Of a DNA stretch of 64,000 nt, positions 1 through 64,000 are shown piece by piece. The notes beneath the pieces are model-generated. The model was not told the DNA's origin and did no database searches. It saw only the letters and a list, made by a program, of their open reading frames with translations. The stretch lies in IMG/VR virus record IMGVR_UViG_3300042462_000099, positions 7,881 to 71,880 of that record, one strand, 5' to 3'. The DNA is from a virus (Duplodnaviria > Caudoviricetes). Each line of letters begins with the position of its first letter. Position 1 is the stretch's first letter. The position numbers were made by a program, and so were the translations under genes.

Positions 1-179
1 ATTGTACCCTTCGCTCTGAGTTGTTCCTTTTTTAGTAGCCATCTTCCCTCTTCCGAATTGTTAGGTGGATTAAAAAATTTTCTATTACCACACAAAACAC
101 AATAGACTTCAAGATGATTGATTGCACTATATATCCTGTCTATAAACATTCTGCCAGAGCACTTGTTGCATTTGATCAT
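1..179 (-). CDS. Zn-ribbon small protein (partial, runs off window edge)
   Basis: Manual translation MIKCNKCSGRMFIDR...YCVLCGNRKFF; two CxxC motifs; ATG overlaps the stop of 179..616. Confidence 0.75.
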   Translation of the reverse strand, partial: MIKCNKCSGRMFIDRIYSAINHLEVYCVLCGNRKFFNPPNNSEEGRWLLKKEQLRAKGT

Positions 180-616
180 TATGAAGGTATGCCAACTGCT
201 ATTATATTAATCCCAACCGATACTTCTCCTGCCGAGTTAAACTTTACAATACCCTCTACGCCTGTAGTAGTTATTGCTTTAATTACAACCGTAACATTTT
301 TGCCAGCGGTTGTATCTTTAATTGTTACTGGTGTCGCAGTTACAATTGGTGCATAAGCAAAACCAACTCCAAATGGATATGTCCATGACTTTTCTTCGCC
401 TGCAATGATTGAAGTAGAACTAACGATTTCTTTATACCCTCCAACAATACGGGCTTCTGAGGTTTTTCTACTTTGAGGCCCCGCTGTTGTTGTATCTACA
501 GTGACATATTTGTTTGCTGATGTTGAGGCACTTTTTTGCAACTGAATAATTGCCTGAGCCATATCATAAATATATGCAACGTCTAATGGCTGTCCTTTAT
601 CTGGAACTGATATCAT
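179..616 (-). CDS. putative tail/virion accessory protein
   Basis: 145-aa ORF at the end of the tail module; TGGTATAAT promoter 6 nt upstream of ATG (leaderless). Confidence 0.6.
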   Translation of the reverse strand: MISVPDKGQPLDVAYIYDMAQAIIQLQKSASTSANKYVTVDTTTAGPQSRKTSEARIVGGYKEIVSSTSIIAGEEKSWTYPFGVGFAYAPIVTATPVTIKDTTAGKNVTVVIKAITTTGVEGIVKFNSAGEVSVGINIIAVGIPS

Positions 617-623
617 AATATAA

Positions 624-1100
624 TTATACCAGACTCAAAGGAGTTATGGACTCAAACAGAGTTGCTGAAGGATATCTTGTTTTTGGAAAAGTTGATGCCT
701 GGATTGCAAGCATTACGCTTGTTTTACCAGTATCTGTTACTGCTCTAAATTCGTTACCAGTAATAGATCTTACAAACTTCCAATCTGTTTCTCCATTATA
801 TTTTAAATATATATCAAATGTTTCAATGCCATTAATATCTTTTGACCAAACTGCAGATATTGTTTTTTGTTGAATAGGGTCTAATGGAATTTGCGCTGTA
901 AAAGAAACATTAAGACCGACTAAGATATTAGTAATAGGATCTTTTTTTAGATTTACTGGAATATTGTATATTGGAGACCAATGAGAAACTCTGTTATTGT
1001 CATCAGTAATTATTCTATATCTTACTTTGTAGGCCCCAGATGCGCCTGCAAAATTTGTTAACTGCGCTTTTGGAATTATAACTTTTTTAACTTGTGGCAT
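624..1100 (-). CDS. putative tail tip/baseplate protein
   Basis: 158-aa beta-rich ORF translationally coupled in the tail operon. Confidence 0.55.
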   Translation of the reverse strand: MPQVKKVIIPKAQLTNFAGASGAYKVRYRIITDDNNRVSHWSPIYNIPVNLKKDPITNILVGLNVSFTAQIPLDPIQQKTISAVWSKDINGIETFDIYLKYNGETDWKFVRSITGNEFRAVTDTGKTSVMLAIQASTFPKTRYPSATLFESITPLSLV

Positions 1101-2212
1101 TATTGTATTCCAAGCCCAAACCTAAACTCTATATAGTTTGTTGTATTTGGCGTTTTGATAATTGGAAGAGACCCTGTATTTTTAATTACAGAATATCCAG
1201 TCATTCCATATATAGGGTTTGCTTTACTTGTATTTTCAATCCTTACCCCGTCAAAACATACATAGTGGTTCGCACTTGTAGTAGTATTTTTAATAACAGA
1301 AGCATATACTCTAACTGTATCTGTCATAGACCAAGACCAGCCAGGACTTCTTATTGCTGTGTCAATAGAACCAGTCATAACTCTATATCTATTTGAGGAA
1401 AAAGAAGCGCTATCTGTAATCTGAACTTGTGCAGACTTTCCTGTGTTTACTCCAGTTGTACATAGAAATTCTACAATTATTTTTACTGATGTTGGATTAT
1501 CTTCAAGGTCTTCTCCATTTTTGTTTATAACTGAATAAGCAACCTTGATCAAATCAGATTGAGAATAGTTATCTAGATTAAGAGATGTGTTAGATAATTT
1601 TATATATTCTGATGTGTTGGATGGAACCCATTTTGCTGCTGCCGTTGATATTTCAGAAGAGTCTCCACGAAGTGCAATAAAAGAATTTAAATATCGACAT
1701 CTTTCGTTTCTTGTAACACGTGGCTCTGTAGAAAAAACTTTATTATCAGCATTTGTTCTAAAAACTTTAGAGGTTGTTGCAATAATATTGTCTCCATCAT
1801 TGCCATCTAATGGGTCTGGAATATATGGAATTGTCGAAGAGGCTCCAGAGTACTCCCAGTTTTCAGAAAATGTATAAAGAATTTTGCTATCATATGCTCC
1901 TGCTGTGGTGTTTGATCCTGCAGAAAATACGCCAACCTCTGTAATTTCATATCTTTCTTCTGTTGGTAACTCTGCAGTAAACACAATCTTTGATACTCCA
2001 TTTTCAGAAACATATCCTCTGGATGTTATTGGAACACGAAGCATTTCAAAATCTAATCTTTCTTTTTCTGCAAAAGATGCTGCATAGTCAGACAAGTTAG
2101 CAGAAGAACCAAGAGGGGTTGGTCCACAGCCAATAGCAATGTGTGACGCATAGGCAGAAGCCTGACCAATCAAATACTTGGCTATAATGTTTTTACCGTT
2201 TGTAGTTATCAT
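1100..2212 (-). CDS. putative baseplate/tail-fibre attachment protein
   Basis: N-terminal MITTNGKNIIAKYL...IAIGCG...ITEVGVF pattern resembles phage tail-collar/baseplate domains; position in tail operon. Confidence 0.6.
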   Translation of the reverse strand: MITTNGKNIIAKYLIGQASAYASHIAIGCGPTPLGSSANLSDYAASFAEKERLDFEMLRVPITSRGYVSENGVSKIVFTAELPTEERYEITEVGVFSAGSNTTAGAYDSKILYTFSENWEYSGASSTIPYIPDPLDGNDGDNIIATTSKVFRTNADNKVFSTEPRVTRNERCRYLNSFIALRGDSSEISTAAAKWVPSNTSEYIKLSNTSLNLDNYSQSDLIKVAYSVINKNGEDLEDNPTSVKIIVEFLCTTGVNTGKSAQVQITDSASFSSNRYRVMTGSIDTAIRSPGWSWSMTDTVRVYASVIKNTTTSANHYVCFDGVRIENTSKANPIYGMTGYSVIKNTGSLPIIKTPNTTNYIEFRFGLGIQ

Positions 2213-2706
2213 ATCTCATCCACCTCATATATTGTACCATTATACTGACTTCCTTTTGTTTGAATGTTAACCTGCACTAACTCATTTGGCTCCATATTTA
2301 TTACGTTAATAACTAAATCCCCTGTTTCTGGATCAATATATACAATTTCCTTGTTGGGTCCAGTTCCTTCTGAAGGAACGTGAGCATCTAATTTAATAGG
2401 AAAGTTATCAAAAAACTCTTTTGATGTGTCTTGTAATCCTAAGACTCTTTGTGGGCTGTACTGATAAGCAAGCATTGTTAGATTTTTGATTGGTCTATAA
2501 AGAACATCTTGGCCATTTATAATATCAGATCTTGTAATTGTAATTATTTCTTGACCACCAATATCTTCAAAGATTAGATCTGTCATTATTTCAATTGGAA
2601 CAAGTTCTGAACTCTGAATAATTAAATTAGGAGTCGCAACTTTAATATCTGCTTTTGCAGCAACTGATGATGTCGATGCTGGGACTGATGCTACTGGATC
2701 TACCAT
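2209..2706 (-). CDS. tail-associated hypothetical protein
   Basis: 165-aa ORF coupled to neighbours by overlapping start/stop. Confidence 0.55.
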   Translation of the reverse strand: MVDPVASVPASTSSVAAKADIKVATPNLIIQSSELVPIEIMTDLIFEDIGGQEIITITRSDIINGQDVLYRPIKNLTMLAYQYSPQRVLGLQDTSKEFFDNFPIKLDAHVPSEGTGPNKEIVYIDPETGDLVINVINMEPNELVQVNIQTKGSQYNGTIYEVDEI

Positions 2707-5700
2707 TACACTACCTCGCTTAGATAAATTTCCATACTAGGTCCATCTGTGGACTTTGAATATGAAATACTATAAACAACAAATTTCTTTCCACTGGTTC
2801 CAGAGTAATCTAAATCTCCTTCGTAATAGTCAACTTCAGCAATATCTCCAAGTTGTACTGTAGGATTAGCAAAAATCTTTAACCCTATAGACTTTCTTGG
2901 CTTAATAATTTTACCAGTTAGCCAAGACATCAAAGCATTTGCTTCATCTTTTGATTGAATATATGGAGTGTCAAGACTAAAATCTTTTTTACCATGTGTC
3001 ATTCTGCTAATCTTTATATCTTCATATTGTCTTGAAACTTTATTTGGATATGAAACCAGGGTATCTCCGCTGTATTGTGGATTTGAAAAGTCACTATTCT
3101 TTGAATAATATTCATCTACACTAAGAGACTCGTCTGTTTCCTGTGTAAATGTTACGCCCTGAATTCTTAAATAGTTTCCTGATGCAGAGTCAAGAGTAAT
3201 GGCTTTATCAGTTGCATTAAAAATTATAAACTCTGCCCCATATGCTCCTGCTCTAAAGCCAGAAACTGAGTAACCTTTTATAGAATTAAAGGTTGGAGAT
3301 AGTTGAGCATAAATTGCTGGGTATGCTTTTTCATATTTAATCTTAAAGACTGAAGCCTCTCTCATGATAGTTCCAAACTCCTCAAAATATAAATTGCTTT
3401 GAGGTGGCTCATAAGAACTAATTCCTGTTAGGTATGTTGACTGAATGATTCCACTCATTGCATATTTTCTCATGGATTCGCTAGTATTAATTTCTCCATC
3501 TTCATCAAAAACAGTTGATGCTGGAGTATTTAAAATATACTTGCTATTTTGTCCATAGTTTGCTCCGATTGCATATATGTTCTCAAACATTATACGAGAA
3601 GACCCTCTTGTAAAAAGAGCCATATTATTATAAACTGGTAAAGGATCCTTATCTATTACGCTTGCAATAAACTGGTTATTTATATAAATATAGAACTTTC
3701 TTTCATTTCCAATGTTTTCGTACTCTATAGATATATCATATACTGTTGGAGTCTTCTCTGCTACCATGCGGTATTGACCAGTAAACTTGCCATCATCTAC
3801 AACAATGTTTGCTAATCCAGCATAGAGTTTCTCTGGTATTGCTTCTGATGTGACTGAGTCTTTCTTTACCTTGTAAAAAATAACATTATTAACATCTGGT
3901 GATTTTGTTTTATCTATAGTAGTTTTACCAAGAGCAACTAGTTCTAAAAAGTATCCATTGTTAGTATCTGGATTAACCATTATACCAAGACCACCTGAGC
4001 CACCCACTATACTGACATCTTTGTCTGGAGTTGTTCCAGGAATCAAATAATATGATGTAGCACCAACAGCAGTTTGTCCACGATCAGCATTGTTTTCTAT
4101 CTTGCCAACGATTCTCATTCTAGTCCCAAAATGAGTAAACTTATTTGTCATTGGCTTGTATACATAAGATATAAAATCAAGAGGAGATTCTGAAGTCTTA
4201 AATGCTGGGCCAGCCATAATTAGTGCTGACGACTGGATTGTTCCAGTGCTTGTTGATTGCATGTTTGAAACATCTGCTTCTTTATAATATTGAGTTGAAA
4301 GAAAATTCTTTATTACACCATTTCTTGTTGTATTTTTTGCTAATTCAGGAGTAACTCCTGCTGCACCAAGTGCTGTTGCAGGGGTTGTTAGTCCTGTTTG
4401 AAAAAGATACTTTGATTTCATAGTACAACCTCTTACGTTATTATTATCAGACCAATAAGGAGATAGCCCTGCAAAGTGAGAAGTGATTGCTGTATTAAAT
4501 TGTCCTCTGCCGTGTTTTGCAACTGCTCCATTTTGCAAATATTCTTTTCCATTTAGTTCAATGTAGTTTGGCTCTGCATAAATTCTAACTAATCCTGTTG
4601 GGAATATTGAACCACCAAACTTTAACTTAGAAAAATAGTTTTGATATTCTTGAACACTTGTTATCCAAACATTTCCATATCCAGATACAGAGAACTCGAC
4701 AGCATCAAATCTAATAACTTCTCCATTTGAATAGAAGTATCCATTGTATCTTGCAAGCCAATAAATTCCTTCGCCAAAGTTCATAATATTATTTACAATT
4801 TTATTTCCAGATACATATGGGACAGCATCTGTAAGATTTGAGTTTAAAGGTATTGCGCTTAAAACATAATCAGACATTTCTGATAGTTGATTATTTACTG
4901 ACTTTGTTGTCTCTGTTCCAGAAACTTCCCAAAGTAATACTGGCTTATACACCCAAGTCTTTTCATTATCAATTAAACTTGCTTGTTTGATACTTCCAAA
5001 TGTTTTTTGAATATACCTTGATGTAAAATTAATTTTTCCATCATTATAAACCTGATTGTCTTCTGATGTAACTTCAATAATATTTGATAGGGTGTCAGAT
5101 GTAGAAAGGTTGCTTATTGCTTTATCTTTAACTAGATCATTTGTTCCTATAAACTTTATATCAGTTTGTCTTTGATTATTAGAAGGCATAAAGTAGTCTT
5201 TGCTCATCATAACAAAGTTATTGTATTCATCAAAGAACATTGCTGTTTGTGTTGATACCGCTATATCCTGTAAAACTTCTGCAATGGTTTTATTTGAATT
5301 ACAAAAAAAGAAAGGAATAACTGATTCAGTTTCTCCAGGCAGTCTTTTAAATACATAGTTTGAAAAACCAATATAGTCTAGTAACATGCATACAGCAGTG
5401 CTTACTGAAACATTTGGTACAAGAAGTTCTGGAGCAGTCATTGATTCAAAATAAAAGAACATGTCTCTTAGAGATAAAGATACGGTTCTTTCAGAAATAT
5501 TACTTGTTGGAAATCCTTCAGAGTACATTGTCTTCAGTGGAACAAAATAATCATATCCATCCACATCTACTATAATGTCATAAAATTTAATTTGAATATT
5601 TCGTGTCATATACTTGCTAACAATACTTAAAGAATTATTAGGATTAAAAGCAGAATCATAATCAAACAAGTTTAATGTTCCAGTTGAAGCAAGAAGTTGG

Positions 5701-7034
5701 CCTACTGGCAAACCACTTATACCAAGATCAGAAGCAGATTTTGCAATAGAAAAATCTAATGTCTTGTCTGAAAGGTTTACACAAAGCCTAGGAGATATTT
5801 CAATTAAATCAAAAGAAGACTGTGGAGTATTCATGCTATCAACGACTATTCTTATTCCCTTTATATAATCAAACTCACGGTATTTGTCTGCAAGGTTTAC
5901 TTGATCACGAAACTTTATTGGGTCTGTAAGGTCTGTTACAAAGTTGGTAACACGGTCTATAGTTTCTTCTTCTAACTGCCACGCATACTCTGGTTTAAAA
6001 GTAGCATACTGGCCAGTGTTGTTTGCTCCAGTTTGCCAAATATGAAAAGTACCTATATCGGTTTTTGAAGATTGGATTAAGTAGGCATAGCCATGGATAT
6101 TCTTCTCTGGCAAGAATGATGCATTTGTATATGTCTCTGCAAAAATAAAAGAAGATCTATATGCGTCTGGAACCTTTAGGCCATAGGACAACTCGACATA
6201 TCCATCATGTTTTATTACTGGAGTTCCGTCTCTTCTTGTTGTTCCTTCATTAAACGAATACAGGTTTGTCCAGTTACCATTCTGAAGCCCCTGGATTTTC
6301 CATCGCTTTGGAGTTTGGCTTTTAGAGTTGCCGTAGAATGGATCTGAAAATGTTGAATCATTTGAAGAGAATGTACCAAGATCAACATTGCCAACATGTG
6401 TTTGCATTTTAACGACTACTCTGTTTGCTGGAACATTTTCTTTATAAACAATAAATGGACAGGCATCTTCAATTGGATAAGCAGCATCAACTGTAGAAGA
6501 TGATATTCCGTATTCAACCCCATCCTCTGTTCTATATGAAGACCAATATTTAAACAGATCATCTTTATGACCCATATAATATCTAGGTCTTCTTGCCATG
6601 TCAACATTCGAATGATGTAAGTATTTGCCACGTATAAATGAAGATTTATTGATTCCAGATCTTGGTCTAAACTTTGAGAAACAACTTTCTAAAGAGTAAA
6701 GCATTCCAATTTTTTCTTTTTTTGGAGACATTGTAAACGGAGCACCAAACGGTGAGACATCAGAGTATGTAAACCCTCCATCGATTACGACATCGGCATC
6801 TGTTGCATTTGTATAATATTTTACTGCAGAAGCAGAAGTGCCAGAATCATAGGGGTCGTAGGATCCTGGTAAATTTTTATATGGAGAAGTTTCTTTCTTT
6901 GGTCTATATCTATAGTTTCCAATTCTTTCAATATTTTCTGGAATGTTCATATTCCATTCAGCAATGATTGCAGACTGTGTTCTTATTACAGAAGACTCTT
7001 GAAGGTGTTTCTGTAGTTCGGCATTCTCAAACAT
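2706..7034 (-). CDS. large tail tip / baseplate hub (central tail protein)
   Basis: 1442 aa, second gene after the tape measure; C-terminal ANPTVQLGD...VVYSISY motif typical of hub proteins. Confidence 0.7.
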   Translation of the reverse strand: MFENAELQKHLQESSVIRTQSAIIAEWNMNIPENIERIGNYRYRPKKETSPYKNLPGSYDPYDSGTSASAVKYYTNATDADVVIDGGFTYSDVSPFGAPFTMSPKKEKIGMLYSLESCFSKFRPRSGINKSSFIRGKYLHHSNVDMARRPRYYMGHKDDLFKYWSSYRTEDGVEYGISSSTVDAAYPIEDACPFIVYKENVPANRVVVKMQTHVGNVDLGTFSSNDSTFSDPFYGNSKSQTPKRWKIQGLQNGNWTNLYSFNEGTTRRDGTPVIKHDGYVELSYGLKVPDAYRSSFIFAETYTNASFLPEKNIHGYAYLIQSSKTDIGTFHIWQTGANNTGQYATFKPEYAWQLEEETIDRVTNFVTDLTDPIKFRDQVNLADKYREFDYIKGIRIVVDSMNTPQSSFDLIEISPRLCVNLSDKTLDFSIAKSASDLGISGLPVGQLLASTGTLNLFDYDSAFNPNNSLSIVSKYMTRNIQIKFYDIIVDVDGYDYFVPLKTMYSEGFPTSNISERTVSLSLRDMFFYFESMTAPELLVPNVSVSTAVCMLLDYIGFSNYVFKRLPGETESVIPFFFCNSNKTIAEVLQDIAVSTQTAMFFDEYNNFVMMSKDYFMPSNNQRQTDIKFIGTNDLVKDKAISNLSTSDTLSNIIEVTSEDNQVYNDGKINFTSRYIQKTFGSIKQASLIDNEKTWVYKPVLLWEVSGTETTKSVNNQLSEMSDYVLSAIPLNSNLTDAVPYVSGNKIVNNIMNFGEGIYWLARYNGYFYSNGEVIRFDAVEFSVSGYGNVWITSVQEYQNYFSKLKFGGSIFPTGLVRIYAEPNYIELNGKEYLQNGAVAKHGRGQFNTAITSHFAGLSPYWSDNNNVRGCTMKSKYLFQTGLTTPATALGAAGVTPELAKNTTRNGVIKNFLSTQYYKEADVSNMQSTSTGTIQSSALIMAGPAFKTSESPLDFISYVYKPMTNKFTHFGTRMRIVGKIENNADRGQTAVGATSYYLIPGTTPDKDVSIVGGSGGLGIMVNPDTNNGYFLELVALGKTTIDKTKSPDVNNVIFYKVKKDSVTSEAIPEKLYAGLANIVVDDGKFTGQYRMVAEKTPTVYDISIEYENIGNERKFYIYINNQFIASVIDKDPLPVYNNMALFTRGSSRIMFENIYAIGANYGQNSKYILNTPASTVFDEDGEINTSESMRKYAMSGIIQSTYLTGISSYEPPQSNLYFEEFGTIMREASVFKIKYEKAYPAIYAQLSPTFNSIKGYSVSGFRAGAYGAEFIIFNATDKAITLDSASGNYLRIQGVTFTQETDESLSVDEYYSKNSDFSNPQYSGDTLVSYPNKVSRQYEDIKISRMTHGKKDFSLDTPYIQSKDEANALMSWLTGKIIKPRKSIGLKIFANPTVQLGDIAEVDYYEGDLDYSGTSGKKFVVYSISYSKSTDGPSMEIYLSEVV

Positions 7035-7696
7035 TATACCTCTTCCAAAGTAAGAGATACATTCCAGTAATCAAAGTTCTTTCCACGCTTTTCTACAGTG
7101 TAAGAAAAATCTGAAAAGAACATTTCAACTAGTTGGCTGTACTGTGGTAAGTGTGCATATTTGTTTATGCTTGGTTGACCAACATTATTAAAGTTAGAGT
7201 ACTTGTCGTATGCTAAGAATACCCAGAAAGAACCCTTGTGATTTTCATACCAATCAAGCATTTCAACCCCGCCTGCTCCAGCATCAGTTGTAAACTGTAA
7301 TGGCTGATTTTTATTTCCAACTAGATCAGTAGTAGCCAAACCAGTAGTCATGTTAAAATCTGGAGAATCTAAAAATGATCTTGAAGGAATCATATTCCAA
7401 GATGTGGAGATAGTTAGTTTATCTGCAATGTGATATGAACGTGTTCTGCCATTAATCATTCTTTCTTTCTTTTCAATTCTTGTTGTTTTAAAATCCAGAG
7501 GCCCTCTATTATCGTCTGTTAGAATTAAAAAGTTATCGTAAAGGTTTGCATCTGTTACATCTCCATGCAAGGAGTCTACCTCTAGACCATTTGGTATATA
7601 AACTCCATTGCTTAGGGTTCCAGAATTCTCTGACCATAGCATAGCCTGTGGTCTGTTGTAGTACTTTCTACCTAGCATGTATGATGATGATGCCAT
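7034..7696 (-). CDS. distal tail (Dit-like) protein
   Basis: Immediately follows the tape measure; ends with the WNVSLTLEEV pattern; ERMINGRTR motif. Confidence 0.65.
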   Translation of the reverse strand: MASSSYMLGRKYYNRPQAMLWSENSGTLSNGVYIPNGLEVDSLHGDVTDANLYDNFLILTDDNRGPLDFKTTRIEKKERMINGRTRSYHIADKLTISTSWNMIPSRSFLDSPDFNMTTGLATTDLVGNKNQPLQFTTDAGAGGVEMLDWYENHKGSFWVFLAYDKYSNFNNVGQPSINKYAHLPQYSQLVEMFFSDFSYTVEKRGKNFDYWNVSLTLEEV

Positions 7697-10600
7697 TATA
7701 ATCTATTCCCCCGAATTTTCTGTGCGTCAATGCCCTTTATCTGAGCAATAACTGTCTTTGCAATTTCATCTGGGTTTGAATCAGACTTAACATTTACATT
7801 GATACTATAATTATACACTGAATCCCCAATAGAATCTCCATTATTTATTGCCTTCATTCTATCAACTCCATAAGAATCAACCGCATACTTGCTCATAACA
7901 AACTCACCTGGAGTAAGCATTGCTGGAACCGTATCAGTCCCCTTGGCAAATCCACCAACCGACATGTACTTTGGAACTATTCCGCCCTTAGCAAGTCCAT
8001 ACCAGCCAAAGTCAGTTGCAAATCGATCTGCTTTTAGTTCGGCTGCTTCTTTTGCTTTTAATAGTGCAAGGGCTTCTGCTGCTGCTTTTGCTTCTGCTTC
8101 TTCTTTTATTCTTCTTGCTGTTTCTGCAATTGCAGCATCTCTTGCATTCTTTTCCGTACCAGAGGAATTGTCACTAAAGTCCCAATCATTGGCAGAACCA
8201 GGACCACCCTTTACCCAACCCTTAGCATTATCCCATCCATAATCTCCAGCAGGTTTTTCTGGCTTCACGCAATTACCCTTACCATCAGATACAAGTGGTG
8301 CTGTACATACTGTTGGATTTGTAGTAGTAGTTGTAGTAGGGGCTGTAACAGTTGTTGTAGTAGCGACTGTATTAACATATACAGTTTTATATTCTTTTGT
8401 AAATATTTCAATAGTTTTCGAAGATGGTAGAAGATTAATGTCTCTAAGAATATCTGCCATAGACTTTGCGCCCTTTGCAGTAGACTCTGCAACTGCTGCG
8501 ATAGCGTCCTTCATTCTCTTTTCCATAGCCTCAGAAGTTGCTTCTGCTGCTAGAGCAATACGTTCCCAATCATCTGCTGTAAGGCCAGCAAAAGTTTCTA
8601 CATCATCAAGTTCTGCATTGATGGCAATCAGTGCTGCTTCTTGTGTAGCAAGAGATGCATCTTGTTCTGCTAACGCAGTGACAATTGCTTGCTGTGCATC
8701 CATTTCTGCCTGAACTGCTTTTAGTTGTGCTTCAGTCGCTGCTTTGGCAGCAGCAATCGCTGCCTGACGGGCAGGTTCAAGGGCATCTTGCTCTGCTTTT
8801 GCAGCCTTAAGATCTGATTCAAGTTTTGTTTTAATGTCTGCTATTTGTTGTTCTAGCAAGACTCTTTCTGGATTGTTCTCTAATGCATAAATTTGTTCTG
8901 AAATAATATACTGCTCTTCAAGAATCTGAGTTCTTGTTTTTCCATCTTTGTTTGTTAAAGCATTAACATCATTTTCTCTTGACTGATTAAGTCCGTCCAT
9001 CTGTGCATTTCCAAAATCACCAGCATTAGCAGAACGAATATCTTGAACGGCTGCTGCTGCAGCAGAAATATCTCCAGATGATAAAGCATCTGCCAAACCT
9101 AGTTGCTGTTGCTGCTCTCTTGATATTCTTTCGTTAATGGATAATACATTTTGTAATGCTTCTGCTTGAAGGTCATACTTTTTGTTTATGTCTTCTGCTG
9201 CTTTATCAATTAAAGATAGGTCATGGCTAAGAACATTTGACTTATCTTGATATTTTTTAATTGGGTCATCAAAGTCTTTCTTTATTTTATCTTCTTTTGC
9301 AGAGATAGCGGTATCTGCATCAGACTGAAGTTTATTAATTTTATCTTGTACAGCCTTTTCTCTAGCATCATAATCGGCATTAACTGCATCAACAGCATCA
9401 TTCATAGACTTACTAATATTATCAAACTTTGTTTGGATCTGTGCCATATTTGCATTAGCAACATTCATTTGTGAGGCAACCAAAGATCTTTCTTTTCCAA
9501 CACTTGCTTGGGTTTTATTTCCAAGTAAACTAGTTAATGCTTCTGGGGTGTAAGCCTTTTTCGTTGTAGGATCAATCATTCTTGATGCTACATTTGCTAC
9601 AGCCTTTGCTCCAACGTTAACTCCACCGTAGGTAGTACCATCTGGCCTTGTTCCCTTTTCACTAACATACCCTGCAAGTTCTGACCCAGTCATTCGTGAT
9701 CTTAGTCTTGATTTTATTCCAAGGGCTTCTTGAGCAGCAGATGCACCACCCATAATAATTTCTGACACTGTCTTTGTAATATTTACTTTAATGTCTGAAT
9801 TCTTTTTAATTTCATTTAAAGAATCAACTACATCTTGTAGTGATGCATTTGCACCAGCAGTCTTATTTTTAACTGCATCCATTGCTGCAAGTAGGGTGCT
9901 AAGTTGTTCTGGATCTCCAAGGGCATCTGTCATTGCTCCTTCTGATATTCCACGGGACAAACCAGATGATGCTAGGAAAGCCTGAAGTTCTTGTCTTCTT
10001 GCCATATCTGCATTTTCTTGTCTTGCTCTTGCTCCTTGAGAAACTATGTTGTTAATCTTGTCTCTTGTGTCTGCTTGAACAGCAAGAGCATTGTTAATCC
10101 TTAGTTCTTCATCAGTAATCTTTCCTGTAGCAATTGCAGTTGTATATGCCTCATCACTTAATACTCTTTGGATTTGAGTATTTGTCATTCCCAGTCCTGC
10201 TAATTTTTTCATAACAATTGATTGTTGATCAAAGTTTCTAATTGTCTGAATTTGTGCTACATTGAAGTCACCAATAATTGCTTTGTCAAATCCAGCCGCA
10301 ACTTCTTTACCTTTTGTATTTAGTGCAAGGTCTCCAACCTTAGCACCCTTTGCTAAGAATTTTTTACCTTTAGGATCGTTTGGGTCAAGTACTCTGCCTT
10401 TATTCTTGCCACTCTTAACCTTTTTAGTTGCCACCTTGCCATACTTAGCCTGCTCTGTTTTGTCAAGGCCAGTAAACCAATCAATGAACTGTCCATTATA
10501 ACCTTTAGTAGGATCTGTTGCCTGAGTAGGCTTGCCAGATTTCATACCCATTAGTTGTTGTTGTATACCGTTAAATTTATTACCAATCTGTCCACCAGAG

Positions 10601-13600
10601 ACAGCCTTAAACAAAGCCTTGATTCCACCTTCAGCATCAATTGCTGCAAGGCGAACATTCTTAAGTCTTGTCATCAAGTCATCAATTGGGGTTGCTGCTC
10701 GTTCTGCTTTTTCTACAGGAGTAGTCACGCCTGGAATTACTGGGCCTTTATTTGCTGCCTTAGAATTTCCAACATTCCATGCTTCGGCTTCACCAGTCTT
10801 AGCAATTGCTGCTCTTTGCTCTACTCCACGATCTCCAGTAAGCCTTGCTATTCCCTTTGCAGCCATGTAAGCATCTATAACATTTGAATCACCAGAAGCA
10901 ACAAAGTCCATCATCATACTTGTTGTTATTTGTTTTCCATCTGCTCCGACAAGCATATTCCAGTTTGCAAGAATGGCTTGCATTGTAGGGTCACCCGCTT
11001 TTGCAGCGTCTTGAACCTCAATTTTTGTTAATATACTTTTTGCTTTACCATCTTTAGTTTTAAAACCATCAAGCACTTTTTTAAATGCTGCAACTTTTTT
11101 AATTTTATTAATACCATCAACATTTATATCAACAGTTGTTCCGTACTTAGCCTTCATGTTTGAAAGAATATTAATTGCTTCTGTATTTTCTTTAATATTT
11201 ACTTTATTGTCTGGATGAGAGATATACGCAACAGTTGTTTGTATTGTATTATCTGTTGCTCCACCCTTCATAAGCATTTGCATAACAACATTTGCTTCTG
11301 CTGTACTACCAGTAGCAGCAACAAGCAGTTCAAAGTCTGCAACAAATGTTCCACCTGATTCAGCAAGATCTGCTAATCTTATTGCAACAAGTGGATCAAT
11401 AGACCCTGCTGCAAGATCTAGTTGAAGAACAGTTTTAAAACTACTGTCTTTCATTCCTTCAAGTCTTGTTACAGAATTATCAGCAAAAGTCTTCATAGCA
11501 CTTGAAGAGTCTTTATATCTTTCTCCTACTGAAAGTTTTATTGCATCATTAAAGGCATCGCCTCCAACATTTGCTTTAGCAGCAACCAAAGAGTCTAGGT
11601 CTGCCTTGTTCTGAGCAGTAAGTAGTCCAAGATCCCTTGCTCTGTCTTTTTCAATTTGTGCTCTTTCTGCATCGGTTTTTGCCATTGCTAGTTTGATGTC
11701 GTACTGCTTATTAAGAGCATCTACAGCATTATTTCCACTCTCTACCGCAGAAATTGCCATCTGAACTGCTGCTGAATCAAGTTTTGCTTTTTCTTGTCCT
11801 GCTTTATTCCAGTCCCAAAGAAGTTTTGCACCAACTGCAATTGTGGCAACTGCTGCTGCCCAGCCAACTGGATTCCAGAAGTTTGTTGCTGCTGTGGCTG
11901 CAAGAACGCTTGCTGTTCCTGCTGTGGCTGCTGTGGCTGCTGCAGCACCTCCTGCAATTCCAATACCTAGTCCAACTCCTCCTGCAACAGCCCCTGTTTT
12001 TAATAGACTTCCAGCATCTTTACCAGGTTGCTTACCCCAAAGTTCCCCTCTAGAAGTATCTCCTGTTTTTTCAAGAGCATCTGTTGCACCCTTAACTGTT
12101 CTTGCTTGAATTTCTGCAATTATTTGTAATGGATTGTTTAATAAATCTTGTCCATTGGGGCCTAGTAGTTCTGACAGTTCTCCAGTAATTACTGCTGGTA
12201 TTTCATAACTACCTAGTTGTTCTCCAAGTGCAGAAGCAATACTTCTTGCTTGATCCATACTCAATACACCTTGGCTTATTGCTGTTCCAAGTTGTAGTGC
12301 TATATTTTTTCCTATATCTGTTTGAGATGCTCCAGTTTTTGCTTGAACATTAATATCTTCTAAAAGTGCTTTTCCTGGACCAGAAGTTAAATAAGTTTGT
12401 CCAGACTTTCTTGTTTCTGCATCTACTCCCGAAGCCATGTCTGCTCTTCGTTTATTTGCAGACTCTGTAGCACTTACTGTTTTTGTTATTTTAGAAATTT
12501 CTATAAGTTTATCTGTTGTCATGGACATAGAGTTACCTAAAGCAACGCCTTCTTTTCTTGCATTGTCCATAGCCTTTCTATAAAGCCATATTGCTCCGAT
12601 CACGGCTGTTAGTGCAACTCCAGCAGCAATCCAAGGATTCATAAGCATTGGAAGCATGCCTGCTACTGCTGAGGCTGCGAATAAGCCTGTTGTAACCTTT
12701 GCGTCTGCTCCTCCCATCATGGCACCCATTGCAACTGCGCCAATCGCTCCTGCTGCAGGGCCTGCTATCTTGCCAACTTTTTCTTGTCTTGCTGCTAAAT
12801 TTAATTTGCGAGTTTGTTTATTCTCTGCCTTTTGCTTTCTTGCTGCTGCTTCTTCTTCACGCTGTTTAGTTAGTTCAGCACGACGCTCACGATCTGCCCT
12901 ATTTTTTTCTTCATTGGCACGGATCTCTGCAGTTCTTGCTGCTTTTGCTTCTGCTGCTGCTTTGTCTTGTGCTGCTTTAAGACTTGCTGCTCTTGCTTTT
13001 TCTTGTAATTTTTCATGGTCACGAAGAGCCTGTGCTAACTGTGCTTCTGTTGCACCAGCCTTTTGTAGTGCAACTCTTTTTTCAATCCAGGTATCGCCCT
13101 TAGCCTTGGCTCGCATAGTTTGTCTTGGCATATCTTTCTTTGCAACAACTGAGGTTCCTGCTGGCTGATTAATAACTCTTGTATCATCTGCTGTTCCGCC
13201 AACTCTTTTTACCTTACCAGTTTTTGCTTTTCCAGAAGTTGCTTTTATTTCTTTTATTTTACCAGTTTTATTATCTCGAAGTCCTTCTCCAGGAGTAGCA
13301 AGAATAAATTCACCAGTTCTTTTGTTTAAACGTAAATCAATAAGTTGCTTATATTTTTTTATGTCATCGTAAAAAGTCTTGCCTTTTCCAGTTCTTTCAT
13401 CTATAATAAACTTTGCTGCCTCGGCTGCATATTTTGTTTCTGGGTTGATCATTCCAGACAATCCTGGTGGTGCCTTTTTAGTTTCTAGAAGTGCATGGGC
13501 TTTTAATTCTAACTCTGCTGCTTTAGAAACCAGCATTGCTTCTTGTGCTGTAATTGGATGTCTTCCAGAAGCAAGGAATTTTGCAGCAGCGTTATACTCT

Positions 13601-16600
13601 CCATTTTTTGTGCCTAAAAGATTTCCATTTTTCTTATCCCAGGCTATTAAATTTGATGTTCTTTTTTCGGTTAAATAGTTGTTTACTGCACCTAAATCAC
13701 CAAAAGCGTAACCCTTATTCCATTTCTCTGCAGCCCTTGCAATTGAACTTTGTCCCTTTTCTGCTTTTCCTGGTTCTACGTGTGCTGCTTCTATTTGAAC
13801 AAGTCTTGCTATTTTTCCAGAATCTAAGTTTGGATACTTCTCTTGCATATAAGCCTTTAACTTAGAAACTTCTCCTTGTGCTCCAAGGGCTTTGTTCTTT
13901 GCCTCTGTCTCTGCTAATACTGCCTTATACTCTTTGTACCCTTCAATATTATTAGACTTGAATCCACCAGCAGCCTTTGTTGGTCCACCAATTGTTAAAC
14001 GCTCTTTTAGTTTGCTCCAATTAGCAAACGATCTGTCTGATACTCTTTTACCCTTTTGAGAATCAACATCAAAAAGATATCTCATGCTTTGCTTTAGATG
14101 ATCAGCAGTTGCGCCCTTTTCTCCTTTACGGCCAGTAAAGATTAGTCCATCTGGGCCTTGAACTGTTTGGGCTGCCAGGTTCTTAAGAAATAGGGGTTTC
14201 TTTTTTCTCCAGGCTTCTCTTGTTTTTTCTGTAATTTCTGGGCCACGAACAACGTCGTCCATATATCTTTCAAGGTCAACTACGTGTGGAGGCATAGCCT
14301 TTGCTTGTGTTGGGCCATCTGGAATAACTCCAGCCATGTGACCACTTACCCAGAAATCTTGATTAGCGTGTCCAGCCTGTCTTTGCTTTAACTGTTGCTC
14401 TTCAAACTTTTTAATAATCTCTGCTGCTGTTGCTTGTTTTGGTGTTGAAGGTTTGACTGCAGAATGAACTGCATGATATTGCGACCAGTCAACCTTAAGA
14501 CCTTGTTCAAGTCTTTTAATCATTCCATTGTAGACAACTTTTTCGTCTTTATTTAATCCGAACCCCTTTACAGTTTGTCTTAGTTTTGGAAGAACTGTTT
14601 CAATCTCTGTTCGCATTGCAGTGTTATATTCTGCTGCGGACATACCCTTTGGAATTGGTAATGTTGATTCAGCAAAGAACCTTCTTGCCCCACCCTTTTC
14701 TCCCAACAGATTAATATTGGCCATCTTTTCCATTGAAAGCATATCTTTTGGTTTTGCATAATCTCTTCCAAGTTTCTGGGTGGCTGCCTGAAATACTCCC
14801 ATGGTGCCAGCATCTGCAAGTTTATTTCCAGATAGATTACCTCCATGAAGGTCTCTATCTCCTCTTAGATTTGCTGCTACTAACTGTCTAAAATATTCTT
14901 CCTTGCTAAACTTGCCACCCATATTCTTTTCAGCAAATTTAGCATCAAATGGGGATTCAAGAACAATAATTTTTCTTTTTCCAGAAGGATCTAAGGGATC
15001 ACGCATTGTTCTAATTGTTTGCATTGGTGCATCAAGGCCGTGTGCCTGTCTTGCTATCACCGTTGCTCTTTGTTCTGCAAGAGCAGCCTTTTCGTCTACC
15101 ATTGGCTTTACAAATACTTTATCTCCATTTGGCTTTTGATACATACCGCCAATACCAGGAACTGGGAAACTTCTTCCAGATGAGTCTGCAATTTTTCTAC
15201 CAAAGTCAGTTGGGGCCATTGATCCAAATCTACTATTTTTTGCTGCTTCTGCAACTTGCTTTAGTGTTAACTCTTGCTGCATTCTCTTTGTTACTGCATC
15301 AAAAGACTTTGGCATTCCTAAAAATAGTGGTTGAGAAGAAGATTGAGATTTTCTATATGCATCAATTTGTGGTTTAATCCAAGGATACTTGTCCAAGTTT
15401 CTTTGACGTTGTTCAGCACGTCTTGCATCTTGTGCTTTTCTAATTGATTCTAATTGAGGAGAAAGCGTTCTTGATACCTGTGCTCCCTTTGCTGCTGGCA
15501 ACTTTCCAGCCATATGTCCTGGAACACTATCGGTAAATATTGCCTTAAGAAGTCCATGATGCTTTTCAGTTAACTTTGCTGGAATAACTGCTTCACCTGG
15601 AGCAAGCATTGCTGGTTGAATATCTCCAGCACCCTTTGGTCCTGGAACTGTTAGAACTCCGTCTTTATACTTTTTTACTTTTAGTCCAGCCTTGGCTGCC
15701 GTTGCTCCTGCTTTACCACCTGTAAATAGCCCAGGGCTTGATGCTGCAAGAGTTCTTGCTTGAGATGCTGCTGTCTGATAAGCCCTTCCAAGTGCTTCTA
15801 CGGATGCTCTTTCTACTCCAAATACCTGAATAAGTTTTTGATGAGCACCGTGAAGTGCATTAGACTGTACTGTATTTTCAAGTTGATCTTGAGTTAAATA
15901 GTCAAACCCTGAACCAAGTAACTTAGTCTGCCCATTTAGTTTAGCAATTCCACCACGAAGCATTGCAAAGAATTTGATTACGTTTGCAACACCGTTAGCA
16001 AGCAAACCAAATGTCATAAGAACTACTGGTCCTATTCCGCCAAGTACTGCAAGCATAATGGTTACAAACTTCTTTGTTCCATCACTAAGATTATTGAACT
16101 TCTCCATTAACCCGCCAAAGAATTTAACTACTGGAGTAAGGGCTTCTAGGAATGCCTTTCCTAAAGGCATTATTTCTACTTTAAACTTTTCAATTGCTGC
16201 CTGGAATTTTACTCCGACTGCATCTTCAACTTTTCCTAATTCTCGCTCAGATAGGATTGCAAGATCTTGAACAGATGCTCCAGCAAGTGCTAATGTTCTA
16301 CTTGCTTGAGATCCATCTGCTGTTATATTCTGAAATAAAGTTGATAGACGAGCAAACTGGAACTTACCGAACATCTGCTCAATTGCTCTTGCACGGTTAA
16401 GTGGATCAAGAGTATCAAGTGCTTGTGCAAAACCAATAACAGTATTCTTTAGATTTCCAGCATTCTGTTCAACAATTCCTTGTACGTTAATACCCATACC
16501 AGCAAGCATTGCTGATGCTTTCTTGGTTGGGTTAATTAATGCTGCAAGACCAGACTTTAGTGCGTTGGCACCTTCTGATGCATTAATTCCGCCTTCCTTC

Positions 16601-17721
16601 ATTGCTGTAAGGAAGAATGCAAGATCTTCTACAGAACCACCAAGTTGCTTAACAACTGGTGCTGCTTTAGGAATAGCAATTGTTAAATCTTCAATAGAAA
16701 GGACTGTCTGGTTTTCTACTGCGTTAAGGAAATCAATTTTCTTTGCAAGGTCTTCTGCTGCGATGCCAAAAGAGTTAGTCAATGATATTGTTGTTTCAAG
16801 TGCTTGCTGTTGATCAACTTGACCAAGAACTGCTAACTTAGTTGCTGTCTTTACTTGCTCTTCAAGTGCCCTGCCAGAAAAACCTGCAGCAGCAGCCTTG
16901 GCTGCCATTGCCATTGTGTCTTTTACTGATAGACCAAACTTTGTGTACTCAACACCAATTCGTTTAATATTTTCAACTGCTGTATTTGCCTCTGCGTCAG
17001 AGGTCATCATGTTTCCATAAACACGTCTAAAGTTAACTGTTTCTTTTTCTAGTTCTCTAAAAGCCTTCGATGCTGCACCCATAAACATCATTAATGGTAT
17101 TGTCAAACCAACCATTAACTGACGACCAGCCCACTGCATATTCTTACCGTAATTTAGAAGGCTAGTAGAGCCTTGCTTTAATAATTGATTAAGAAGTTGC
17201 TGTCTCTGTGCTGCGTATTGTATGCGTGTACCAAGTTCTGTAAACTTACCATTAGTCATTGCAAGGGTTCTTGGCATTACCCTGATCGCATCGACAAGCC
17301 CTCCGTTAGCCTTTGCCAACTGAATATACTGAGACTGAATTGCCTTTACTCTGTCACGTCTTGCACGGTTAAAGATTTCACGCTCTGCTGCAAAAGCACG
17401 ACTAAAAACCTTAGTGTTGGCAGTTGCAGCAGCAGCGGAATATCTGAAGTATTGCTTAAGGCTTAACTGGTTTTTTTCTAGTGCAGAGGTGAAAGCATGT
17501 GTACTAGTTTGCGCCCTAATCTGACTTGCAGAAAACTGCCCAGTCGCATTTATAGACTGAAGCATTGCAGCATTTAAACCCTTTTGGGCATTTGCTGCTG
17601 CAACGTTACCTTGTGCTAGGGATTGATGAAATTTACTAAGTGCTCCTTGGAGTCTACGCAACTCTGCCAGCGCACCAGCGGTGTCAAAATGTATACCTAT
17701 GTTAGCATTTACATCAGACAC
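7696..17721 (-). CDS. tail tape measure protein with internal cargo domains
   Basis: 3341 aa, Ala/Lys-rich helical; TP901-type TMP core (GINASEGANALKSGL); hydrophobic segments; MLAPGEAVIP and MLTPGEFVM motifs; follows chaperone genes. Confidence 0.93.
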   Translation of the reverse strand: MSDVNANIGIHFDTAGALAELRRLQGALSKFHQSLAQGNVAAANAQKGLNAAMLQSINATGQFSASQIRAQTSTHAFTSALEKNQLSLKQYFRYSAAAATANTKVFSRAFAAEREIFNRARRDRVKAIQSQYIQLAKANGGLVDAIRVMPRTLAMTNGKFTELGTRIQYAAQRQQLLNQLLKQGSTSLLNYGKNMQWAGRQLMVGLTIPLMMFMGAASKAFRELEKETVNFRRVYGNMMTSDAEANTAVENIKRIGVEYTKFGLSVKDTMAMAAKAAAAGFSGRALEEQVKTATKLAVLGQVDQQQALETTISLTNSFGIAAEDLAKKIDFLNAVENQTVLSIEDLTIAIPKAAPVVKQLGGSVEDLAFFLTAMKEGGINASEGANALKSGLAALINPTKKASAMLAGMGINVQGIVEQNAGNLKNTVIGFAQALDTLDPLNRARAIEQMFGKFQFARLSTLFQNITADGSQASRTLALAGASVQDLAILSERELGKVEDAVGVKFQAAIEKFKVEIMPLGKAFLEALTPVVKFFGGLMEKFNNLSDGTKKFVTIMLAVLGGIGPVVLMTFGLLANGVANVIKFFAMLRGGIAKLNGQTKLLGSGFDYLTQDQLENTVQSNALHGAHQKLIQVFGVERASVEALGRAYQTAASQARTLAASSPGLFTGGKAGATAAKAGLKVKKYKDGVLTVPGPKGAGDIQPAMLAPGEAVIPAKLTEKHHGLLKAIFTDSVPGHMAGKLPAAKGAQVSRTLSPQLESIRKAQDARRAEQRQRNLDKYPWIKPQIDAYRKSQSSSQPLFLGMPKSFDAVTKRMQQELTLKQVAEAAKNSRFGSMAPTDFGRKIADSSGRSFPVPGIGGMYQKPNGDKVFVKPMVDEKAALAEQRATVIARQAHGLDAPMQTIRTMRDPLDPSGKRKIIVLESPFDAKFAEKNMGGKFSKEEYFRQLVAANLRGDRDLHGGNLSGNKLADAGTMGVFQAATQKLGRDYAKPKDMLSMEKMANINLLGEKGGARRFFAESTLPIPKGMSAAEYNTAMRTEIETVLPKLRQTVKGFGLNKDEKVVYNGMIKRLEQGLKVDWSQYHAVHSAVKPSTPKQATAAEIIKKFEEQQLKQRQAGHANQDFWVSGHMAGVIPDGPTQAKAMPPHVVDLERYMDDVVRGPEITEKTREAWRKKKPLFLKNLAAQTVQGPDGLIFTGRKGEKGATADHLKQSMRYLFDVDSQKGKRVSDRSFANWSKLKERLTIGGPTKAAGGFKSNNIEGYKEYKAVLAETEAKNKALGAQGEVSKLKAYMQEKYPNLDSGKIARLVQIEAAHVEPGKAEKGQSSIARAAEKWNKGYAFGDLGAVNNYLTEKRTSNLIAWDKKNGNLLGTKNGEYNAAAKFLASGRHPITAQEAMLVSKAAELELKAHALLETKKAPPGLSGMINPETKYAAEAAKFIIDERTGKGKTFYDDIKKYKQLIDLRLNKRTGEFILATPGEGLRDNKTGKIKEIKATSGKAKTGKVKRVGGTADDTRVINQPAGTSVVAKKDMPRQTMRAKAKGDTWIEKRVALQKAGATEAQLAQALRDHEKLQEKARAASLKAAQDKAAAEAKAARTAEIRANEEKNRADRERRAELTKQREEEAAARKQKAENKQTRKLNLAARQEKVGKIAGPAAGAIGAVAMGAMMGGADAKVTTGLFAASAVAGMLPMLMNPWIAAGVALTAVIGAIWLYRKAMDNARKEGVALGNSMSMTTDKLIEISKITKTVSATESANKRRADMASGVDAETRKSGQTYLTSGPGKALLEDINVQAKTGASQTDIGKNIALQLGTAISQGVLSMDQARSIASALGEQLGSYEIPAVITGELSELLGPNGQDLLNNPLQIIAEIQARTVKGATDALEKTGDTSRGELWGKQPGKDAGSLLKTGAVAGGVGLGIGIAGGAAAATAATAGTASVLAATAATNFWNPVGWAAAVATIAVGAKLLWDWNKAGQEKAKLDSAAVQMAISAVESGNNAVDALNKQYDIKLAMAKTDAERAQIEKDRARDLGLLTAQNKADLDSLVAAKANVGGDAFNDAIKLSVGERYKDSSSAMKTFADNSVTRLEGMKDSSFKTVLQLDLAAGSIDPLVAIRLADLAESGGTFVADFELLVAATGSTAEANVVMQMLMKGGATDNTIQTTVAYISHPDNKVNIKENTEAINILSNMKAKYGTTVDINVDGINKIKKVAAFKKVLDGFKTKDGKAKSILTKIEVQDAAKAGDPTMQAILANWNMLVGADGKQITTSMMMDFVASGDSNVIDAYMAAKGIARLTGDRGVEQRAAIAKTGEAEAWNVGNSKAANKGPVIPGVTTPVEKAERAATPIDDLMTRLKNVRLAAIDAEGGIKALFKAVSGGQIGNKFNGIQQQLMGMKSGKPTQATDPTKGYNGQFIDWFTGLDKTEQAKYGKVATKKVKSGKNKGRVLDPNDPKGKKFLAKGAKVGDLALNTKGKEVAAGFDKAIIGDFNVAQIQTIRNFDQQSIVMKKLAGLGMTNTQIQRVLSDEAYTTAIATGKITDEELRINNALAVQADTRDKINNIVSQGARARQENADMARRQELQAFLASSGLSRGISEGAMTDALGDPEQLSTLLAAMDAVKNKTAGANASLQDVVDSLNEIKKNSDIKVNITKTVSEIIMGGASAAQEALGIKSRLRSRMTGSELAGYVSEKGTRPDGTTYGGVNVGAKAVANVASRMIDPTTKKAYTPEALTSLLGNKTQASVGKERSLVASQMNVANANMAQIQTKFDNISKSMNDAVDAVNADYDAREKAVQDKINKLQSDADTAISAKEDKIKKDFDDPIKKYQDKSNVLSHDLSLIDKAAEDINKKYDLQAEALQNVLSINERISREQQQQLGLADALSSGDISAAAAAVQDIRSANAGDFGNAQMDGLNQSRENDVNALTNKDGKTRTQILEEQYIISEQIYALENNPERVLLEQQIADIKTKLESDLKAAKAEQDALEPARQAAIAAAKAATEAQLKAVQAEMDAQQAIVTALAEQDASLATQEAALIAINAELDDVETFAGLTADDWERIALAAEATSEAMEKRMKDAIAAVAESTAKGAKSMADILRDINLLPSSKTIEIFTKEYKTVYVNTVATTTTVTAPTTTTTTNPTVCTAPLVSDGKGNCVKPEKPAGDYGWDNAKGWVKGGPGSANDWDFSDNSSGTEKNARDAAIAETARRIKEEAEAKAAAEALALLKAKEAAELKADRFATDFGWYGLAKGGIVPKYMSVGGFAKGTDTVPAMLTPGEFVMSKYAVDSYGVDRMKAINNGDSIGDSVYNYSINVNVKSDSNPDEIAKTVIAQIKGIDAQKIRGNRL

Positions 17722-17750
17722 TATTCATAACACCCCTTTTCATTTTTTGT

Positions 17751-18074
17751 CTATCGAATTGAATTTACAATATTTGCTGTATCACCAAGATTGATTCCTG
17801 CTGCTACTTCAATAATTTTATATACCGTTGGAAGATCTAAGATTTCTTCTAGGTTTTCTCTATCTTCTGCGATATCTGCCTTGTACTGCTTTAGGGCAAT
17901 CTGTACGCAATCAACTAATACATCCATTGACTTTTCGTTATCATCTGCCACTGTCGCCAATTCTCCAAAGCGCTTCATGAAAGGCTTAAGAAGAGACAGT
18001 TTAAGTGGTCTTACTTCAATCGTTGTTCCATCAAGAAATGATATTTCATTTTTCTCTTGAGTCTTTGCTGCCAT
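17751..18074 (-). CDS. tail assembly chaperone (short paralog)
   Basis: Between tail tube and TMP; clearly similar to the N-terminal half of 18131..18811. Confidence 0.7.
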   Translation of the reverse strand: MAAKTQEKNEISFLDGTTIEVRPLKLSLLKPFMKRFGELATVADDNEKSMDVLVDCVQIALKQYKADIAEDRENLEEILDLPTVYKIIEVAAGINLGDTANIVNSIR

Positions 18075-18130
18075 TGTATTTCCCCCTTGTGGTAGTAATT
18101 AATTATACCACGCTGAGAGCCTATTTTTAA

Positions 18131-18811
18131 CTAAATTGTTTCGTACTCTAGACCCATATTTATACCAAAACCAGCCTGCTTTGCCTTTATTCCTTGATAA
18201 GAAAGGATATCATTTGCATCTCTTGCTTCGCCTTTACCGAATACTCTTGACTTCATTTCTTCCCATTCATCTTTTTTGCCAAGACTCTTATCTAAATCTA
18301 CCCCTTGCATTGCTGCTAAAAACTTATTATGTCGATATTCCTGGTCTCTTTTTGCTGCCAAGGTAGCAGACAGTTCTGGCATTGACAAAGATAGTTCTAG
18401 TTCTTCGTAGTCTTTCCATATACCAAGAAGAAACACTTCTGATTCTAATGCTGCAAGATCTAAGCCTTCCCAAGATGTACCGCTTTCTTTTGCCTGCTCT
18501 ACAACTGGCTCTTCTTCTTTTTCGTTTATTTTGATTCCAGCAGCAATCGCTAGTATTTCGTATACCGTTGGCATATCTAAATTATCTTGGATATCTTCTA
18601 CACTATTAGATATTTGAGGATAGTATTGTTTCATAGATATTCTTACACACTCTGATAATGCTTCCATACCTTCTTCATCATTTTTAGATTCCTTGACAAC
18701 TTCAAAAGCAATCATAAACTCTCTTAAGTATTTTATTTTTAATGGAGAAACCTCAACAGGAGTATCATCAATTAAATGAATAGTCAAAGAGTCGTATATT
18801 TTTGTTGTCAT
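18131..18811 (-). CDS. tail assembly chaperone (long form)
   Basis: Position between tube and TMP; start moved to ATG 18811, 6 nt downstream of TGGTATACT. Confidence 0.7.
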   Translation of the reverse strand: MTTKIYDSLTIHLIDDTPVEVSPLKIKYLREFMIAFEVVKESKNDEEGMEALSECVRISMKQYYPQISNSVEDIQDNLDMPTVYEILAIAAGIKINEKEEEPVVEQAKESGTSWEGLDLAALESEVFLLGIWKDYEELELSLSMPELSATLAAKRDQEYRHNKFLAAMQGVDLDKSLGKKDEWEEMKSRVFGKGEARDANDILSYQGIKAKQAGFGINMGLEYETI

Positions 18812-18828
18812 AAAACAAGTATACCAAA

Positions 18829-18860
18829 CAGAAAAGCCCAATCTCGAAAGACTGGGCTAT
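18829..18860 (-). terminator. intrinsic terminator after tail tube gene
   Basis: AGCCCAGTC-TTTCGA-GATTGGGCT hairpin followed by TTTCTGTTT on the minus strand. Confidence 0.8.
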
Positions 18861-18878
18861 CTGCTTTATTAAGTTGTA

Positions 18879-19502
18879 TTATGCTAGATCTGTACGGTCT
18901 ACGATCTTGCCGTATGAACCGTCATTGTTTGGTAGCAAACGGAATGAAACTTCAAACATTGAAGCCTCGTCACGCTTTGATGATACAGAAACATTCTCAA
19001 TTGAGATTGCACGGTATGCTGAGTAAATACGCTCAACAGCCTTGTCTGCTCCACCATAACCTGAACCTACTGCAATAAGACCACGCTCAACTGGGACATC
19101 GCCCAAGTCTCCTGCAGAAATATCAAGTGTAACCTTATCAAGATCTGAGTCATCTAGATCTGCGTCTGGACGAGCAATTGCAATTAGCAAGTTTTCTAGA
19201 GTTGCCTCTGCGAAAGATGTTGCCATTGTTACCTGCATGCCCTGCTTAAATAGTTTTGCTACGTCAAGAACCTGATCCACGTTAACTTCACCGAAGTCTG
19301 GTTGGAACTGTAGTTCTAGTCCGTTGCTTGTATAACCAACATTTGTAAAACCTGTTGGACCTGAAGTTGCTGATAGTGTATCAACATACTTTGTCCCAGG
19401 TACGAATGCTGGTGTTGTTGCCATAGTTCCAGTTGCGTTCTTTACGAACAGTGCTGCTGCACCAACAATAATGTTGCTGGAATTACCTTTTTGATATGCC
19501 AT
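18879..19502 (-). CDS. major tail tube protein
   Basis: IIVGAAALF, VGYTSNGLEL, SFAEATLENL motifs typical of actinophage tail tube proteins; position in operon. Confidence 0.85.
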   Translation of the reverse strand: MAYQKGNSSNIIVGAAALFVKNATGTMATTPAFVPGTKYVDTLSATSGPTGFTNVGYTSNGLELQFQPDFGEVNVDQVLDVAKLFKQGMQVTMATSFAEATLENLLIAIARPDADLDDSDLDKVTLDISAGDLGDVPVERGLIAVGSGYGGADKAVERIYSAYRAISIENVSVSSKRDEASMFEVSFRLLPNNDGSYGKIVDRTDLA

Positions 19503-19573
19503 GCTTCCACCTCTTTTTCCTTGTTAGAATTTGAAGCGCTTGTTTCCTCGTTCTTATTATATCACCATTTTTA

Positions 19574-20095
19574 CTAGTCTGATTTGTGCCAGTCGTAGTC
19601 GATGATCATCTTATTCCCCGCATATGTTCGGGCTGTTCCGAAATCAATGATATCTCTTACTTCTTCTAGTTGATAGATCTTAAAATGATGGAAGAATACA
19701 GGCTTAGATTCTGCTGACCATAGTCCTACATTTTCTCTTGCCCAGTTGTTAATTTCTTCTGCAGACTCATCTCCAGAGTCTAGTAGGTCGCTGACATACT
19801 GCTGGATGTGAACCATTTGCTCCTGTGGAAGCATTGTTGCATTACCTGTAGCATAAAAGTAGTATAAGACCTGCTCACACTTTATATGTGGAAATGGGCC
19901 TCTACGCATTCTAAACATTCTGTCATATACCGCAAAAAGTCCATTGCTGTTTGGAAAAGTCTGTGTCAAAGAGTCAATGTCTGTTGGAAGAGTTGGAAAG
20001 AAATATGTTGCCTCTCCAGTTCCAAATCTTTCATCTATCTTTGCTGCAAGATACTTATTGATTATACTTGGTGGATGATGTATTAGTGCTGACAT
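19574..20095 (-). CDS. putative tail terminator/completion protein
   Basis: Synteny: gene immediately before tail tube. Confidence 0.55.
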   Translation of the reverse strand: MSALIHHPPSIINKYLAAKIDERFGTGEATYFFPTLPTDIDSLTQTFPNSNGLFAVYDRMFRMRRGPFPHIKCEQVLYYFYATGNATMLPQEQMVHIQQYVSDLLDSGDESAEEINNWARENVGLWSAESKPVFFHHFKIYQLEEVRDIIDFGTARTYAGNKMIIDYDWHKSD

Positions 20096-20772
20096 TATTT
20101 AACTCCTATCAAACTTGCATTAGCAATCCAGCGATACCCTGTTTTTATCCCTTGAGATCTTCCAGACTTGCTTCCTGCTGGCAGATCTTTTTTGTATGCT
20201 TTTGGATATTTAAACTGTTTAGATAAACCACTTGTTTTTAAAAATGATTGACGGAAATATACTCCAAAGAATTCATTGATTACTTTTTCAAACTGACCCT
20301 TTGTTTCTCCTCCAGGATTAGTAACTACAACGGGGTTTGATGTAAATATTTGCTCTCCGTCAATATCAAAAGACAGAACGTTTGCTTTCTTTGGCTTAAT
20401 TGTTACGGGAAGACCTGCTTCCATAATCTTTGCTTTGTCAGAAAATGGAACGTTAGAACCTTCTTTTATAGATGTTGATTGGCGTAGATTTGATTTAAAA
20501 GAAATTCCAAGAGGACTAATTGTATAGTCTATGTCAAACAATCTTGCTTTTGGACTACCAGTCAGTGTCCATTCATAAACGTGGTGTAAAAGTTCTGGCG
20601 TAACTCTAGCATTTGAATCAATATACTGTGAAGCAAGTTCAACAATCTGTGGGGCTAAGTCATTAAATAATTGCGTCTTTCCTTTTTGAACTCCATCTAG
20701 AAATCCAAAAGAATAAGACATAATGTTGTCCATTTCTTTTTTAAATCTTTTACTTTCTGTAGTAACTCTCAT
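20095..20772 (-). CDS. putative neck/tail completion protein
   Basis: Synteny in the head-tail joining block. Confidence 0.5.
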   Translation of the reverse strand: MRVTTESKRFKKEMDNIMSYSFGFLDGVQKGKTQLFNDLAPQIVELASQYIDSNARVTPELLHHVYEWTLTGSPKARLFDIDYTISPLGISFKSNLRQSTSIKEGSNVPFSDKAKIMEAGLPVTIKPKKANVLSFDIDGEQIFTSNPVVVTNPGGETKGQFEKVINEFFGVYFRQSFLKTSGLSKQFKYPKAYKKDLPAGSKSGRSQGIKTGYRWIANASLIGVK

Positions 20773-21218
20773 AGGTCACCTGTTTGATTTTCTGATCTAC
20801 GAATAATTATTCTATAGTATTCAATACTGCCAAAGGCTCCAGTTACAGGTTCAAATGTTGCAATTTCAAATAGTGTTGGCTTTCCAACTCTCGGTCCAGA
20901 TGTTTCAAGAAATATCCTGTTTCCAGTTTGATCAGAAATATCTGTAAGCAATATATTTGTCATTGCCTGAGCATCTTCTCTGCTTGAAAAACGAATATCG
21001 CTTTTTGTTCTTCCAACCAAAATTGAGTTTGTTGTTATATTTACATTAGGCTTAACTTCTTCTTTAAATGCTGATCCGCCAGATGTGAAGTTGCAGGCTA
21101 CTGTTCTGTCTAATATCCATTGCTTTTTAATTGCTCCATAATTTCCTTGCTCAACTATTGGGTAGTATAAAGACGCTTGCATTGGAAACATAAAGTCTGG
21201 ATCTTCGCACACGGCCAT
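20769..21218 (-). CDS. putative head closure protein
   Basis: 149-aa beta-rich ORF after the adaptor gene. Confidence 0.55.
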   Translation of the reverse strand: MAVCEDPDFMFPMQASLYYPIVEQGNYGAIKKQWILDRTVACNFTSGGSAFKEEVKPNVNITTNSILVGRTKSDIRFSSREDAQAMTNILLTDISDQTGNRIFLETSGPRVGKPTLFEIATFEPVTGAFGSIEYYRIIIRRSENQTGDL

Positions 21219-22111
21219 TATAAAACCCCAATTTTTTTAATAGACTTTGCATACTTTGAAAGTATTTTGTCTACAATTATATTTCCTGTTCCCTCAAAAA
21301 GACCTTTATCAAATTGTATTTTAAATTGGTCTGTATTATATGATGAAATATATCTCTTATAGTAGTCTAATTTTCCACAATCAATATCATGAATTAACAT
21401 CTCTGTAGCACGTCTTATATCTGATGGAACAGTTTCGTATCCGTGCTCAACAACAAATCGATAATCCCAGCCTCTTGCAAAACCACGATAAATAAATGTT
21501 GTATCAATTGTATCTGATTGTCCAGCAGGAATAATAATTGGAGCGCCTTCCATTCTGTCAATTAAGTCTGAAGAAGACTCAACAATTGCAGATTTGTCTG
21601 GAGTCACAGAATAAGATCTGTCTTCAACAAGAACATTGTTTTCATATACTGCTAATATTTTCTTTACATTATCCCAAACTGGAACATAGTCAGAACCATT
21701 TCCTGATACCTCTAAAACCTTTTTTTCATAGTAAAATCCTTCTGGGATTACTGAATCAATCACTGCTCTTGCAATTTCTTCTTTAAGTGCATACTCCGCA
21801 ATTTCGGATGCAGTTGTTCCGTTGTCTTCTGGGTTTGAGTATGGTCTAATTATTTCATAAAACTCTTCGTAAACTAAATTTGTAGCATCAGAACTATCAT
21901 TAGCAAAAACTTCTATTTTATAGTCATTATCATGTCTTCCTGAAACTGATGAGGATAGTCTTGCCCCTGTTTGAGGATTTGCATATGTTGTCTCTGTTAC
22001 TGAAAGATCCGCCATATCTATTACTTTTACAACAAAGTCGTCAGACCCAATTGGCACCAAATAGTGCTCTATAAAAATAACATCATATGGCGGAACTCTC
22101 AATATTTCCAT
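21218..22111 (-). CDS. head-tail adaptor/connector protein
   Basis: HGYETVPSDIRRATEML and VDKILSKY motifs typical of gp6/gp15-like adaptors. Confidence 0.7.
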   Translation of the reverse strand: MEILRVPPYDVIFIEHYLVPIGSDDFVVKVIDMADLSVTETTYANPQTGARLSSSVSGRHDNDYKIEVFANDSSDATNLVYEEFYEIIRPYSNPEDNGTTASEIAEYALKEEIARAVIDSVIPEGFYYEKKVLEVSGNGSDYVPVWDNVKKILAVYENNVLVEDRSYSVTPDKSAIVESSSDLIDRMEGAPIIIPAGQSDTIDTTFIYRGFARGWDYRFVVEHGYETVPSDIRRATEMLIHDIDCGKLDYYKRYISSYNTDQFKIQFDKGLFEGTGNIIVDKILSKYAKSIKKIGVL

Positions 22112-22112
22112 A

Positions 22113-22550
22113 TTAGTTTTCCAATGCTGCTTTTAGTTCATCTGGTGTTGCAAGTCTAATATGATCACGAGACAACCACTTATCAGCAGCAGCCTTAGTA
22201 ACAATATTAAATCCACGATAAACCTTGCCAGCCTCTGGCCATGAAACATTTCTTGTAGAATGAATTGCGACCTTGTCAGAATTATCAGCCTTTGGAGCGT
22301 CTGATGGCTTTGGACCATCTGCTGCCATTGAACCAATAGCACCACTCTTTAGAAAGCCTAGAGCCTGATCAGGAGCCTTTGGGGCCTCTGCTACAACTGG
22401 TGTTGGATCTTCAACAGGAAGAGTTCTTGGCTCTACCGCAATTTCTACAACTGGTGTTTCTACAACCTCTGGTGCTGGAGTTTCTACAACTTCTTCTACT
22501 GGAAGAACTGTTGAATCTTCTGTTACGTTTTCATTAAAATTATTTTCCAT
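22113..22550 (-). CDS. acidic Pro/Glu-rich hypothetical protein after capsid gene
   Basis: GGAGG SD; TGATATAAT promoter upstream; 145 aa. Confidence 0.7.
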   Translation of the reverse strand: MENNFNENVTEDSTVLPVEEVVETPAPEVVETPVVEIAVEPRTLPVEDPTPVVAEAPKAPDQALGFLKSGAIGSMAADGPKPSDAPKADNSDKVAIHSTRNVSWPEAGKVYRGFNIVTKAAADKWLSRDHIRLATPDELKAALEN

Positions 22551-22585
22551 TATATCCTCCTTGTTTGTATTATATCATTAAAGTA

Positions 22586-22624
22586 TTAAGGGGGACAGGA
22601 GAGTGAACTCCCGCCCCCCATTAA
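22586..22624 (-). terminator. GC-rich hairpin after major capsid gene
   Basis: GGGGGCGGGAG-ttcact-CTCCTGTCCCCC stem with flanking TTAA pairs. Confidence 0.6.
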
Positions 22625-22640
22625 AGGTACTGTTTACAGA

Positions 22641-23774
22641 TTATGCATCTGCAGCAGCGTCAGCGAATGCAATTGCATCCTCTTCTTCCCACTGAATACC
22701 AAAGCGGACGAATACTGTGTACTCAATTGTGTCCTTCTTTGCTACGTATTCACGGTTTACAGTGATGTCACGCTGGAATCCCCATACACGGTTTGCAGGG
22801 AATGTCAAGTCGATATAGCCTGCTGGGTAGTAAGGAACTTCCTGAACTTCAATTCCGAGAACACGAGTTGTACGTGCTCCACCGAATGTCTGTCCAATAC
22901 CATCAAGGTATGATTGGCGGTTTGCCTGGGTTGATCCTGGCATCTGGCCTGCAAATGCTTCTGCTACTGCATCAGCAAGTGTACCGTTGTTCTTAACGAT
23001 TCCACCGAATGCATCTGTACCTGCGTAGAACTTAAGATTGTTCTTAAGTGCACGGTACTTGCGTGGCATTGCATTGATGATGCCCTGCATTACATCAGGT
23101 GTCCAAGCATTATCTGCTACGGTTACTACTGACTCATGTGCATCTCCGTTTGTCTTTACCTTCTTGATAAAGCCTGGCATGATTGACAAGAATGCTCCTG
23201 TTGCACCATCACCATTGATAGCGAGATCTTCGATATCATTTGCGAATGCGTTGGTCATCAAGCGTACTAAGTGATCTTCTAGAGCGTCACCTTCTACACC
23301 ATCTTCCAATGATTCTGCTGTTACTTCCCAATCAAGACGAATCTTCTTGGTAGTAAGTTCAACCTTAGAGAATGTTGCACCTGTGTTTGTGTAGTTACCA
23401 ACTGCTTGCGCTGCTGCACGAATTACACGCTCACCGACATTTACCTTCTCAAGTTCCATAGAATTAGCCTTCATTGTTACACGACGGCCATCCTTTGCTA
23501 ATACTGTAGCGTCCCAAACATAGTCGATAAAACGACGTGCCTGCTCGGGGCGCAAAATTCCAGAAGCCGCTGAACCACTAGGGTTAACAGCATTTGCTCC
23601 GCTTGTTGATCCAAGAGTTGCTGTTGGAATATTACCAAGTGTCGATGCACCTGGATCTGTTACTCCACCAACACCACCTGATGCGAAAGCACCTTGGCCT
23701 TGGTACAGACCTGGATTTGTTCCTCCTAGATTTGCACTCTCGCCTGGCTGGTTTTTGATTATTTCTTCTGACAT
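22641..23774 (-). CDS. major capsid protein (HK97 fold)
   Basis: GILRPEQARRFIDYV, FANDIEDLAINGD motifs; follows protease; GGAGGTG SD before ATG 23774. Confidence 0.92.
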   Translation of the reverse strand: MSEEIIKNQPGESANLGGTNPGLYQGQGAFASGGVGGVTDPGASTLGNIPTATLGSTSGANAVNPSGSAASGILRPEQARRFIDYVWDATVLAKDGRRVTMKANSMELEKVNVGERVIRAAAQAVGNYTNTGATFSKVELTTKKIRLDWEVTAESLEDGVEGDALEDHLVRLMTNAFANDIEDLAINGDGATGAFLSIMPGFIKKVKTNGDAHESVVTVADNAWTPDVMQGIINAMPRKYRALKNNLKFYAGTDAFGGIVKNNGTLADAVAEAFAGQMPGSTQANRQSYLDGIGQTFGGARTTRVLGIEVQEVPYYPAGYIDLTFPANRVWGFQRDITVNREYVAKKDTIEYTVFVRFGIQWEEEDAIAFADAAADA

Positions 23775-23797
23775 ATTGTCACCTCCTAGTGATTTGT

Positions 23798-25138
23798 TCA
23801 TTTGAATAGATCGGCTGTTTTGAGGAAACTACCGCCCCATAGGGATTTTTCAACCATTTCAGGTTGAGACTGTAAGATATCGCCGATATCTCCAGACTTT
23901 CGGAATGCGGTTTCTGCTTCCACAGCGTCTACTCGTTTTCCAAATTCATTAAATTCACCTGAAACTGCTGCAATATCTTTTGCAACTGCTTCGAATGAAC
24001 TCTTTACTGTATCAACATCTACCTTTGAAGACTTAAGAAGTTCTACTTCTGCTTGCAAAGACTTAACTGTTGACAATAGATCGCTAAAGGCTGATGTTAG
24101 ATTATTCTTGATTTCGGTAATTGCTTCAGCAACTACGTCATCTGACTTAGATACATCTGCGTCTGCGTCTGCTACTTCTTCAACTGTTTCTGCAACTGGT
24201 GCTTCTTCAGTCTCTGCTGCTGGTGCTTCATCTGATTTAACAACATCTGTTGTTTCAATCTCTTCTGCCTTTGCAACCTCTTCTGTAACTTCTTCAACCA
24301 CGGCATCTGCCTCTGGAGCGACCACAACATCTTCAACTACATCAGTCTTTTCAACTTTTGCTTTTGCTTTTGTCATAGGACTTACCTCCTTGTTAATCTT
24401 AGAAGTATTAATGCCTTTAGCACTATCAACTAAGAATTTTATCATTTCTATTTTTTCATTATCCGTTTTTTCAACGAACCCTATATTTTCCATTGCTTCT
24501 CCAGAAGTTGGGCTGACTTCGGATTCATTTTCTGAAACCATAACGATACCAGATTCTTTATCATAAAAAACATTTTCTAATACTGTTTCATCTGCTTTAA
24601 TAACATCTACGCCATCAACTTTTTCAACAGAAACAATATTTGCAAATTGATTTGCTGGTGAATCTACAAGACTTAACTCTACCAAATCATATTGCTTAAT
24701 AATTCTAATTTGTGTGTCTGACTTTTCATCATATCCGTCATCCCACTTATTCATTCTTCCGCCAATAGAAAAACCAGCAAGAGTTCCATCTAGAACTTTT
24801 TCCCAAGTATCTTGTGCACCCTTTGAAACATATGCAGATACAAATACTCCATTATAGAATTTCTTTGTTTCTGGATCAAAGTACTTTTCTGCTTTGAAGT
24901 CTACCATCTTGCCTACTGCTAATGGCTGATGCATTTCTCTAATGTTCCCACGGAATTTTGCAAATGCTTCCATGGATGCTTCTGCTGTTACAATATCATT
25001 TTGCTTATCAATGTTATCAAGGGACGCAAAACCAGATACGGTACGTCGCTCTTTGTCTACCTTGCTAAAAGGCATTGAAAGACGCAGATTGTCCCCATCT
25101 GAATTCCAATGGGCCTTGGATATATTGCTCACCATCAT
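23798..25138 (-). CDS. HK97-type prohead protease fused to acidic scaffold region
   Basis: IREMH, GFSIGG, ELSLVDSPAN catalytic motifs; Glu/Ala-rich coiled-coil C-terminus; exact start (25138/25135/25132) uncertain. Confidence 0.92.
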   Translation of the reverse strand: MMVSNISKAHWNSDGDNLRLSMPFSKVDKERRTVSGFASLDNIDKQNDIVTAEASMEAFAKFRGNIREMHQPLAVGKMVDFKAEKYFDPETKKFYNGVFVSAYVSKGAQDTWEKVLDGTLAGFSIGGRMNKWDDGYDEKSDTQIRIIKQYDLVELSLVDSPANQFANIVSVEKVDGVDVIKADETVLENVFYDKESGIVMVSENESEVSPTSGEAMENIGFVEKTDNEKIEMIKFLVDSAKGINTSKINKEVSPMTKAKAKVEKTDVVEDVVVAPEADAVVEEVTEEVAKAEEIETTDVVKSDEAPAAETEEAPVAETVEEVADADADVSKSDDVVAEAITEIKNNLTSAFSDLLSTVKSLQAEVELLKSSKVDVDTVKSSFEAVAKDIAAVSGEFNEFGKRVDAVEAETAFRKSGDIGDILQSQPEMVEKSLWGGSFLKTADLFK

Positions 25139-25187
25139 ATTATAAACCCCTTTTAACAATTATATCACAATGTGGACAAATCGGGCA

Positions 25188-26783
25188 TTAGGGAGTTTTT
25201 CTTCCCTCTCCCTTTGGGCCTCTTCCAGCAACTGTTGATGTGCTGTCTGAATTATTATTTGTTCGTTCCGAATCTCTTGCTCTTGTTGTATTTGCCTCTG
25301 CTGCTGCAGCAGGCTTGAGTTCAAGAACTTCATCTCCACCCTCACGCTGTGGCATATCAAGAACAACACGTGCCTCATTTGGAGTCATGATTTGATTTTT
25401 GACATAGCGTTCAAGAATTTGAGACTGAGCAATTTCATCTGTAAGGGTGAGTTCATTAAATGTAAACTCAAGAATATCTGTCTTTTCTCTAATGACTTTA
25501 TTGATCATTTTCTCAAGTTGTCGCTGGGCTGGTCTTGCTACCTGCTCCTTAAAGGTGCGATCCTGTGCAAGTGCTGCTGCAATAGATCCAGAATCGCCAC
25601 CTCCAAGTTTAGATAGTGGCACTTGATGTGCTACCAGGATATCATCACGGTTTTGTTTACGATACTCTTTAAATGAGCCGTCTTGTATACCGTCTTCGAT
25701 GGGATCCATCTTGAATTCAACTTTATTTGTATCGCTATCTCCTGGTAGTGGAATATATAGCGTTCTGTGTGATTGACCTTTTAGACTTGTCTGTAAGAAT
25801 CTAAACATCTTATCTTCTGCGTCACTTGATAGTTTAGCACCCTTTAAAGTAATAACATATCTTGGCACTGCCTTGTTAGCAAAATAATCAATATTGTACT
25901 GAGACGCAAGAGAATCTCCATGTAGAGAATTTATTGCAGACATAATATCTGGCACACCATAAAATGTATTTAATGGTGAGTATTGTTTAAAATGAATAAT
26001 CTCATTTGGTCTTGCATCGGTAGTTAATGGATTCTGATTCTTTGCACCAAAGTTACGGAAGTAAACAATCTTATTTCCAATAATCTGAACATATCCATCT
26101 TTAATTCTTCTAACTCTCATAGTTGTGGAAGGAATATGTCCTACATATCCAATCTCTCCACGAGTAGTTCTGCCAATTTCTAGATATCCGTTACCTGTAG
26201 ACTGTAGGTCTGTGTAAACTTTTTCCATTGTTGCAGTAAAAGAATCGTCATCATTTAATGACTCTAGCCAGTCTCTTACTTCAATCTTTGCTCTTTCAAT
26301 TCTCTTACGTGCTTTTTGTGTAGCACTGTTATCTTCTGAAGATTCAAGCCTTAACATTGTTCTTGGAGAAACCTTGAACTCATATCCAAGTCCAACAATG
26401 TTTTCTACCTTGGCATCGATTGCTGCGTGGTTTGCAAATGATGTGTCATAGTAGTTTGCCAATTCATAAAGGTTCCATGGTGGTGTGATAACATCAAACA
26501 TTCCATAGCCGTTTACATATACTAGGCCTGGGTTTATTTCTTTTGACTGTGCTCCGTCAATACCGCTTTTTCCAGCAAGTGCTGCTGTCGTGTATTGGGT
26601 TGTTGGCTCAACCATTTTTGTTGAAGTTCTACTTATACGTCTTTTAAAATTTGCTTCTAGTCCATCAAGGCCTTTTAGAGTATCCCAGTTTCCGTTAAAA
26701 GGATCTGATTTTGAAAACAAGTCTTCTGCTCTATTTGATTCATCAATACTTGCTCCGATGATGTATTCGTTATCTTCTGACAT
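25188..26783 (-). CDS. portal protein
   Basis: TGNGYLEI, EIIHFK, YGVPD, IMTPNEAR motifs of HK97/PBSX-like portals. Confidence 0.93.
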   Translation of the reverse strand: MSEDNEYIIGASIDESNRAEDLFSKSDPFNGNWDTLKGLDGLEANFKRRISRTSTKMVEPTTQYTTAALAGKSGIDGAQSKEINPGLVYVNGYGMFDVITPPWNLYELANYYDTSFANHAAIDAKVENIVGLGYEFKVSPRTMLRLESSEDNSATQKARKRIERAKIEVRDWLESLNDDDSFTATMEKVYTDLQSTGNGYLEIGRTTRGEIGYVGHIPSTTMRVRRIKDGYVQIIGNKIVYFRNFGAKNQNPLTTDARPNEIIHFKQYSPLNTFYGVPDIMSAINSLHGDSLASQYNIDYFANKAVPRYVITLKGAKLSSDAEDKMFRFLQTSLKGQSHRTLYIPLPGDSDTNKVEFKMDPIEDGIQDGSFKEYRKQNRDDILVAHQVPLSKLGGGDSGSIAAALAQDRTFKEQVARPAQRQLEKMINKVIREKTDILEFTFNELTLTDEIAQSQILERYVKNQIMTPNEARVVLDMPQREGGDEVLELKPAAAAEANTTRARDSERTNNNSDSTSTVAGRGPKGEGRKTP

Positions 26784-27169
26784 TAGTCTTCCTCTCCATA
26801 AAGAGCGATTGTGTCTTTGGCTGCTTGAACAGCACCAAGATCGTTTAGGTTTGGAAGAAGTCCAGACTTCATACGATCTACTTGTTCAGAATATTCTTCT
26901 TCTGAAACCCTTGTTAACCCTGGAACAAATACGCAAGTTCCGTCTCCTGGATCTCCATAATACATTGCAGTCTTTTTTAATTCTGCCATTCTAGAAATAT
27001 CATTTTTGTCTGAGGGAATGTTTAGAACAGAGCCATTTCCGTCTGTAAACCACTTGCCATTTGCCTTTTTGTATACATATAAACCCCAGTCATAGTTCTT
27101 TTCAATGACTTGGCGTCTTACATTCTTTACAATTGGTTGACCAGTTTTTGGGTCTATTAGTGAATCCAT
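26783..27169 (-). CDS. hypothetical protein coupled to portal
   Basis: ORF track; ATG 27169 lies 7 nt downstream of TGGTATACT. Confidence 0.7.
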   Translation of the reverse strand: MDSLIDPKTGQPIVKNVRRQVIEKNYDWGLYVYKKANGKWFTDGNGSVLNIPSDKNDISRMAELKKTAMYYGDPGDGTCVFVPGLTRVSEEEYSEQVDRMKSGLLPNLNDLGAVQAAKDTIALYGEED

Positions 27170-27187
27170 AACCACAAGTATACCATA

Positions 27188-30100
27188 CTAGATTGCACTT
27201 AGGGTTTGCGCTGACCAGCCTACATCCGTAGCAATTAAATAATCATAATCTTTTAACGTAAACATGGAATCTGAATCAATAATAACCTTATTTGTTCCAA
27301 CATAACTCTTATAAATATCAGAAGGGTCTACTCCGTAGTAAGATTTTGAAGAAAGAACAAGAACTCCGTTCCATAATGCTGGGTACCAAAAAGTCCATGG
27401 GTACTCTCCTTGGGGAGAATATCTAACTCTAAACCAAAGTCTTTTATTTGTTTTTTGAACTTCTTGTAGGTTTGTTGATTGATAATAAGAAATTGTGTTC
27501 ATCATCAATGGACCGTTTATGTGAAGATATCCAGGAGTCCCATAGAAGTAAAGTAGTTCTGGGAAAGATATTCCAAGAAATGCCCACTCATCTATAGAAA
27601 TAACTGGATTTGAGACAAGGGTTCCATTTAGATAAAATCCAACCCCATCCTCAAGTGCTCCAGTCTTTGCATTTATAGCATAGATCTTTGCACGACTACC
27701 ATCTGGATTATTTGCAACTAGATAAAATTTAATGTGCTTGTTTGAAGCCTTAATCTCAAACACTTCAACTTCTGAAAAAGGAAATGTATCATCTGAATAT
27801 TTAATGCATGCCTGAAGAACCATAAGGTTATAGTCTGCAGATTTTGTTTTATTAAGTGGTATGGAAATACCACGATTAATATTTGGGTTGTTTTGCCCTC
27901 TTAGTTCGATACCGCTTCTTTTTGTTAGGTATAGATATGGAGAACTTCCTTTGTATATGGAGAATGGGTTATTAGATTTGTAGTCATAATAACTTCCAGT
28001 CTTTGTATAAGGATACATTGGTATTCCAAATCTTGTTCCTACGGCATTTGGAGATGTATCGTTTAATGCCTGAGAAGAGTATTGCAAAAATTTAAGCATA
28101 GGCTTTTTTATTTTAGAATCTTTAATAAAAAAGTCAAGATGTGTAACGATAGATATGTCATTTACGCTTGATGATTTTGGAGGATAGATGATTGAGTTAT
28201 TAACAACTTCATACTTTGTATTTATCCAGTCTGTGTCTGGATAGATAATTCCATCTTTAGCAATAGACTGAGTATTTTCAAAAAACAGATCAGGCTGATT
28301 ATAAGAGGATGAGGAAAATTTAAAAGATATATATGACTTTAGTATTGAGTCTGTTGTGTCATAGGTATAAGTTTTAACTGCGTTATTTTTTAAATCATCA
28401 TAATCATCATATCCAGTATAAAGATGATTATCTAATGAAGAATATTTCTGTGATATTGGAATTGAATATGTTTCGTATAAAGAAGCAATTGTTTCTGTTG
28501 TTCCTTCTACTGACACTCTTTCTCCATATTTCCAAAAACCCAAAGAAGTCTCACTCTGTTTTAACTTGCCTGGTGAATCGTAGTCTATATTAAACTGAAT
28601 AAAATCAAGATTATAATATTCATCTCCTCTTGCATCTTTAACATATGTTGCTAAATTTGATAACGGTATTGAGTCTTCCCAATATCCATTAATATCTATA
28701 CCTAGCCTAAAGGAATCAAAATCTTGTTTTGGAAGAATTGTGCAACTTGCCATGTGGCTTAAAAGCCTATTGCCTGTAAGCGATGAATAGTTTATGGGTA
28801 AGCCAGTTTCATTAAAAAGATCTTTTATCTTTAATGCATTTCTTGCATTACAAAATCCAAAAGCATATATATTTCCAGTAAAAGTGTTAACAAATGTTTT
28901 TGTTCCTCCAACATAAAGAGAAAGAGACCCAATATTACCAAAAAAAGAAGAAACGTTCTGTGCATAGTAGTTAGATAAAACCCTGATGTCTATTCCTACA
29001 GAAAAAATATCATTAACTGAAATATTGTTTGTAGACGTATACAGAATTTCTTCTTGTCCACCATAGTTAAGGCTGTACCTAACTCTACTGCCAACAAAAT
29101 CTATTGAAAAATAATTACCAGAAATATCATCACTAATTTTAATTAAGCATTGAGTTCCTTCTGCTGTCTTTGCTTTAAATACTCCGTAAAGAATGTTAAC
29201 TTCATCATTTAAAAAACTCAAAGAGTTATATCTTAAATATCCATTTTCTAAAGCCCAATCATTTGTTGGTCTAAACGTAATAAAGTTTTTAGACTCATTC
29301 TGTTCTGGTAAACATGAGGAAAAAAGACTTGATTCTGTTTTACTAGATAAAAATATTTCAGGAAGAGGATATTCTGGAACTGTCAACTTATTGTTATTAA
29401 CAGAAAGATTATTTGAAATTCCTTGCGACCAAGTTCCAAGAGATGGGTATGAATAATTGTTTGCATAATTAGCAAAAGCATAGTCTACATAAACTGAAGA
29501 ACCGCTATAAGCAGTATTAATATTTTCTGGAAACTCAACTCCTTGTCCATAGACAAATCTTATCTTTCCAAGTTGATCGGATATCTCGTATGGATAAAGC
29601 CCAACACAGTCAATAGAAATATTTGGAATATCCTCATATGCGTAAAAACCAATCCAGTCTTGGTCTTTACCATTTAAATCAAGTTTATTTTGTGGAACAT
29701 AAGATTCTTCTGTCAATAACACATCTATAACCTTTTCTCCATTTAGAGATAGTGTTGCTCTGTTCTTGCTAACAAAAAAATGAAACAGCATTGGTCTTCC
29801 CCACTCTGCAACATAGTGAGTTTGATAGTTAGATCCAATCTTAATGCCAACAAAATTTCCATCAACATAGATTCCATCTTCAGAGTTTAATGGTCCAACA
29901 ATTCTTTTTCTATCGTATGTTTTAGAATTAATATTTGCCCAAAACTCTAGAGTATACTGATTGTTTTTACCAGACTGGTTTAAAAATCCGTTTGCAGGCA
30001 AGATTAAGGATGGGCTGCCATTATTATAATAAATTTGAGTTGAGTTTTGTGAACCATAAACAATAGGAACTCCAAAGTTTTTTGCTTTTAAATTCATTGA

Positions 30101-30829
30101 GCCATTAAGCAAATAGTATCCTTTTTGATCTGATCTAGAATACGCAAAAGCCTCAATACCTTTTGTAATGGTTGTAGATATTGTTGTAGGTACTGTTACT
30201 ACAGAACTACCTAAAGATTCTGAACTAAACTCTTCACACCATTGTCCGAAACTAAAACCATTAATTAAAACCTCTATATTGCTGTTACCTCCATCACCAA
30301 AATAATCAATTTCAAAGACAAGTCTTACTGTCACGGCGTCATCTGGAATTCTAAAGGTTTCTCCGATAAAAAGCCAAGAGTCAGTTATAGAGGTCTCAAA
30401 AGATTTTAATTTTTTAACAACTGTTCCAGAAGCCTCATCATTATATTCATAACCAATTGAGAATGTAGAAGCATTTTGGCTTAATGATTTAAAGTATGTT
30501 CCTACAGCAAAAGTCTTTAAAGATTGATCAAGTTCTTTAAAGTTTTTTAAATCCTTGCTAACATATCTTGTTATTCCTTTAGCGTTTATGGCTAGTGGTC
30601 TTGCTTTTATTTTTGTTACAATACTTGAAGGGAATGGAGCATCTTCTGTTACAAACAAGGTTTTTTGACTAGAGTCTATATTTTGGTCAGGATCTACATC
30701 CCAAAAGTTTAAACCTCTTTGTATTTCTGAAATTTGAGAAACGTAATCTGCTTTGTCATCTAAAGACCATAGGACAGTCGGTTGCTGTGCAAACACTTTT
30801 TCTGCATATAAATTTGAAGCAATAGACAT
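27188..30829 (-). CDS. large virion protein with probable LamG/concanavalin-like domains
   Basis: 1213 aa beta-rich; YTLEFW...LSLNGEKV pattern; GGAGG SD. Confidence 0.65.
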   Translation of the reverse strand: MSIASNLYAEKVFAQQPTVLWSLDDKADYVSQISEIQRGLNFWDVDPDQNIDSSQKTLFVTEDAPFPSSIVTKIKARPLAINAKGITRYVSKDLKNFKELDQSLKTFAVGTYFKSLSQNASTFSIGYEYNDEASGTVVKKLKSFETSITDSWLFIGETFRIPDDAVTVRLVFEIDYFGDGGNSNIEVLINGFSFGQWCEEFSSESLGSSVVTVPTTISTTITKGIEAFAYSRSDQKGYYLLNGSMNLKAKNFGVPIVYGSQNSTQIYYNNGSPSLILPANGFLNQSGKNNQYTLEFWANINSKTYDRKRIVGPLNSEDGIYVDGNFVGIKIGSNYQTHYVAEWGRPMLFHFFVSKNRATLSLNGEKVIDVLLTEESYVPQNKLDLNGKDQDWIGFYAYEDIPNISIDCVGLYPYEISDQLGKIRFVYGQGVEFPENINTAYSGSSVYVDYAFANYANNYSYPSLGTWSQGISNNLSVNNNKLTVPEYPLPEIFLSSKTESSLFSSCLPEQNESKNFITFRPTNDWALENGYLRYNSLSFLNDEVNILYGVFKAKTAEGTQCLIKISDDISGNYFSIDFVGSRVRYSLNYGGQEEILYTSTNNISVNDIFSVGIDIRVLSNYYAQNVSSFFGNIGSLSLYVGGTKTFVNTFTGNIYAFGFCNARNALKIKDLFNETGLPINYSSLTGNRLLSHMASCTILPKQDFDSFRLGIDINGYWEDSIPLSNLATYVKDARGDEYYNLDFIQFNIDYDSPGKLKQSETSLGFWKYGERVSVEGTTETIASLYETYSIPISQKYSSLDNHLYTGYDDYDDLKNNAVKTYTYDTTDSILKSYISFKFSSSSYNQPDLFFENTQSIAKDGIIYPDTDWINTKYEVVNNSIIYPPKSSSVNDISIVTHLDFFIKDSKIKKPMLKFLQYSSQALNDTSPNAVGTRFGIPMYPYTKTGSYYDYKSNNPFSIYKGSSPYLYLTKRSGIELRGQNNPNINRGISIPLNKTKSADYNLMVLQACIKYSDDTFPFSEVEVFEIKASNKHIKFYLVANNPDGSRAKIYAINAKTGALEDGVGFYLNGTLVSNPVISIDEWAFLGISFPELLYFYGTPGYLHINGPLMMNTISYYQSTNLQEVQKTNKRLWFRVRYSPQGEYPWTFWYPALWNGVLVLSSKSYYGVDPSDIYKSYVGTNKVIIDSDSMFTLKDYDYLIATDVGWSAQTLSAI

Positions 30830-30850
30830 AGGTCCTCCTAGTCTATTTTA

Positions 30851-31381
30851 TCATACAATGCGGGTAAACCAACGTGGTGTTGTGTATCGTATTCCATCTT
30901 GAATTCCCCGAACTCCGTGCACATAGTCTGGATTGTCTGGGAAGCAAAGAAGATCTCCTGGCTCAGGCTTATGAGATATACCTAATGCTGGGAAATATAT
31001 ATCTCCACCAGTATAGTCGTCATTAAGATAAAGAATTGTTGCAATATCATTTGGTCTATTCATATCATAATGCTCGTGCATGCCCTCACCTGGAGTAAAC
31101 TTTGCAATATGTGTTTTTTCATCTAAGAAAGGCTGAAATGGCCCTTCATAATTTTCAAGAACAAAATCATAAACCTTTTTAGCATACTCTTGCAAAACAT
31201 CTAAAGAAGACTGATCATTTCTTTGTATTTCGTGATATGTATGTACTGTAAACTCTTTTTCGCCATTTCCATACTCAGTAAAAAGAAGTGTATGTGCTTT
31301 TGAGTATTCTGTAATAGACATTGCCAAATTCTTTGGCATAAACTCTTTTACATATATTACTTTTGATTTTAAATCTTCCAT
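30851..31381 (-). CDS. 2OG-Fe(II) oxygenase, prolyl 4-hydroxylase-like
   Basis: HYD...ILYLNDDYTGGDIYF...HGV...RYT facial triad and 2OG-binding Arg. Confidence 0.88.
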   Translation of the reverse strand: MEDLKSKVIYVKEFMPKNLAMSITEYSKAHTLLFTEYGNGEKEFTVHTYHEIQRNDQSSLDVLQEYAKKVYDFVLENYEGPFQPFLDEKTHIAKFTPGEGMHEHYDMNRPNDIATILYLNDDYTGGDIYFPALGISHKPEPGDLLCFPDNPDYVHGVRGIQDGIRYTTPRWFTRIV

Positions 31382-33411
31382 TATTTCACCTTAATTTCGC
31401 AATAGTCTGTTGTGCAATATGCTTCACCCTGAGCCTCAAGATTATCTACACCGTCGTAAATTGCTCCAAAGTCAATGTGCTTCAATTTGCCAATATAACC
31501 ATTATACTCCTCTTCAGTAATCTGAGTATATGGTTGCTGAGGATATGTATGATTTCCCATTGGTAGGAACGAAACAGCCTTCAATTGCCCTTCGTACATA
31601 TGTAGTGCTGGAGCAACGTGCTTTGATTCTGTTTCCTTGTCAAAAGATAGTGTTACAGAAACTCCATTGTCTGACCAGTACTTCTGAGCAGTTGCAGCAA
31701 GGGCAATCTTTTCAAATAATGTTACATCCTTTTCAGAACGTTTTTGTCCTGACTTAATTGGGAAATAAACTACAGATGTATTTGCTGAGACTACGTCTTT
31801 TTCAACGTTATAATTTGCTGCCTTGAATAAATGCAGCATTGGATCTGTATCACCAAAACGGACTGCACGTAAGAAGAATTCTCCTCCAGGACCCCAGTGA
31901 ACTCCAGGAGTTGCACCAGAAAGAATTGATACTGATCCTGATGGCTTAACTGTTGTTACACGAATTGATTCACGAACACATAGCCATTCTGAATACTGGT
32001 GATCATAGTGACGGATCTTGTTATACCCTTCATCCATCCATTCACGAACTGCTGGCAAACCTTTTTGATCTGCAAATGATGCAATACCAGTAAGGGATGT
32101 ACCAATACGACGATTACGTTGCATGATACCGTTTGTTTGTGGCCAGTGTGTTGGAAGAAGAGTGACAGTCTTGCCATATAGGTAAGCAAACTTTAATGTC
32201 TTGAGGAAGTCCTCCTTAGATTCATGACGATTCAAGTGCACTTCTACAAGTGTACATAATTCATATGACTCTAATGGCTGCTCCGCACAAGGATTAAAGC
32301 CCATAACACGATAGTCTTTTCCATCTGCGGGATCTGCAAGACGACCATAATTACGAGCAACATCAAGCCAAATAAATCCTGGCTCTCCATTGTTAACAAT
32401 TAGATCAGTATATTTTTCATATTCCATTCCAACTGTTGCAGAAATTGAGTTATTTGACATCCAAGCCCAACCTGGATTTTCTGGATCAAAAGAGTTACGC
32501 TCTGGAAAAACTTCAGCATTTTTAAGATTAATAAAATCTTCGTCTCCTGCTGCTCCTAAAGCAAGAGTTGCAGAACGACGAACATTGCCAGAAACAACAC
32601 ATGTACCAATAAGGTTAATTATGTCTGTGATAGCACGAGAATCTAAGGTTTCTCCTACTCTACCGCCAATTACACGATCTACCTGTGTATGTAGTTGAAT
32701 AAGGGGTGCTGGACCGCTGGCGACCCCTCCAAAGCCTTTAATGGGTGCTCCTAGAGGTCTGATAAGGTCGTAGTTAAACTTTTGAATAGACTGATTTGGT
32801 CTTAGGTAAGAATTAAGAAGAAGTCTTACTGATTCAACCCAGCCTTCACGAGTGTCTGGAATTTCGAACACCTGTTCTGGTTCTGTTGGAGCAGAGATTA
32901 AGAAATTCTTTTCCTGTCCTACTGTATCAAACCCTACTCCGATACCAAGCATCAAAGCATCCATTACCCAAGCAAACAAGGCTCCTGGATCATTCTTATC
33001 AAGGTCCTTTGTAGAAACCATTGCACAGTTTTGGAGTGCTGCTGAGTTCTTCTTCTCCATTGTCATTGGTGTACCAAAAGTCCACATACCTCTTCCTGGT
33101 GGTGTCCACTTTAGTTCAAACATTCTTTGGAATGCTTCTTGTGCAGACTTCTGAGCCTTGTAGTCATTCCATGGTAGACGGTTTTCTTTAGCATGGTTCT
33201 TTTGAACTGAATACATACCCTCGATTACACGACGACAAACTTCGTGCCATCTTTCCTTAGTTCCATCTTCTTTCATGCGAGAATACGTACGAATAAAAGT
33301 AATTTCTCCAAGTGAATTTTCTGCTGCATCCTTAAACCCGAATGGGCTTTCTTGGCTCTTGTACTTTTCTACGAAGTCCTCTGGAAGTTTAAAACTAAAA
33401 AAATCTGACAT
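31381..33411 (-). CDS. nrdJ: class II (adenosylcobalamin-dependent) ribonucleotide reductase, monomeric RTPR-like
   Basis: PPGRG, NPCAEQ, CTLVE, TVKPSGSVS motifs and C-terminal CTTDYC redox pair; no beta-subunit gene nearby. Confidence 0.93.
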   Translation of the reverse strand: MSDFFSFKLPEDFVEKYKSQESPFGFKDAAENSLGEITFIRTYSRMKEDGTKERWHEVCRRVIEGMYSVQKNHAKENRLPWNDYKAQKSAQEAFQRMFELKWTPPGRGMWTFGTPMTMEKKNSAALQNCAMVSTKDLDKNDPGALFAWVMDALMLGIGVGFDTVGQEKNFLISAPTEPEQVFEIPDTREGWVESVRLLLNSYLRPNQSIQKFNYDLIRPLGAPIKGFGGVASGPAPLIQLHTQVDRVIGGRVGETLDSRAITDIINLIGTCVVSGNVRRSATLALGAAGDEDFINLKNAEVFPERNSFDPENPGWAWMSNNSISATVGMEYEKYTDLIVNNGEPGFIWLDVARNYGRLADPADGKDYRVMGFNPCAEQPLESYELCTLVEVHLNRHESKEDFLKTLKFAYLYGKTVTLLPTHWPQTNGIMQRNRRIGTSLTGIASFADQKGLPAVREWMDEGYNKIRHYDHQYSEWLCVRESIRVTTVKPSGSVSILSGATPGVHWGPGGEFFLRAVRFGDTDPMLHLFKAANYNVEKDVVSANTSVVYFPIKSGQKRSEKDVTLFEKIALAATAQKYWSDNGVSVTLSFDKETESKHVAPALHMYEGQLKAVSFLPMGNHTYPQQPYTQITEEEYNGYIGKLKHIDFGAIYDGVDNLEAQGEAYCTTDYCEIKVK

Positions 33412-33499
33412 TTGTATCGTCCTTTCAAAAACGGATTAAGGTTTAAGTATACCAGAGTTTTATAAAAAGCAAAACTCTACCTTAATGTGTAGTTGAGAG

Positions 33500-33634
33500 T
33501 TAAGAAAAACTCATACCTCTATCATGAGAAATAGGAAAACATCTTTCACAATAAGACTTTGATGCACTTGTAACTGGACAAGATTTAGTAACAACCTTGT
33601 GACCAAAAACAAAACATAAAATCTTTTTAGATAT
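33500..33634 (-). CDS. small Cys/His protein (DUF1660-like) with ATA at the start position
   Basis: Manual translation ISKKILCFVFGHKVVTKSCP...YCERCF...; first codon ATA overlaps the upstream TAA. Confidence 0.5.
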   Translation of the reverse strand: MSKKILCFVFGHKVVTKSCPVTSASKSYCERCFPISHDRGMSFS

Positions 33635-34305
33635 TAAAGTTCTACCCATAGTGAATCTACGCCAAGACTTTTTGGACAAATATCATATGCAATAGTGATT
33701 CTGCTTTTTTCACTCCACCATAAATCTCTTGTATGAGGGTGACCAGTTTCTGAAACAATTGCTCTATTGTTAATATTAACATTGTCAAAATCTTTAACTC
33801 TATCAATTTGATAAAAAGTTACAGATGGTTCTGCATTGACACAGTAGTAACCATGAAAAACTGGAGCGCCTTGTCCACCCATATGGTCATGAAGATTCAT
33901 CTTTACAGAAGACTTATCTGGATTAGCAGCAAGCCATTGCTCTTTAGTTCCAGGAAGCATTTTCTTGTCAAGGTTGTACCAACCCTTAATCGCATAGTTC
34001 TGCTCATTAAAATCAATACCGTAGTAAGCAGATGCCTCAAAGACCAAGTCTCTCAGGGTGTCTTTTAGTTTATCTAATCCTGGGTGACTATATGTGTTTT
34101 TATCAAATATATTATAGTGATGAGCCAGTTGTGTCGAAGGCCCATGATCTTCATCTACTCCAACTAGTTCTTCTTTTGGAATAAAATCTCTTTGTCCTGC
34201 AACCATCTTTTTTTGATCATCAGCAAGGTAATCAAATAAAGAATCTAAATCATTATCAATAATCTTATCAAAAAACTTATGTGGTGGTTTAGACATTGCT
34301 ATCAT
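33634..34305 (-). CDS. putative 2OG-Fe(II) oxygenase (TIGR02466-like)
   Basis: GWYN...HDH...GYYCV...HPH...RITIAYD; ATGA overlap with upstream paralog. Confidence 0.78.
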   Translation of the reverse strand: MIAMSKPPHKFFDKIIDNDLDSLFDYLADDQKKMVAGQRDFIPKEELVGVDEDHGPSTQLAHHYNIFDKNTYSHPGLDKLKDTLRDLVFEASAYYGIDFNEQNYAIKGWYNLDKKMLPGTKEQWLAANPDKSSVKMNLHDHMGGQGAPVFHGYYCVNAEPSVTFYQIDRVKDFDNVNINNRAIVSETGHPHTRDLWWSEKSRITIAYDICPKSLGVDSLWVEL

Positions 34306-34964
34306 GATAATGGGATCCAATGCTGCTCTTGGCCCATACCGTGAGTAATTAGGTCTCTTAGTGGAATAACATCATATGCAACAGTAATTCTTGGACCTTC
34401 CCAGTCCCAGTCAGCCATAGCATGTGGGTGACCCATTTCAGAAAGAATTGCCCTATTGTCAATGTTAACATTTTCAACATTCTTATCAAATACACGATAG
34501 TGTGTTGTAGATGGAGCAGCCTTTACACAATAGTATCCATGGAAGTTTGGGGCACCTTCTGGACCATGATCGTGCCAGTCTAGTTTTCCTTTACCTTTGT
34601 TGGTAATGTTAAACCATCCTTGAAGCATATATTGGTTTGCATTAAAATCAACACCATAATAGTCACATGCTTCTTTTGTCATATCGCCAATTGCCTTGTA
34701 TAGGCTATAAAGTTCTTTACTGTGAAATTGGAAAACATTATATTGTCTCCACTTCATTGTTGAAACACTGTTTGACTGCTTCCATATTTCATTTTCTCCA
34801 ACTGGAGTTACGCCAATAATTTCTGCTTTTTGAATTTTAGTATATCGATCTTGAAGATCTGCTGACAACTTGTTTAAATCATTACCAAGAAATCTCTCAA
34901 AAAACCTATGAGGTTGTGGAGACCTGCTTGTACTTTCCACCATCGGTGGGTAGTTTGAATTCAT
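34302..34964 (-). CDS. putative 2OG-Fe(II) oxygenase (TIGR02466-like), tandem paralog
   Basis: GWFN...WHDH...GYYCV...HPH...RITVAYD. Confidence 0.78.
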   Translation of the reverse strand: MNSNYPPMVESTSRSPQPHRFFERFLGNDLNKLSADLQDRYTKIQKAEIIGVTPVGENEIWKQSNSVSTMKWRQYNVFQFHSKELYSLYKAIGDMTKEACDYYGVDFNANQYMLQGWFNITNKGKGKLDWHDHGPEGAPNFHGYYCVKAAPSTTHYRVFDKNVENVNIDNRAILSEMGHPHAMADWDWEGPRITVAYDVIPLRDLITHGMGQEQHWIPLS

Positions 34965-35005
34965 ATTTTTCCCCTATTCAACTAGTAAATAAAGTATATC
35001 ACATG

Positions 35006-36574
35006 CTACGCTTGTGGTGTTTGAGTCTGGTCGTACCAGTCTTTACCATCATGTGTAAGCGAGTGCTCGGTGAAGAATATGTCATAAGGCTCACAGTTAA
35101 CTGTAATAACATTTACTGGGAACTCAAGAGTTTCAAGTTCAGTAACAGGTGCCCATGCTCCTAGAGAGTAATCCCAAACCATATCTGTTTGAACTATATT
35201 TTTAGCCCATTCAAATGTTGAAACTCCTTCTCTTTGTACAAGAATTAAGTGGCTTGGAGAGAATGCATCTCCATTTAGTCTAATTGTTGTATCTGTAGCA
35301 TGTGTATCTATCTTGTTAATTGTTGTTACAACTTCTTCTGCTGAAGACAGATCAAACTCACTAGACCAATCGTAGATTGTTGCTGTCTGTGTATCTGAAA
35401 GTCCTGGAAGAGATATAGACTTTAGTTGATCGCCAACATTAAGGTCTTGTGCTTCTTTAAGAGTTCCGTCAGACATTCTGACCTTAGTCTTAGGTCCAAG
35501 AGAGTAGTATCCTGGGCCACGTGCTGGTGAGAATCCAAAGACACCGAATGGTGAGAATCCAAAGACACCGAATGGTGAGAATCCAAAGACACCGAATGGT
35601 GAGAATCCAAATACTGAGAATGGTGAGAATGGTGAGAATCCGAAGACACCGAATGGTGAGAATCCAAATACGTAGAAAGGAGTAAATGTAAACACTGAAA
35701 ATGGTGCTACAGGTGCAAACGTAAATACGCTAAATGGAATAAATGAGAATACTCCGAATGGGGCAAACGAAAACACTCCGAATGGAGTAAACGAGAACAC
35801 TGGAGCAAATGAGAATACGCCAAACGGTGTAAACGAGAATACTCCGAATGGAGCAAATGAGAATACGCCAAACGGTGTAAACGAGAATACTGGTGTAAAC
35901 GAGAACACTCCAAATGGAGTAAACGAGAATACTCCGAATGGAGTAAACGAGAATGTCTGAACAGAAGCAGAAGCGGTAGAAAGTTCTGACCATCCCTTTG
36001 AGTTATAGGCACGAACACGATATGTCTGTGATGTTCCTGCTTCTTGGTTTACGTTTATTGATGTTCCAGAAGTATAAACTGTCTTTCCATCTGATGATGT
36101 AATTTCATAGTTTGTTATTGCTGCTCCGCCATTATCTGCAGGGGCTAACCAAGATACGCTATCATAGGCTGCTCCAGTTGGTGAAGATGCTGTTACTGCT
36201 GTTGGAGCATCTGGAACTGTAATAGACTCAAATGATCCACCAACAAGTTCAGAAGAGTCTCCATAAGATGCGTGAACTGCTTTTATTTTCCAAGTGTAGT
36301 TTGTACCACCACGAAGTCCAGTTGCTATAAATGGTGAAGATGTTACCCCAGCAAATGTTTTAGTTCCATAAGATGCACTGGTTGCTGTAATGGTGTAAGA
36401 TGTTGGGGTTGCACCGTAGGTTGGGGGTGTAAATGTAATTGTAAACTGACCACTAAAATATGTAAAACCAGAGTTAACTACAGAAACAATTGTTGGTTCT
36501 GTTGGGCTAATCGACTGATATCTTGGAACAGCCTTTGACTGCTTTCCTGCTTTACCACCTTTACGAATTGGCAT
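35006..36574 (-). CDS. 2xFN3 - Phe-rich repeat - Hint domain protein
   Basis: FN3 motifs (VSWLAPADNGGAAITNY, YRVRAYNSKGWS); about 18 FxFxP(FGV) units; Hint motifs SLGPKTKVRMSDG..KEAQDLNVGD, SPSH, VNCEPYDIFF..LTHD. Confidence 0.85.
   Translation of the reverse strand: MPIRKGGKAGKQSKAVPRYQSISPTEPTIVSVVNSGFTYFSGQFTITFTPPTYGATPTSYTITATSASYGTKTFAGVTSSPFIATGLRGGTNYTWKIKAVHASYGDSSELVGGSFESITVPDAPTAVTASSPTGAAYDSVSWLAPADNGGAAITNYEITSSDGKTVYTSGTSINVNQEAGTSQTYRVRAYNSKGWSELSTASASVQTFSFTPFGVFSFTPFGVFSFTPVFSFTPFGVFSFAPFGVFSFTPFGVFSFAPVFSFTPFGVFSFAPFGVFSFIPFSVFTFAPVAPFSVFTFTPFYVFGFSPFGVFGFSPFSPFSVFGFSPFGVFGFSPFGVFGFSPFGVFGFSPARGPGYYSLGPKTKVRMSDGTLKEAQDLNVGDQLKSISLPGLSDTQTATIYDWSSEFDLSSAEEVVTTINKIDTHATDTTIRLNGDAFSPSHLILVQREGVSTFEWAKNIVQTDMVWDYSLGAWAPVTELETLEFPVNVITVNCEPYDIFFTEHSLTHDGKDWYDQTQTPQA
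35527..35956 (-). repeat. coding tandem repeat (mostly 24-nt units) encoding F[SGT]F[TSA]P(FGV)
   Basis: Direct reading, e.g. GGTGAGAATCCAAAGACACCGAAT x3 at 35526-35597. Confidence 0.92.
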
Positions 36575-36604
36575 TTATTTCCCCTTTTCCTATTTGTATT
36601 TTAA

Positions 36605-38554
36605 TTATGCTGTTAGATCGCCTGAAAGAATCCAGATATTAGTATCACGCTTTGTTAGCGTTCCACCTGAGTACTGAGCACGAAGTTTTAGTCCTGGTGT
36701 ACGATAAATTGTTACTCCTGCTCCCTCTGCAATTGTTGTCTGGCCTGTTCCCTTTTGGAAAACGTCAACAGATGTTCCTATTGGAAAGGCCACTGAAGAG
36801 TTTGGTGGAACAGTTATGCTTGTTGGGCTTGAACTGTTTGTTTCAACAACATTTGTTGCATCAGATAGAGCAAGTGTATAACTTGTTGTCTGTGTATTAA
36901 ATGATGACAGTGTTGCTGAATCAAGTTCAGTCTTACTTGCCTTAAGAGCAAGAGCATTTGTAATTGTAGTTGAGAAGTTTGCATCGCTACCCAGCGCTGT
37001 TGCTAACTCGTTTAATGTATTGAGAGTTCCAGGTGCTGAAGCGACTAATGCTGCAATTGCTGAGTCAGCATATGCTGTTGTTGCTATCTGAGTATTATTT
37101 GTTCCTGCTGCTGCTGTTGGGGCAGTTGGTACACCAGTAAGTGCTGGTGATGCAACTGATGCCTTCAAAGCATCTGCAGTATCTACATATGTTTTAGTAG
37201 CCAAGGCTGCTGTATCAGCAATTCCGTGGATATCTGTAGTGTCTGTAGCATGTGATGACAATGCTGAATCAGAGTATGTTTTAGTAGCAAGTGCTGATGT
37301 ATCAGCAATTCCATGAACGTTTGTTGTATCATCGTTGTGCGCTGTTAGTGCTGTTCCTGCTGCAGTTGCTGCTGCAGCAATAGCGTCTGCTTCTGCTGTA
37401 TCAGCGTATGACTTTGTAGCAAGAAGTGAAGTATCTGCAATTCCATGAACATCAGTTGTACTTGTGTTATGAGATCCTACTGCTGAATCAGCGTATGTCT
37501 TTGTAGCAAGGGCTGTTGTATCAGCAATACCATGAACATCAGTTGTATCTGATCCGTGAGCAAGAACTGCTGCATCTGCCTTAGCCTGTGCTCCAGAAGA
37601 TGTTTCAAGAACTGAGGTATCAGCAATTCCATGAACATTTGTTGTATCTGCTGAGTGTGTTCCAAGAGCAGTAGTTGCAGCGGTATCTGCTGCTGAAATA
37701 GCCTCTGACTTTGCAGTTGCTACATTTGCTGTAGTTGCAAGAAGTGCTGTGTCAGCAATTCCATGAACATTTGTTGTATCTGTAGCATGTGTTCCAATTG
37801 CTGTATCTGTATAAGATGCTGCTGTAGTTGTTGCTGCTGTCTCTGCAGCATCTGCTGCTGAATCGGCATAAGCCTTTGTAGAAAGAAGTGCTGTGTCAGC
37901 AATTCCATGAACATTTGTTGTGTCTGCTGAGTGTAAACCAATAGATGTCTCTATTTCAGTTGCAACATAAGCGTTTCTAGAAGTTGTCATGCTTGTTTCT
38001 GATGCTGTAATTGCATCATTTACTGACGTATTTGTTGCAAGAACGGTTGTGTCTGCAATTCCATGAATGTTAGTTGTATCTGCGCTATAAGTTGTAAGTG
38101 CTGCTGAGATTGCATCGTTTACTGATGAATTTGTTGCAAGTACAGTGGTATCTGCAATACCATGAACGTTTGTTGTATCTCCATTGTGTGTAGTGATTGC
38201 ATCAGAGACTACATCTCCGATCATTTCTACTGCAGAAGCGAGTTCTCCAAGAGTATCCAATGCTGCTGGAGCATTTGTGATAAGGGAGCCTAGTTGGGAG
38301 ATAGGAATTTGTCCTGAGCCATTAAGTGTGGCAACACCACCAGGCTGTGCCTTTTCTGAGTCTAGTATGAAACCTGAAGTGTCGAGGTCTCCAAAATCTT
38401 TAAAATATGATAGGGCAGACCATGAGTTGGTTCCGTCGCCCATCTTGAACATGCCTGAATCGGTTTCAAAACCAATTTCACCTGCTGCTAATACTGGGTT
38501 TGCTGCAGTCCATTGTGACGCAGTACCTCTACGCTGTTGCATTCTAGTTGCCAT
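36605..38554 (-). CDS. tail fibre with Mtd-like N-terminus, nine HxxDTTxxHGIADT repeats and C-terminal adaptor domain
   Basis: QQRRGTASQWTAANPVLAAGEIGFETD..KMGDG; SPALTGVPTAPT; APGTLNTLNELA; ends WILSGDLTA. Confidence 0.85.
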   Translation of the reverse strand: MATRMQQRRGTASQWTAANPVLAAGEIGFETDSGMFKMGDGTNSWSALSYFKDFGDLDTSGFILDSEKAQPGGVATLNGSGQIPISQLGSLITNAPAALDTLGELASAVEMIGDVVSDAITTHNGDTTNVHGIADTTVLATNSSVNDAISAALTTYSADTTNIHGIADTTVLATNTSVNDAITASETSMTTSRNAYVATEIETSIGLHSADTTNVHGIADTALLSTKAYADSAADAAETAATTTAASYTDTAIGTHATDTTNVHGIADTALLATTANVATAKSEAISAADTAATTALGTHSADTTNVHGIADTSVLETSSGAQAKADAAVLAHGSDTTDVHGIADTTALATKTYADSAVGSHNTSTTDVHGIADTSLLATKSYADTAEADAIAAAATAAGTALTAHNDDTTNVHGIADTSALATKTYSDSALSSHATDTTDIHGIADTAALATKTYVDTADALKASVASPALTGVPTAPTAAAGTNNTQIATTAYADSAIAALVASAPGTLNTLNELATALGSDANFSTTITNALALKASKTELDSATLSSFNTQTTSYTLALSDATNVVETNSSSPTSITVPPNSSVAFPIGTSVDVFQKGTGQTTIAEGAGVTIYRTPGLKLRAQYSGGTLTKRDTNIWILSGDLTA

Positions 38555-38607
38555 TTATATCTCCTTATGGGTGCTGCCCATTATTCTCTTATTATAACAT
38601 CAATTTA

Positions 38608-39057
38608 TTAGTTGAAGTTATCTACTGCACTACCGCCATCGAATACTACTGTCCAAGTTGTATCACTTGGTCCACCAGCATCCAAACCTACACCCAATGG
38701 GCTATTAAAAGTTCCAGCATTATAGAACTGCGAAACAATGAAACCTGTTCCATCAATTGCAGTATCGTGAATGTGCTCTGGAAGTGTGTTTGTATCATCA
38801 ATAGTTGCTTGGGTATACCAAGAACCGTTGTAATAAAAATTAATTCTACTTGTTAAAGTGTCTAACCACTGTGTTCCATTAGTTGGTGAAGAAGGAGGAG
38901 TTGGGCCTACTGCCATTGAATGACTATCAACATACTCCTTAGTTGCTGCATGTGACGCTGTTGTAGGTGTTCCTACTGTCACTGCATCTCCAAATGTACC
39001 GCCGTTTGCTACGACTAATCCATTTTTGACTCTAAAGTCTTTGTCAACTGTTGTCAT
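38608..39057 (-). CDS. short fibre/virion protein
   Basis: KDFRVKNGL N-terminus shared with 39093..40904; AATKEYVD fibre motif. Confidence 0.7.
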   Translation of the reverse strand: MTTVDKDFRVKNGLVVANGGTFGDAVTVGTPTTASHAATKEYVDSHSMAVGPTPPSSPTNGTQWLDTLTSRINFYYNGSWYTQATIDDTNTLPEHIHDTAIDGTGFIVSQFYNAGTFNSPLGVGLDAGGPSDTTWTVVFDGGSAVDNFN

Positions 39058-39092
39058 TTACTGCTCCCTCTTCCAACTATTTTTATTTTTTA

Positions 39093-40904
39093 TTACGCTA
39101 CTAATGTTCCGACAACAGTTACTACTGAAGTGTTGTTGGCGGTTGTTACTAGAAGTTGTACATTTGCTCCTGAGATACCTGCAGAAATTGCTGATGCTGA
39201 ACCGTTAGTTCCAACAATTCCATACTCTGTGATTGCAACGTTATCGTTGGCATCAAGTGTTAAAAGTACCTTTGAGATTTCTGTGTGATCTCCATAGGCA
39301 ACCTTTACAAGATATTCTGCTGAGCGATAATCAGCCTTTGCAAAGGCATGTGCTACCTGAACTCCTGCTGTTGCTGCTTCAAGAGTTGCTGCAACCTGCT
39401 TAGCAACTGAGTTTAACTCAACTGCTGTAAAGTTTGGAACAACTGCTTCAAGAGCATCTACTGCTCTTTGTGCTGTGAAGTACTTATTTGTTGAACCTTC
39501 TGTCAGATCATTAGTTGTAGAATCTGCTACACCATTTTCTGCTGAAATTGTAAGACCATTTTCGTCACCAGTAATAGTGATGTTTGTCTTTGTAGCACCA
39601 ACAATGAGTGCTGCTGCTGCAGTCTTAGCACGAGTATCTGTGAAGTAGAGACTTCCTGATTCTGCTACATCAGAAGTAACAAGTGCGTCTGCGTGATCGA
39701 TTGCTGCTTGCTGTGCAAGACCAATTTCTGTGCTTGTCTTGTATGCTGACCAAACTTCTGTTGAAGAAGATGATGCATCATTGATCAAGTCATCTGCATA
39801 GTCCTTAGCATCTTGCTCTGCTGTATCAGCATATGACTGGTAAGCAGTTGTGATTGCTGTCTCACGGTCATTTGTGTAAGAATTTGCTGATGTTACTGCA
39901 TCTGATTCGGCTGTATCAACATACTGCTTTGTTGCTGCGTCTGTATTTGCTGTAGGTGTTCCAAGACCAGTAATCTTGTTTGATCCCATTGCAATTTCGC
40001 CAGTCATTGATCCGCCAGCAAGTGGAAGTTTGTTTCCAATTGATACTGCAAGGCCTGCAGCATCTACGTTATCGCCAAGTGCTTCAGCAAGTTCGTTAAG
40101 TGTATCTAATGCTGCTGGTGCTGAATCTACAAGATCAGCAACTGCTTGAGAGATTCTTGCTGCAACTGTGTTTCCACCAGTTCCATCAATTGTTGCATCT
40201 CCAATAAGAAGATCTGTGTATGCTTCGTAAGCAGTTGTAATTAACCCTTCACGAGTATCTGTATAAGCCTTAGCATCTACTTCTGCTTGGTCTGCATAGC
40301 CTTGTGTTGCAAGAACATCTGCACCCCACTTGACAGAAGAACCTGCTGCTGGAGTAAGAACGATATGAGAATCAGAGTTGATTGTCATTGCTCCTGCGCC
40401 AGTGAAGTTAAGTGTATCTCCAATAGTCTTATTTGTTAATGTTTGTGTGTTGGTTGTTCCAACTACCGCACCAGTTGCACCGTGTGCTTCTGTTAGGTTA
40501 GAGTGTGCTGTAAGGGCTGCTGCTGCATCAGTTGCGGCTTGTGCTGCTGCACCAATCGTGTCCCAAAGACCAGTGTTAGCAGTTACTGCTCTCTGATCAG
40601 TAAAGTACTTGTTTGTACCTTCTGTAAGATCACCTGTAGTATGATTTGAAATATCTGATACTTGACCAGTTACATCACCAGTTAAATCTGCTGTAATTGT
40701 TCCTGCAGCAAAGTTACCATTAGCATCACGCTTTACAACCTTGTTTGCTTCGTTAGCAGATGTTGCTGTACCACCGATAAGATCAATAATATAATTTTGA
40801 TCTGCTGTTTTCTTTGTAAGAACGTCAAAATTGTTAACTGTCGCTGTTGTACCTTCAACAATGAGACCACTCTTAATTTTAAAATCTTTATTTACTGTTG
40901 CCAT
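39093..40904 (-). CDS. tail fibre-like protein
   Basis: EGTNKYFT repeats, APAALDTLNELA, KITGLGTPTANTDAATKQYVD motifs. Confidence 0.8.
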   Translation of the reverse strand: MATVNKDFKIKSGLIVEGTTATVNNFDVLTKKTADQNYIIDLIGGTATSANEANKVVKRDANGNFAAGTITADLTGDVTGQVSDISNHTTGDLTEGTNKYFTDQRAVTANTGLWDTIGAAAQAATDAAAALTAHSNLTEAHGATGAVVGTTNTQTLTNKTIGDTLNFTGAGAMTINSDSHIVLTPAAGSSVKWGADVLATQGYADQAEVDAKAYTDTREGLITTAYEAYTDLLIGDATIDGTGGNTVAARISQAVADLVDSAPAALDTLNELAEALGDNVDAAGLAVSIGNKLPLAGGSMTGEIAMGSNKITGLGTPTANTDAATKQYVDTAESDAVTSANSYTNDRETAITTAYQSYADTAEQDAKDYADDLINDASSSSTEVWSAYKTSTEIGLAQQAAIDHADALVTSDVAESGSLYFTDTRAKTAAAALIVGATKTNITITGDENGLTISAENGVADSTTNDLTEGSTNKYFTAQRAVDALEAVVPNFTAVELNSVAKQVAATLEAATAGVQVAHAFAKADYRSAEYLVKVAYGDHTEISKVLLTLDANDNVAITEYGIVGTNGSASAISAGISGANVQLLVTTANNTSVVTVVGTLVA

Positions 40905-40922
40905 TTTTTATATCTCCTTTTA

Positions 40923-41369
40923 TTATGCCTTAAGTCCCATACGAGCATATCGTACAGTGACTGGCTTGATCGCAGGATCTGGAGTGACTGTTAAGGCCAC
41001 GGTATTTCCAGTGCGAGAGACATTAATGGTGCCAATATTCCCATCATTGTCGATTGTTCCATACTCACTGACAGAAACACCGTCTCCGTCAACAAGAATT
41101 GTCATTTCAGTTGCGTAGAACTTGTTGTCCCCTGCTGTGGTCTTTGATATTGAAACAATATACTTAACCATACGCCAAACTGTAGCATCAAAGTTATCAA
41201 TAACAGTTACGTTCTCAATTCCATTGACTGTGTTTTCATTGTTACCTGCTGATCCTAAATCTGTTGATTGAGAAACAAGGGTATCGATTAAATCTTCATA
41301 GTTTTCTTGAGTAGGTCTATCACCTGTTTGAAATAGACTTTTAACTCCTGGGACTGATATCTTTGCCAT
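40923..41369 (-). CDS. virion protein; C-terminal domain paralogous to that of 39093..40904
   Basis: FQTGDRPTQENYEDLID; WRMVKYIV...EYGTI vs YRSAEYLV...EYGIV. Confidence 0.7.
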   Translation of the reverse strand: MAKISVPGVKSLFQTGDRPTQENYEDLIDTLVSQSTDLGSAGNNENTVNGIENVTVIDNFDATVWRMVKYIVSISKTTAGDNKFYATEMTILVDGDGVSVSEYGTIDNDGNIGTINVSRTGNTVALTVTPDPAIKPVTVRYARMGLKA

Positions 41370-41390
41370 ACTGAGATTATATCATGGATT

Positions 41391-41615
41391 TTAAAGTATA
41401 TAGTTATTCAGACCAATGACAGCGATGCCAATTGGCGCAGGAGAGGCTGCTGAGTAGCCTGGAATCTGAATGTTTGTTATCCGTATCCTAAATGGTAACA
41501 CTTCGTTAATCTTAACTATTGGATAAGGTTTTGAGATCTTTATAGCCCCGTAAGTTACAGCATTAATTGCTGAAACTTTTCTCTTAGTATTATTATTGAT
41601 TATTGATGTGGCCAT
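41391..41615 (-). CDS. small hypothetical virion-associated protein
   Basis: 74-aa ORF coupled to the upstream gene. Confidence 0.6.
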   Translation of the reverse strand: MATSIINNNTKRKVSAINAVTYGAIKISKPYPIVKINEVLPFRIRITNIQIPGYSAASPAPIGIAVIGLNNYIL

Positions 41616-42022
41616 TAATCAGTTACATCTTCAATAACAATTACGCTACCCTGGCAAACTGTCCAAACAGTTTCATTTCCTGGGGCAGACAACTGAATAT
41701 CAAATATGTCTCCAGTCTGTAATGTTAAAGATTGTGTTGCTGATAAAAATACTGTAAATTCTCCTGGAAGGTCATCTGGATCTGCAGCGGGACTTAAAGT
41801 CATAACAACTGAAGCATCATCACTAATAATGCCTGGAATCGTATTTGGTCTTTTGATTTTCATGGCTATTGACCAATCTGGCACATTGAGAGGTGCCTCT
41901 AAATCATCAGTAACGTAAACCTTAAATGATGCAGTATCTCCACGGACAAATGTCCAAGTAACTTGTGGTGGCTTTGAGCCAACATCATACTGAGATTTTT
42001 GAGAATTCCTATTTGTTGCCAT
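41615..42022 (-). CDS. BppU-like Ig-fold virion protein (paralog 1)
   Basis: VRGDT...FDIQL motif; leaderless TGGTATAAT promoter. Confidence 0.6.
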   Translation of the reverse strand: MATNRNSQKSQYDVGSKPPQVTWTFVRGDTASFKVYVTDDLEAPLNVPDWSIAMKIKRPNTIPGIISDDASVVMTLSPAADPDDLPGEFTVFLSATQSLTLQTGDIFDIQLSAPGNETVWTVCQGSVIVIEDVTD

Positions 42023-42049
42023 TTTTAAATTATACCACGAATCTTTGGT

Positions 42050-43000
42050 TTATACCCAGTCTTTTGGGAACTCCGCAAAGTCATCATATCCTATAAAACT
42101 AAAAACATCTGACTTTTTAGAGGAAATCATATCTCTTTGAATATAAGCAGTAAAAGTACTTCTAGGGGTTCCGATAAACTCCTTTGACTGACACATTACC
42201 AATAATCCAATTAGACCAAAGACGATCTCTGACTGGCTAGGTAAAGCCAAAAACTCATCTGAAAAATTATCTACAATATAGTCATCTAAAAACGTAATAT
42301 CTTTATTTTTAAATATTTCATTGTTTACATCATCTGTTAATACTACGGTTTTTAAATCATTATTTTTAAGCGCTTTGTCAAAATCTTTCTCTGAAAAACT
42401 GAATGTTCTTTCTGCATGATCTGTAAGCCTTACGTGCATGCCACGAAATTCTCCAAGACTGTTGGCAATTTTGTTTGCTAAATTTATATAATCTTCTTTA
42501 AAAGTTACTTTTATTTTATTTAAAAATTCATTATCTTGATTAGCAAAAAAGGTTTCACGGTTGGCCAGGTTTGGACCAGACATATTATAAGACTTGTTTT
42601 CTTCAAAGATTAATTCTTTTTTATTAAAATATTCAGCACCTACCTGAATTTCTTTAGAAACATTTACATAATCTGAAAACAGATTGTCAGATATTTTAAT
42701 TTCATCTTTAGAAAATTGATCTATTTTACCAAAAGCAATATACTCCCAAACCAAAGACTTATTAAAATCTATTAACTCAAAAAAGTTTACCATCTCTCTT
42801 TTAACAATTGAATCTCTTTTTCCAAAAACAACATTGTCACTAATTGGAAAACTATCAAGCCAGTTCTGTTGACTATCAAGTAAATTATAGATAACAAGTT
42901 TTTTATTTGTTATATAAGAAAGACCCAGACCTACTTCTAAACTAAACAGCCTGTTTGTAAGTCCTGCATGGTGTAATCTGTAAAATAAAAAGTTATCCAT
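42050..43000 (-). CDS. O-fucosyltransferase-like GT-B glycosyltransferase
   Basis: AGLTNRL, HVRLTD, VLTDD and FIGTPRSTFT match the motifs of the NodZ/POFUT/GT23-65-68 superfamily. Confidence 0.8.
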   Translation of the reverse strand: MDNFLFYRLHHAGLTNRLFSLEVGLGLSYITNKKLVIYNLLDSQQNWLDSFPISDNVVFGKRDSIVKREMVNFFELIDFNKSLVWEYIAFGKIDQFSKDEIKISDNLFSDYVNVSKEIQVGAEYFNKKELIFEENKSYNMSGPNLANRETFFANQDNEFLNKIKVTFKEDYINLANKIANSLGEFRGMHVRLTDHAERTFSFSEKDFDKALKNNDLKTVVLTDDVNNEIFKNKDITFLDDYIVDNFSDEFLALPSQSEIVFGLIGLLVMCQSKEFIGTPRSTFTAYIQRDMISSKKSDVFSFIGYDDFAEFPKDWV

Positions 43001-44018
43001 TTTGTTTTTTTATCCATTCATATGTTTGTTTGATTCCATCTTTAAGAGACATTGAGTAATCCCAGTCTAATTTTTCTCTAACTAAATCATTATTAGAGTT
43101 TCTGCCTCTAACTCCAAGTGGGCCAGGAATGTGCATTTTGCTAAGAGTTTTGTCTTCAATGCTACAAGCAATATCTACCAACTGATTAATAGTAACCATT
43201 TCTTCAGACCCAATATTGACTGGTCCAGTAAAGTCTGACTCCATAAGCCTTCTTGTTGCTTCTATGCATTCATCTATATATAGGAATGAACGAGTCTGTT
43301 CTCCATCCCCCCAAATTTCTATAAATCCATCTGACTGAATAACTTTTCTACATATTGCTGCTGGTGCTTTTTCTTTTCCACCATCCCAAGTTCCTTCTGG
43401 TCCATAAATATTATGATATCTGGCAATGGCTACAGGGATCTTGTTGTTTCTATTAAAGGCTAAGAACATTCTCTCACTAAACAGTTTCTCCCAGCCGTAC
43501 TCGCTGTCAGGATCTGCAGGGTATGCATCAGACTCCTTAAGTCCAGGATTATTAACATCCAACTGCTTATAGTCAGGATACATACAGGCAGAACTTGAAT
43601 AAAATATTTTGGTTTTATTAATATCATACTTTTCATTAAGTCTAGACTGCGCTCTTAATAGGTTAAGGTTTATTAGAGCAGAGTTTTCCATAATCTGAGA
43701 ATCGTTTAAACCAGTAAAGATATATCCTGCTCCACCCATGTCTGCTGCAAATTGGTATATCTCATCAAATGAATCTATAGAACGATATGGAACTTCGTGG
43801 TAAAAGTTTCCTTGATATCCTTTAAACTGAATAACTTTTTCAACATTCTCATATACCGAAAGATCTCTTTCAACAAACTCGTCTGCTTGTGTTTCTGAAA
43901 AGTCTGGATGTTTTAAATCAACACCACGAACCCAGTATCCTTCTGATTTTAATCTTTTAACCATGTGGCTTCCAATAAAACCACCTGCACCAAAAACTAA
44001 TGCCGTTTTCTGTTTCAT
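42993..44018 (-). CDS. GDP-mannose 3,5-epimerase-like extended SDR
   Basis: GAGGFIG, AADMGG, SSACMYP, YGWEK, GGKEKAPAAICRK, GVRGRNS motifs; ATG 44018 in TAATG overlap. Confidence 0.88.
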   Translation of the reverse strand: MKQKTALVFGAGGFIGSHMVKRLKSEGYWVRGVDLKHPDFSETQADEFVERDLSVYENVEKVIQFKGYQGNFYHEVPYRSIDSFDEIYQFAADMGGAGYIFTGLNDSQIMENSALINLNLLRAQSRLNEKYDINKTKIFYSSSACMYPDYKQLDVNNPGLKESDAYPADPDSEYGWEKLFSERMFLAFNRNNKIPVAIARYHNIYGPEGTWDGGKEKAPAAICRKVIQSDGFIEIWGDGEQTRSFLYIDECIEATRRLMESDFTGPVNIGSEEMVTINQLVDIACSIEDKTLSKMHIPGPLGVRGRNSNNDLVREKLDWDYSMSLKDGIKQTYEWIKKQNG

Positions 44019-44560
44019 TAGGCTAAACCGTTTTTCAATGCTCCCCAAGTTCCATTTCCTTTTGCTTGAACAATGAGTATTCCAGGATTTCCAGAATGAG
44101 CAACAATTCCTACTGCAACACCAGAGTTTTCTGGTTTTGCTCCTGACGAATCGTTTGCTCCTGAAATAAGCCCTCCAGTTTGACCAACATAAAGAATTGA
44201 GCCACTTGCAAATGTTGAAGTATTTAAACCTTCAAGAACTCCTCCTACTACAACTACACCATTAGCATTATTTGCTATATTAGTTTTTGCTAAACCTAAT
44301 AATGTTTGTGTAGAAGAACCAGTGAGTTTTGTTATTAGAGTTCTTTCTGATACTGAACTATATCCAGAAGCATAAACAGGGTCTCCTGCTGATATTGATG
44401 ATCCAGTTTCATTTCTTACACTAATTTGAAAATATGAAAGGCCTAAAGGTGGAAGAATCTCTTCTAGTTTAGTTACTAAATCTTTAATATCTCCGTGTAC
44501 ATTCACGTTATCGCTTGCTAAGGGATACGGTAAGCCTAGCCCGTTTAATTTTGTTGCCAT
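44018..44560 (-). CDS. virion decoration/cement-like protein
   Basis: LPYPLASDNVNVHGD N-terminus; ISAGDPVY...LYVGQTG pattern. Confidence 0.55.
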   Translation of the reverse strand: MATKLNGLGLPYPLASDNVNVHGDIKDLVTKLEEILPPLGLSYFQISVRNETGSSISAGDPVYASGYSSVSERTLITKLTGSSTQTLLGLAKTNIANNANGVVVVGGVLEGLNTSTFASGSILYVGQTGGLISGANDSSGAKPENSGVAVGIVAHSGNPGILIVQAKGNGTWGALKNGLA

Positions 44561-44588
44561 AGTACTTTTATTATACCATTGTTCAGAG

Positions 44589-44618
44589 TTGACTTTTGAA
44601 GAAATATCATGCTATACT
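44589..44618 (+). promoter_or_regulatory. sigma70/SigA-type promoter for lysozyme-like gene
   Basis: TTGACT-N18-TATACT with TG extension; divergent from TGGTATAAT at 44570-44578. Confidence 0.75.
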
Positions 44619-44665
44619 AGGTAGTAACACCTACCAAGGTGTTATTGTTTTCTAAGGAGGAAACT

Positions 44666-45229
44666 ATGATTAAATTTATCGAAAGAAACAAAGAGATCAT
44701 TAGCACACTCAGTATATTGACTTTAGTAGTGTCTTTGTCAAACACTGCTAATGCTGAAACACGAACAAGTGACAAAAACAATTTGAGTATAGAACAGGCT
44801 CAGGAGCAAGGAAACGCCTCGAAAGAGGTTTTTTTGGTTTCTAAAGCAAAAAGGCTAGAGAGTTTTGAGAATAAGACATCTCTGACCGATATTGAACTAA
44901 AGGAACTGCTTTCTCTAGTAGGATTTAAGGGTAAAGACCTTGTGGTTGCTTGGGCGGTTGCTAAAAAAGAATCTAATGGACGACCATTGGCTTTTAATGG
45001 CAATCACAAGACTGGTGACTCGTCTTATGGAATGTTCCAAATTAATATGATTGACAACCTTGGTCCTGACCGTAGAGAAAAGTTCGATCTTGACTCTAAT
45101 GCTGAACTGTTCAATCCCGTTAAAAATGCTGAAATTGCATACTACATGACAAACGGTGGAGACGATTGGTCTTCTTGGAAGGGCATTACGCCTAAGACCA
45201 GAATGTGGATGAGCAAGTTTCCTAAGTAG
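44666..45229 (+). CDS. secreted lysozyme-like/lytic transglycosylase protein
   Basis: AGGAGG SD; N-terminal signal peptide (ANA-E); KESNG catalytic Glu, GMFQIN, NPVKNAEIA..GGDDWSSW. Confidence 0.85.
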   Translation: MIKFIERNKEIISTLSILTLVVSLSNTANAETRTSDKNNLSIEQAQEQGNASKEVFLVSKAKRLESFENKTSLTDIELKELLSLVGFKGKDLVVAWAVAKKESNGRPLAFNGNHKTGDSSYGMFQINMIDNLGPDRREKFDLDSNAELFNPVKNAEIAYYMTNGGDDWSSWKGITPKTRMWMSKFPK

Positions 45230-45455
45230 GCCATTTGTTTGCTGGGCAAGTTGCATGCAAAAGTCTTGACTTAGCAACCATAAAACAGCCACACAAACTA
45301 CATTGCTTAGTTGCTAAAAGGTTTGGGCATGATTTACATATGTCATATCTTTGGTCTGCAACATTCTTATGAGCATATTCAGTATTTGGATTAATAAAAT
45401 CCCAAGGCCTTGTGTCTCCAAGGTTTTCTATCCATTGATCAAACTTATTTTTCAT
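45222..45455 (-). CDS. small Cys-rich metal-binding protein
   Basis: RYDICKSC...QCSLCGCFM...CPANKW. Confidence 0.75.
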   Translation of the reverse strand: MKNKFDQWIENLGDTRPWDFINPNTEYAHKNVADQRYDICKSCPNLLATKQCSLCGCFMVAKSRLLHATCPANKWPT

Positions 45456-45463
45456 TTTTTCTC

Positions 45464-47767
45464 CTAATCTGTATTAGAAATATCATACCACTGCTTGCCA
45501 TCATGTGTCAAGGCGTGTTCTGTAAAGTATATGTCGTATGGCTCACAGTTTATAGATATTACTTCAACTGGGAACTCAAGCATTTCTAGTTCGGTTATTG
45601 ATTCCCAGTTTCCAAGGTAGTCTCTAATTAAATCTGTTGAAATAACATCTCTTGACCATACAAACAATATTTCTTCATTACGCTTAACCATTATTACGTG
45701 GTTAGGGCTAAATGCATCTCCGTTAATTCTGTATGTCTTGTCTGTTGTGTGTCTAGTCACACTATTAACAGTTGTTATAACATTTTCAAATATGACATCG
45801 TCAATTGTTGACCAAGTCAATAGTGAAGATGTTGTTGCATCTGTTTGAGAGATTTCACCTGAATTTACAGATAATAGTTCATCTCCTACAACAATATCTT
45901 GTGCTTCCTTTAGGCTGCCATCAGCCATTCTAATTTTAGTCTTAGGTCCAAGAGAGTAGTATCCTGGGCCACGTGCTGGTGAGAATCCGAAGACAGAGAA
46001 TGTTGGAGTAAAGGTAAAGGCTGCTGTTGGAGTAAAGGTAAAGGCTGCTGTTGGAGTAAATGAGAATGCTGGTGCGGTTGGAGTAAATGAGAAGGCATTT
46101 GGATCTGTACAAGAAGCACCTGATGCTCCTCCATCTACACACTTAACGCCAACATCTGCTTGGTAGCATGGGCTTGCTGGGTTTGGAACATCCCCCTGTG
46201 CACATAAATGGAATCCAGAAAGAAGCGCTGGATATGTTGGGGCAACTGGAGTAAATGAGAATGTTGGAGTAAATGTGAATACAGGAGTAAATGAGAACGT
46301 ATTTATAAGTTCTCCACAACATGAATATCCTACGCCTATTTGATATTCGTTTGGTCCTCCAAGATAGGTCCTTCCTAAATCTGCACATGTAGCGGTAGTA
46401 TTTTTAGTTTGAACATTTGGAGACTGACAATTTGGCTTTGCAAGTGGTGTAAATGAAAAGACACTAAATGGCGTAAATGTAAATACTGAAAATGGCGTAA
46501 ATGTAAATGCTACGGTACAAGCCTCGCTTTCTTCCCAAGGACTTGACCTTCCTGCTTGATAAAATGGTTCAAGGTAATCATTTACAGAACAATCTGAATA
46601 AATAATATTTACAGTTCTATTTTGAGCATATCTTTTTCTTATTGATCCAACACAGGTTCCCCAGTCGTCCCAATTATAAACATATGAGGTTCCAGCAGTA
46701 CAAGTTACTACACAATCTCTTTGCTGTCTCCAAGGACTTGAATTTCCTACTACATAAAATTGTTGAGTTCCAGTGCTGATAGAACAGTCTGCATTAACTG
46801 TAGAATAATCTCTATCTGTTGCCCATCTAGACTGTGTTCCATTAGAGCATGTATCCCATTCTCCCCAATTATAAGTGTATGTTGTTGCTACCGTACATGT
46901 TGCAGCAACGTAATTCCACATAGTTAAATTTACATTTGTTCCTGAAGCAACTGCAGTTCCTGATGCTGGAGATTGACTTTCTACTTTGCCACTATTAGCA
47001 GCAGTGCTTGTAGTTGTTCCTGTTGTAACACTTCCAGAAACTAGTCCTGCTGTTTGAAGTGCAGTTTGTGCTGCAGCAGAAGTCATTCCTACAACATTTG
47101 GAACTGTTTTATCTAATACTACGGCTGGTGGGGCATTTGTTTTAACTGTACCCTGTCCTAATTGAGAAGATCCAGTTTGATTTGCTCCAGAATATACAAA
47201 AACAGTTATGTCGTGCATATTATCTGGAGTAAGACCAGTTGCGGTAACACTTGTTGCTGTTGTTCCATATAAACTAAAACCTGGCTCGTTATCTGTAAAT
47301 CTTGGAACAACCATTAAATGGAATGATACTTGTCCTGAAGATGTCCAACTAATTGTTGCAGTTGTTGTGCCAGTTGCAGTGCCCGATACGTTTGAAATAC
47401 TTAGTGCTGGTGTGTATGGAGTAAAAGTAAACACACCAAATGGTACAAATGAAAACACTGAAAATGTAACTGGCGTGAATGAAAATGGTGTAACTGGTGT
47501 AAATGTAAATACACTAAACGGAGTAAAAGAAAATAGTCTATATGTAAAATCTATTGGGCTTTCATAATCAACCAATGTTCCTGCTGGCGCTGCTTGGGTT
47601 ATAACAGTGTTTGTCTTTGTATTATCTTCTTGAGTTACTGTAGATGCAGTTCCTACTATTAGACCATTGCTTTGGATTAATTCTTCGGCTTCTGTTTTTG
47701 ATATTTCAAGGATATTTGGTACTGAAACCATTCCTTTAGAAGCAGACCATTTGCTAATCCAACCCAT
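45464..47767 (-). CDS. PASTA-FN3-PASTA-TSP1-like-Phe repeat-Hint domain protein
   Basis: VPNILEIS/VPNVVGMT..SQSPASGT PASTA motifs; WGEWDTC and WDDWGTC; four FxFTP clusters; Hint SLGPKTKIRMADG...SPNH...LTHD. Confidence 0.82.
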   Translation of the reverse strand: MGWISKWSASKGMVSVPNILEISKTEAEELIQSNGLIVGTASTVTQEDNTKTNTVITQAAPAGTLVDYESPIDFTYRLFSFTPFSVFTFTPVTPFSFTPVTFSVFSFVPFGVFTFTPYTPALSISNVSGTATGTTTATISWTSSGQVSFHLMVVPRFTDNEPGFSLYGTTATSVTATGLTPDNMHDITVFVYSGANQTGSSQLGQGTVKTNAPPAVVLDKTVPNVVGMTSAAAQTALQTAGLVSGSVTTGTTTSTAANSGKVESQSPASGTAVASGTNVNLTMWNYVAATCTVATTYTYNWGEWDTCSNGTQSRWATDRDYSTVNADCSISTGTQQFYVVGNSSPWRQQRDCVVTCTAGTSYVYNWDDWGTCVGSIRKRYAQNRTVNIIYSDCSVNDYLEPFYQAGRSSPWEESEACTVAFTFTPFSVFTFTPFSVFSFTPLAKPNCQSPNVQTKNTTATCADLGRTYLGGPNEYQIGVGYSCCGELINTFSFTPVFTFTPTFSFTPVAPTYPALLSGFHLCAQGDVPNPASPCYQADVGVKCVDGGASGASCTDPNAFSFTPTAPAFSFTPTAAFTFTPTAAFTFTPTFSVFGFSPARGPGYYSLGPKTKIRMADGSLKEAQDIVVGDELLSVNSGEISQTDATTSSLLTWSTIDDVIFENVITTVNSVTRHTTDKTYRINGDAFSPNHVIMVKRNEEILFVWSRDVISTDLIRDYLGNWESITELEMLEFPVEVISINCEPYDIYFTEHALTHDGKQWYDISNTD

Positions 47768-47775
47768 GATTAGCC

Positions 47776-48405
47776 CTACGCTGTCAAATCGCCAATAAGG
47801 ATCCAGGTATCGGTATCAGTTTTTACTAGTGACCCACCAGAATATCTTGCAGCAATTTTCTTGTTTAAATTTTTACTTAAAACAGTTACACCGCTAGACT
47901 CACTAATAAATACACCACCAGTACCGTACCTAATCAAGTCAACACGCTGGCCAATAACAAATGGCACTGTTGCGTTTGTTGGAACTGTGATAATAACATT
48001 GTCATTTGAGGTAATTTTTAAAGTTTTGCCTACATCAGACAAACTAAGTGTTTTGCTTGCAGTAATAGATGTTAAATAAACAGAATCAGAGTACTCTCTC
48101 CAAGAACCATTATAATAATATTGAATTTGGTTTATAATGTCTCCATTATCTGTTTGCTGAATAAAACAAACAAGACCATTAATTGGGTTTACTATAACAT
48201 CATTACGAGAAGACGGATTTAAAAAATTATTTACTCCACCTTTTGCACGTAGAACTGATTCATAGGTTGCTGAGTTTAAAAACTTATGAGTACCGCTCCA
48301 AATATAGTTTGCAGTTGTATTTGTGCTTCCAGTAACTGGATACCAAGCATCATCTTCTGAATCATATAAGTAGGCTAATTTCCCCTCATCGCTAATTGTT
48401 GACAT
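47776..48405 (-). CDS. fibre adaptor protein with C-terminal WILIGDLTA domain
   Basis: C-terminal ~100 aa paralogous to that of 36605..38554; start at ATG 48405 (TAATG overlap). Confidence 0.7.
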   Translation of the reverse strand: MSTISDEGKLAYLYDSEDDAWYPVTGSTNTTANYIWSGTHKFLNSATYESVLRAKGGVNNFLNPSSRNDVIVNPINGLVCFIQQTDNGDIINQIQYYYNGSWREYSDSVYLTSITASKTLSLSDVGKTLKITSNDNVIITVPTNATVPFVIGQRVDLIRYGTGGVFISESSGVTVLSKNLNKKIAARYSGGSLVKTDTDTWILIGDLTA

Positions 48406-48851
48406 TATACTCCTATCGGCTTCCATGCATTTGTTAATGAATCAAAAATATACATAGTTAATGGAACAGAGTCTCTATCTACCCAAAGCGCTCCGTCTGT
48501 TACTGTATTTGTTGCTGGTGGGGTGTTAGTAAAAATTGCACTTGGAAAAACAACAGAGTTAGATGCGGAAGAATTTTTGTTCATCCATACATAGCCTTCT
48601 AGTGGAGAAGTTGGAGCAGTAGCAGTTACTGAAGAACCAATTCCTCTATTATTTATTGTTGTTATATCATTTTTCATTTGTTGTAAATGATAGGCAATAG
48701 AATTTGATTGAATTTCTGCTGTTGAGGCTGGTGGGGTTGTTGTTCCATAAAGAAAAAGTCTTAATGCTGCGACAATGTCTGCAGCGTCACCATATGCTGG
48801 GATCTGGGTATTAAAGGGTCCGTTTAAGTTCGGATTTATATCTTGAGCCAT
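48405..48851 (-). CDS. virion/fibre-associated protein
   Basis: APTSPLEGYVW / TDGALWVD fibre-type repeats; GAGGTG SD. Confidence 0.6.
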   Translation of the reverse strand: MAQDINPNLNGPFNTQIPAYGDAADIVAALRLFLYGTTTPPASTAEIQSNSIAYHLQQMKNDITTINNRGIGSSVTATAPTSPLEGYVWMNKNSSASNSVVFPSAIFTNTPPATNTVTDGALWVDRDSVPLTMYIFDSLTNAWKPIGV

Positions 48852-48872
48852 TTGTTAACCACCTCTAAAAAA

Positions 48873-49454
48873 TTATACCATACTAATAAACAAATGAACG
48901 GACAAATTGCCAACCAAATCGGACCATGCTCCATCCTGAAGGGATGCTCCATGAATAGTTATTGGTAATCCACGGGACGATCCGTTAGTAATTATATCTC
49001 CTACTAGCATAGAACTTGCTATTGGGGTTTGGCTGCCAGAAATATTATGCATTACGGCAAAATCTGAAGCCTGGACTGTAGTTATCATATCTTCTGGAAC
49101 CACATCTATTAAATTTATTACAATTTCAACTTCTCCATCAACAAAAGTTCTTGACTCAACCTCTGAGTATTGATTTGTTGTCATTTTAAATATTTTTTCC
49201 CAAGTTTCATCTCCAGAGTCATTTATTCTCTGGTATAAAAATTGATAGTCTTCATGTGAAGGATTAACATTTATACACAAATCAAAAACCTTAAAAGTTT
49301 GATTGCCACCTATAGAAACTAGATTTGGATCCCCTACAGAAGTAAATATTCTGCTTCCTCGTTCTCCATTTGGACCGACATCTAAATCTACGCTTATTGA
49401 TTCTGGTCCGCCAAGAACTGTGATATCCTCTGTGTCAATCAATACATCTACCAT
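48873..49454 (-). CDS. hypothetical virion protein
   Basis: GPNGERGS short collagen-like motif; operon context. Confidence 0.6.
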   Translation of the reverse strand: MVDVLIDTEDITVLGGPESISVDLDVGPNGERGSRIFTSVGDPNLVSIGGNQTFKVFDLCINVNPSHEDYQFLYQRINDSGDETWEKIFKMTTNQYSEVESRTFVDGEVEIVINLIDVVPEDMITTVQASDFAVMHNISGSQTPIASSMLVGDIITNGSSRGLPITIHGASLQDGAWSDLVGNLSVHLFISMV

Positions 49455-49874
49455 TTAAGACTCCAGACTTGGGTTTGTTACATCTTCAACAACAGTTATA
49501 ATACCAGTTAAAACTGTGATTACCTTATCGTATGGTTGAGGATCTGTGTTACCAGAACGTCCATCAACTATTTGTATGTCGTAGACATACTGAACTGTAG
49601 AGTTTAGAAGATTTCCATCTCCTGGCCTAATTGCACATGTTAAATATGTGTTATCTGCAGATATTGAAGCATATGCTTTAACTACAGCAGGGTTTGACGC
49701 ATAGTCAAGACCTCTGGTTGGCGCAATTGTAAATTTTGGTCCTTTTAATGTACCTGCATTATGTTCAAATTCAGAAAGGTTATAGGGTGTACCGTCAGAC
49801 TTTTTTGGGTATACCCGAAATTCATAGGTATCACCTTTATAGTATGTAATGTTCATTGTGCCTGGGAATGCCAT
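49455..49874 (-). CDS. BppU-like Ig-fold virion protein (paralog 2)
   Basis: YKGDT...YVYDIQI...LTGIITV; leaderless promoter. Confidence 0.6.
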   Translation of the reverse strand: MAFPGTMNITYYKGDTYEFRVYPKKSDGTPYNLSEFEHNAGTLKGPKFTIAPTRGLDYASNPAVVKAYASISADNTYLTCAIRPGDGNLLNSTVQYVYDIQIVDGRSGNTDPQPYDKVITVLTGIITVVEDVTNPSLES

Positions 49875-49891
49875 GATTTTATTATACCATG

Positions 49892-50617
49892 TTACCTGAC
49901 TGAAACTGCTATACTTTTTAACAATACTATTGCGTCCATATCGGTTCTAACCTGTGGACTAATTCCAGAAATCTTATCAGCATCTGAATTTAAAAATAGG
50001 GTTTGAGTGACAGAGAGGTCATACGAATATTGATATTTTAAAGATGCTACAAAAGATATAACTTCAGACTTGCTTTCAGGGAAAAATGATCTAACCCATA
50101 CTTCTGTATTTGAAGAATATGTAGTGATTTCAAAATCATAAGTTATTTGTAGTTGGGTGCCAAGTTCTAATCCTTTAAGGTTAATTCTTTTTGTTTCTTT
50201 TCCATATAGACCCTGAGAATTTGATGGAAGATATTTTTCAACTGTTTCACGTGAAACATTTCCAAGAGTTAAGGATACCCAACCATCTTCTCCCTGAGAC
50301 GCTCCAGTTTTTGTTGGTATCAGGTTATCAGATACGTACTTTGCCCAACCTGCTGGCTGATTGTAATTTGGTAAAGAACTTTTTCCATCTTGTCCTTTTT
50401 GTCCAGTATCTCCCTTTTGTCCTTTTTGTCCATCTTGTCCAGGTTCACCTTTAGGGCCTTGAGGTCCAGTTTCTCCTTGAAGACCTCTTGGTCCTTGAGG
50501 GCCAGGAACTGGAATATATCCGACTGAGTTGTCCGTAACTATACTTTGCTGGTTTTCAACTTGAGATGCGTATGCCGCTTTCTTGCTTATTGGAAAATCC
50601 ATATTTTTAGAAACCAC
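49892..50617 (-). CDS. collagen-like (Gly-X-Y) protein
   Basis: About 14 uninterrupted GXY triplets from GPQGPRG to GQDGKS; GGAGG SD before GTG. Confidence 0.85.
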   Translation of the reverse strand: MVSKNMDFPISKKAAYASQVENQQSIVTDNSVGYIPVPGPQGPRGLQGETGPQGPKGEPGQDGQKGQKGDTGQKGQDGKSSLPNYNQPAGWAKYVSDNLIPTKTGASQGEDGWVSLTLGNVSRETVEKYLPSNSQGLYGKETKRINLKGLELGTQLQITYDFEITTYSSNTEVWVRSFFPESKSEVISFVASLKYQYSYDLSVTQTLFLNSDADKISGISPQVRTDMDAIVLLKSIAVSVR

Positions 50618-50632
50618 AAATCCTCCAGTAAA

Positions 50633-50734
50633 TTATTTTTTAACTTTAAAAACTTTTACATTTCCATTTGTTGAAATTTTTATTGCTGACGGTAATTGAA
50701 TGGGAGTTATATGGGATACTTTTATAATTGGCAT
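50633..50734 (-). CDS. 33-aa basic peptide
   Basis: Manual translation MPIIKVSHITPIQLPSAIKISTNGNVKVFKVKK; TAATG coupling. Confidence 0.5.
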   Translation of the reverse strand: MPIIKVSHITPIQLPSAIKISTNGNVKVFKVKK

Positions 50735-51111
50735 TAGATGGTACCTGTAATATCGCCAATCACATTTATTGTTCCAATAACTGGAGTCCATACAGTATCG
50801 TCAATTTTAACTTGAAGATCAAAAATTAATTCAGAAACTATACTTTTATAGGTTGTTCCCCAATAAGATGTTATATCTGGAGAAGCGGTAACAACTACAT
50901 ATCCAGGATGTGAAGAAACTACTAAATCATCAATTATCTGAGTTTTTGGATCATAGGAACTTGCTTTAAAAATCCAGCCAGTAGTATCAAATAATGAGAC
51001 TTCATCATTTTCTAAAAAGTCGATTCTTATAGTTGCAGTATCACCACGAACTACAGACCACTTGATATTTATCGGGTCATAGCCAAAAACTTCAGGTCCA
51101 CAGATAGTCAT
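50734..51111 (-). CDS. BppU-like Ig-fold virion protein (paralog 3)
   Basis: VRGDT...FDLQV...WTPVIGTI; TGGTATAAT upstream. Confidence 0.6.
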   Translation of the reverse strand: MTICGPEVFGYDPINIKWSVVRGDTATIRIDFLENDEVSLFDTTGWIFKASSYDPKTQIIDDLVVSSHPGYVVVTASPDITSYWGTTYKSIVSELIFDLQVKIDDTVWTPVIGTINVIGDITGTI

Positions 51112-51376
51112 AATACTAGATTATACCATGAAAAATGACTAATACCATGATCGGTGGGTATAGGACAAACCATGGTATTAGACTATAAAATTGTACCACA
51201 AAAAGGGACAATCTGGACATGATATTAAAGTTTACCAAACTGTTACAATTGGATATGTCCGTTTTGTTACTATAAGTCTATTTTAGCCATGTATTGGATA
51301 GTGTATACTAAATATATATAAGAAAAAAGAACTATCTTTATAGTTTTAAAAGATATCTTATATATAGTATATATAG

Positions 51377-51628
51377 TTACTTGGATTTTGCAATATACTC
51401 AATAAGAATATCATACATGTGATCTAATTTTCGATCCATATCTTTTCTTTTGGTATCTGCTTCGTTTAGACGACTCTCTAATCTTGAAACTTGATCTTTG
51501 ATACTTGATCCTGAATTTGGTTTAAGTTCGCTTAAGTAATGTCTCACCAGCCACTTGATTGCAAAGGCTATAGATGATACAATTGTTAGAATGGCTACTA
51601 TAAGGGAAGCCCAGTCTTGTACTGTCAT
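51377..51628 (-). CDS. membrane protein, possible holin
   Basis: One N-terminal TM helix, PNSGSSIKDQVSRLE motif and coiled coil, as in actinophage membrane proteins. Confidence 0.55.
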   Translation of the reverse strand: MTVQDWASLIVAILTIVSSIAFAIKWLVRHYLSELKPNSGSSIKDQVSRLESRLNEADTKRKDMDRKLDHMYDILIEYIAKSK

Positions 51629-51660
51629 AATAAGATTATTATAAGGGGTGTATTTTAAAA

Positions 51661-52431
51661 ATGAAAACACAGATACTTAAAACACTTGAGCATTCTAAGA
51701 ATTTAATTATATCCCCTGACATGGATGGTTTTATGACCGCAAAATTATTGGAGCGTTTTAACGGTTCGAAAATAGTGGGTTCGTACGATAAAAATCTTTT
51801 ATGTCTCGCCGACGGGATCTCCCCAGAGGAATGCTTATTTGTAGACTGTGACATGAATCGAGAAGGTTTTGTTTCACTCGGAAATCATATGCGTTTAATA
51901 GAGGATGCTATGTCTTCTAAGTCGTTCAATCCGAATGTACACTTCGGCGTGACGACATATAGCGACAAGTTTCCTTACGCAACTGCGTTTTTAATTTCGT
52001 TCGCAACAGAGGTTCAAACCTCCGAATCTGACCTTATACGCATGGCCTTTGCTGATTCAACTCTACGCAATATGGAAAAGTACAGCAACAACATGCGAAA
52101 CTGGTCAACACGGATGGAACATCCTGCAATAAAGTACATAATAGACAATTCGGACATTGCACGGGATAACGATAAGCAAGCAAGATTTGAATATGTTGAT
52201 CAATCATTTACATCTAAGAGATACGGCAAGGAACGTTACCTCAATACCCTTAATACGGCCCTAGAAGCCCAGCAGATGAGTTTTGAGCCATTAGTCCAGG
52301 GTGTTAAGTATATGGCTGACAAAGTAGGCCGAAACACCTTGGTACGATATCAAAAAGATATAATCTCATATGCTGAAATATTTACAGATGAATATAGCGT
52401 GACATATGACCAGGAAATAGAGTGGAAATAA
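51661..52431 (+). CDS. DHH-like phosphoesterase domain protein
   Basis: SPDMDG, LFVDCD and LGNH resemble DHH motifs I-III (variant third motif). Confidence 0.5.
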   Translation: MKTQILKTLEHSKNLIISPDMDGFMTAKLLERFNGSKIVGSYDKNLLCLADGISPEECLFVDCDMNREGFVSLGNHMRLIEDAMSSKSFNPNVHFGVTTYSDKFPYATAFLISFATEVQTSESDLIRMAFADSTLRNMEKYSNNMRNWSTRMEHPAIKYIIDNSDIARDNDKQARFEYVDQSFTSKRYGKERYLNTLNTALEAQQMSFEPLVQGVKYMADKVGRNTLVRYQKDIISYAEIFTDEYSVTYDQEIEWK

Positions 52432-52434
52432 GGT

Positions 52435-52463
52435 TTGACGGATATTTGCCAATACGCTATAAT
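52435..52463 (+). promoter_or_regulatory. sigma70-type promoter
   Basis: TTGACG-N17-TATAAT. Confidence 0.7.
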
Positions 52464-52513
52464 AGTTATACAACCGTTTTCGGTTTAACATGTTAACACC
52501 AGAGGAGAATACA

Positions 52514-52699
52514 ATGAAGGATACAGCAGTAGAAATTATGTCTGAGACTGTTGAACAGTTTAATAGACAAATGGCAGCACAGCAAAATATGGATCCCGCC
52601 GAAATTGAAAAAATCATTAACGAGCAGTCTTATCAACTTCGTTATATGAATGGCATTATTTACGATGCATTAAAAGATAACGGTCATATTACAGAATAA
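52514..52699 (+). CDS. hypothetical protein
   Basis: GAGGAG SD before ATG 52514. Confidence 0.7.
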   Translation: MKDTAVEIMSETVEQFNRQMAAQQNMDPAEIEKIINEQSYQLRYMNGIIYDALKDNGHITE

Positions 52700-53205
52700 T
52701 GACTGATGCCAAAAGTGAAGAAGACTTTTGTTTTCTATGCCCCGAAAATTCTAAAGAATGTAAAATTTGGAACCACGTAGGGGTCACTTTTGGACAAAAC
52801 GATACCAGATATCTATCTGTGTATATAGATCATGATTTTGAACAATACCAAACCTTAAACCTTGACAATGAACATAATCCCATATACCAAAATGAAAAAT
52901 ACTATGTGCATGAAGAGTTGTTTCCAAATACACCTTTTGAATTAGTTTTTATTCCAAATAAACATTATCGACAAACCAACGATATGTTAAATAGCCAAGA
53001 AGGACTTAGTACCTTTGCAGATATAGTGCAAACTATAAATGATCTTAGAGTGTATTTGGATATAGATGAGATATCTATTCATTTTAATGATCGATCCCCG
53101 AATTTTATTGGACTTATGGAGCATCCTCATATACATATAGCCACTCATAGCAAATCTGAAAATTTATATCAGAGAGCGAGAGACTTTTTTAATGAAAAAC
53201 CATGA
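52699..53205 (+). CDS. HIT-family (histidine triad) nucleotide hydrolase-like protein
   Basis: N-terminal CFLC, IPNKH and C-terminal HPHIHI triad. Confidence 0.7.
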   Translation: MTDAKSEEDFCFLCPENSKECKIWNHVGVTFGQNDTRYLSVYIDHDFEQYQTLNLDNEHNPIYQNEKYYVHEELFPNTPFELVFIPNKHYRQTNDMLNSQEGLSTFADIVQTINDLRVYLDIDEISIHFNDRSPNFIGLMEHPHIHIATHSKSENLYQRARDFFNEKP

Positions 53206-53365
53206 AAATAAAGAGTGGTTAGAAATCCAATATGTAGACCAGGAAAAATCTATTGATACATTAGCCAAGATGTGTAATGTAGATAGAAAAGTTATTATAA
53301 ATGCTTTAAATGACTTCCAGATCTATAGAAAGTATAATACGGATAAACATCCTAAGCGTTGGTAG
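53192..53365 (+). CDS. small helix-turn-helix DNA-binding protein
   Basis: Manual translation MKNHENKEWLEIQYVDQEKSIDTLAKMCNVDRKVIINALNDFQI... Confidence 0.65.
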   Translation: MKNHENKEWLEIQYVDQEKSIDTLAKMCNVDRKVIINALNDFQIYRKYNTDKHPKRW

Positions 53366-53558
53366 GTCTTCCTAAGTCTTCCCAGAAAATTTCTCTACCC
53401 ATGTTATCTGTTACTGGCATAGACTTAGATTCACATTCTGCACAGACAGTTTCTGAAAATATTTTTACAGCAAGACTATCCATTTCTGGCTTATATAATG
53501 AACTTTCAAAATTAAATTCATCATCTAAGGCATTCTCCAAATTGTCTAAAATTCCCAT
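53352..53558 (-). CDS. hypothetical protein
   Basis: ORF track; TGGTAAAAT -10 just upstream of ATG. Confidence 0.6.
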   Translation of the reverse strand: MGILDNLENALDDEFNFESSLYKPEMDSLAVKIFSETVCAECESKSMPVTDNMGREIFWEDLGRPTNA

Positions 53559-53627
53559 AGTTCATTTTACCATAAATCTGAAAATATTGTTCAGATGTAT
53601 GATACGTGTTTATAAAAATAAAATGAC

Positions 53628-53659
53628 AAAAAAATAGTGCGCCCATAACAGACGCACTA
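53628..53659 (-). terminator. intrinsic terminator of the leftward early unit
   Basis: TAGTGCGTC-tgttatg-GGCGCACTA followed by a T-run on the minus strand. Confidence 0.75.
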
Positions 53660-53674
53660 AGATTTATTTATTTG

Positions 53675-53863
53675 TCAAACCTTTTTAGCCTTACCTTGTA
53701 TCCAACCTGAGTGGATACCAGCAAGTGGTGCGTCTATATTGATAGCCGTACCTATTGGTAGCACTTCCGCATAGCGGTCAATGAAGGATAGTACATTCTC
53801 CTTGTTAGGAAATTCCATCTTCTTAGTAGTACCTGTAACGCTTGTTAGTGTTGCTGTTATCAT
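53675..53863 (-). CDS. small early protein (paralog of 54580..54756)
   Basis: GGAGG SD; MITATLTSVTGTTKKMEF. Confidence 0.7.
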   Translation of the reverse strand: MITATLTSVTGTTKKMEFPNKENVLSFIDRYAEVLPIGTAINIDAPLAGIHSGWIQGKAKKV

Positions 53864-53983
53864 TTATTTACCTCCTAATATAAAACATAGTGCTATTGCT
53901 ATAACTACTCCGATAAACGCTCCTATTGGTGCGTAATCAGCGTTCTCATCTAACCAATCAATCATATATGTAAATGGGTTCAT
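53864..53983 (-). CDS. 39-aa membrane peptide
   Basis: Manual translation with hydrophobic IGAFIGVVIAIALCFIL. Confidence 0.6.
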   Translation of the reverse strand: MNPFTYMIDWLDENADYAPIGAFIGVVIAIALCFILGGK

Positions 53984-53984
53984 C

Positions 53985-54104
53985 TTAGTATGTATCCTCT
54001 ACGCCTAATTCATAGGCTTTGTTTAGTAGTTCAATAAGGGCTGGTGTTACATCAAATCCGTTAGCAGTAATCATCTCTGCGAGAGTGTCCTTTGGGTACA
54101 TCAT
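53985..54104 (-). CDS. 39-aa hypothetical protein
   Basis: AAAGGA SD; MMYPKDTLAEM...AYELG. Confidence 0.6.
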   Translation of the reverse strand: MMYPKDTLAEMITANGFDVTPALIELLNKAYELGVEDTY

Positions 54105-54135
54105 TTGTTTATCCTTTGTTTGTTGTTATATGGCA

Positions 54136-54344
54136 AGTATAGCAGGATAGACTGACAAAAGCAACTCGACACGCCGTATATAGGGCCTATGTCTATGTGA
54201 TATACACCACATCGATCCCCTAGAAAAAGTTATCCACAGGGTGATGTGTATAAGTAATGTGATGTACCTCATATGTGACTAATCTCACAATGTCCGATTT
54301 ACCCTATTTATACCCCTCAAAATGTCAGACCCCCCTGCTACAAT
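54136..54344. promoter_or_regulatory. divergent early control region: two TGTCAG-N10-(-10) promoters, DnaA boxes, CRP-type sites, GACAC site
   Basis: TTATCCACA 54230-54238, TGTGTATAA 54245-54253, TGTGA-N6-TCACA 54274-54289, CGACACGC 54167-54174. Confidence 0.8.
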
Positions 54345-54400
54345 TACAGTATAAAGAAAAACAAGAGGTAAAGAAATCCTCTAAAGAAAGGTGGTCTAAA

Positions 54401-54580
54401 ATGACTACACTAACAATAACAAAATGCGTTGAGCATAACCCTATGAAATCTGCTATCTCCGAAATTGGTGATGAGCAATTTACTTTCTGCCAAGATTGTG
54501 AAAATAACATTGAGCGTTGGTATAACGATACCGACCCTGAGCGTCTGCCTATGTGGACAGATTGGAAGGTGTCTAAGTAA
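54401..54580 (+). CDS. small Zn-binding early protein
   Basis: GAAAGG SD; CVEH...CQDC. Confidence 0.7.
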   Translation: MTTLTITKCVEHNPMKSAISEIGDEQFTFCQDCENNIERWYNDTDPERLPMWTDWKVSK

Positions 54581-55415
54581 TGATTACTCTTACACTTACA
54601 TCTTACAATGGTAACACTAAGAAAATGCCTTTCGTTACCGAACAAAAATTGCGTGAGTTTATCTCTGCGCTACCTTCACAATTAAATAAATCAACAACTC
54701 TAAAAGTAGAGTGCGACCTGTTAGCAATTAACGGAATTATTAGAGGGGAAAAATAAATGAGTATTTGGACTAAGTTCGCTACTGTAAGCGATTACCCTAA
54801 AGGCTTAATGAACCTATGCCCTTGCGGTCAGGTTGTATTAGCCCCCGCCCTGTATCACGAAGGGCAACCTTATTGGGAAAATCCTAATAAGTGTAAAGAA
54901 TTATTCGAAGGAGTAAAATAATGAGTACCTATGTAAGCCTCGCCTCTGTATGTGGCGCAACATCAGCAAGCGTTGATGTCTATGACTTAGACCTTAACCC
55001 TCACGGCGTTATCTGTTGCGATAACTGTGAGTCAATTATTCTATGCCGTAAGGCTTGGGACTTTCTCTATAAGGTAGGTAAGTAATGATAAAAGATGAAT
55101 TGCGTGATGAAGCAGTTAAATTAGCAAAAGAAAAATACGGTGATAACTGGTTAGCAGGTCTATGGGGTTGCGCTGGTGTATTGCTAACAGAAAAAGATTT
55201 TAAAGTTATAATTAGCGTAATGGAGAAATAAAATGAAAACACTTCAAGAAAAACTTGACGCAGTAGCGTTAGAATTAGAGCCAGTACTTTGGGATTTACT
55301 AAATGAAATTGAGGAAAAATAAATGAGTAACTTTTTTATTAGCGGTAACGCATTGTTTTGGTTTTCTTTTATTTGCTTATTCTATGGATCTTATTTATTC
55401 GTGAAGGGCGAATAA
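54580..55415 (+). other. cluster of six coupled tiny ORFs (54580-54756, 54757-54921, 54921-55085, 55085-55231, 55233-55322, 55323-55415)
   Basis: Manual translation; TAATG/TAAATG coupling and SD-like purine runs; two are Cys-rich, the last is hydrophobic. Confidence 0.65.
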
Positions 55416-55420
55416 AAAAA

Positions 55421-55645
55421 CCTAGCAAAAAGTTATCCACAGGGGTGTGTATAACTAATGTGAGATTAATCACATACGACACGCCGTGTTTAGATTTGAC
55501 TTTTTGACATTTCTTTGCTATACTTACATAGTAAGAACAATTAAATAAAGACATTAGCCAATGAGCCTAAGCAAATAAGTGTGAGATAAATCACAATGAG
55601 CCTTAGCAAATAAGTGGCAAAAATGTCAGCCCCCCCTGATAGGAT
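55421..55645 (+). promoter_or_regulatory. regulatory cassette: DnaA box pair, two CRP-type palindromes, GACAC site, two promoters, 23-bp direct repeat
   Basis: TTATCCACA 55433-55441, TGTGTATAA 55446-55454, TGTGA-N6-TCACA 55459-55474 and 55580-55595, TTGACT-N17-TATACT, TGTCAG-N10-TAGGAT. Confidence 0.8.
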
Positions 55646-55676
55646 AGTATTATCACTTAAAGAAAGGTCAGAATAA

Positions 55677-56654
55677 ATGACACTTGAAGAATACAAGCAA
55701 ATGGTAGAGGCTCAACGCCTTGCCTCATTAGGTAAAGGCTTAGAAGCCCTACTGAAATCAAAAGCAATACAAGAACAAATGAAAGAAGGCAAATAATGTC
55801 AGCAAATGTTTATACAATCGAAAACCTACTTGTAGGAAAAACTTATCACTCAAAAACTCTAAAGGGTGAAATTATCTCAGCAGAAAAGTCTGATGTCTGG
55901 TACGCAGATTGCGAGTCTTATCGTGTTAAGGTACGCCCTCACTATCCCTCAGTATTTAATCTAAAAGATACATACCGAATACTTGCCGTAAAGGTTGGTG
56001 ACTAAATGATAAACTCAGTTATGTCGATACCCTGCGAGGAATGCCACTCAACAGGTTTAATCTTTTTTGGCGATAATGATAATTTTGATGTCGAAACTTG
56101 TGAATGCGATTTTGGCATTGAGCAAGACCTAAACCAATTTAACAACTAAAGAATAGGAAATAAATAAATGATAAAAGTAGAACACAAACTCCGTTTCGTT
56201 ACCGAATTTGATGAGACTCATCCAATAGCACAAGAATTCTTGCGCCTTGATGAAGTTTCTCAAATTCATCTTTTAGAATCAATGCTAAAAGATTTACTAA
56301 CTCCAAAACTAAAACCAGTGCTTGATGAAATCAATGCTAACGGGTCCTACGCAATTCTAAAGGTGGCCGAATAATGAGCGACTATTTAGACTACATTGAT
56401 GAAATCTATGAAGAATTGGTAGATGAATTTGGACACGAATCAGAAAGCGAGTGTACTCACAAATGATGACACGAAAAGACTATGTCGCAACTGCTGAAAT
56501 TCTAAAAAGTTATTCAGATTTAATTGACCAATTTACTTTTGAAGATTTAATCTATGACTTTTCAGATATGTTTTTATCAGATAACCCACGCTTTAACCCA
56601 ATGACTTTTAAAATTGCGTGTGGTGTAAATGATTTAGCAAATAGTAATTCATAA
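55677..56654 (+). other. early operon of small ORFs (55677-55796, 55796-56005, 56006-56149, 56168-56374, 56374-56466, 56463-56654)
   Basis: ORF track plus manual translation; overlapping start/stops; 56006 has CEEC/CEC; the last has the TRKDY...NPRF pattern. Confidence 0.7.
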
Positions 56655-56661
56655 TAAATAA

Positions 56662-56690
56662 AAATCCTGAGCAAGATCTAAAACTGCTCA
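56662..56690 (+). ncRNA. candidate H-type pseudoknot RNA motif, copy 1
   Basis: ATC-CTGAGCAA-GAT-ctaaaa-CTGCTCA, 8 nt after a stop codon. Confidence 0.65.
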
Positions 56691-56697
56691 AATTTTT

Positions 56698-56864
56698 TCT
56701 AGGCAATTTACCTAGCGTGTCGTCCACAGGTTATCCACAAGTCATTTAAGAAGTTATTTACGACACGCCCGAAATTTTGTGAGTTTTATCACATAGGTTG
56801 AGCGTCTTACTATTTGGAATTACTCGCCAGTAGGTAGATAAATGTCAGCCGAAGATGATAGGAT
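56698..56864 (+). promoter_or_regulatory. regulatory cassette: GACAC sites, DnaA box, CRP-type site, TGTCAG promoter
   Basis: GCGTGTCG 56715, TTATCCACA 56731-56739, CGACACGC 56761, TGTGA-N6-TCACA 56778-56793, TGTCAG-N10-TAGGAT 56843-56864. Confidence 0.8.
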
Positions 56865-56897
56865 TACATAGTAATAAGATAAAGAAAGAAGGCAGAA

Positions 56898-58259
56898 ATG
56901 ACCTCAGTAATAATAGACCAAAATGAGTTTTATCTCATTAAAGATGAAATGCGTTTTTGTTGTGATGAGTCACAATTTAAATACATTTGTAAAGCACACG
57001 GCGAAAGTATGGGTTGCTACTTTTGCGAATTTGATTACTCTAATGATTGCGAGGAACAACACTAATGGGATACATTGAGATTTTTAGAATTGACAACGAA
57101 GGCGCAGGTTGGGTAGACTTGGAGCAAGCCACGCCAGATGAGTTATTTAAGTTAGAGGTTGGATTACTTAATGAAGGCGCACTATTTACAACTAAGGAGA
57201 ACGACTAATGGAAAATGAATACCTATACGCAGTAACAGTATCGTATGACAGTAAGCCCGTACATTGGACAGGGCGTTACTCAGACGCAGTATCCGCAGTT
57301 AGCGTGTTTAATAGTTTTGAGGATTGGGGATTTGCTGATGAATACTCAACAGTTAATTTCTCAGAGCCTTCAGGAAAATTACACACTAAGACTTTCTATC
57401 GTGAAGGCAGAAGGGTAGTGAGTAAGTAATGGAAATTTTTGAGTTTAATACTTTCATAAATGTCGAGGCTGAATCCTACGATGAGGCTATTGATACATTT
57501 CAATTCCAATTAAAGTATGGAATAAATAAAGATAATGTCTATGTCGCAGACATAAATCAATTAACTAACAACAACGAAAGCGTAGAGGTATAAATAATGG
57601 GAAGCGTAACAGCAATTGGATTAGCAGATAGCGTTTTAGATTTAGAAACACAATTAGCCTATCACTTACAGGGTAATCACTACCCACCCGTACCACTTTC
57701 TATGGTACAACCTTGTATTGATGCTATTGACGCATACTATGATGAGGACTATGATAGATTTATTGCTATGCCCGAAGGCGTATTCTATAAGGGTATGAGC
57801 CACGCACCTGCCCACGCTATTGTAGACCAACACCACCTATCTTGGTTTATTGACCCAGTAGACGAATACGAGGATGAAGACTAATGATGACTTTAGCCCC
57901 CATAGATAAATGCCCTTGCGTTAAACACGATTGTAAGAATCAAGATGATTACACAAAAATGGAAGACACTTGCGAAGAGTGTTTTATGGATTGCGTAGAG
58001 ATGGATGGATAAAATGTCTGATACAATGAAAACTATGGAATTGATCAAAGCCGATAACTTAACACCAGACCAACTAATGCTTGGTGATTTAATTAAAATT
58101 GGTGATGACATCGTTGAAGTTATTTTTATTGAAAGTGATTCTACTGGAGATAACTATGACATTGAAATAGAAAATGAGTTTGGCGAAAGAGAAGTTAATC
58201 AGTATAGTTACACTGATACAATTCCTCTCTATGTTTTTGTAGATGAGTCTGACGAGTAA
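56898..58259 (+). other. early operon of small acidic ORFs (56898-57065, 57065-57208, 57208-57429, 57429-57593, 57597-57884, 57884-58012, ~58014-58259)
   Basis: ORF track plus manual translation; TAATG coupling; several Cys-rich; 57597 has HLQGNHYPP...HHL. Confidence 0.7.
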
Positions 58260-58297
58260 TAAGAATTAATTTTGTGTGCTTCCCCGCACAAAATTTT

Positions 58298-58365
58298 CTA
58301 GCGTGTCGATGTGAGATTGATCACAGATTTAAGATTTGACATTTTAAGATGATGTATGCTAAGAT
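58298..58365 (+). promoter_or_regulatory. GACAC site + CRP-type site + sigma70 promoter
   Basis: GCGTGTCG 58301, TGTGA-N6-TCACA 58310-58325, TTGACA-N18-TAAGAT; leaderless ATG 58372. Confidence 0.75.
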
Positions 58366-58371
58366 TAGTTT

Positions 58372-58515
58372 ATGACAACAAAGAAAAACGCTGAGGAATT
58401 ACGCAGACTTATGGAACTCCGTAGGTCTAACGCTGCTTCTGCCGTACCTTCTAAAAAGGCTTACAACCGTAAGAAATGTCAGTCCGAACTGCTACAATTA
58501 AAATATAACAACTAA
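58372..58515 (+). CDS. basic small protein
   Basis: MTTKKNAEELRRLMELRRSNAASAVPSKKAYNRK. Confidence 0.65.
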   Translation: MTTKKNAEELRRLMELRRSNAASAVPSKKAYNRKKCQSELLQLKYNN

Positions 58516-58531
58516 GAAAGGTCGCCCCACT

Positions 58532-58708
58532 ATGACATTCGAAAACGATGAAATCTATGATGAATACTACGCAACAACCTGCCCTGAATGTAAAGAAAAT
58601 GCCGTTGACGCATATGAAGAAAAGTGTACACACTGCTTACTTGAAGAAATGTCTTATACCTATAATGAAGACATTGCCTTAGAGATGAGCCTTGGCCTTG
58701 ACTACTAA
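58532..58708 (+). CDS. acidic Zn-ribbon small protein
   Basis: GAAAGG SD; CPEC...CTHC. Confidence 0.65.
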   Translation: MTFENDEIYDEYYATTCPECKENAVDAYEEKCTHCLLEEMSYTYNEDIALEMSLGLDY

Positions 58709-59432
58709 TACCCTTAAACTAAAAAGATCTAACGATAGAAAGGTGGCTAACCTTGTCACAAAAAATGGAAAGCAAGCCGCAATTGCCAACACTTTTGGAT
58801 TACCTGCTGGAAAGGCTTACTCGTGCCCTGGTGCTACCAGTGTTTGTGAAAGTGTTTGCTACGCAGGAAAACTTGAAAAAGTCTTCCCTTCAGTAAAGGT
58901 TAATCTATTACACAATTGGTCCCTGCTAAAAGACGCAGACTATTTAACTATGCTTAATTTAATTAGTGAGATGATTGCTGATTTTAAGGCTGATTGTATA
59001 AAGAAAGACGCCCCTATGCTATTTCGCATTCATTGGGACGGTGACTTCTTTAACGATACTTATACCACTGCCTGGTCCGATGTAATCAAACTTAATCCTG
59101 ATATTCAATTCTGGGTTTACACTCGTGTTAAGTCTGCTGCTCTCATCCTTAAGGATATTGAAAACCTGTCTCTTTACTTTAGCACTGATAGTGAGAATGT
59201 AAAAACTGGTGTTGATCTAAAAATTAATCAAGGTGTTCGTTTAGCATACCTTGCTAAGAATTTTGCTATTGGCCAAACAGATATGAAAGAAATGATTGGT
59301 AAGCCTGGTGCTAAGTGTCCTGAAAATCTAAAATCAATTCCACTTATCTCAACTAATGGAAGCGCTTGCGTTTCTTGCGGATTGTGTGTATACTCTAAAG
59401 CAGACATAGTTTTTTCTGCTACTAAGAAATGA
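58692..59432 (+). CDS. gp88-like protein (radical-SAM-related, Fe-S)
   Basis: CPGATSVCESVCYA, FRIHWDGDF, WVYTR, C-terminal CP...CVSCGLC as in the mycobacteriophage gene 88 family. Confidence 0.8.
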   Translation: MALTTNTLKLKRSNDRKVANLVTKNGKQAAIANTFGLPAGKAYSCPGATSVCESVCYAGKLEKVFPSVKVNLLHNWSLLKDADYLTMLNLISEMIADFKADCIKKDAPMLFRIHWDGDFFNDTYTTAWSDVIKLNPDIQFWVYTRVKSAALILKDIENLSLYFSTDSENVKTGVDLKINQGVRLAYLAKNFAIGQTDMKEMIGKPGAKCPENLKSIPLISTNGSACVSCGLCVYSKADIVFSATKK

Positions 59433-59761
59433 GATAAATGAAAATTGCATTTGTAATGATACTAACATATATAATCATAATTACTTTTTTTTCAAGTCCC
59501 CGCTGAAAAGTGGAGGGCCTAGAAAAATCCTAGCGCAAAACTTTTGGTTTGTCAAGCATTTAAGATGTGTTTAAGATCACACCCAAAACCCCTCCCGATT
59601 TGACATTTATGACATTTTTGTGCTACACTTATACTATAAACAAAACAAGGTAAAACTAAATAAACAGTTTCACATAGTGAGATTATCAGATAATAATTTG
59701 ATAAATGTCAGTAGGAAATGTTATACTTAGGTATTACCCAAACAGAAAAGGAAAAACAAAA

Positions 59762-59929
59762 ATGGCAGTAACAAACGCAACTTACAAGGTAGGCGACCTA
59801 TACACTTCACAGAAGTCAAAGGTAACAGGCACTATCCAAGAAATCTCACCAAGCAAGGACGGACAATCAGTTCGTATCAAGTTAGATGTCAATGGCGCAA
59901 CACGCTACACAACTTGGACAGCCAAGTAA
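59762..59929 (+). CDS. small SH3/KOW-like protein
   Basis: YKVGD...GTIQEI...VRIKL; AAAGGA SD; TGTCAG promoter upstream. Confidence 0.65.
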   Translation: MAVTNATYKVGDLYTSQKSKVTGTIQEISPSKDGQSVRIKLDVNGATRYTTWTAK

Positions 59930-59940
59930 TCTAATTACTT

Positions 59941-59968
59941 ATTCCTGAGCAAGAATTAAAAAGGCTCA
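59941..59968 (+). ncRNA. candidate pseudoknot RNA motif, copy 2
   Basis: ATTC-CTGAGCAA-GAAT-taaaaag-GCTCA. Confidence 0.65.
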
Positions 59969-60032
59969 CTTAAATGTCAGACCCCCACGCTATAATAGAT
60001 AAATACCCCACAAACAGAAAAGAGATAAAAAG

Positions 60033-60455
60033 ATGGCAAGAGCAAAAGCAATAAATGTAAAAATCCCAACAGTTCGTGTAATCGCAGGATTAGAGGAAGC
60101 ACTAACTAAGTTAGAGGCAGACTACGCAACACAAGAACAAAAAGAAGCAGAGTTCCAAACTGCTTACAAGGCTTGGCAGACAGAATTGGGAAATTGGGCT
60201 ATTGCTCATTTCTCAAATGCTGAAAACCTCCGCACCAACTATCGTTCTTGGTCAGAAACACTAAATGTTGATTTTGACATCAAGACAAAGGAAACAGACT
60301 TTCCAACAGAACCTGAAAAGGATTTTGAGGTTATTCACGGAAGCACCTACCGAGAGTCTAAGAAAGAAATTGCTAACGCAATTCGTATTCTAAAGATGAC
60401 AGATGAGGAAACAGTAAATACCTCAACCTACAACGCAATCGCTCAGTATCTATAA
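60033..60455 (+). CDS. hypothetical protein
   Basis: 140-aa ORF with own TGTCAG-N10-TATAAT promoter. Confidence 0.8.
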   Translation: MARAKAINVKIPTVRVIAGLEEALTKLEADYATQEQKEAEFQTAYKAWQTELGNWAIAHFSNAENLRTNYRSWSETLNVDFDIKTKETDFPTEPEKDFEVIHGSTYRESKKEIANAIRILKMTDEETVNTSTYNAIAQYL

Positions 60456-60464
60456 TTAGATACA

Positions 60465-60492
60465 ACTCCTGAGTATGAGTCTAAACTGCTCA
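60465..60492 (+). ncRNA. candidate pseudoknot RNA motif, copy 3
   Basis: ACTC-CTGAGTAT-GAGT-ctaaa-CTGCTCA. Confidence 0.65.
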
Positions 60493-60637
60493 ACCACGAC
60501 CACAGAAATGCGTGGCTAAATAAATAGAGTGGAGAATTCGCCAGGCTGATTAGGGCGATCATAGAAATACTATAGAGCGTCTACCCCTTAGACTGGATGG
60601 GGGACCAGTTCACACCAACTGTCAAATGAGGTGTAAC

Positions 60638-60663
60638 TACCTGAGTAAGTATCAAAACTGCTC
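60638..60663 (+). ncRNA. candidate pseudoknot RNA motif, copy 4
   Basis: TAC-CTGAGTAA-GTA-tcaaaa-CTGCTC. Confidence 0.6.
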
Positions 60664-60737
60664 CCCGCAAGGGTCCTTGACAATTGTCAGTGGCCAGTAG
60701 TATAATTAAATTAACCAACTAACAGAAAGAGGCCCCC

Positions 60738-61157
60738 GTGGACCAACCAGTAATAGATAATCACTATATGACACGAGAGTTTTTAGAAACAACTCTTGTA
60801 CAAAACAAAGAACGCATTCAACAACTTGAGGAGCACATCCAAAAAGTAACTCAGCGCTCATATCAAGATTCTGCAGATAAGAATCGTATGGTTGAATCAA
60901 TGCAAGAGTGGACCCTTGGAGAATTAGAAAACCAAGACATCACAGAAGAGCAAGCCGAAGCAATTGCAGAAATTATGGGCTTTGAATTAACAAAAGAATT
61001 CGAAGTTGAAGTTACTGTTATGTACTCAGTGACTGTTAATGCTCGTACAGAAGAAGACGCAACAAATGCAATTCACGATATTGATTTTGATACTGTTGAT
61101 TACAATTCAGATTCAATTGCTTATTTGTCATCATCAATTGACAGAGTGGATATTTAG
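60738..61157 (+). CDS. acidic coiled-coil hypothetical protein
   Basis: 139-aa ORF; TTGACA-N18-TATAAT promoter upstream. Confidence 0.8.
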   Translation: MDQPVIDNHYMTREFLETTLVQNKERIQQLEEHIQKVTQRSYQDSADKNRMVESMQEWTLGELENQDITEEQAEAIAEIMGFELTKEFEVEVTVMYSVTVNARTEEDATNAIHDIDFDTVDYNSDSIAYLSSSIDRVDI

Positions 61158-61171
61158 TAGGGGGCTACTAA

Positions 61172-61200
61172 TAAACCTGAGCACGTTTAAAAACTGCTCA
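61172..61200 (+). ncRNA. candidate pseudoknot RNA motif, copy 5
   Basis: TAAAC-CTGAGCAC-GTTTA-aaaa-CTGCTCA. Confidence 0.68.
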
Positions 61201-61223
61201 CCTTTTAATTCCCTCAAAATTTT

Positions 61224-61339
61224 CCTAGCGTGTCGGTGTGATATTTATCACATATGTTTAAGATCACATTTAAAAAATGTCCGAATTGCCCTATGTCTGG
61301 CTATACGATTTGACTTTTGTCAGCCTATGGGTGTATGAT
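61224..61339 (+). promoter_or_regulatory. GACAC site + CRP-type site(s) + TTGACT/TGTCAG promoter
   Basis: GCGTGTCG 61228, TGTGA-N6-TCACA 61237-61252, TGTCAG-N10-TATGAT 61318-61339. Confidence 0.78.
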
Positions 61340-61369
61340 TAGATTATCAACAACAGAAAGAAGGAAATC

Positions 61370-62392
61370 GTGGCTCACGATATTGAAACTCAAAACGGCA
61401 AGGCATCATTCGCATCATTCCGTGAACCTGCTTGGCACGGATTAGGTACAGTCTTTACAGAAGAAAAGACAACCGCAGAAATGTTGGAAGCAGCAAATCT
61501 AAATGGTTGGAATGTTCGTCTTGAAGATTTAGAAGCACCTACACACTTAACAAGCGATAAGCAATACCAATATGTATTGCGTACAAATCCTACAGATAAC
61601 GCTCAGACCGACATTCTTGGAATTGTTGGCGAACGCTATCACCCACTACAGAATGAAGATTTATTCTCATTCGGTGACAATATTCTTGACGGCGGGGGTC
61701 GTTGGGAAACGGCTGGCTCAATCAAGGGTGGTCGTGTTGTATTCGGTGCTTTAGCATTAGAGCGTGAAACAATTCTTGACCCTAACGGCGTGAGCGATAA
61801 GGTAAAAACTTATTTGCTCATCAACACATCACACGACGGCTCGATTGCTATTCAAGCAAGTATCACACCAGTTCGTGTTGTATGCGCTAACACTCTTAAC
61901 CTTGCTCTTGGTGGCGTAGGTCGTAAGAAGAATAAGGGCATCAAGCAATCTTTCAAGATTCGCCACACACAGACCGCTAACGGCAAGGTACAAATTGCTC
62001 GTGAAACTCTTGGTCTTGCTAATGCTTATATGGACGAATTTGATATTATGGCTAAGGCTATGATTGAAAAAGAAGTTTCTGCTAAGCAATTCAATGACAT
62101 CATTCTTGCTGCTTATGCTAAGCCAGAAAAAGATTCTAAGGGTTCAATGAAAAAGTGGGAAAATAAAGTTGATGTCATCAACGATATTTACACTGGTGAA
62201 TTTAACGGAATGATTGCTGGTAATGCGTGGGGTGCTTTCAATGCGCTAACTGAACGCCTTGACTGGTATCGTTCTGCTCGTGGTGGTTCTAACGAATCCA
62301 TTCTCGCATCAGCATCAGGATTTGACCCTGCTATTAACGCAGAAAAAAATCGTTTGCTAAAAGTTGTACAAAATGTTATGTCCTTAGCATAA
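61370..62392 (+). CDS. DUF932 / TIGR03299-like phage-plasmid protein
   Basis: MAHDIE...FASFREPAWHGLG, WETAGSIKGG, SHDGS, TPVRVVCANTL, NAWGAFNALTE. Confidence 0.88.
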   Translation: MAHDIETQNGKASFASFREPAWHGLGTVFTEEKTTAEMLEAANLNGWNVRLEDLEAPTHLTSDKQYQYVLRTNPTDNAQTDILGIVGERYHPLQNEDLFSFGDNILDGGGRWETAGSIKGGRVVFGALALERETILDPNGVSDKVKTYLLINTSHDGSIAIQASITPVRVVCANTLNLALGGVGRKKNKGIKQSFKIRHTQTANGKVQIARETLGLANAYMDEFDIMAKAMIEKEVSAKQFNDIILAAYAKPEKDSKGSMKKWENKVDVINDIYTGEFNGMIAGNAWGAFNALTERLDWYRSARGGSNESILASASGFDPAINAEKNRLLKVVQNVMSLA

Positions 62393-62397
62393 CAAAA

Positions 62398-62425
62398 AAT
62401 TCCTGAGCAAGAATTAAAACTGCTC
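62398..62425 (+). ncRNA. candidate pseudoknot RNA motif, copy 6
   Basis: AATTC-CTGAGCAA-GAATT-aaaa-CTGCTC, between a stop codon and the tRNA. Confidence 0.68.
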
Positions 62426-62434
62426 TCCATAACT

Positions 62435-62508
62435 GGAGTGTTAGCATAGTTGGTTAATGCGCTACCCTGTCACGGTAGAGATCACGGGTTCAAGTCCCGT
62501 ACACTTCG
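62435..62508 (+). tRNA. tRNA-Asp (GTC), CCA not encoded
   Basis: Acceptor GGAGTGT/ACACTTC, anticodon arm CTACC-CTGTCAC-GGTAG, T arm ACGGG-TTCAAGT-CCCGT. Confidence 0.93.
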
Positions 62509-62516
62509 CAAAATTT

Positions 62517-62655
62517 CCTAGTAAAAATATTTCTAGCGGTGTGACATTTATCACATTCTTTATTAAGATGATCAATAATATTTCCCTGATTTAGGATTAA
62601 GATGGACTTGACATTTCCCCCAAACCTTCCATTTGTCAGTCCCCTACGCTACAAT
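62517..62655 (+). promoter_or_regulatory. CRP-type site and TGTCAG-N10-TACAAT promoter (leaderless)
   Basis: TGTGA-N6-TCACA 62540-62555; promoter 62634-62655, ATG 6 nt later. Confidence 0.75.
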
Positions 62656-62661
62656 TAAGAT

Positions 62662-64000
62662 ATGACCAAACAAGTGGCAATATATGAAATGAACTACTCC
62701 TGCTCTCCTGGTGGCGTTGACTGCTGGGAAGCAACCATTCAAGGTTATGGGGAGAGCACTACCGCCTCTGACTTTAAGACTGCTGGACAGGCCCTTAATT
62801 GGGTGCTTGACAGATACCCTGACGAAATGTTAGAATTAGTAGTAACCTCACTTCCAGCCTACGAAAAGGAATATGTATGACCCAAACAGTATTAGACCCA
62901 ATGCTACAAGACTACTACTCTTGCGACCTTGCTATCTCTATTACAAATATCAAGGCTAAGAATAGACACCACGCAGAAGCCGTTATGCAAACCTTCATAG
63001 ATGAGATTGCTAAAGTAATGAATGATGAACTTAGTTGGGATGACGCCCAATGGGATATACAAGAAAATGTTTTCCTACCTGAGTTAGGTGAGTGGCATAC
63101 AAAGTGAATACCATTGACGACCTAATCAATGAAATATATGAAAGCAATTACTCTCACTTAGAGTTTGAGGAAAATATGGGTGGAGAGGCTTGCGACTGCC
63201 ATATCCACACTACACTTAATACTATCGCACATTACGCAGGAATAGAGGTAGGCTAATGTTAGGATATACTGAAACTGATATTGCAGTAATGACAGATGCT
63301 ATGGAAGATGCTATCAAATCAGGTAGACTCTCAGATGAGATAACAGATGGTTTGGAGAAGGCTATGTCCTTCTTTGATGGCCTATGGTCAGAAGGGTACT
63401 TTGACTAATGAAAGTTAGAATCAGTCTTGAACAAACCATAGATATAGATGATGCTATGTCTAATGATATAGGGTTTGAACTATACGGTCCACCTGATATG
63501 AGCACGGAAGATAAAGTAGATTATCTAATGGCTCGATTTGCTGAGGACATAGATACTATGGTAAAGTATGATGAAGTCTTGGGCAACATCTCAGTAGAAT
63601 ACATAGAGGACTAATGAACATTGAATCCCGTGAAATTACATACCGCACCATTGTTGAGCAAATCTTCTTTGAGGACGGCACAGAGTTAGTAGTAACAACT
63701 GGCTGGCCTGAAGGTGGCGGTGGAGACTTTGATGTTAAATTAGACTGGGTAGAAGGCGAAGCGCCTGAATGGGCAAAGGAGTATGTTCACAATGTGGAGT
63801 AAGTATACATTTGTTTGCGATCCTGATGAGTGTGATGCTCTCATTCAATTTACCGCCAGGGATGGCTATGGATTCCCTAATGGATCTGTAGAGATGAGAT
63901 GCCCTTGTGGTAGGAAGATGGCTTATATTAGTATTGAAGATGCTTGGGAGCCTATCATTACAGATGTGAGCAAGGTCACACCCCGTGAAGTTGTAAAAAT
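62662..64000 (+). other. early operon of small acidic ORFs (62662-62880, 62877-63107, 63104-63256, 63256-63408, 63408-63614, 63614-63802, 63792->64000)
   Basis: ORF track plus manual translation; ATGA/GTGA/TAATG coupling; last ORF is Cys-containing and truncated by the window edge. Confidence 0.7.

What the first reader, a model, noticed from the sequence alone, without database searches (positions are those of the whole stretch)
56662..62425. Six copies of a compact covarying H-type pseudoknot placed right after early-gene stop codons
Seen: consensus X-CTGAGYAH-X'-(A-rich 4-7 nt)-(CT)GCTC(A) at 56662, 59941, 60465, 60638, 61172 and 62398. Stem 1 changes sequence but keeps pairing: ATC/GAT, ATTC/GAAT, ACTC/GAGT, TAC/GTA, TAAAC/GTTTA, AATTC/GAATT. 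The loop GAGYA pairs with downstream TGCTC, and the C-to-T variants keep a G-U pair. Five copies begin within about 5-15 nt of a stop codon at the end of a transcription unit, have no U-tract, and one directly precedes tRNA-Asp. Inference: compensatory change plus wobble indicates RNA structure rather than a DNA site. It could be a 3' exonuclease block, processing signal, non-canonical terminator or protein-binding tag. I cannot assign it to a known family.
Basis: partly seen in the sequence, partly recalled or inferred. Interest (0 to 1): 0.88.

Follow-up and report, generated by a model that had tools for sequence, protein, structure and literature searches.

The report
Widespread phage pseudoknot just after stop codons
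A 30-base RNA pseudoknot that this lake phage places after six early genes belongs to a large, undescribed family found in very different phages, always just past a gene's stop codon and often just before an RNA cutting site, so it most likely caps and protects the end of the message.

Summary
All six copies exist on the + strand in one fixed register: CCTGAGYA-H-G-N8-CTGCTC (6 matches against 0.43 expected).

It is a real H-type pseudoknot family.
- Stem 1: the two central pairs are paired in 142 of 142 distinct sequences, using all four Watson-Crick types.
- Stem 2: Watson-Crick double variants far outnumber G-U variants, and those outnumber mismatch variants.
- Loop 3: the AAA is nearly invariant, although no search asked for it.
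- Rfam 15 has no match, and my paper searches found no description.
- Copies occur in a crAss-like phage, a Microviridae genome and a Christensenellales phage.

Context, from 687 unique copies:
- The distance from the stop codon has a hard floor of 8 nt to the closing C.
- 47 copies lie 2-14 nt before a tRNA.
- Other copies abut hammerheads that cut 6-13 nt downstream, the DUF2800 RNA, a conserved small RNA, a U-run, or the next ribosome-binding site.

Best reading (0.45): a compact 3'-end or intercistronic mRNA protector. It sits as close to the stop codon as the terminating ribosome allows, just upstream of where the 3' end is made. The function is inferred, not shown.

The parts
56662..56690 (+). 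Pseudoknot copy 1. Stem 1 is ATC/GAT, the loop is CTGAGCAA, and CTGCTC ends at 56689. It lies 11 nt after the stop of ORF 56451..56654 and is followed by AAATTTTTT.
   Evidence: CM 47.0 bits
59941..59968 (+). Pseudoknot copy 2. Stem 1 is ATTC/GAAT. It is the AAAAAGGCTC variant, which puts A opposite G at the inner stem-2 pair. It lies 14 nt after the stop of ORF 59705..59929.
   Evidence: CM 40.6 bits; the same variant recurs in other contigs; RNA contigs from 3 runs bridge it
60465..60492 (+). Pseudoknot copy 3. Stem 1 is ACTC/GAGT, and GAGTA/TGCTC carries a U-G pair. It lies 12 nt after the stop of ORF 60033..60455.
   Evidence: CM 42.9 bits
60535..60637 (+). Conserved candidate small RNA between copies 3 and 4. 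Relatives have a pseudoknot on both sides of it.
   Evidence: nhmmer finds the core in 7 other contigs, each with a pseudoknot after it and 4 with one directly before it; Rfam gives nothing here; it lies in the bin with the highest RNA-contig depth in runs X17 and X18 (weak)
60638..60664 (+). Pseudoknot copy 4. Stem 1 is TAC/GTA. It follows the candidate small RNA, not an ORF. A 12-of-12 sigma-70-like promoter starts 14 nt later, at 60677.
   Evidence: CM 39.1 bits
61172..61200 (+). Pseudoknot copy 5. Stem 1 is TAAAC/GTTTA. It lies 18 nt after the stop of ORF 60738..61157.
   Evidence: CM 48.4 bits
62398..62426 (+). Pseudoknot copy 6. Stem 1 is AATTC/GAATT. It lies 9 nt after the stop of the DUF932 gene 61370..62392.
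   Evidence: CM 51.1 bits
62435..62509 (+). tRNA-Asp (GTC). Its 5' end, the RNase P site, lies 9 nt after copy 6.
   Evidence: ARAGORN; Rfam tRNA 68.7 bits
58275..58290 (+). Ordinary terminator-like hairpin plus T-run. It occupies, in another unit, the slot that the pseudoknot occupies elsewhere: after the last gene and before the CTAGCGTGTCG block. It is listed for comparison and is not a member of the family.

Best explanation
The motif is a roughly 28-30-nt H-type RNA pseudoknot.
- Stem 1 has 3-5 variable pairs closed by an invariant C-G.
- Its 8-nt loop CUGAGYAH pairs, through GAGYA, with a downstream UGCUC to form stem 2.
- Loop 1 is 2 nt (CU), the junction is 1 nt, and loop 3 is A-rich with a near-invariant AAA.

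It acts in cis on the messenger RNA as a compact 3'-end or intercistronic protector. It sits as close behind the stop codon as a terminating ribosome allows without melting it: a 5-6-nt spacer to stem 1. It also sits just upstream of the place where the RNA is ended or cut, by RNase P at a tRNA, by a hammerhead, at a U-run, or in the leader of the next gene. After that cut, 3'-to-5' exonucleases trim back to the pseudoknot and stall, so the upstream coding RNA or small RNA survives with its stop codon intact.

Shown here: the structure, its distribution and its placement rules.
Inferred: nuclease resistance. Also inferred is that the conserved loop and stem-2 letters serve tertiary contacts, with loop-3 adenines in the stem-1 groove and loop-1 CU along stem 2.
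For: Structure.
- Stem-1 pairs 7-20 and 8-19 are paired in 142 of 142 distinct rows, with four pair types; 0 of 500 shuffles reach the covariation score.
- In 101 distinct covariance-model hits, the three central stem-2 pairs have 0 unpaired cells, with G-C to A-U, A-U to G-C and C-G/U-G/U-A changes.
- Scans for stem-2 variants, scored as motif-like to not motif-like among the unique matches returned. Pair 3/23: G-C 136:4, A-U 112:3, G-U 79:27, A-C 56:26. Pair 4/22: G-C 96:14, G-U 37:46, A-C 14:75.
- AAA is present in 136-138 of 140 copies although it was not in the search pattern.
- As a control, only 11 of 122 matches to the same pattern in bacterial genomes are motif-like.

Placement, from 687 unique copies.
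- 631 have a same-strand ORF ending within 300 nt upstream.
- The count by distance from stop to closing C is 5 at 7 nt, then 99 at 8, 71 at 9, 35 at 10, 33 at 11 and 42 at 12. Only 12 copies lie at 0-7 nt, and 12 have the stop inside the motif.
- In 47 copies a same-strand tRNA starts 2-14 nt downstream, with 14 named amino-acid identities plus one tRNA left unassigned.
- Five convincing hammerheads start at the motif's 3' edge and cleave 6-13 nt after it. One was checked against Rfam: Hammerhead_3, E=8.6e-6.
- The DUF2800 RNA starts after a 1-nt gap in 3 of 3 loci where it occurs.
- 97 copies have a U-run directly after, and 267 have an SD plus start codon within 60 nt.

Independence from translation and from a phage partner.
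- Copy 4, and the copies after the conserved small RNA in 7 other contigs, follow no ORF.
- The motif occurs in a Microviridae genome of 5,035 bases, a crAss-like phage and a Christensenellales phage.
- Upstream genes are diverse. The commonest families are 21 and 12 of 145.

Interchangeability with hairpins.
- An ordinary hairpin terminator fills the same slot at 58275-58290.
- A relative seen in RNA contigs replaces the copy-3 stretch with a G/C hairpin.
Against: - No experiment or read-end data show an RNA 3' end at the motif. The only RNA data are assembled contigs. Three of them bridge copy 2, so that copy is at least not a strict end.
- A plain hairpin would be enough as an exonuclease block. 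The extreme sequence conservation of the loop and stem 2 across hosts is therefore not explained by this model unless tertiary contacts matter, and that was not tested.
- 12 of 631 copies have the stop codon inside the motif. One is the crAss-like phage copy. In those copies ribosomes must melt the pseudoknot.
- 207 of 631 copies lie more than 30 nt from the stop codon.
- A-C mismatches at the outer stem-2 pair are not rare (56 motif-like copies in the capped scan), so that pair is dispensable.
Confidence: 0.45

Rival explanations
1. RNA-processing element. The pseudoknot either cleaves itself as a new very small ribozyme, or is recognised by a universal host endonuclease (RNase P or RNase Z reading it as an acceptor-arm mimic). 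Either way it separates the upstream message from the RNA that follows.
For: - About 17 near-invariant nucleotides in 30, set in covarying stems, is the conservation pattern typical of ribozymes and aptamers.
- The motif abuts the 5' edge of functional RNAs: tRNAs at 2-14 nt in 47 of 687 copies, the DUF2800 RNA after a 1-nt gap in 3 of 3 loci, and the conserved small RNA at 0-8 nt.
- No phage partner is needed, since it occurs in Microviridae.
- A is the commonest base after stem 2 (93 of 140).
Against: - Where the downstream neighbour is a tRNA or a hammerhead, a cutter is already present, so a second cutter would be redundant.
- NCCA follows only 15 of 159 copies, and ACCA only 13 of 159.
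- The stacked helix has about 9-10 pairs with no T-loop, short of a tRNA minihelix.
- No Rfam ribozyme model matches.
- No natural self-cleaver this small is known (recalled).
Confidence: 0.15
2. Transcription element acting on RNA polymerase as the RNA emerges. It could be a hairpin-less or pseudoknotted terminator or pause at the end of units. Alternatively it could be an anti-termination or anti-Rho signal, needed where transcription passes from translated RNA into untranslated RNA.
For: - In the window every copy lies at the end of a unit and ahead of the next promoter-like site.
- A canonical terminator fills the same slot at 58275-58290.
- 97 of 687 copies have a U-run directly after stem 2.
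- Many copies sit exactly at the switch from ORF to tRNA or non-coding RNA.
- Two RNA contigs from two studies end at 62404-62407, inside copy 6 (a weak hint).
Against: - 590 of 687 copies lack a U-run.
- 267 of 687 are followed within 60 nt by the next gene's SD and start codon, and so lie inside operons.
- RNA contigs from three runs bridge copy 2.
- A termination or anti-termination role does not predict the 8-nt floor after the stop codon.
Confidence: 0.15
3. Ribosome-directed element. Parked at the mRNA entrance while the stop codon is in the A site, the pseudoknot modulates termination, read-through, recycling or re-initiation.
For: - The distance distribution peaks exactly at the floor: 99 copies at 8 nt and 71 at 9 nt, of 631. 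That is a 5-6-nt spacer to stem 1.
- This is the geometry of frameshift and read-through stimulators (recalled: spacers of 5-9 nt).
- Hosts span several phyla, which fits a universal target such as the ribosome.
Against: - Copy 4, and the copies after the small RNA in 7 contigs, follow no ORF.
- 207 of 631 copies lie more than 30 nt from the stop codon.
- Double stop codons precede copy 1.
- No conserved extended frame runs through the motif. This was judged by eye, not by a formal test.
- A floor with a decaying tail is also what 'must not be melted' plus compact genomes would give.
Confidence: 0.12
4. DNA-level site, such as a protein operator, a hairpin promoter or an origin element, and not an RNA.
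For: - The spacing is fixed and the sequence blocks are strongly conserved.
- In the window the motif lies in regulatory intergenic regions rich in other repeats.
Against: - Two helices that overlap each other both covary.
- G-U pairs are frequent (U-G in 24 of 101 rows at one stem-2 pair). On the other strand these would be A-C.
- Orientation follows the upstream gene.
- Placement is tied to stop codons and tRNA 5' ends at single-nucleotide scale.
Confidence: 0.02

Closest known systems
MALAT1 / MEN-beta 3'-end module (triple-helical ENE with an RNase P cut at a tRNA-like structure). Recalled knowledge, not tested here.
   Same: A compact, tertiary-structured element sits immediately upstream of an RNase P cleavage site and is left as the protected 3' end of the upstream RNA. 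Here 47 of 687 copies lie 2-14 nt before a real tRNA.
   Different: The eukaryotic element is a U-rich loop clamping a genomic A-tract and is much larger. This one is a 30-nt H-type pseudoknot in phages. It is used mostly without a tRNA, and its resistance to nucleases is not shown.
Bacterial and phage 3' stabilising stem-loops. Examples: REP and intercistronic hairpins, RNase III-processed hairpins of T7 messages, and hairpins to which Rho-terminated transcripts are trimmed. Recalled.
   Same: Position directly after a stop codon, at operon ends or between cistrons. The motif is interchangeable with plain hairpins in the same slot.
   Different: Those are ordinary hairpins with no conserved sequence. 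This is a pseudoknot with about 17 conserved letters, shared across dsDNA and ssDNA phages.
preQ1-I riboswitch aptamer and other minimal H-type pseudoknots with an A-rich loop 3
   Same: Same size class and strand topology: stem 1, a short loop 1, stem 2, an A-rich loop 3.
   Different: There is no match to the Rfam model even at E<=10. The motif lies after genes, not in 5' leaders, has no link to queuosine genes, and occurs up to six times per genome.
Frameshift and read-through stimulatory pseudoknots
   Same: An H-type pseudoknot held 5-6 nt behind the codon in the A site.
   Different: There is no slippery site or conserved extension frame. Some copies follow non-coding RNA, and a third lie far from the stop codon.
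Upstream pseudoknot domain before the tRNA-like structure of tobamovirus and tymovirus RNAs (Rfam UPSK). Recalled.
   Same: Small pseudoknots placed directly 5' of a tRNA-shaped RNA at the end of a message.
   Different: Those belong to plant RNA viruses, come in tandem arrays, bind eukaryotic factors and have no sequence likeness. No Rfam hit was found here.

Membership tests
Any Rfam 15 family (4,227 models) | Covariance-model match at or near the family threshold | tested here: not met
   - Whole window at gathering threshold: only the tRNA.
- Window 56500-62700 at E<=10: nothing on any copy.
- 28 further loci at gathering threshold, and 5 loci plus L590:880-1080 at E<=1: hits only to neighbouring RNAs.
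Intrinsic (Rho-independent) terminator | G+C-rich hairpin directly followed by a U-tract | tested here: not met
   A U-run directly follows 97 of 687 copies, and 1 of 6 copies in the window. The terminator scan calls none of the six. The stems are short and A/U-rich.
preQ1-I riboswitch | Match to the aptamer consensus, and position in the 5' leader of queuosine-related genes | tested here: not met
   No Rfam hit at E<=10. The motif lies after stop codons. Upstream genes are diverse. Only the architecture is alike.
tRNA-like acceptor-arm pseudoknot (TYMV type) / RNase P minihelix substrate | A 3' NCCA after the helix, about 12 stacked pairs, and a T-loop | tested here: not met
   NCCA follows 15 of 159 copies and ACCA 13 of 159. 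Stems 1 and 2 together give about 9-10 pairs. No T-loop sequence is present.
Hammerhead or other known self-cleaving ribozymes | Catalytic core (for the hammerhead, CUGANGA ... GAAA around three stems) and a model match | tested here: not met
   The loop CUGAGYA differs at the core G, and no Rfam ribozyme model hits the motif. Genuine hammerheads are separate neighbours. Self-cleavage itself cannot be tested with these tools.
Recoding (frameshift or read-through) pseudoknot | A 5-9-nt spacer after the recoding site | tested here: met
   280 of 631 copies lie 8-12 nt from the stop codon to the closing C, which is a 5-9-nt spacer to a 4-bp stem 1.
Recoding (frameshift or read-through) pseudoknot | A slippery site or leaky stop codon, with a conserved extended reading frame | tested here: inconclusive
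   No formal scan for extended frames was run. Against it: copies that follow non-coding RNA, double stop codons before copy 1, and 207 of 631 copies more than 30 nt from a stop codon.
Exonuclease-resistant RNAs (xrRNA, ENE triple helix) | Demonstrated stalling of an exonuclease, and the defining fold (ring or triple helix) | not testable with these tools
   Only placement fits. There is no 3D model or enzyme assay.

The most novel reading that the evidence does not exclude
The motif is a protein-independent, sequence-conserved RNA cap that stops bacterial 3'-to-5' exonucleases. It would be a prokaryotic counterpart of xrRNAs and ENE triple helices. Phages of two viral realms would use it in hosts of several phyla, tuned to sit exactly at the edge of the terminating ribosome.
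Probability: 0.35. Interest if true: 0.85.

Novelty: new variant of a known kind. Interest (0 to 1): 0.8.

Why it matters
If the reading holds, this would be one of the commonest structured RNA motifs of phages that has no name. Of the 725 unique matches returned, 530 were motif-like.

The motif carries three precise, testable placement rules:
- a floor of 8 nt after the stop codon;
- a gap of 2-14 nt before tRNA 5' ends;
- direct contact with hammerheads and other non-coding RNAs.

It would show how phages of unrelated hosts stabilise or delimit short messages without any protein of their own. It would also give a 30-nt portable part for controlling mRNA ends in bacteria. Finally, it offers a natural read-out of the 3' boundary of the terminating ribosome.

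Tried and rejected
Rfam. The window at gathering threshold and at E<=10, and 34 other stretches, gave no family for the motif. At gathering threshold Rfam also did not call the neighbouring hammerheads. One was recovered only at E<=1, below its gathering score.

Literature. I ran searches by motif letters, by topic and for DUF2800. I read passages of PMC10690425 and PMC10879173. None describes the motif.
It mentions one candidate that overlaps a tRNA-Asp at one of 27 sites.
- A 2026 bioRxiv preprint on coevolutionary mining appeared only in a search listing and could not be opened.

Named phages. blastn of the 6.6-kb region against named phages found only tRNA-sized and short matches. A 50-nt query found few isolates, because the stem varies. 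Pseudoalteromonas phage XG4 was a false lead: 0 model hits.

N4-like idea. The 3,341-aa ORF suggested an N4-type virion RNA polymerase and hairpin promoters. That ORF has no Pfam family, and the portal is closest to Streptomyces phages. I dropped the idea.

tRNA-mimic idea. NCCA is too rare.

Upstream-gene association. None was found beyond two clades.

RNA runs. Only assembled contigs were available, so no ends, strand or levels can be read. Uncovered bins prove nothing. The two contigs ending inside copy 6 and the three bridging copy 2 are weak hints that point in opposite directions.

Frame bias. Stop-to-motif distances that put the loop UGA in frame look about two-fold depleted in the first two codon steps, but not beyond. 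I do not count this as a finding.

Earlier findings. Look-ups by sequence and by words returned nothing.

Full report
WHAT IS IN THE WINDOW. The six copies are real, and all lie on the + strand between 56662 and 62425.
An invariant C closes stem 1. The 8-nt loop is CTGAGYAH, followed by an invariant G. Exactly ten bases separate CTGAGYA from CTGCTC.
- Copy 2 carries AGGCTC instead of CTGCTC.
- The joint pattern occurs 6 times against 0.43 expected, and 0 of 100 shuffles reach 6. The octamer alone is not enriched: 20 against 14.5.
- The whole record has 71,880 bases, and the window is its bases 7881-71880. It holds the same six copies forward and none in reverse. A covariance model finds no further copy in the window.
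- The record is a lake-water phage. Its portal is 47% identical to portals of 130-kb Streptomyces phages. It also carries DUF932, GP88 and PASTA-domain genes.

A LARGE FAMILY, NOT A LOCAL REPEAT. I scanned IMG/VR for CCTGAGYANG-N8-CTGCTC.
- Of 144 matches, 142 have at least 3 stem-1 pairs.
- AAA directly before CTGCTC is present in 136-138 of 140 unique copies, although the pattern did not ask for it.
- The same pattern in 185,579 bacterial and archaeal genomes serves as a control. Of 122 matches, only 11 have both the stem and AAA, and these sit in metagenome bins of very different phyla. The motif therefore belongs to phages, and plain pattern matches in cellular DNA are chance.
- Conservation ends sharply outside positions -4 to +26.
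- The model also hits a crAss-like phage (MT774384, 45.6 bits), a Christensenellales phage (PV036419, 46.5 bits) and a 5,035-base Microviridae genome (MW202581, 36.2 bits; sequences read).
- A genome as small as the Microviridae one, annotated with capsid, scaffold, replication and DNA-binding proteins plus three hypothetical proteins, leaves little room for a dedicated partner protein.

THE STRUCTURE. Stem 1 was counted on 142 distinct sequences.
- The two central pairs are paired in 142 of 142, using all four Watson-Crick types.
- The outer pair is paired in 112 of 142, and the closing C-G never varies.
- The covariation score is 0.386 against 0.114 in shuffles (0 of 500 reach it). Sliding the partner by 1-3 columns drops pairing from 95% to 23-40%.

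Stem 2 was fixed by that first search, so I looked for variants in two ways.
- First, the model carries stem 1 only and so cannot favour stem-2 pairing. It found variant copies in loci already held. In 101 distinct hits the pair counts are: 3/23 G-C 93, A-U 4, unpaired 0. 4/22 A-U 97, G-C 1, G-U 1, unpaired 0. 6/20 C-G 74, U-G 24, U-A 2, unpaired 0. 7/19 A-U 92 and 8 unpaired, which are the recurrent AGGCTC form.
- Second, I scanned IMG/VR for each single and double variant of two stem-2 pairs. I scored what share of the unique matches returned look like the motif, meaning stem 1 of at least 3 pairs plus AAA.
  - Pair 3/23: G-C 136 of 140, A-U 112 of 115, G-U 79 of 106, A-C 56 of 82.
  - Pair 4/22: G-C 96 of 110, G-U 37 of 83 (this scan was complete, 104 stretches), A-C 14 of 89.
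These are therefore signal-to-chance ratios, not totals, and they assume similar chance rates per pattern.
- The order Watson-Crick, then wobble, then mismatch is clear for both pairs. The outermost pair tolerates A-C fairly often.

Both helices are thus under selection, and each lies in the other's loop. That makes an H-type pseudoknot, or two exclusive hairpins. The loop lengths are 2 nt across a 5-6-bp stem 2, 1 nt at the junction, and 5-6 A-rich nt across a 3-5-bp stem 1. These fit the classical stereochemical rules for such knots (established knowledge). Nested folding alone gives weak and inconsistent structures. The frequent G-U pairs and the strand bias exclude a double-stranded DNA site.

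NOT A KNOWN FAMILY. Rfam 15 gives nothing for the motif in the window, either at gathering threshold or at E<=10. It also gives nothing in 34 other stretches, where it does find the neighbouring RNAs. Paper searches by motif letters and by topic found no description. I read passages only of PMC10690425 and PMC10879173. The first lists thousands of unnamed candidates in supplements I could not open, so prior listing without description cannot be excluded.

PLACEMENT RULES. I pooled the window with 795 viral loci (6.94 Mb), which gave 687 unique copies.
1. In 631 copies a same-strand open frame of at least 60 codons ends within 300 nt upstream.
2. The number of bases between the stop codon and the closing C has a hard floor.
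   - 12 copies lie at 0-7 nt. Then come 99 at 8, 71 at 9, 35 at 10, 33 at 11 and 42 at 12, followed by a decaying tail.
   - 207 copies lie beyond 30 nt. 12 have the stop inside the motif; the crAss-like copy is such a case.
   - Nothing in the motif's own sequence forbids a closer stop codon.
   - Eight bases to the C means a 5-nt spacer before a 4-bp stem 1. By recalled knowledge of the ribosomal helicase position and of frameshift-stimulator spacing (5-9 nt), that is the closest a structure can sit without being unwound while the preceding codon is in the A site.
3. 47 copies are followed after 2-14 nt by a same-strand tRNA of 14 named amino-acid identities plus one tRNA that ARAGORN left unassigned. 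Asp accounts for 24, largely from one syntenic clade that includes the window's DUF932 - motif - tRNA-Asp arrangement. Only 7 copies have a tRNA within 40 nt upstream.
4. Type III hammerheads begin at the motif's 3' edge in five loci, and their cleavage sites lie 6-13 nt after it. The regex found 6 downstream against 1 upstream, and one of the six looks spurious. L590 was checked against Rfam: Hammerhead_3, E=8.6e-6, 33.3 bits, below its gathering score of 48.5.
5. The DUF2800 RNA (RF02960) starts after a 1-nt gap in 3 of 3 loci where it occurs.
6. A conserved candidate small RNA lies in the window at about 60535-60637, between copies 3 and 4. It recurs in 7 other contigs. All 7 have a pseudoknot after it, and 4 have one directly before it. 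Those downstream copies, like copy 4, follow no ORF.
7. 97 copies have a U-run directly after. 267 have a Shine-Dalgarno sequence and start codon within 60 nt, so many sit inside operons.
8. Upstream genes are diverse. The commonest PHROG families account for 21 and 12 of 145 (the second is Hsp20), and most upstream genes match no family.

In the window each copy closes a short early unit ahead of the next promoter-like site. For example, a 12-of-12 sigma-70 match starts 14 nt after copy 4. An ordinary hairpin plus T-run fills the same slot at 58275-58290.

RNA DATA. Lake metatranscriptome runs hold parts of the region, but only as assembled contigs.
- Contigs from three runs bridge copy 2.
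- Two contigs from two studies end at 62404-62407, inside copy 6.
- A relative replaces the copy-3 stretch (60459-60535) with a G/C hairpin.
- These are weak hints only. No read ends could be seen.

MECHANISM. The explanation that accounts for the most observations is a cis-acting protector of RNA 3' ends.
- The message, or a small RNA, is cut or ended just downstream, by RNase P, a hammerhead, a terminator, or cleavage in the next leader. Exonucleases then trim back to the knot.
- The knot must stay folded while ribosomes terminate, which explains the floor.
- It should leave no exposed spacer, which explains the peak at the floor.
- It needs no phage protein, which explains its presence in Microviridae and in phages of unrelated hosts.

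Shown: the structure, the distribution and the placement. Inferred: nuclease resistance, and tertiary contacts as the reason for the sequence conservation. I put this at 0.45.

Rivals:
- Processing signal or new small ribozyme (0.15). It is weakened because tRNAs and hammerheads already supply a cutter, and because NCCA is rare: 15 of 159.
- Element acting on RNA polymerase (0.15). It is weakened by the operon-internal copies, the missing U-runs and the bridged copy 2.
- Ribosome-directed recoding or termination element (0.12). The geometry fits, but copies after non-coding RNA and copies far from stop codons do not.
- DNA site (0.02).

VERDICT. This is an undescribed, very widespread phage pseudoknot family with unusually exact placement rules. 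Its function remains to be shown at the bench.

Noticed in passing
window 60535-60637: A conserved candidate small RNA lies between pseudoknot copies 3 and 4. Its core begins TTCGCCAGGCTGATTAGGGCGATCATAGAAATACTATAGAGC, followed by a variable hairpin. nhmmer finds it in 7 other viral contigs, always with a pseudoknot after it and in 4 with one directly before it. There is no Rfam match. It lies in the bin with the highest RNA-contig depth in runs X17 and X18.
   Followed up: partly
window 56713-56750; 58298-58335; 61226-61256; 62513-62560: The intergenic regions after the pseudoknots or terminators share three repeated features: an AAAATTTTC-CTAG-CGTGTCG block, TGTGA-N6-TCACA palindromes, and a perfect DnaA box TTATCCACA at 56731-56739. 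The same block follows pseudoknots in L011, L024, L039 and L072.
   Followed up: no
window 60677-60706, 61310-61339, 58336-58365, 59600-59629: Sigma-70-like promoters with an 18-nt spacer and an embedded TGTCAG lie downstream of the pseudoknots. The one at 60677 matches 12 of 12.
   Followed up: partly
L031:285-445, L109:1616-1771, L248:1527-1683: The DUF2800 RNA (RF02960, 124-160 bits) begins after a 1-nt gap following a pseudoknot in all three loci. The Rfam model does not include the pseudoknot.
   Followed up: partly
L065:675-921: There is a sub-threshold match to the GIR1 branching ribozyme (28.5 bits, E=0.0026, gathering score 100) with several conserved core stretches, about 40 nt after a pseudoknot. 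It may be a group-I-like ribozyme in a phage contig.
   Followed up: no
L245:1291-1524 (MT774384, crAss-like phage cr8_1): The annotated ORF ends at a TAA that lies inside the pseudoknot loop (CCTGAG-TAA-G). This is one of the rare copies that terminating ribosomes must unfold.
   Followed up: no
L118:2914-3333, L029:5007-5426, L066:9290-9709 and 9 more: Twelve of 145 genes directly upstream of a pseudoknot are phage Hsp20-like (phrog_432). In the copies I read, the pseudoknot is followed by a small TCCC-TTCG-GGGA-type hairpin and then the next gene's ribosome-binding site.
   Followed up: no
window 7696-17721 (- strand): A 3,341-aa ORF has no Pfam family. I did not check that.
   Followed up: no
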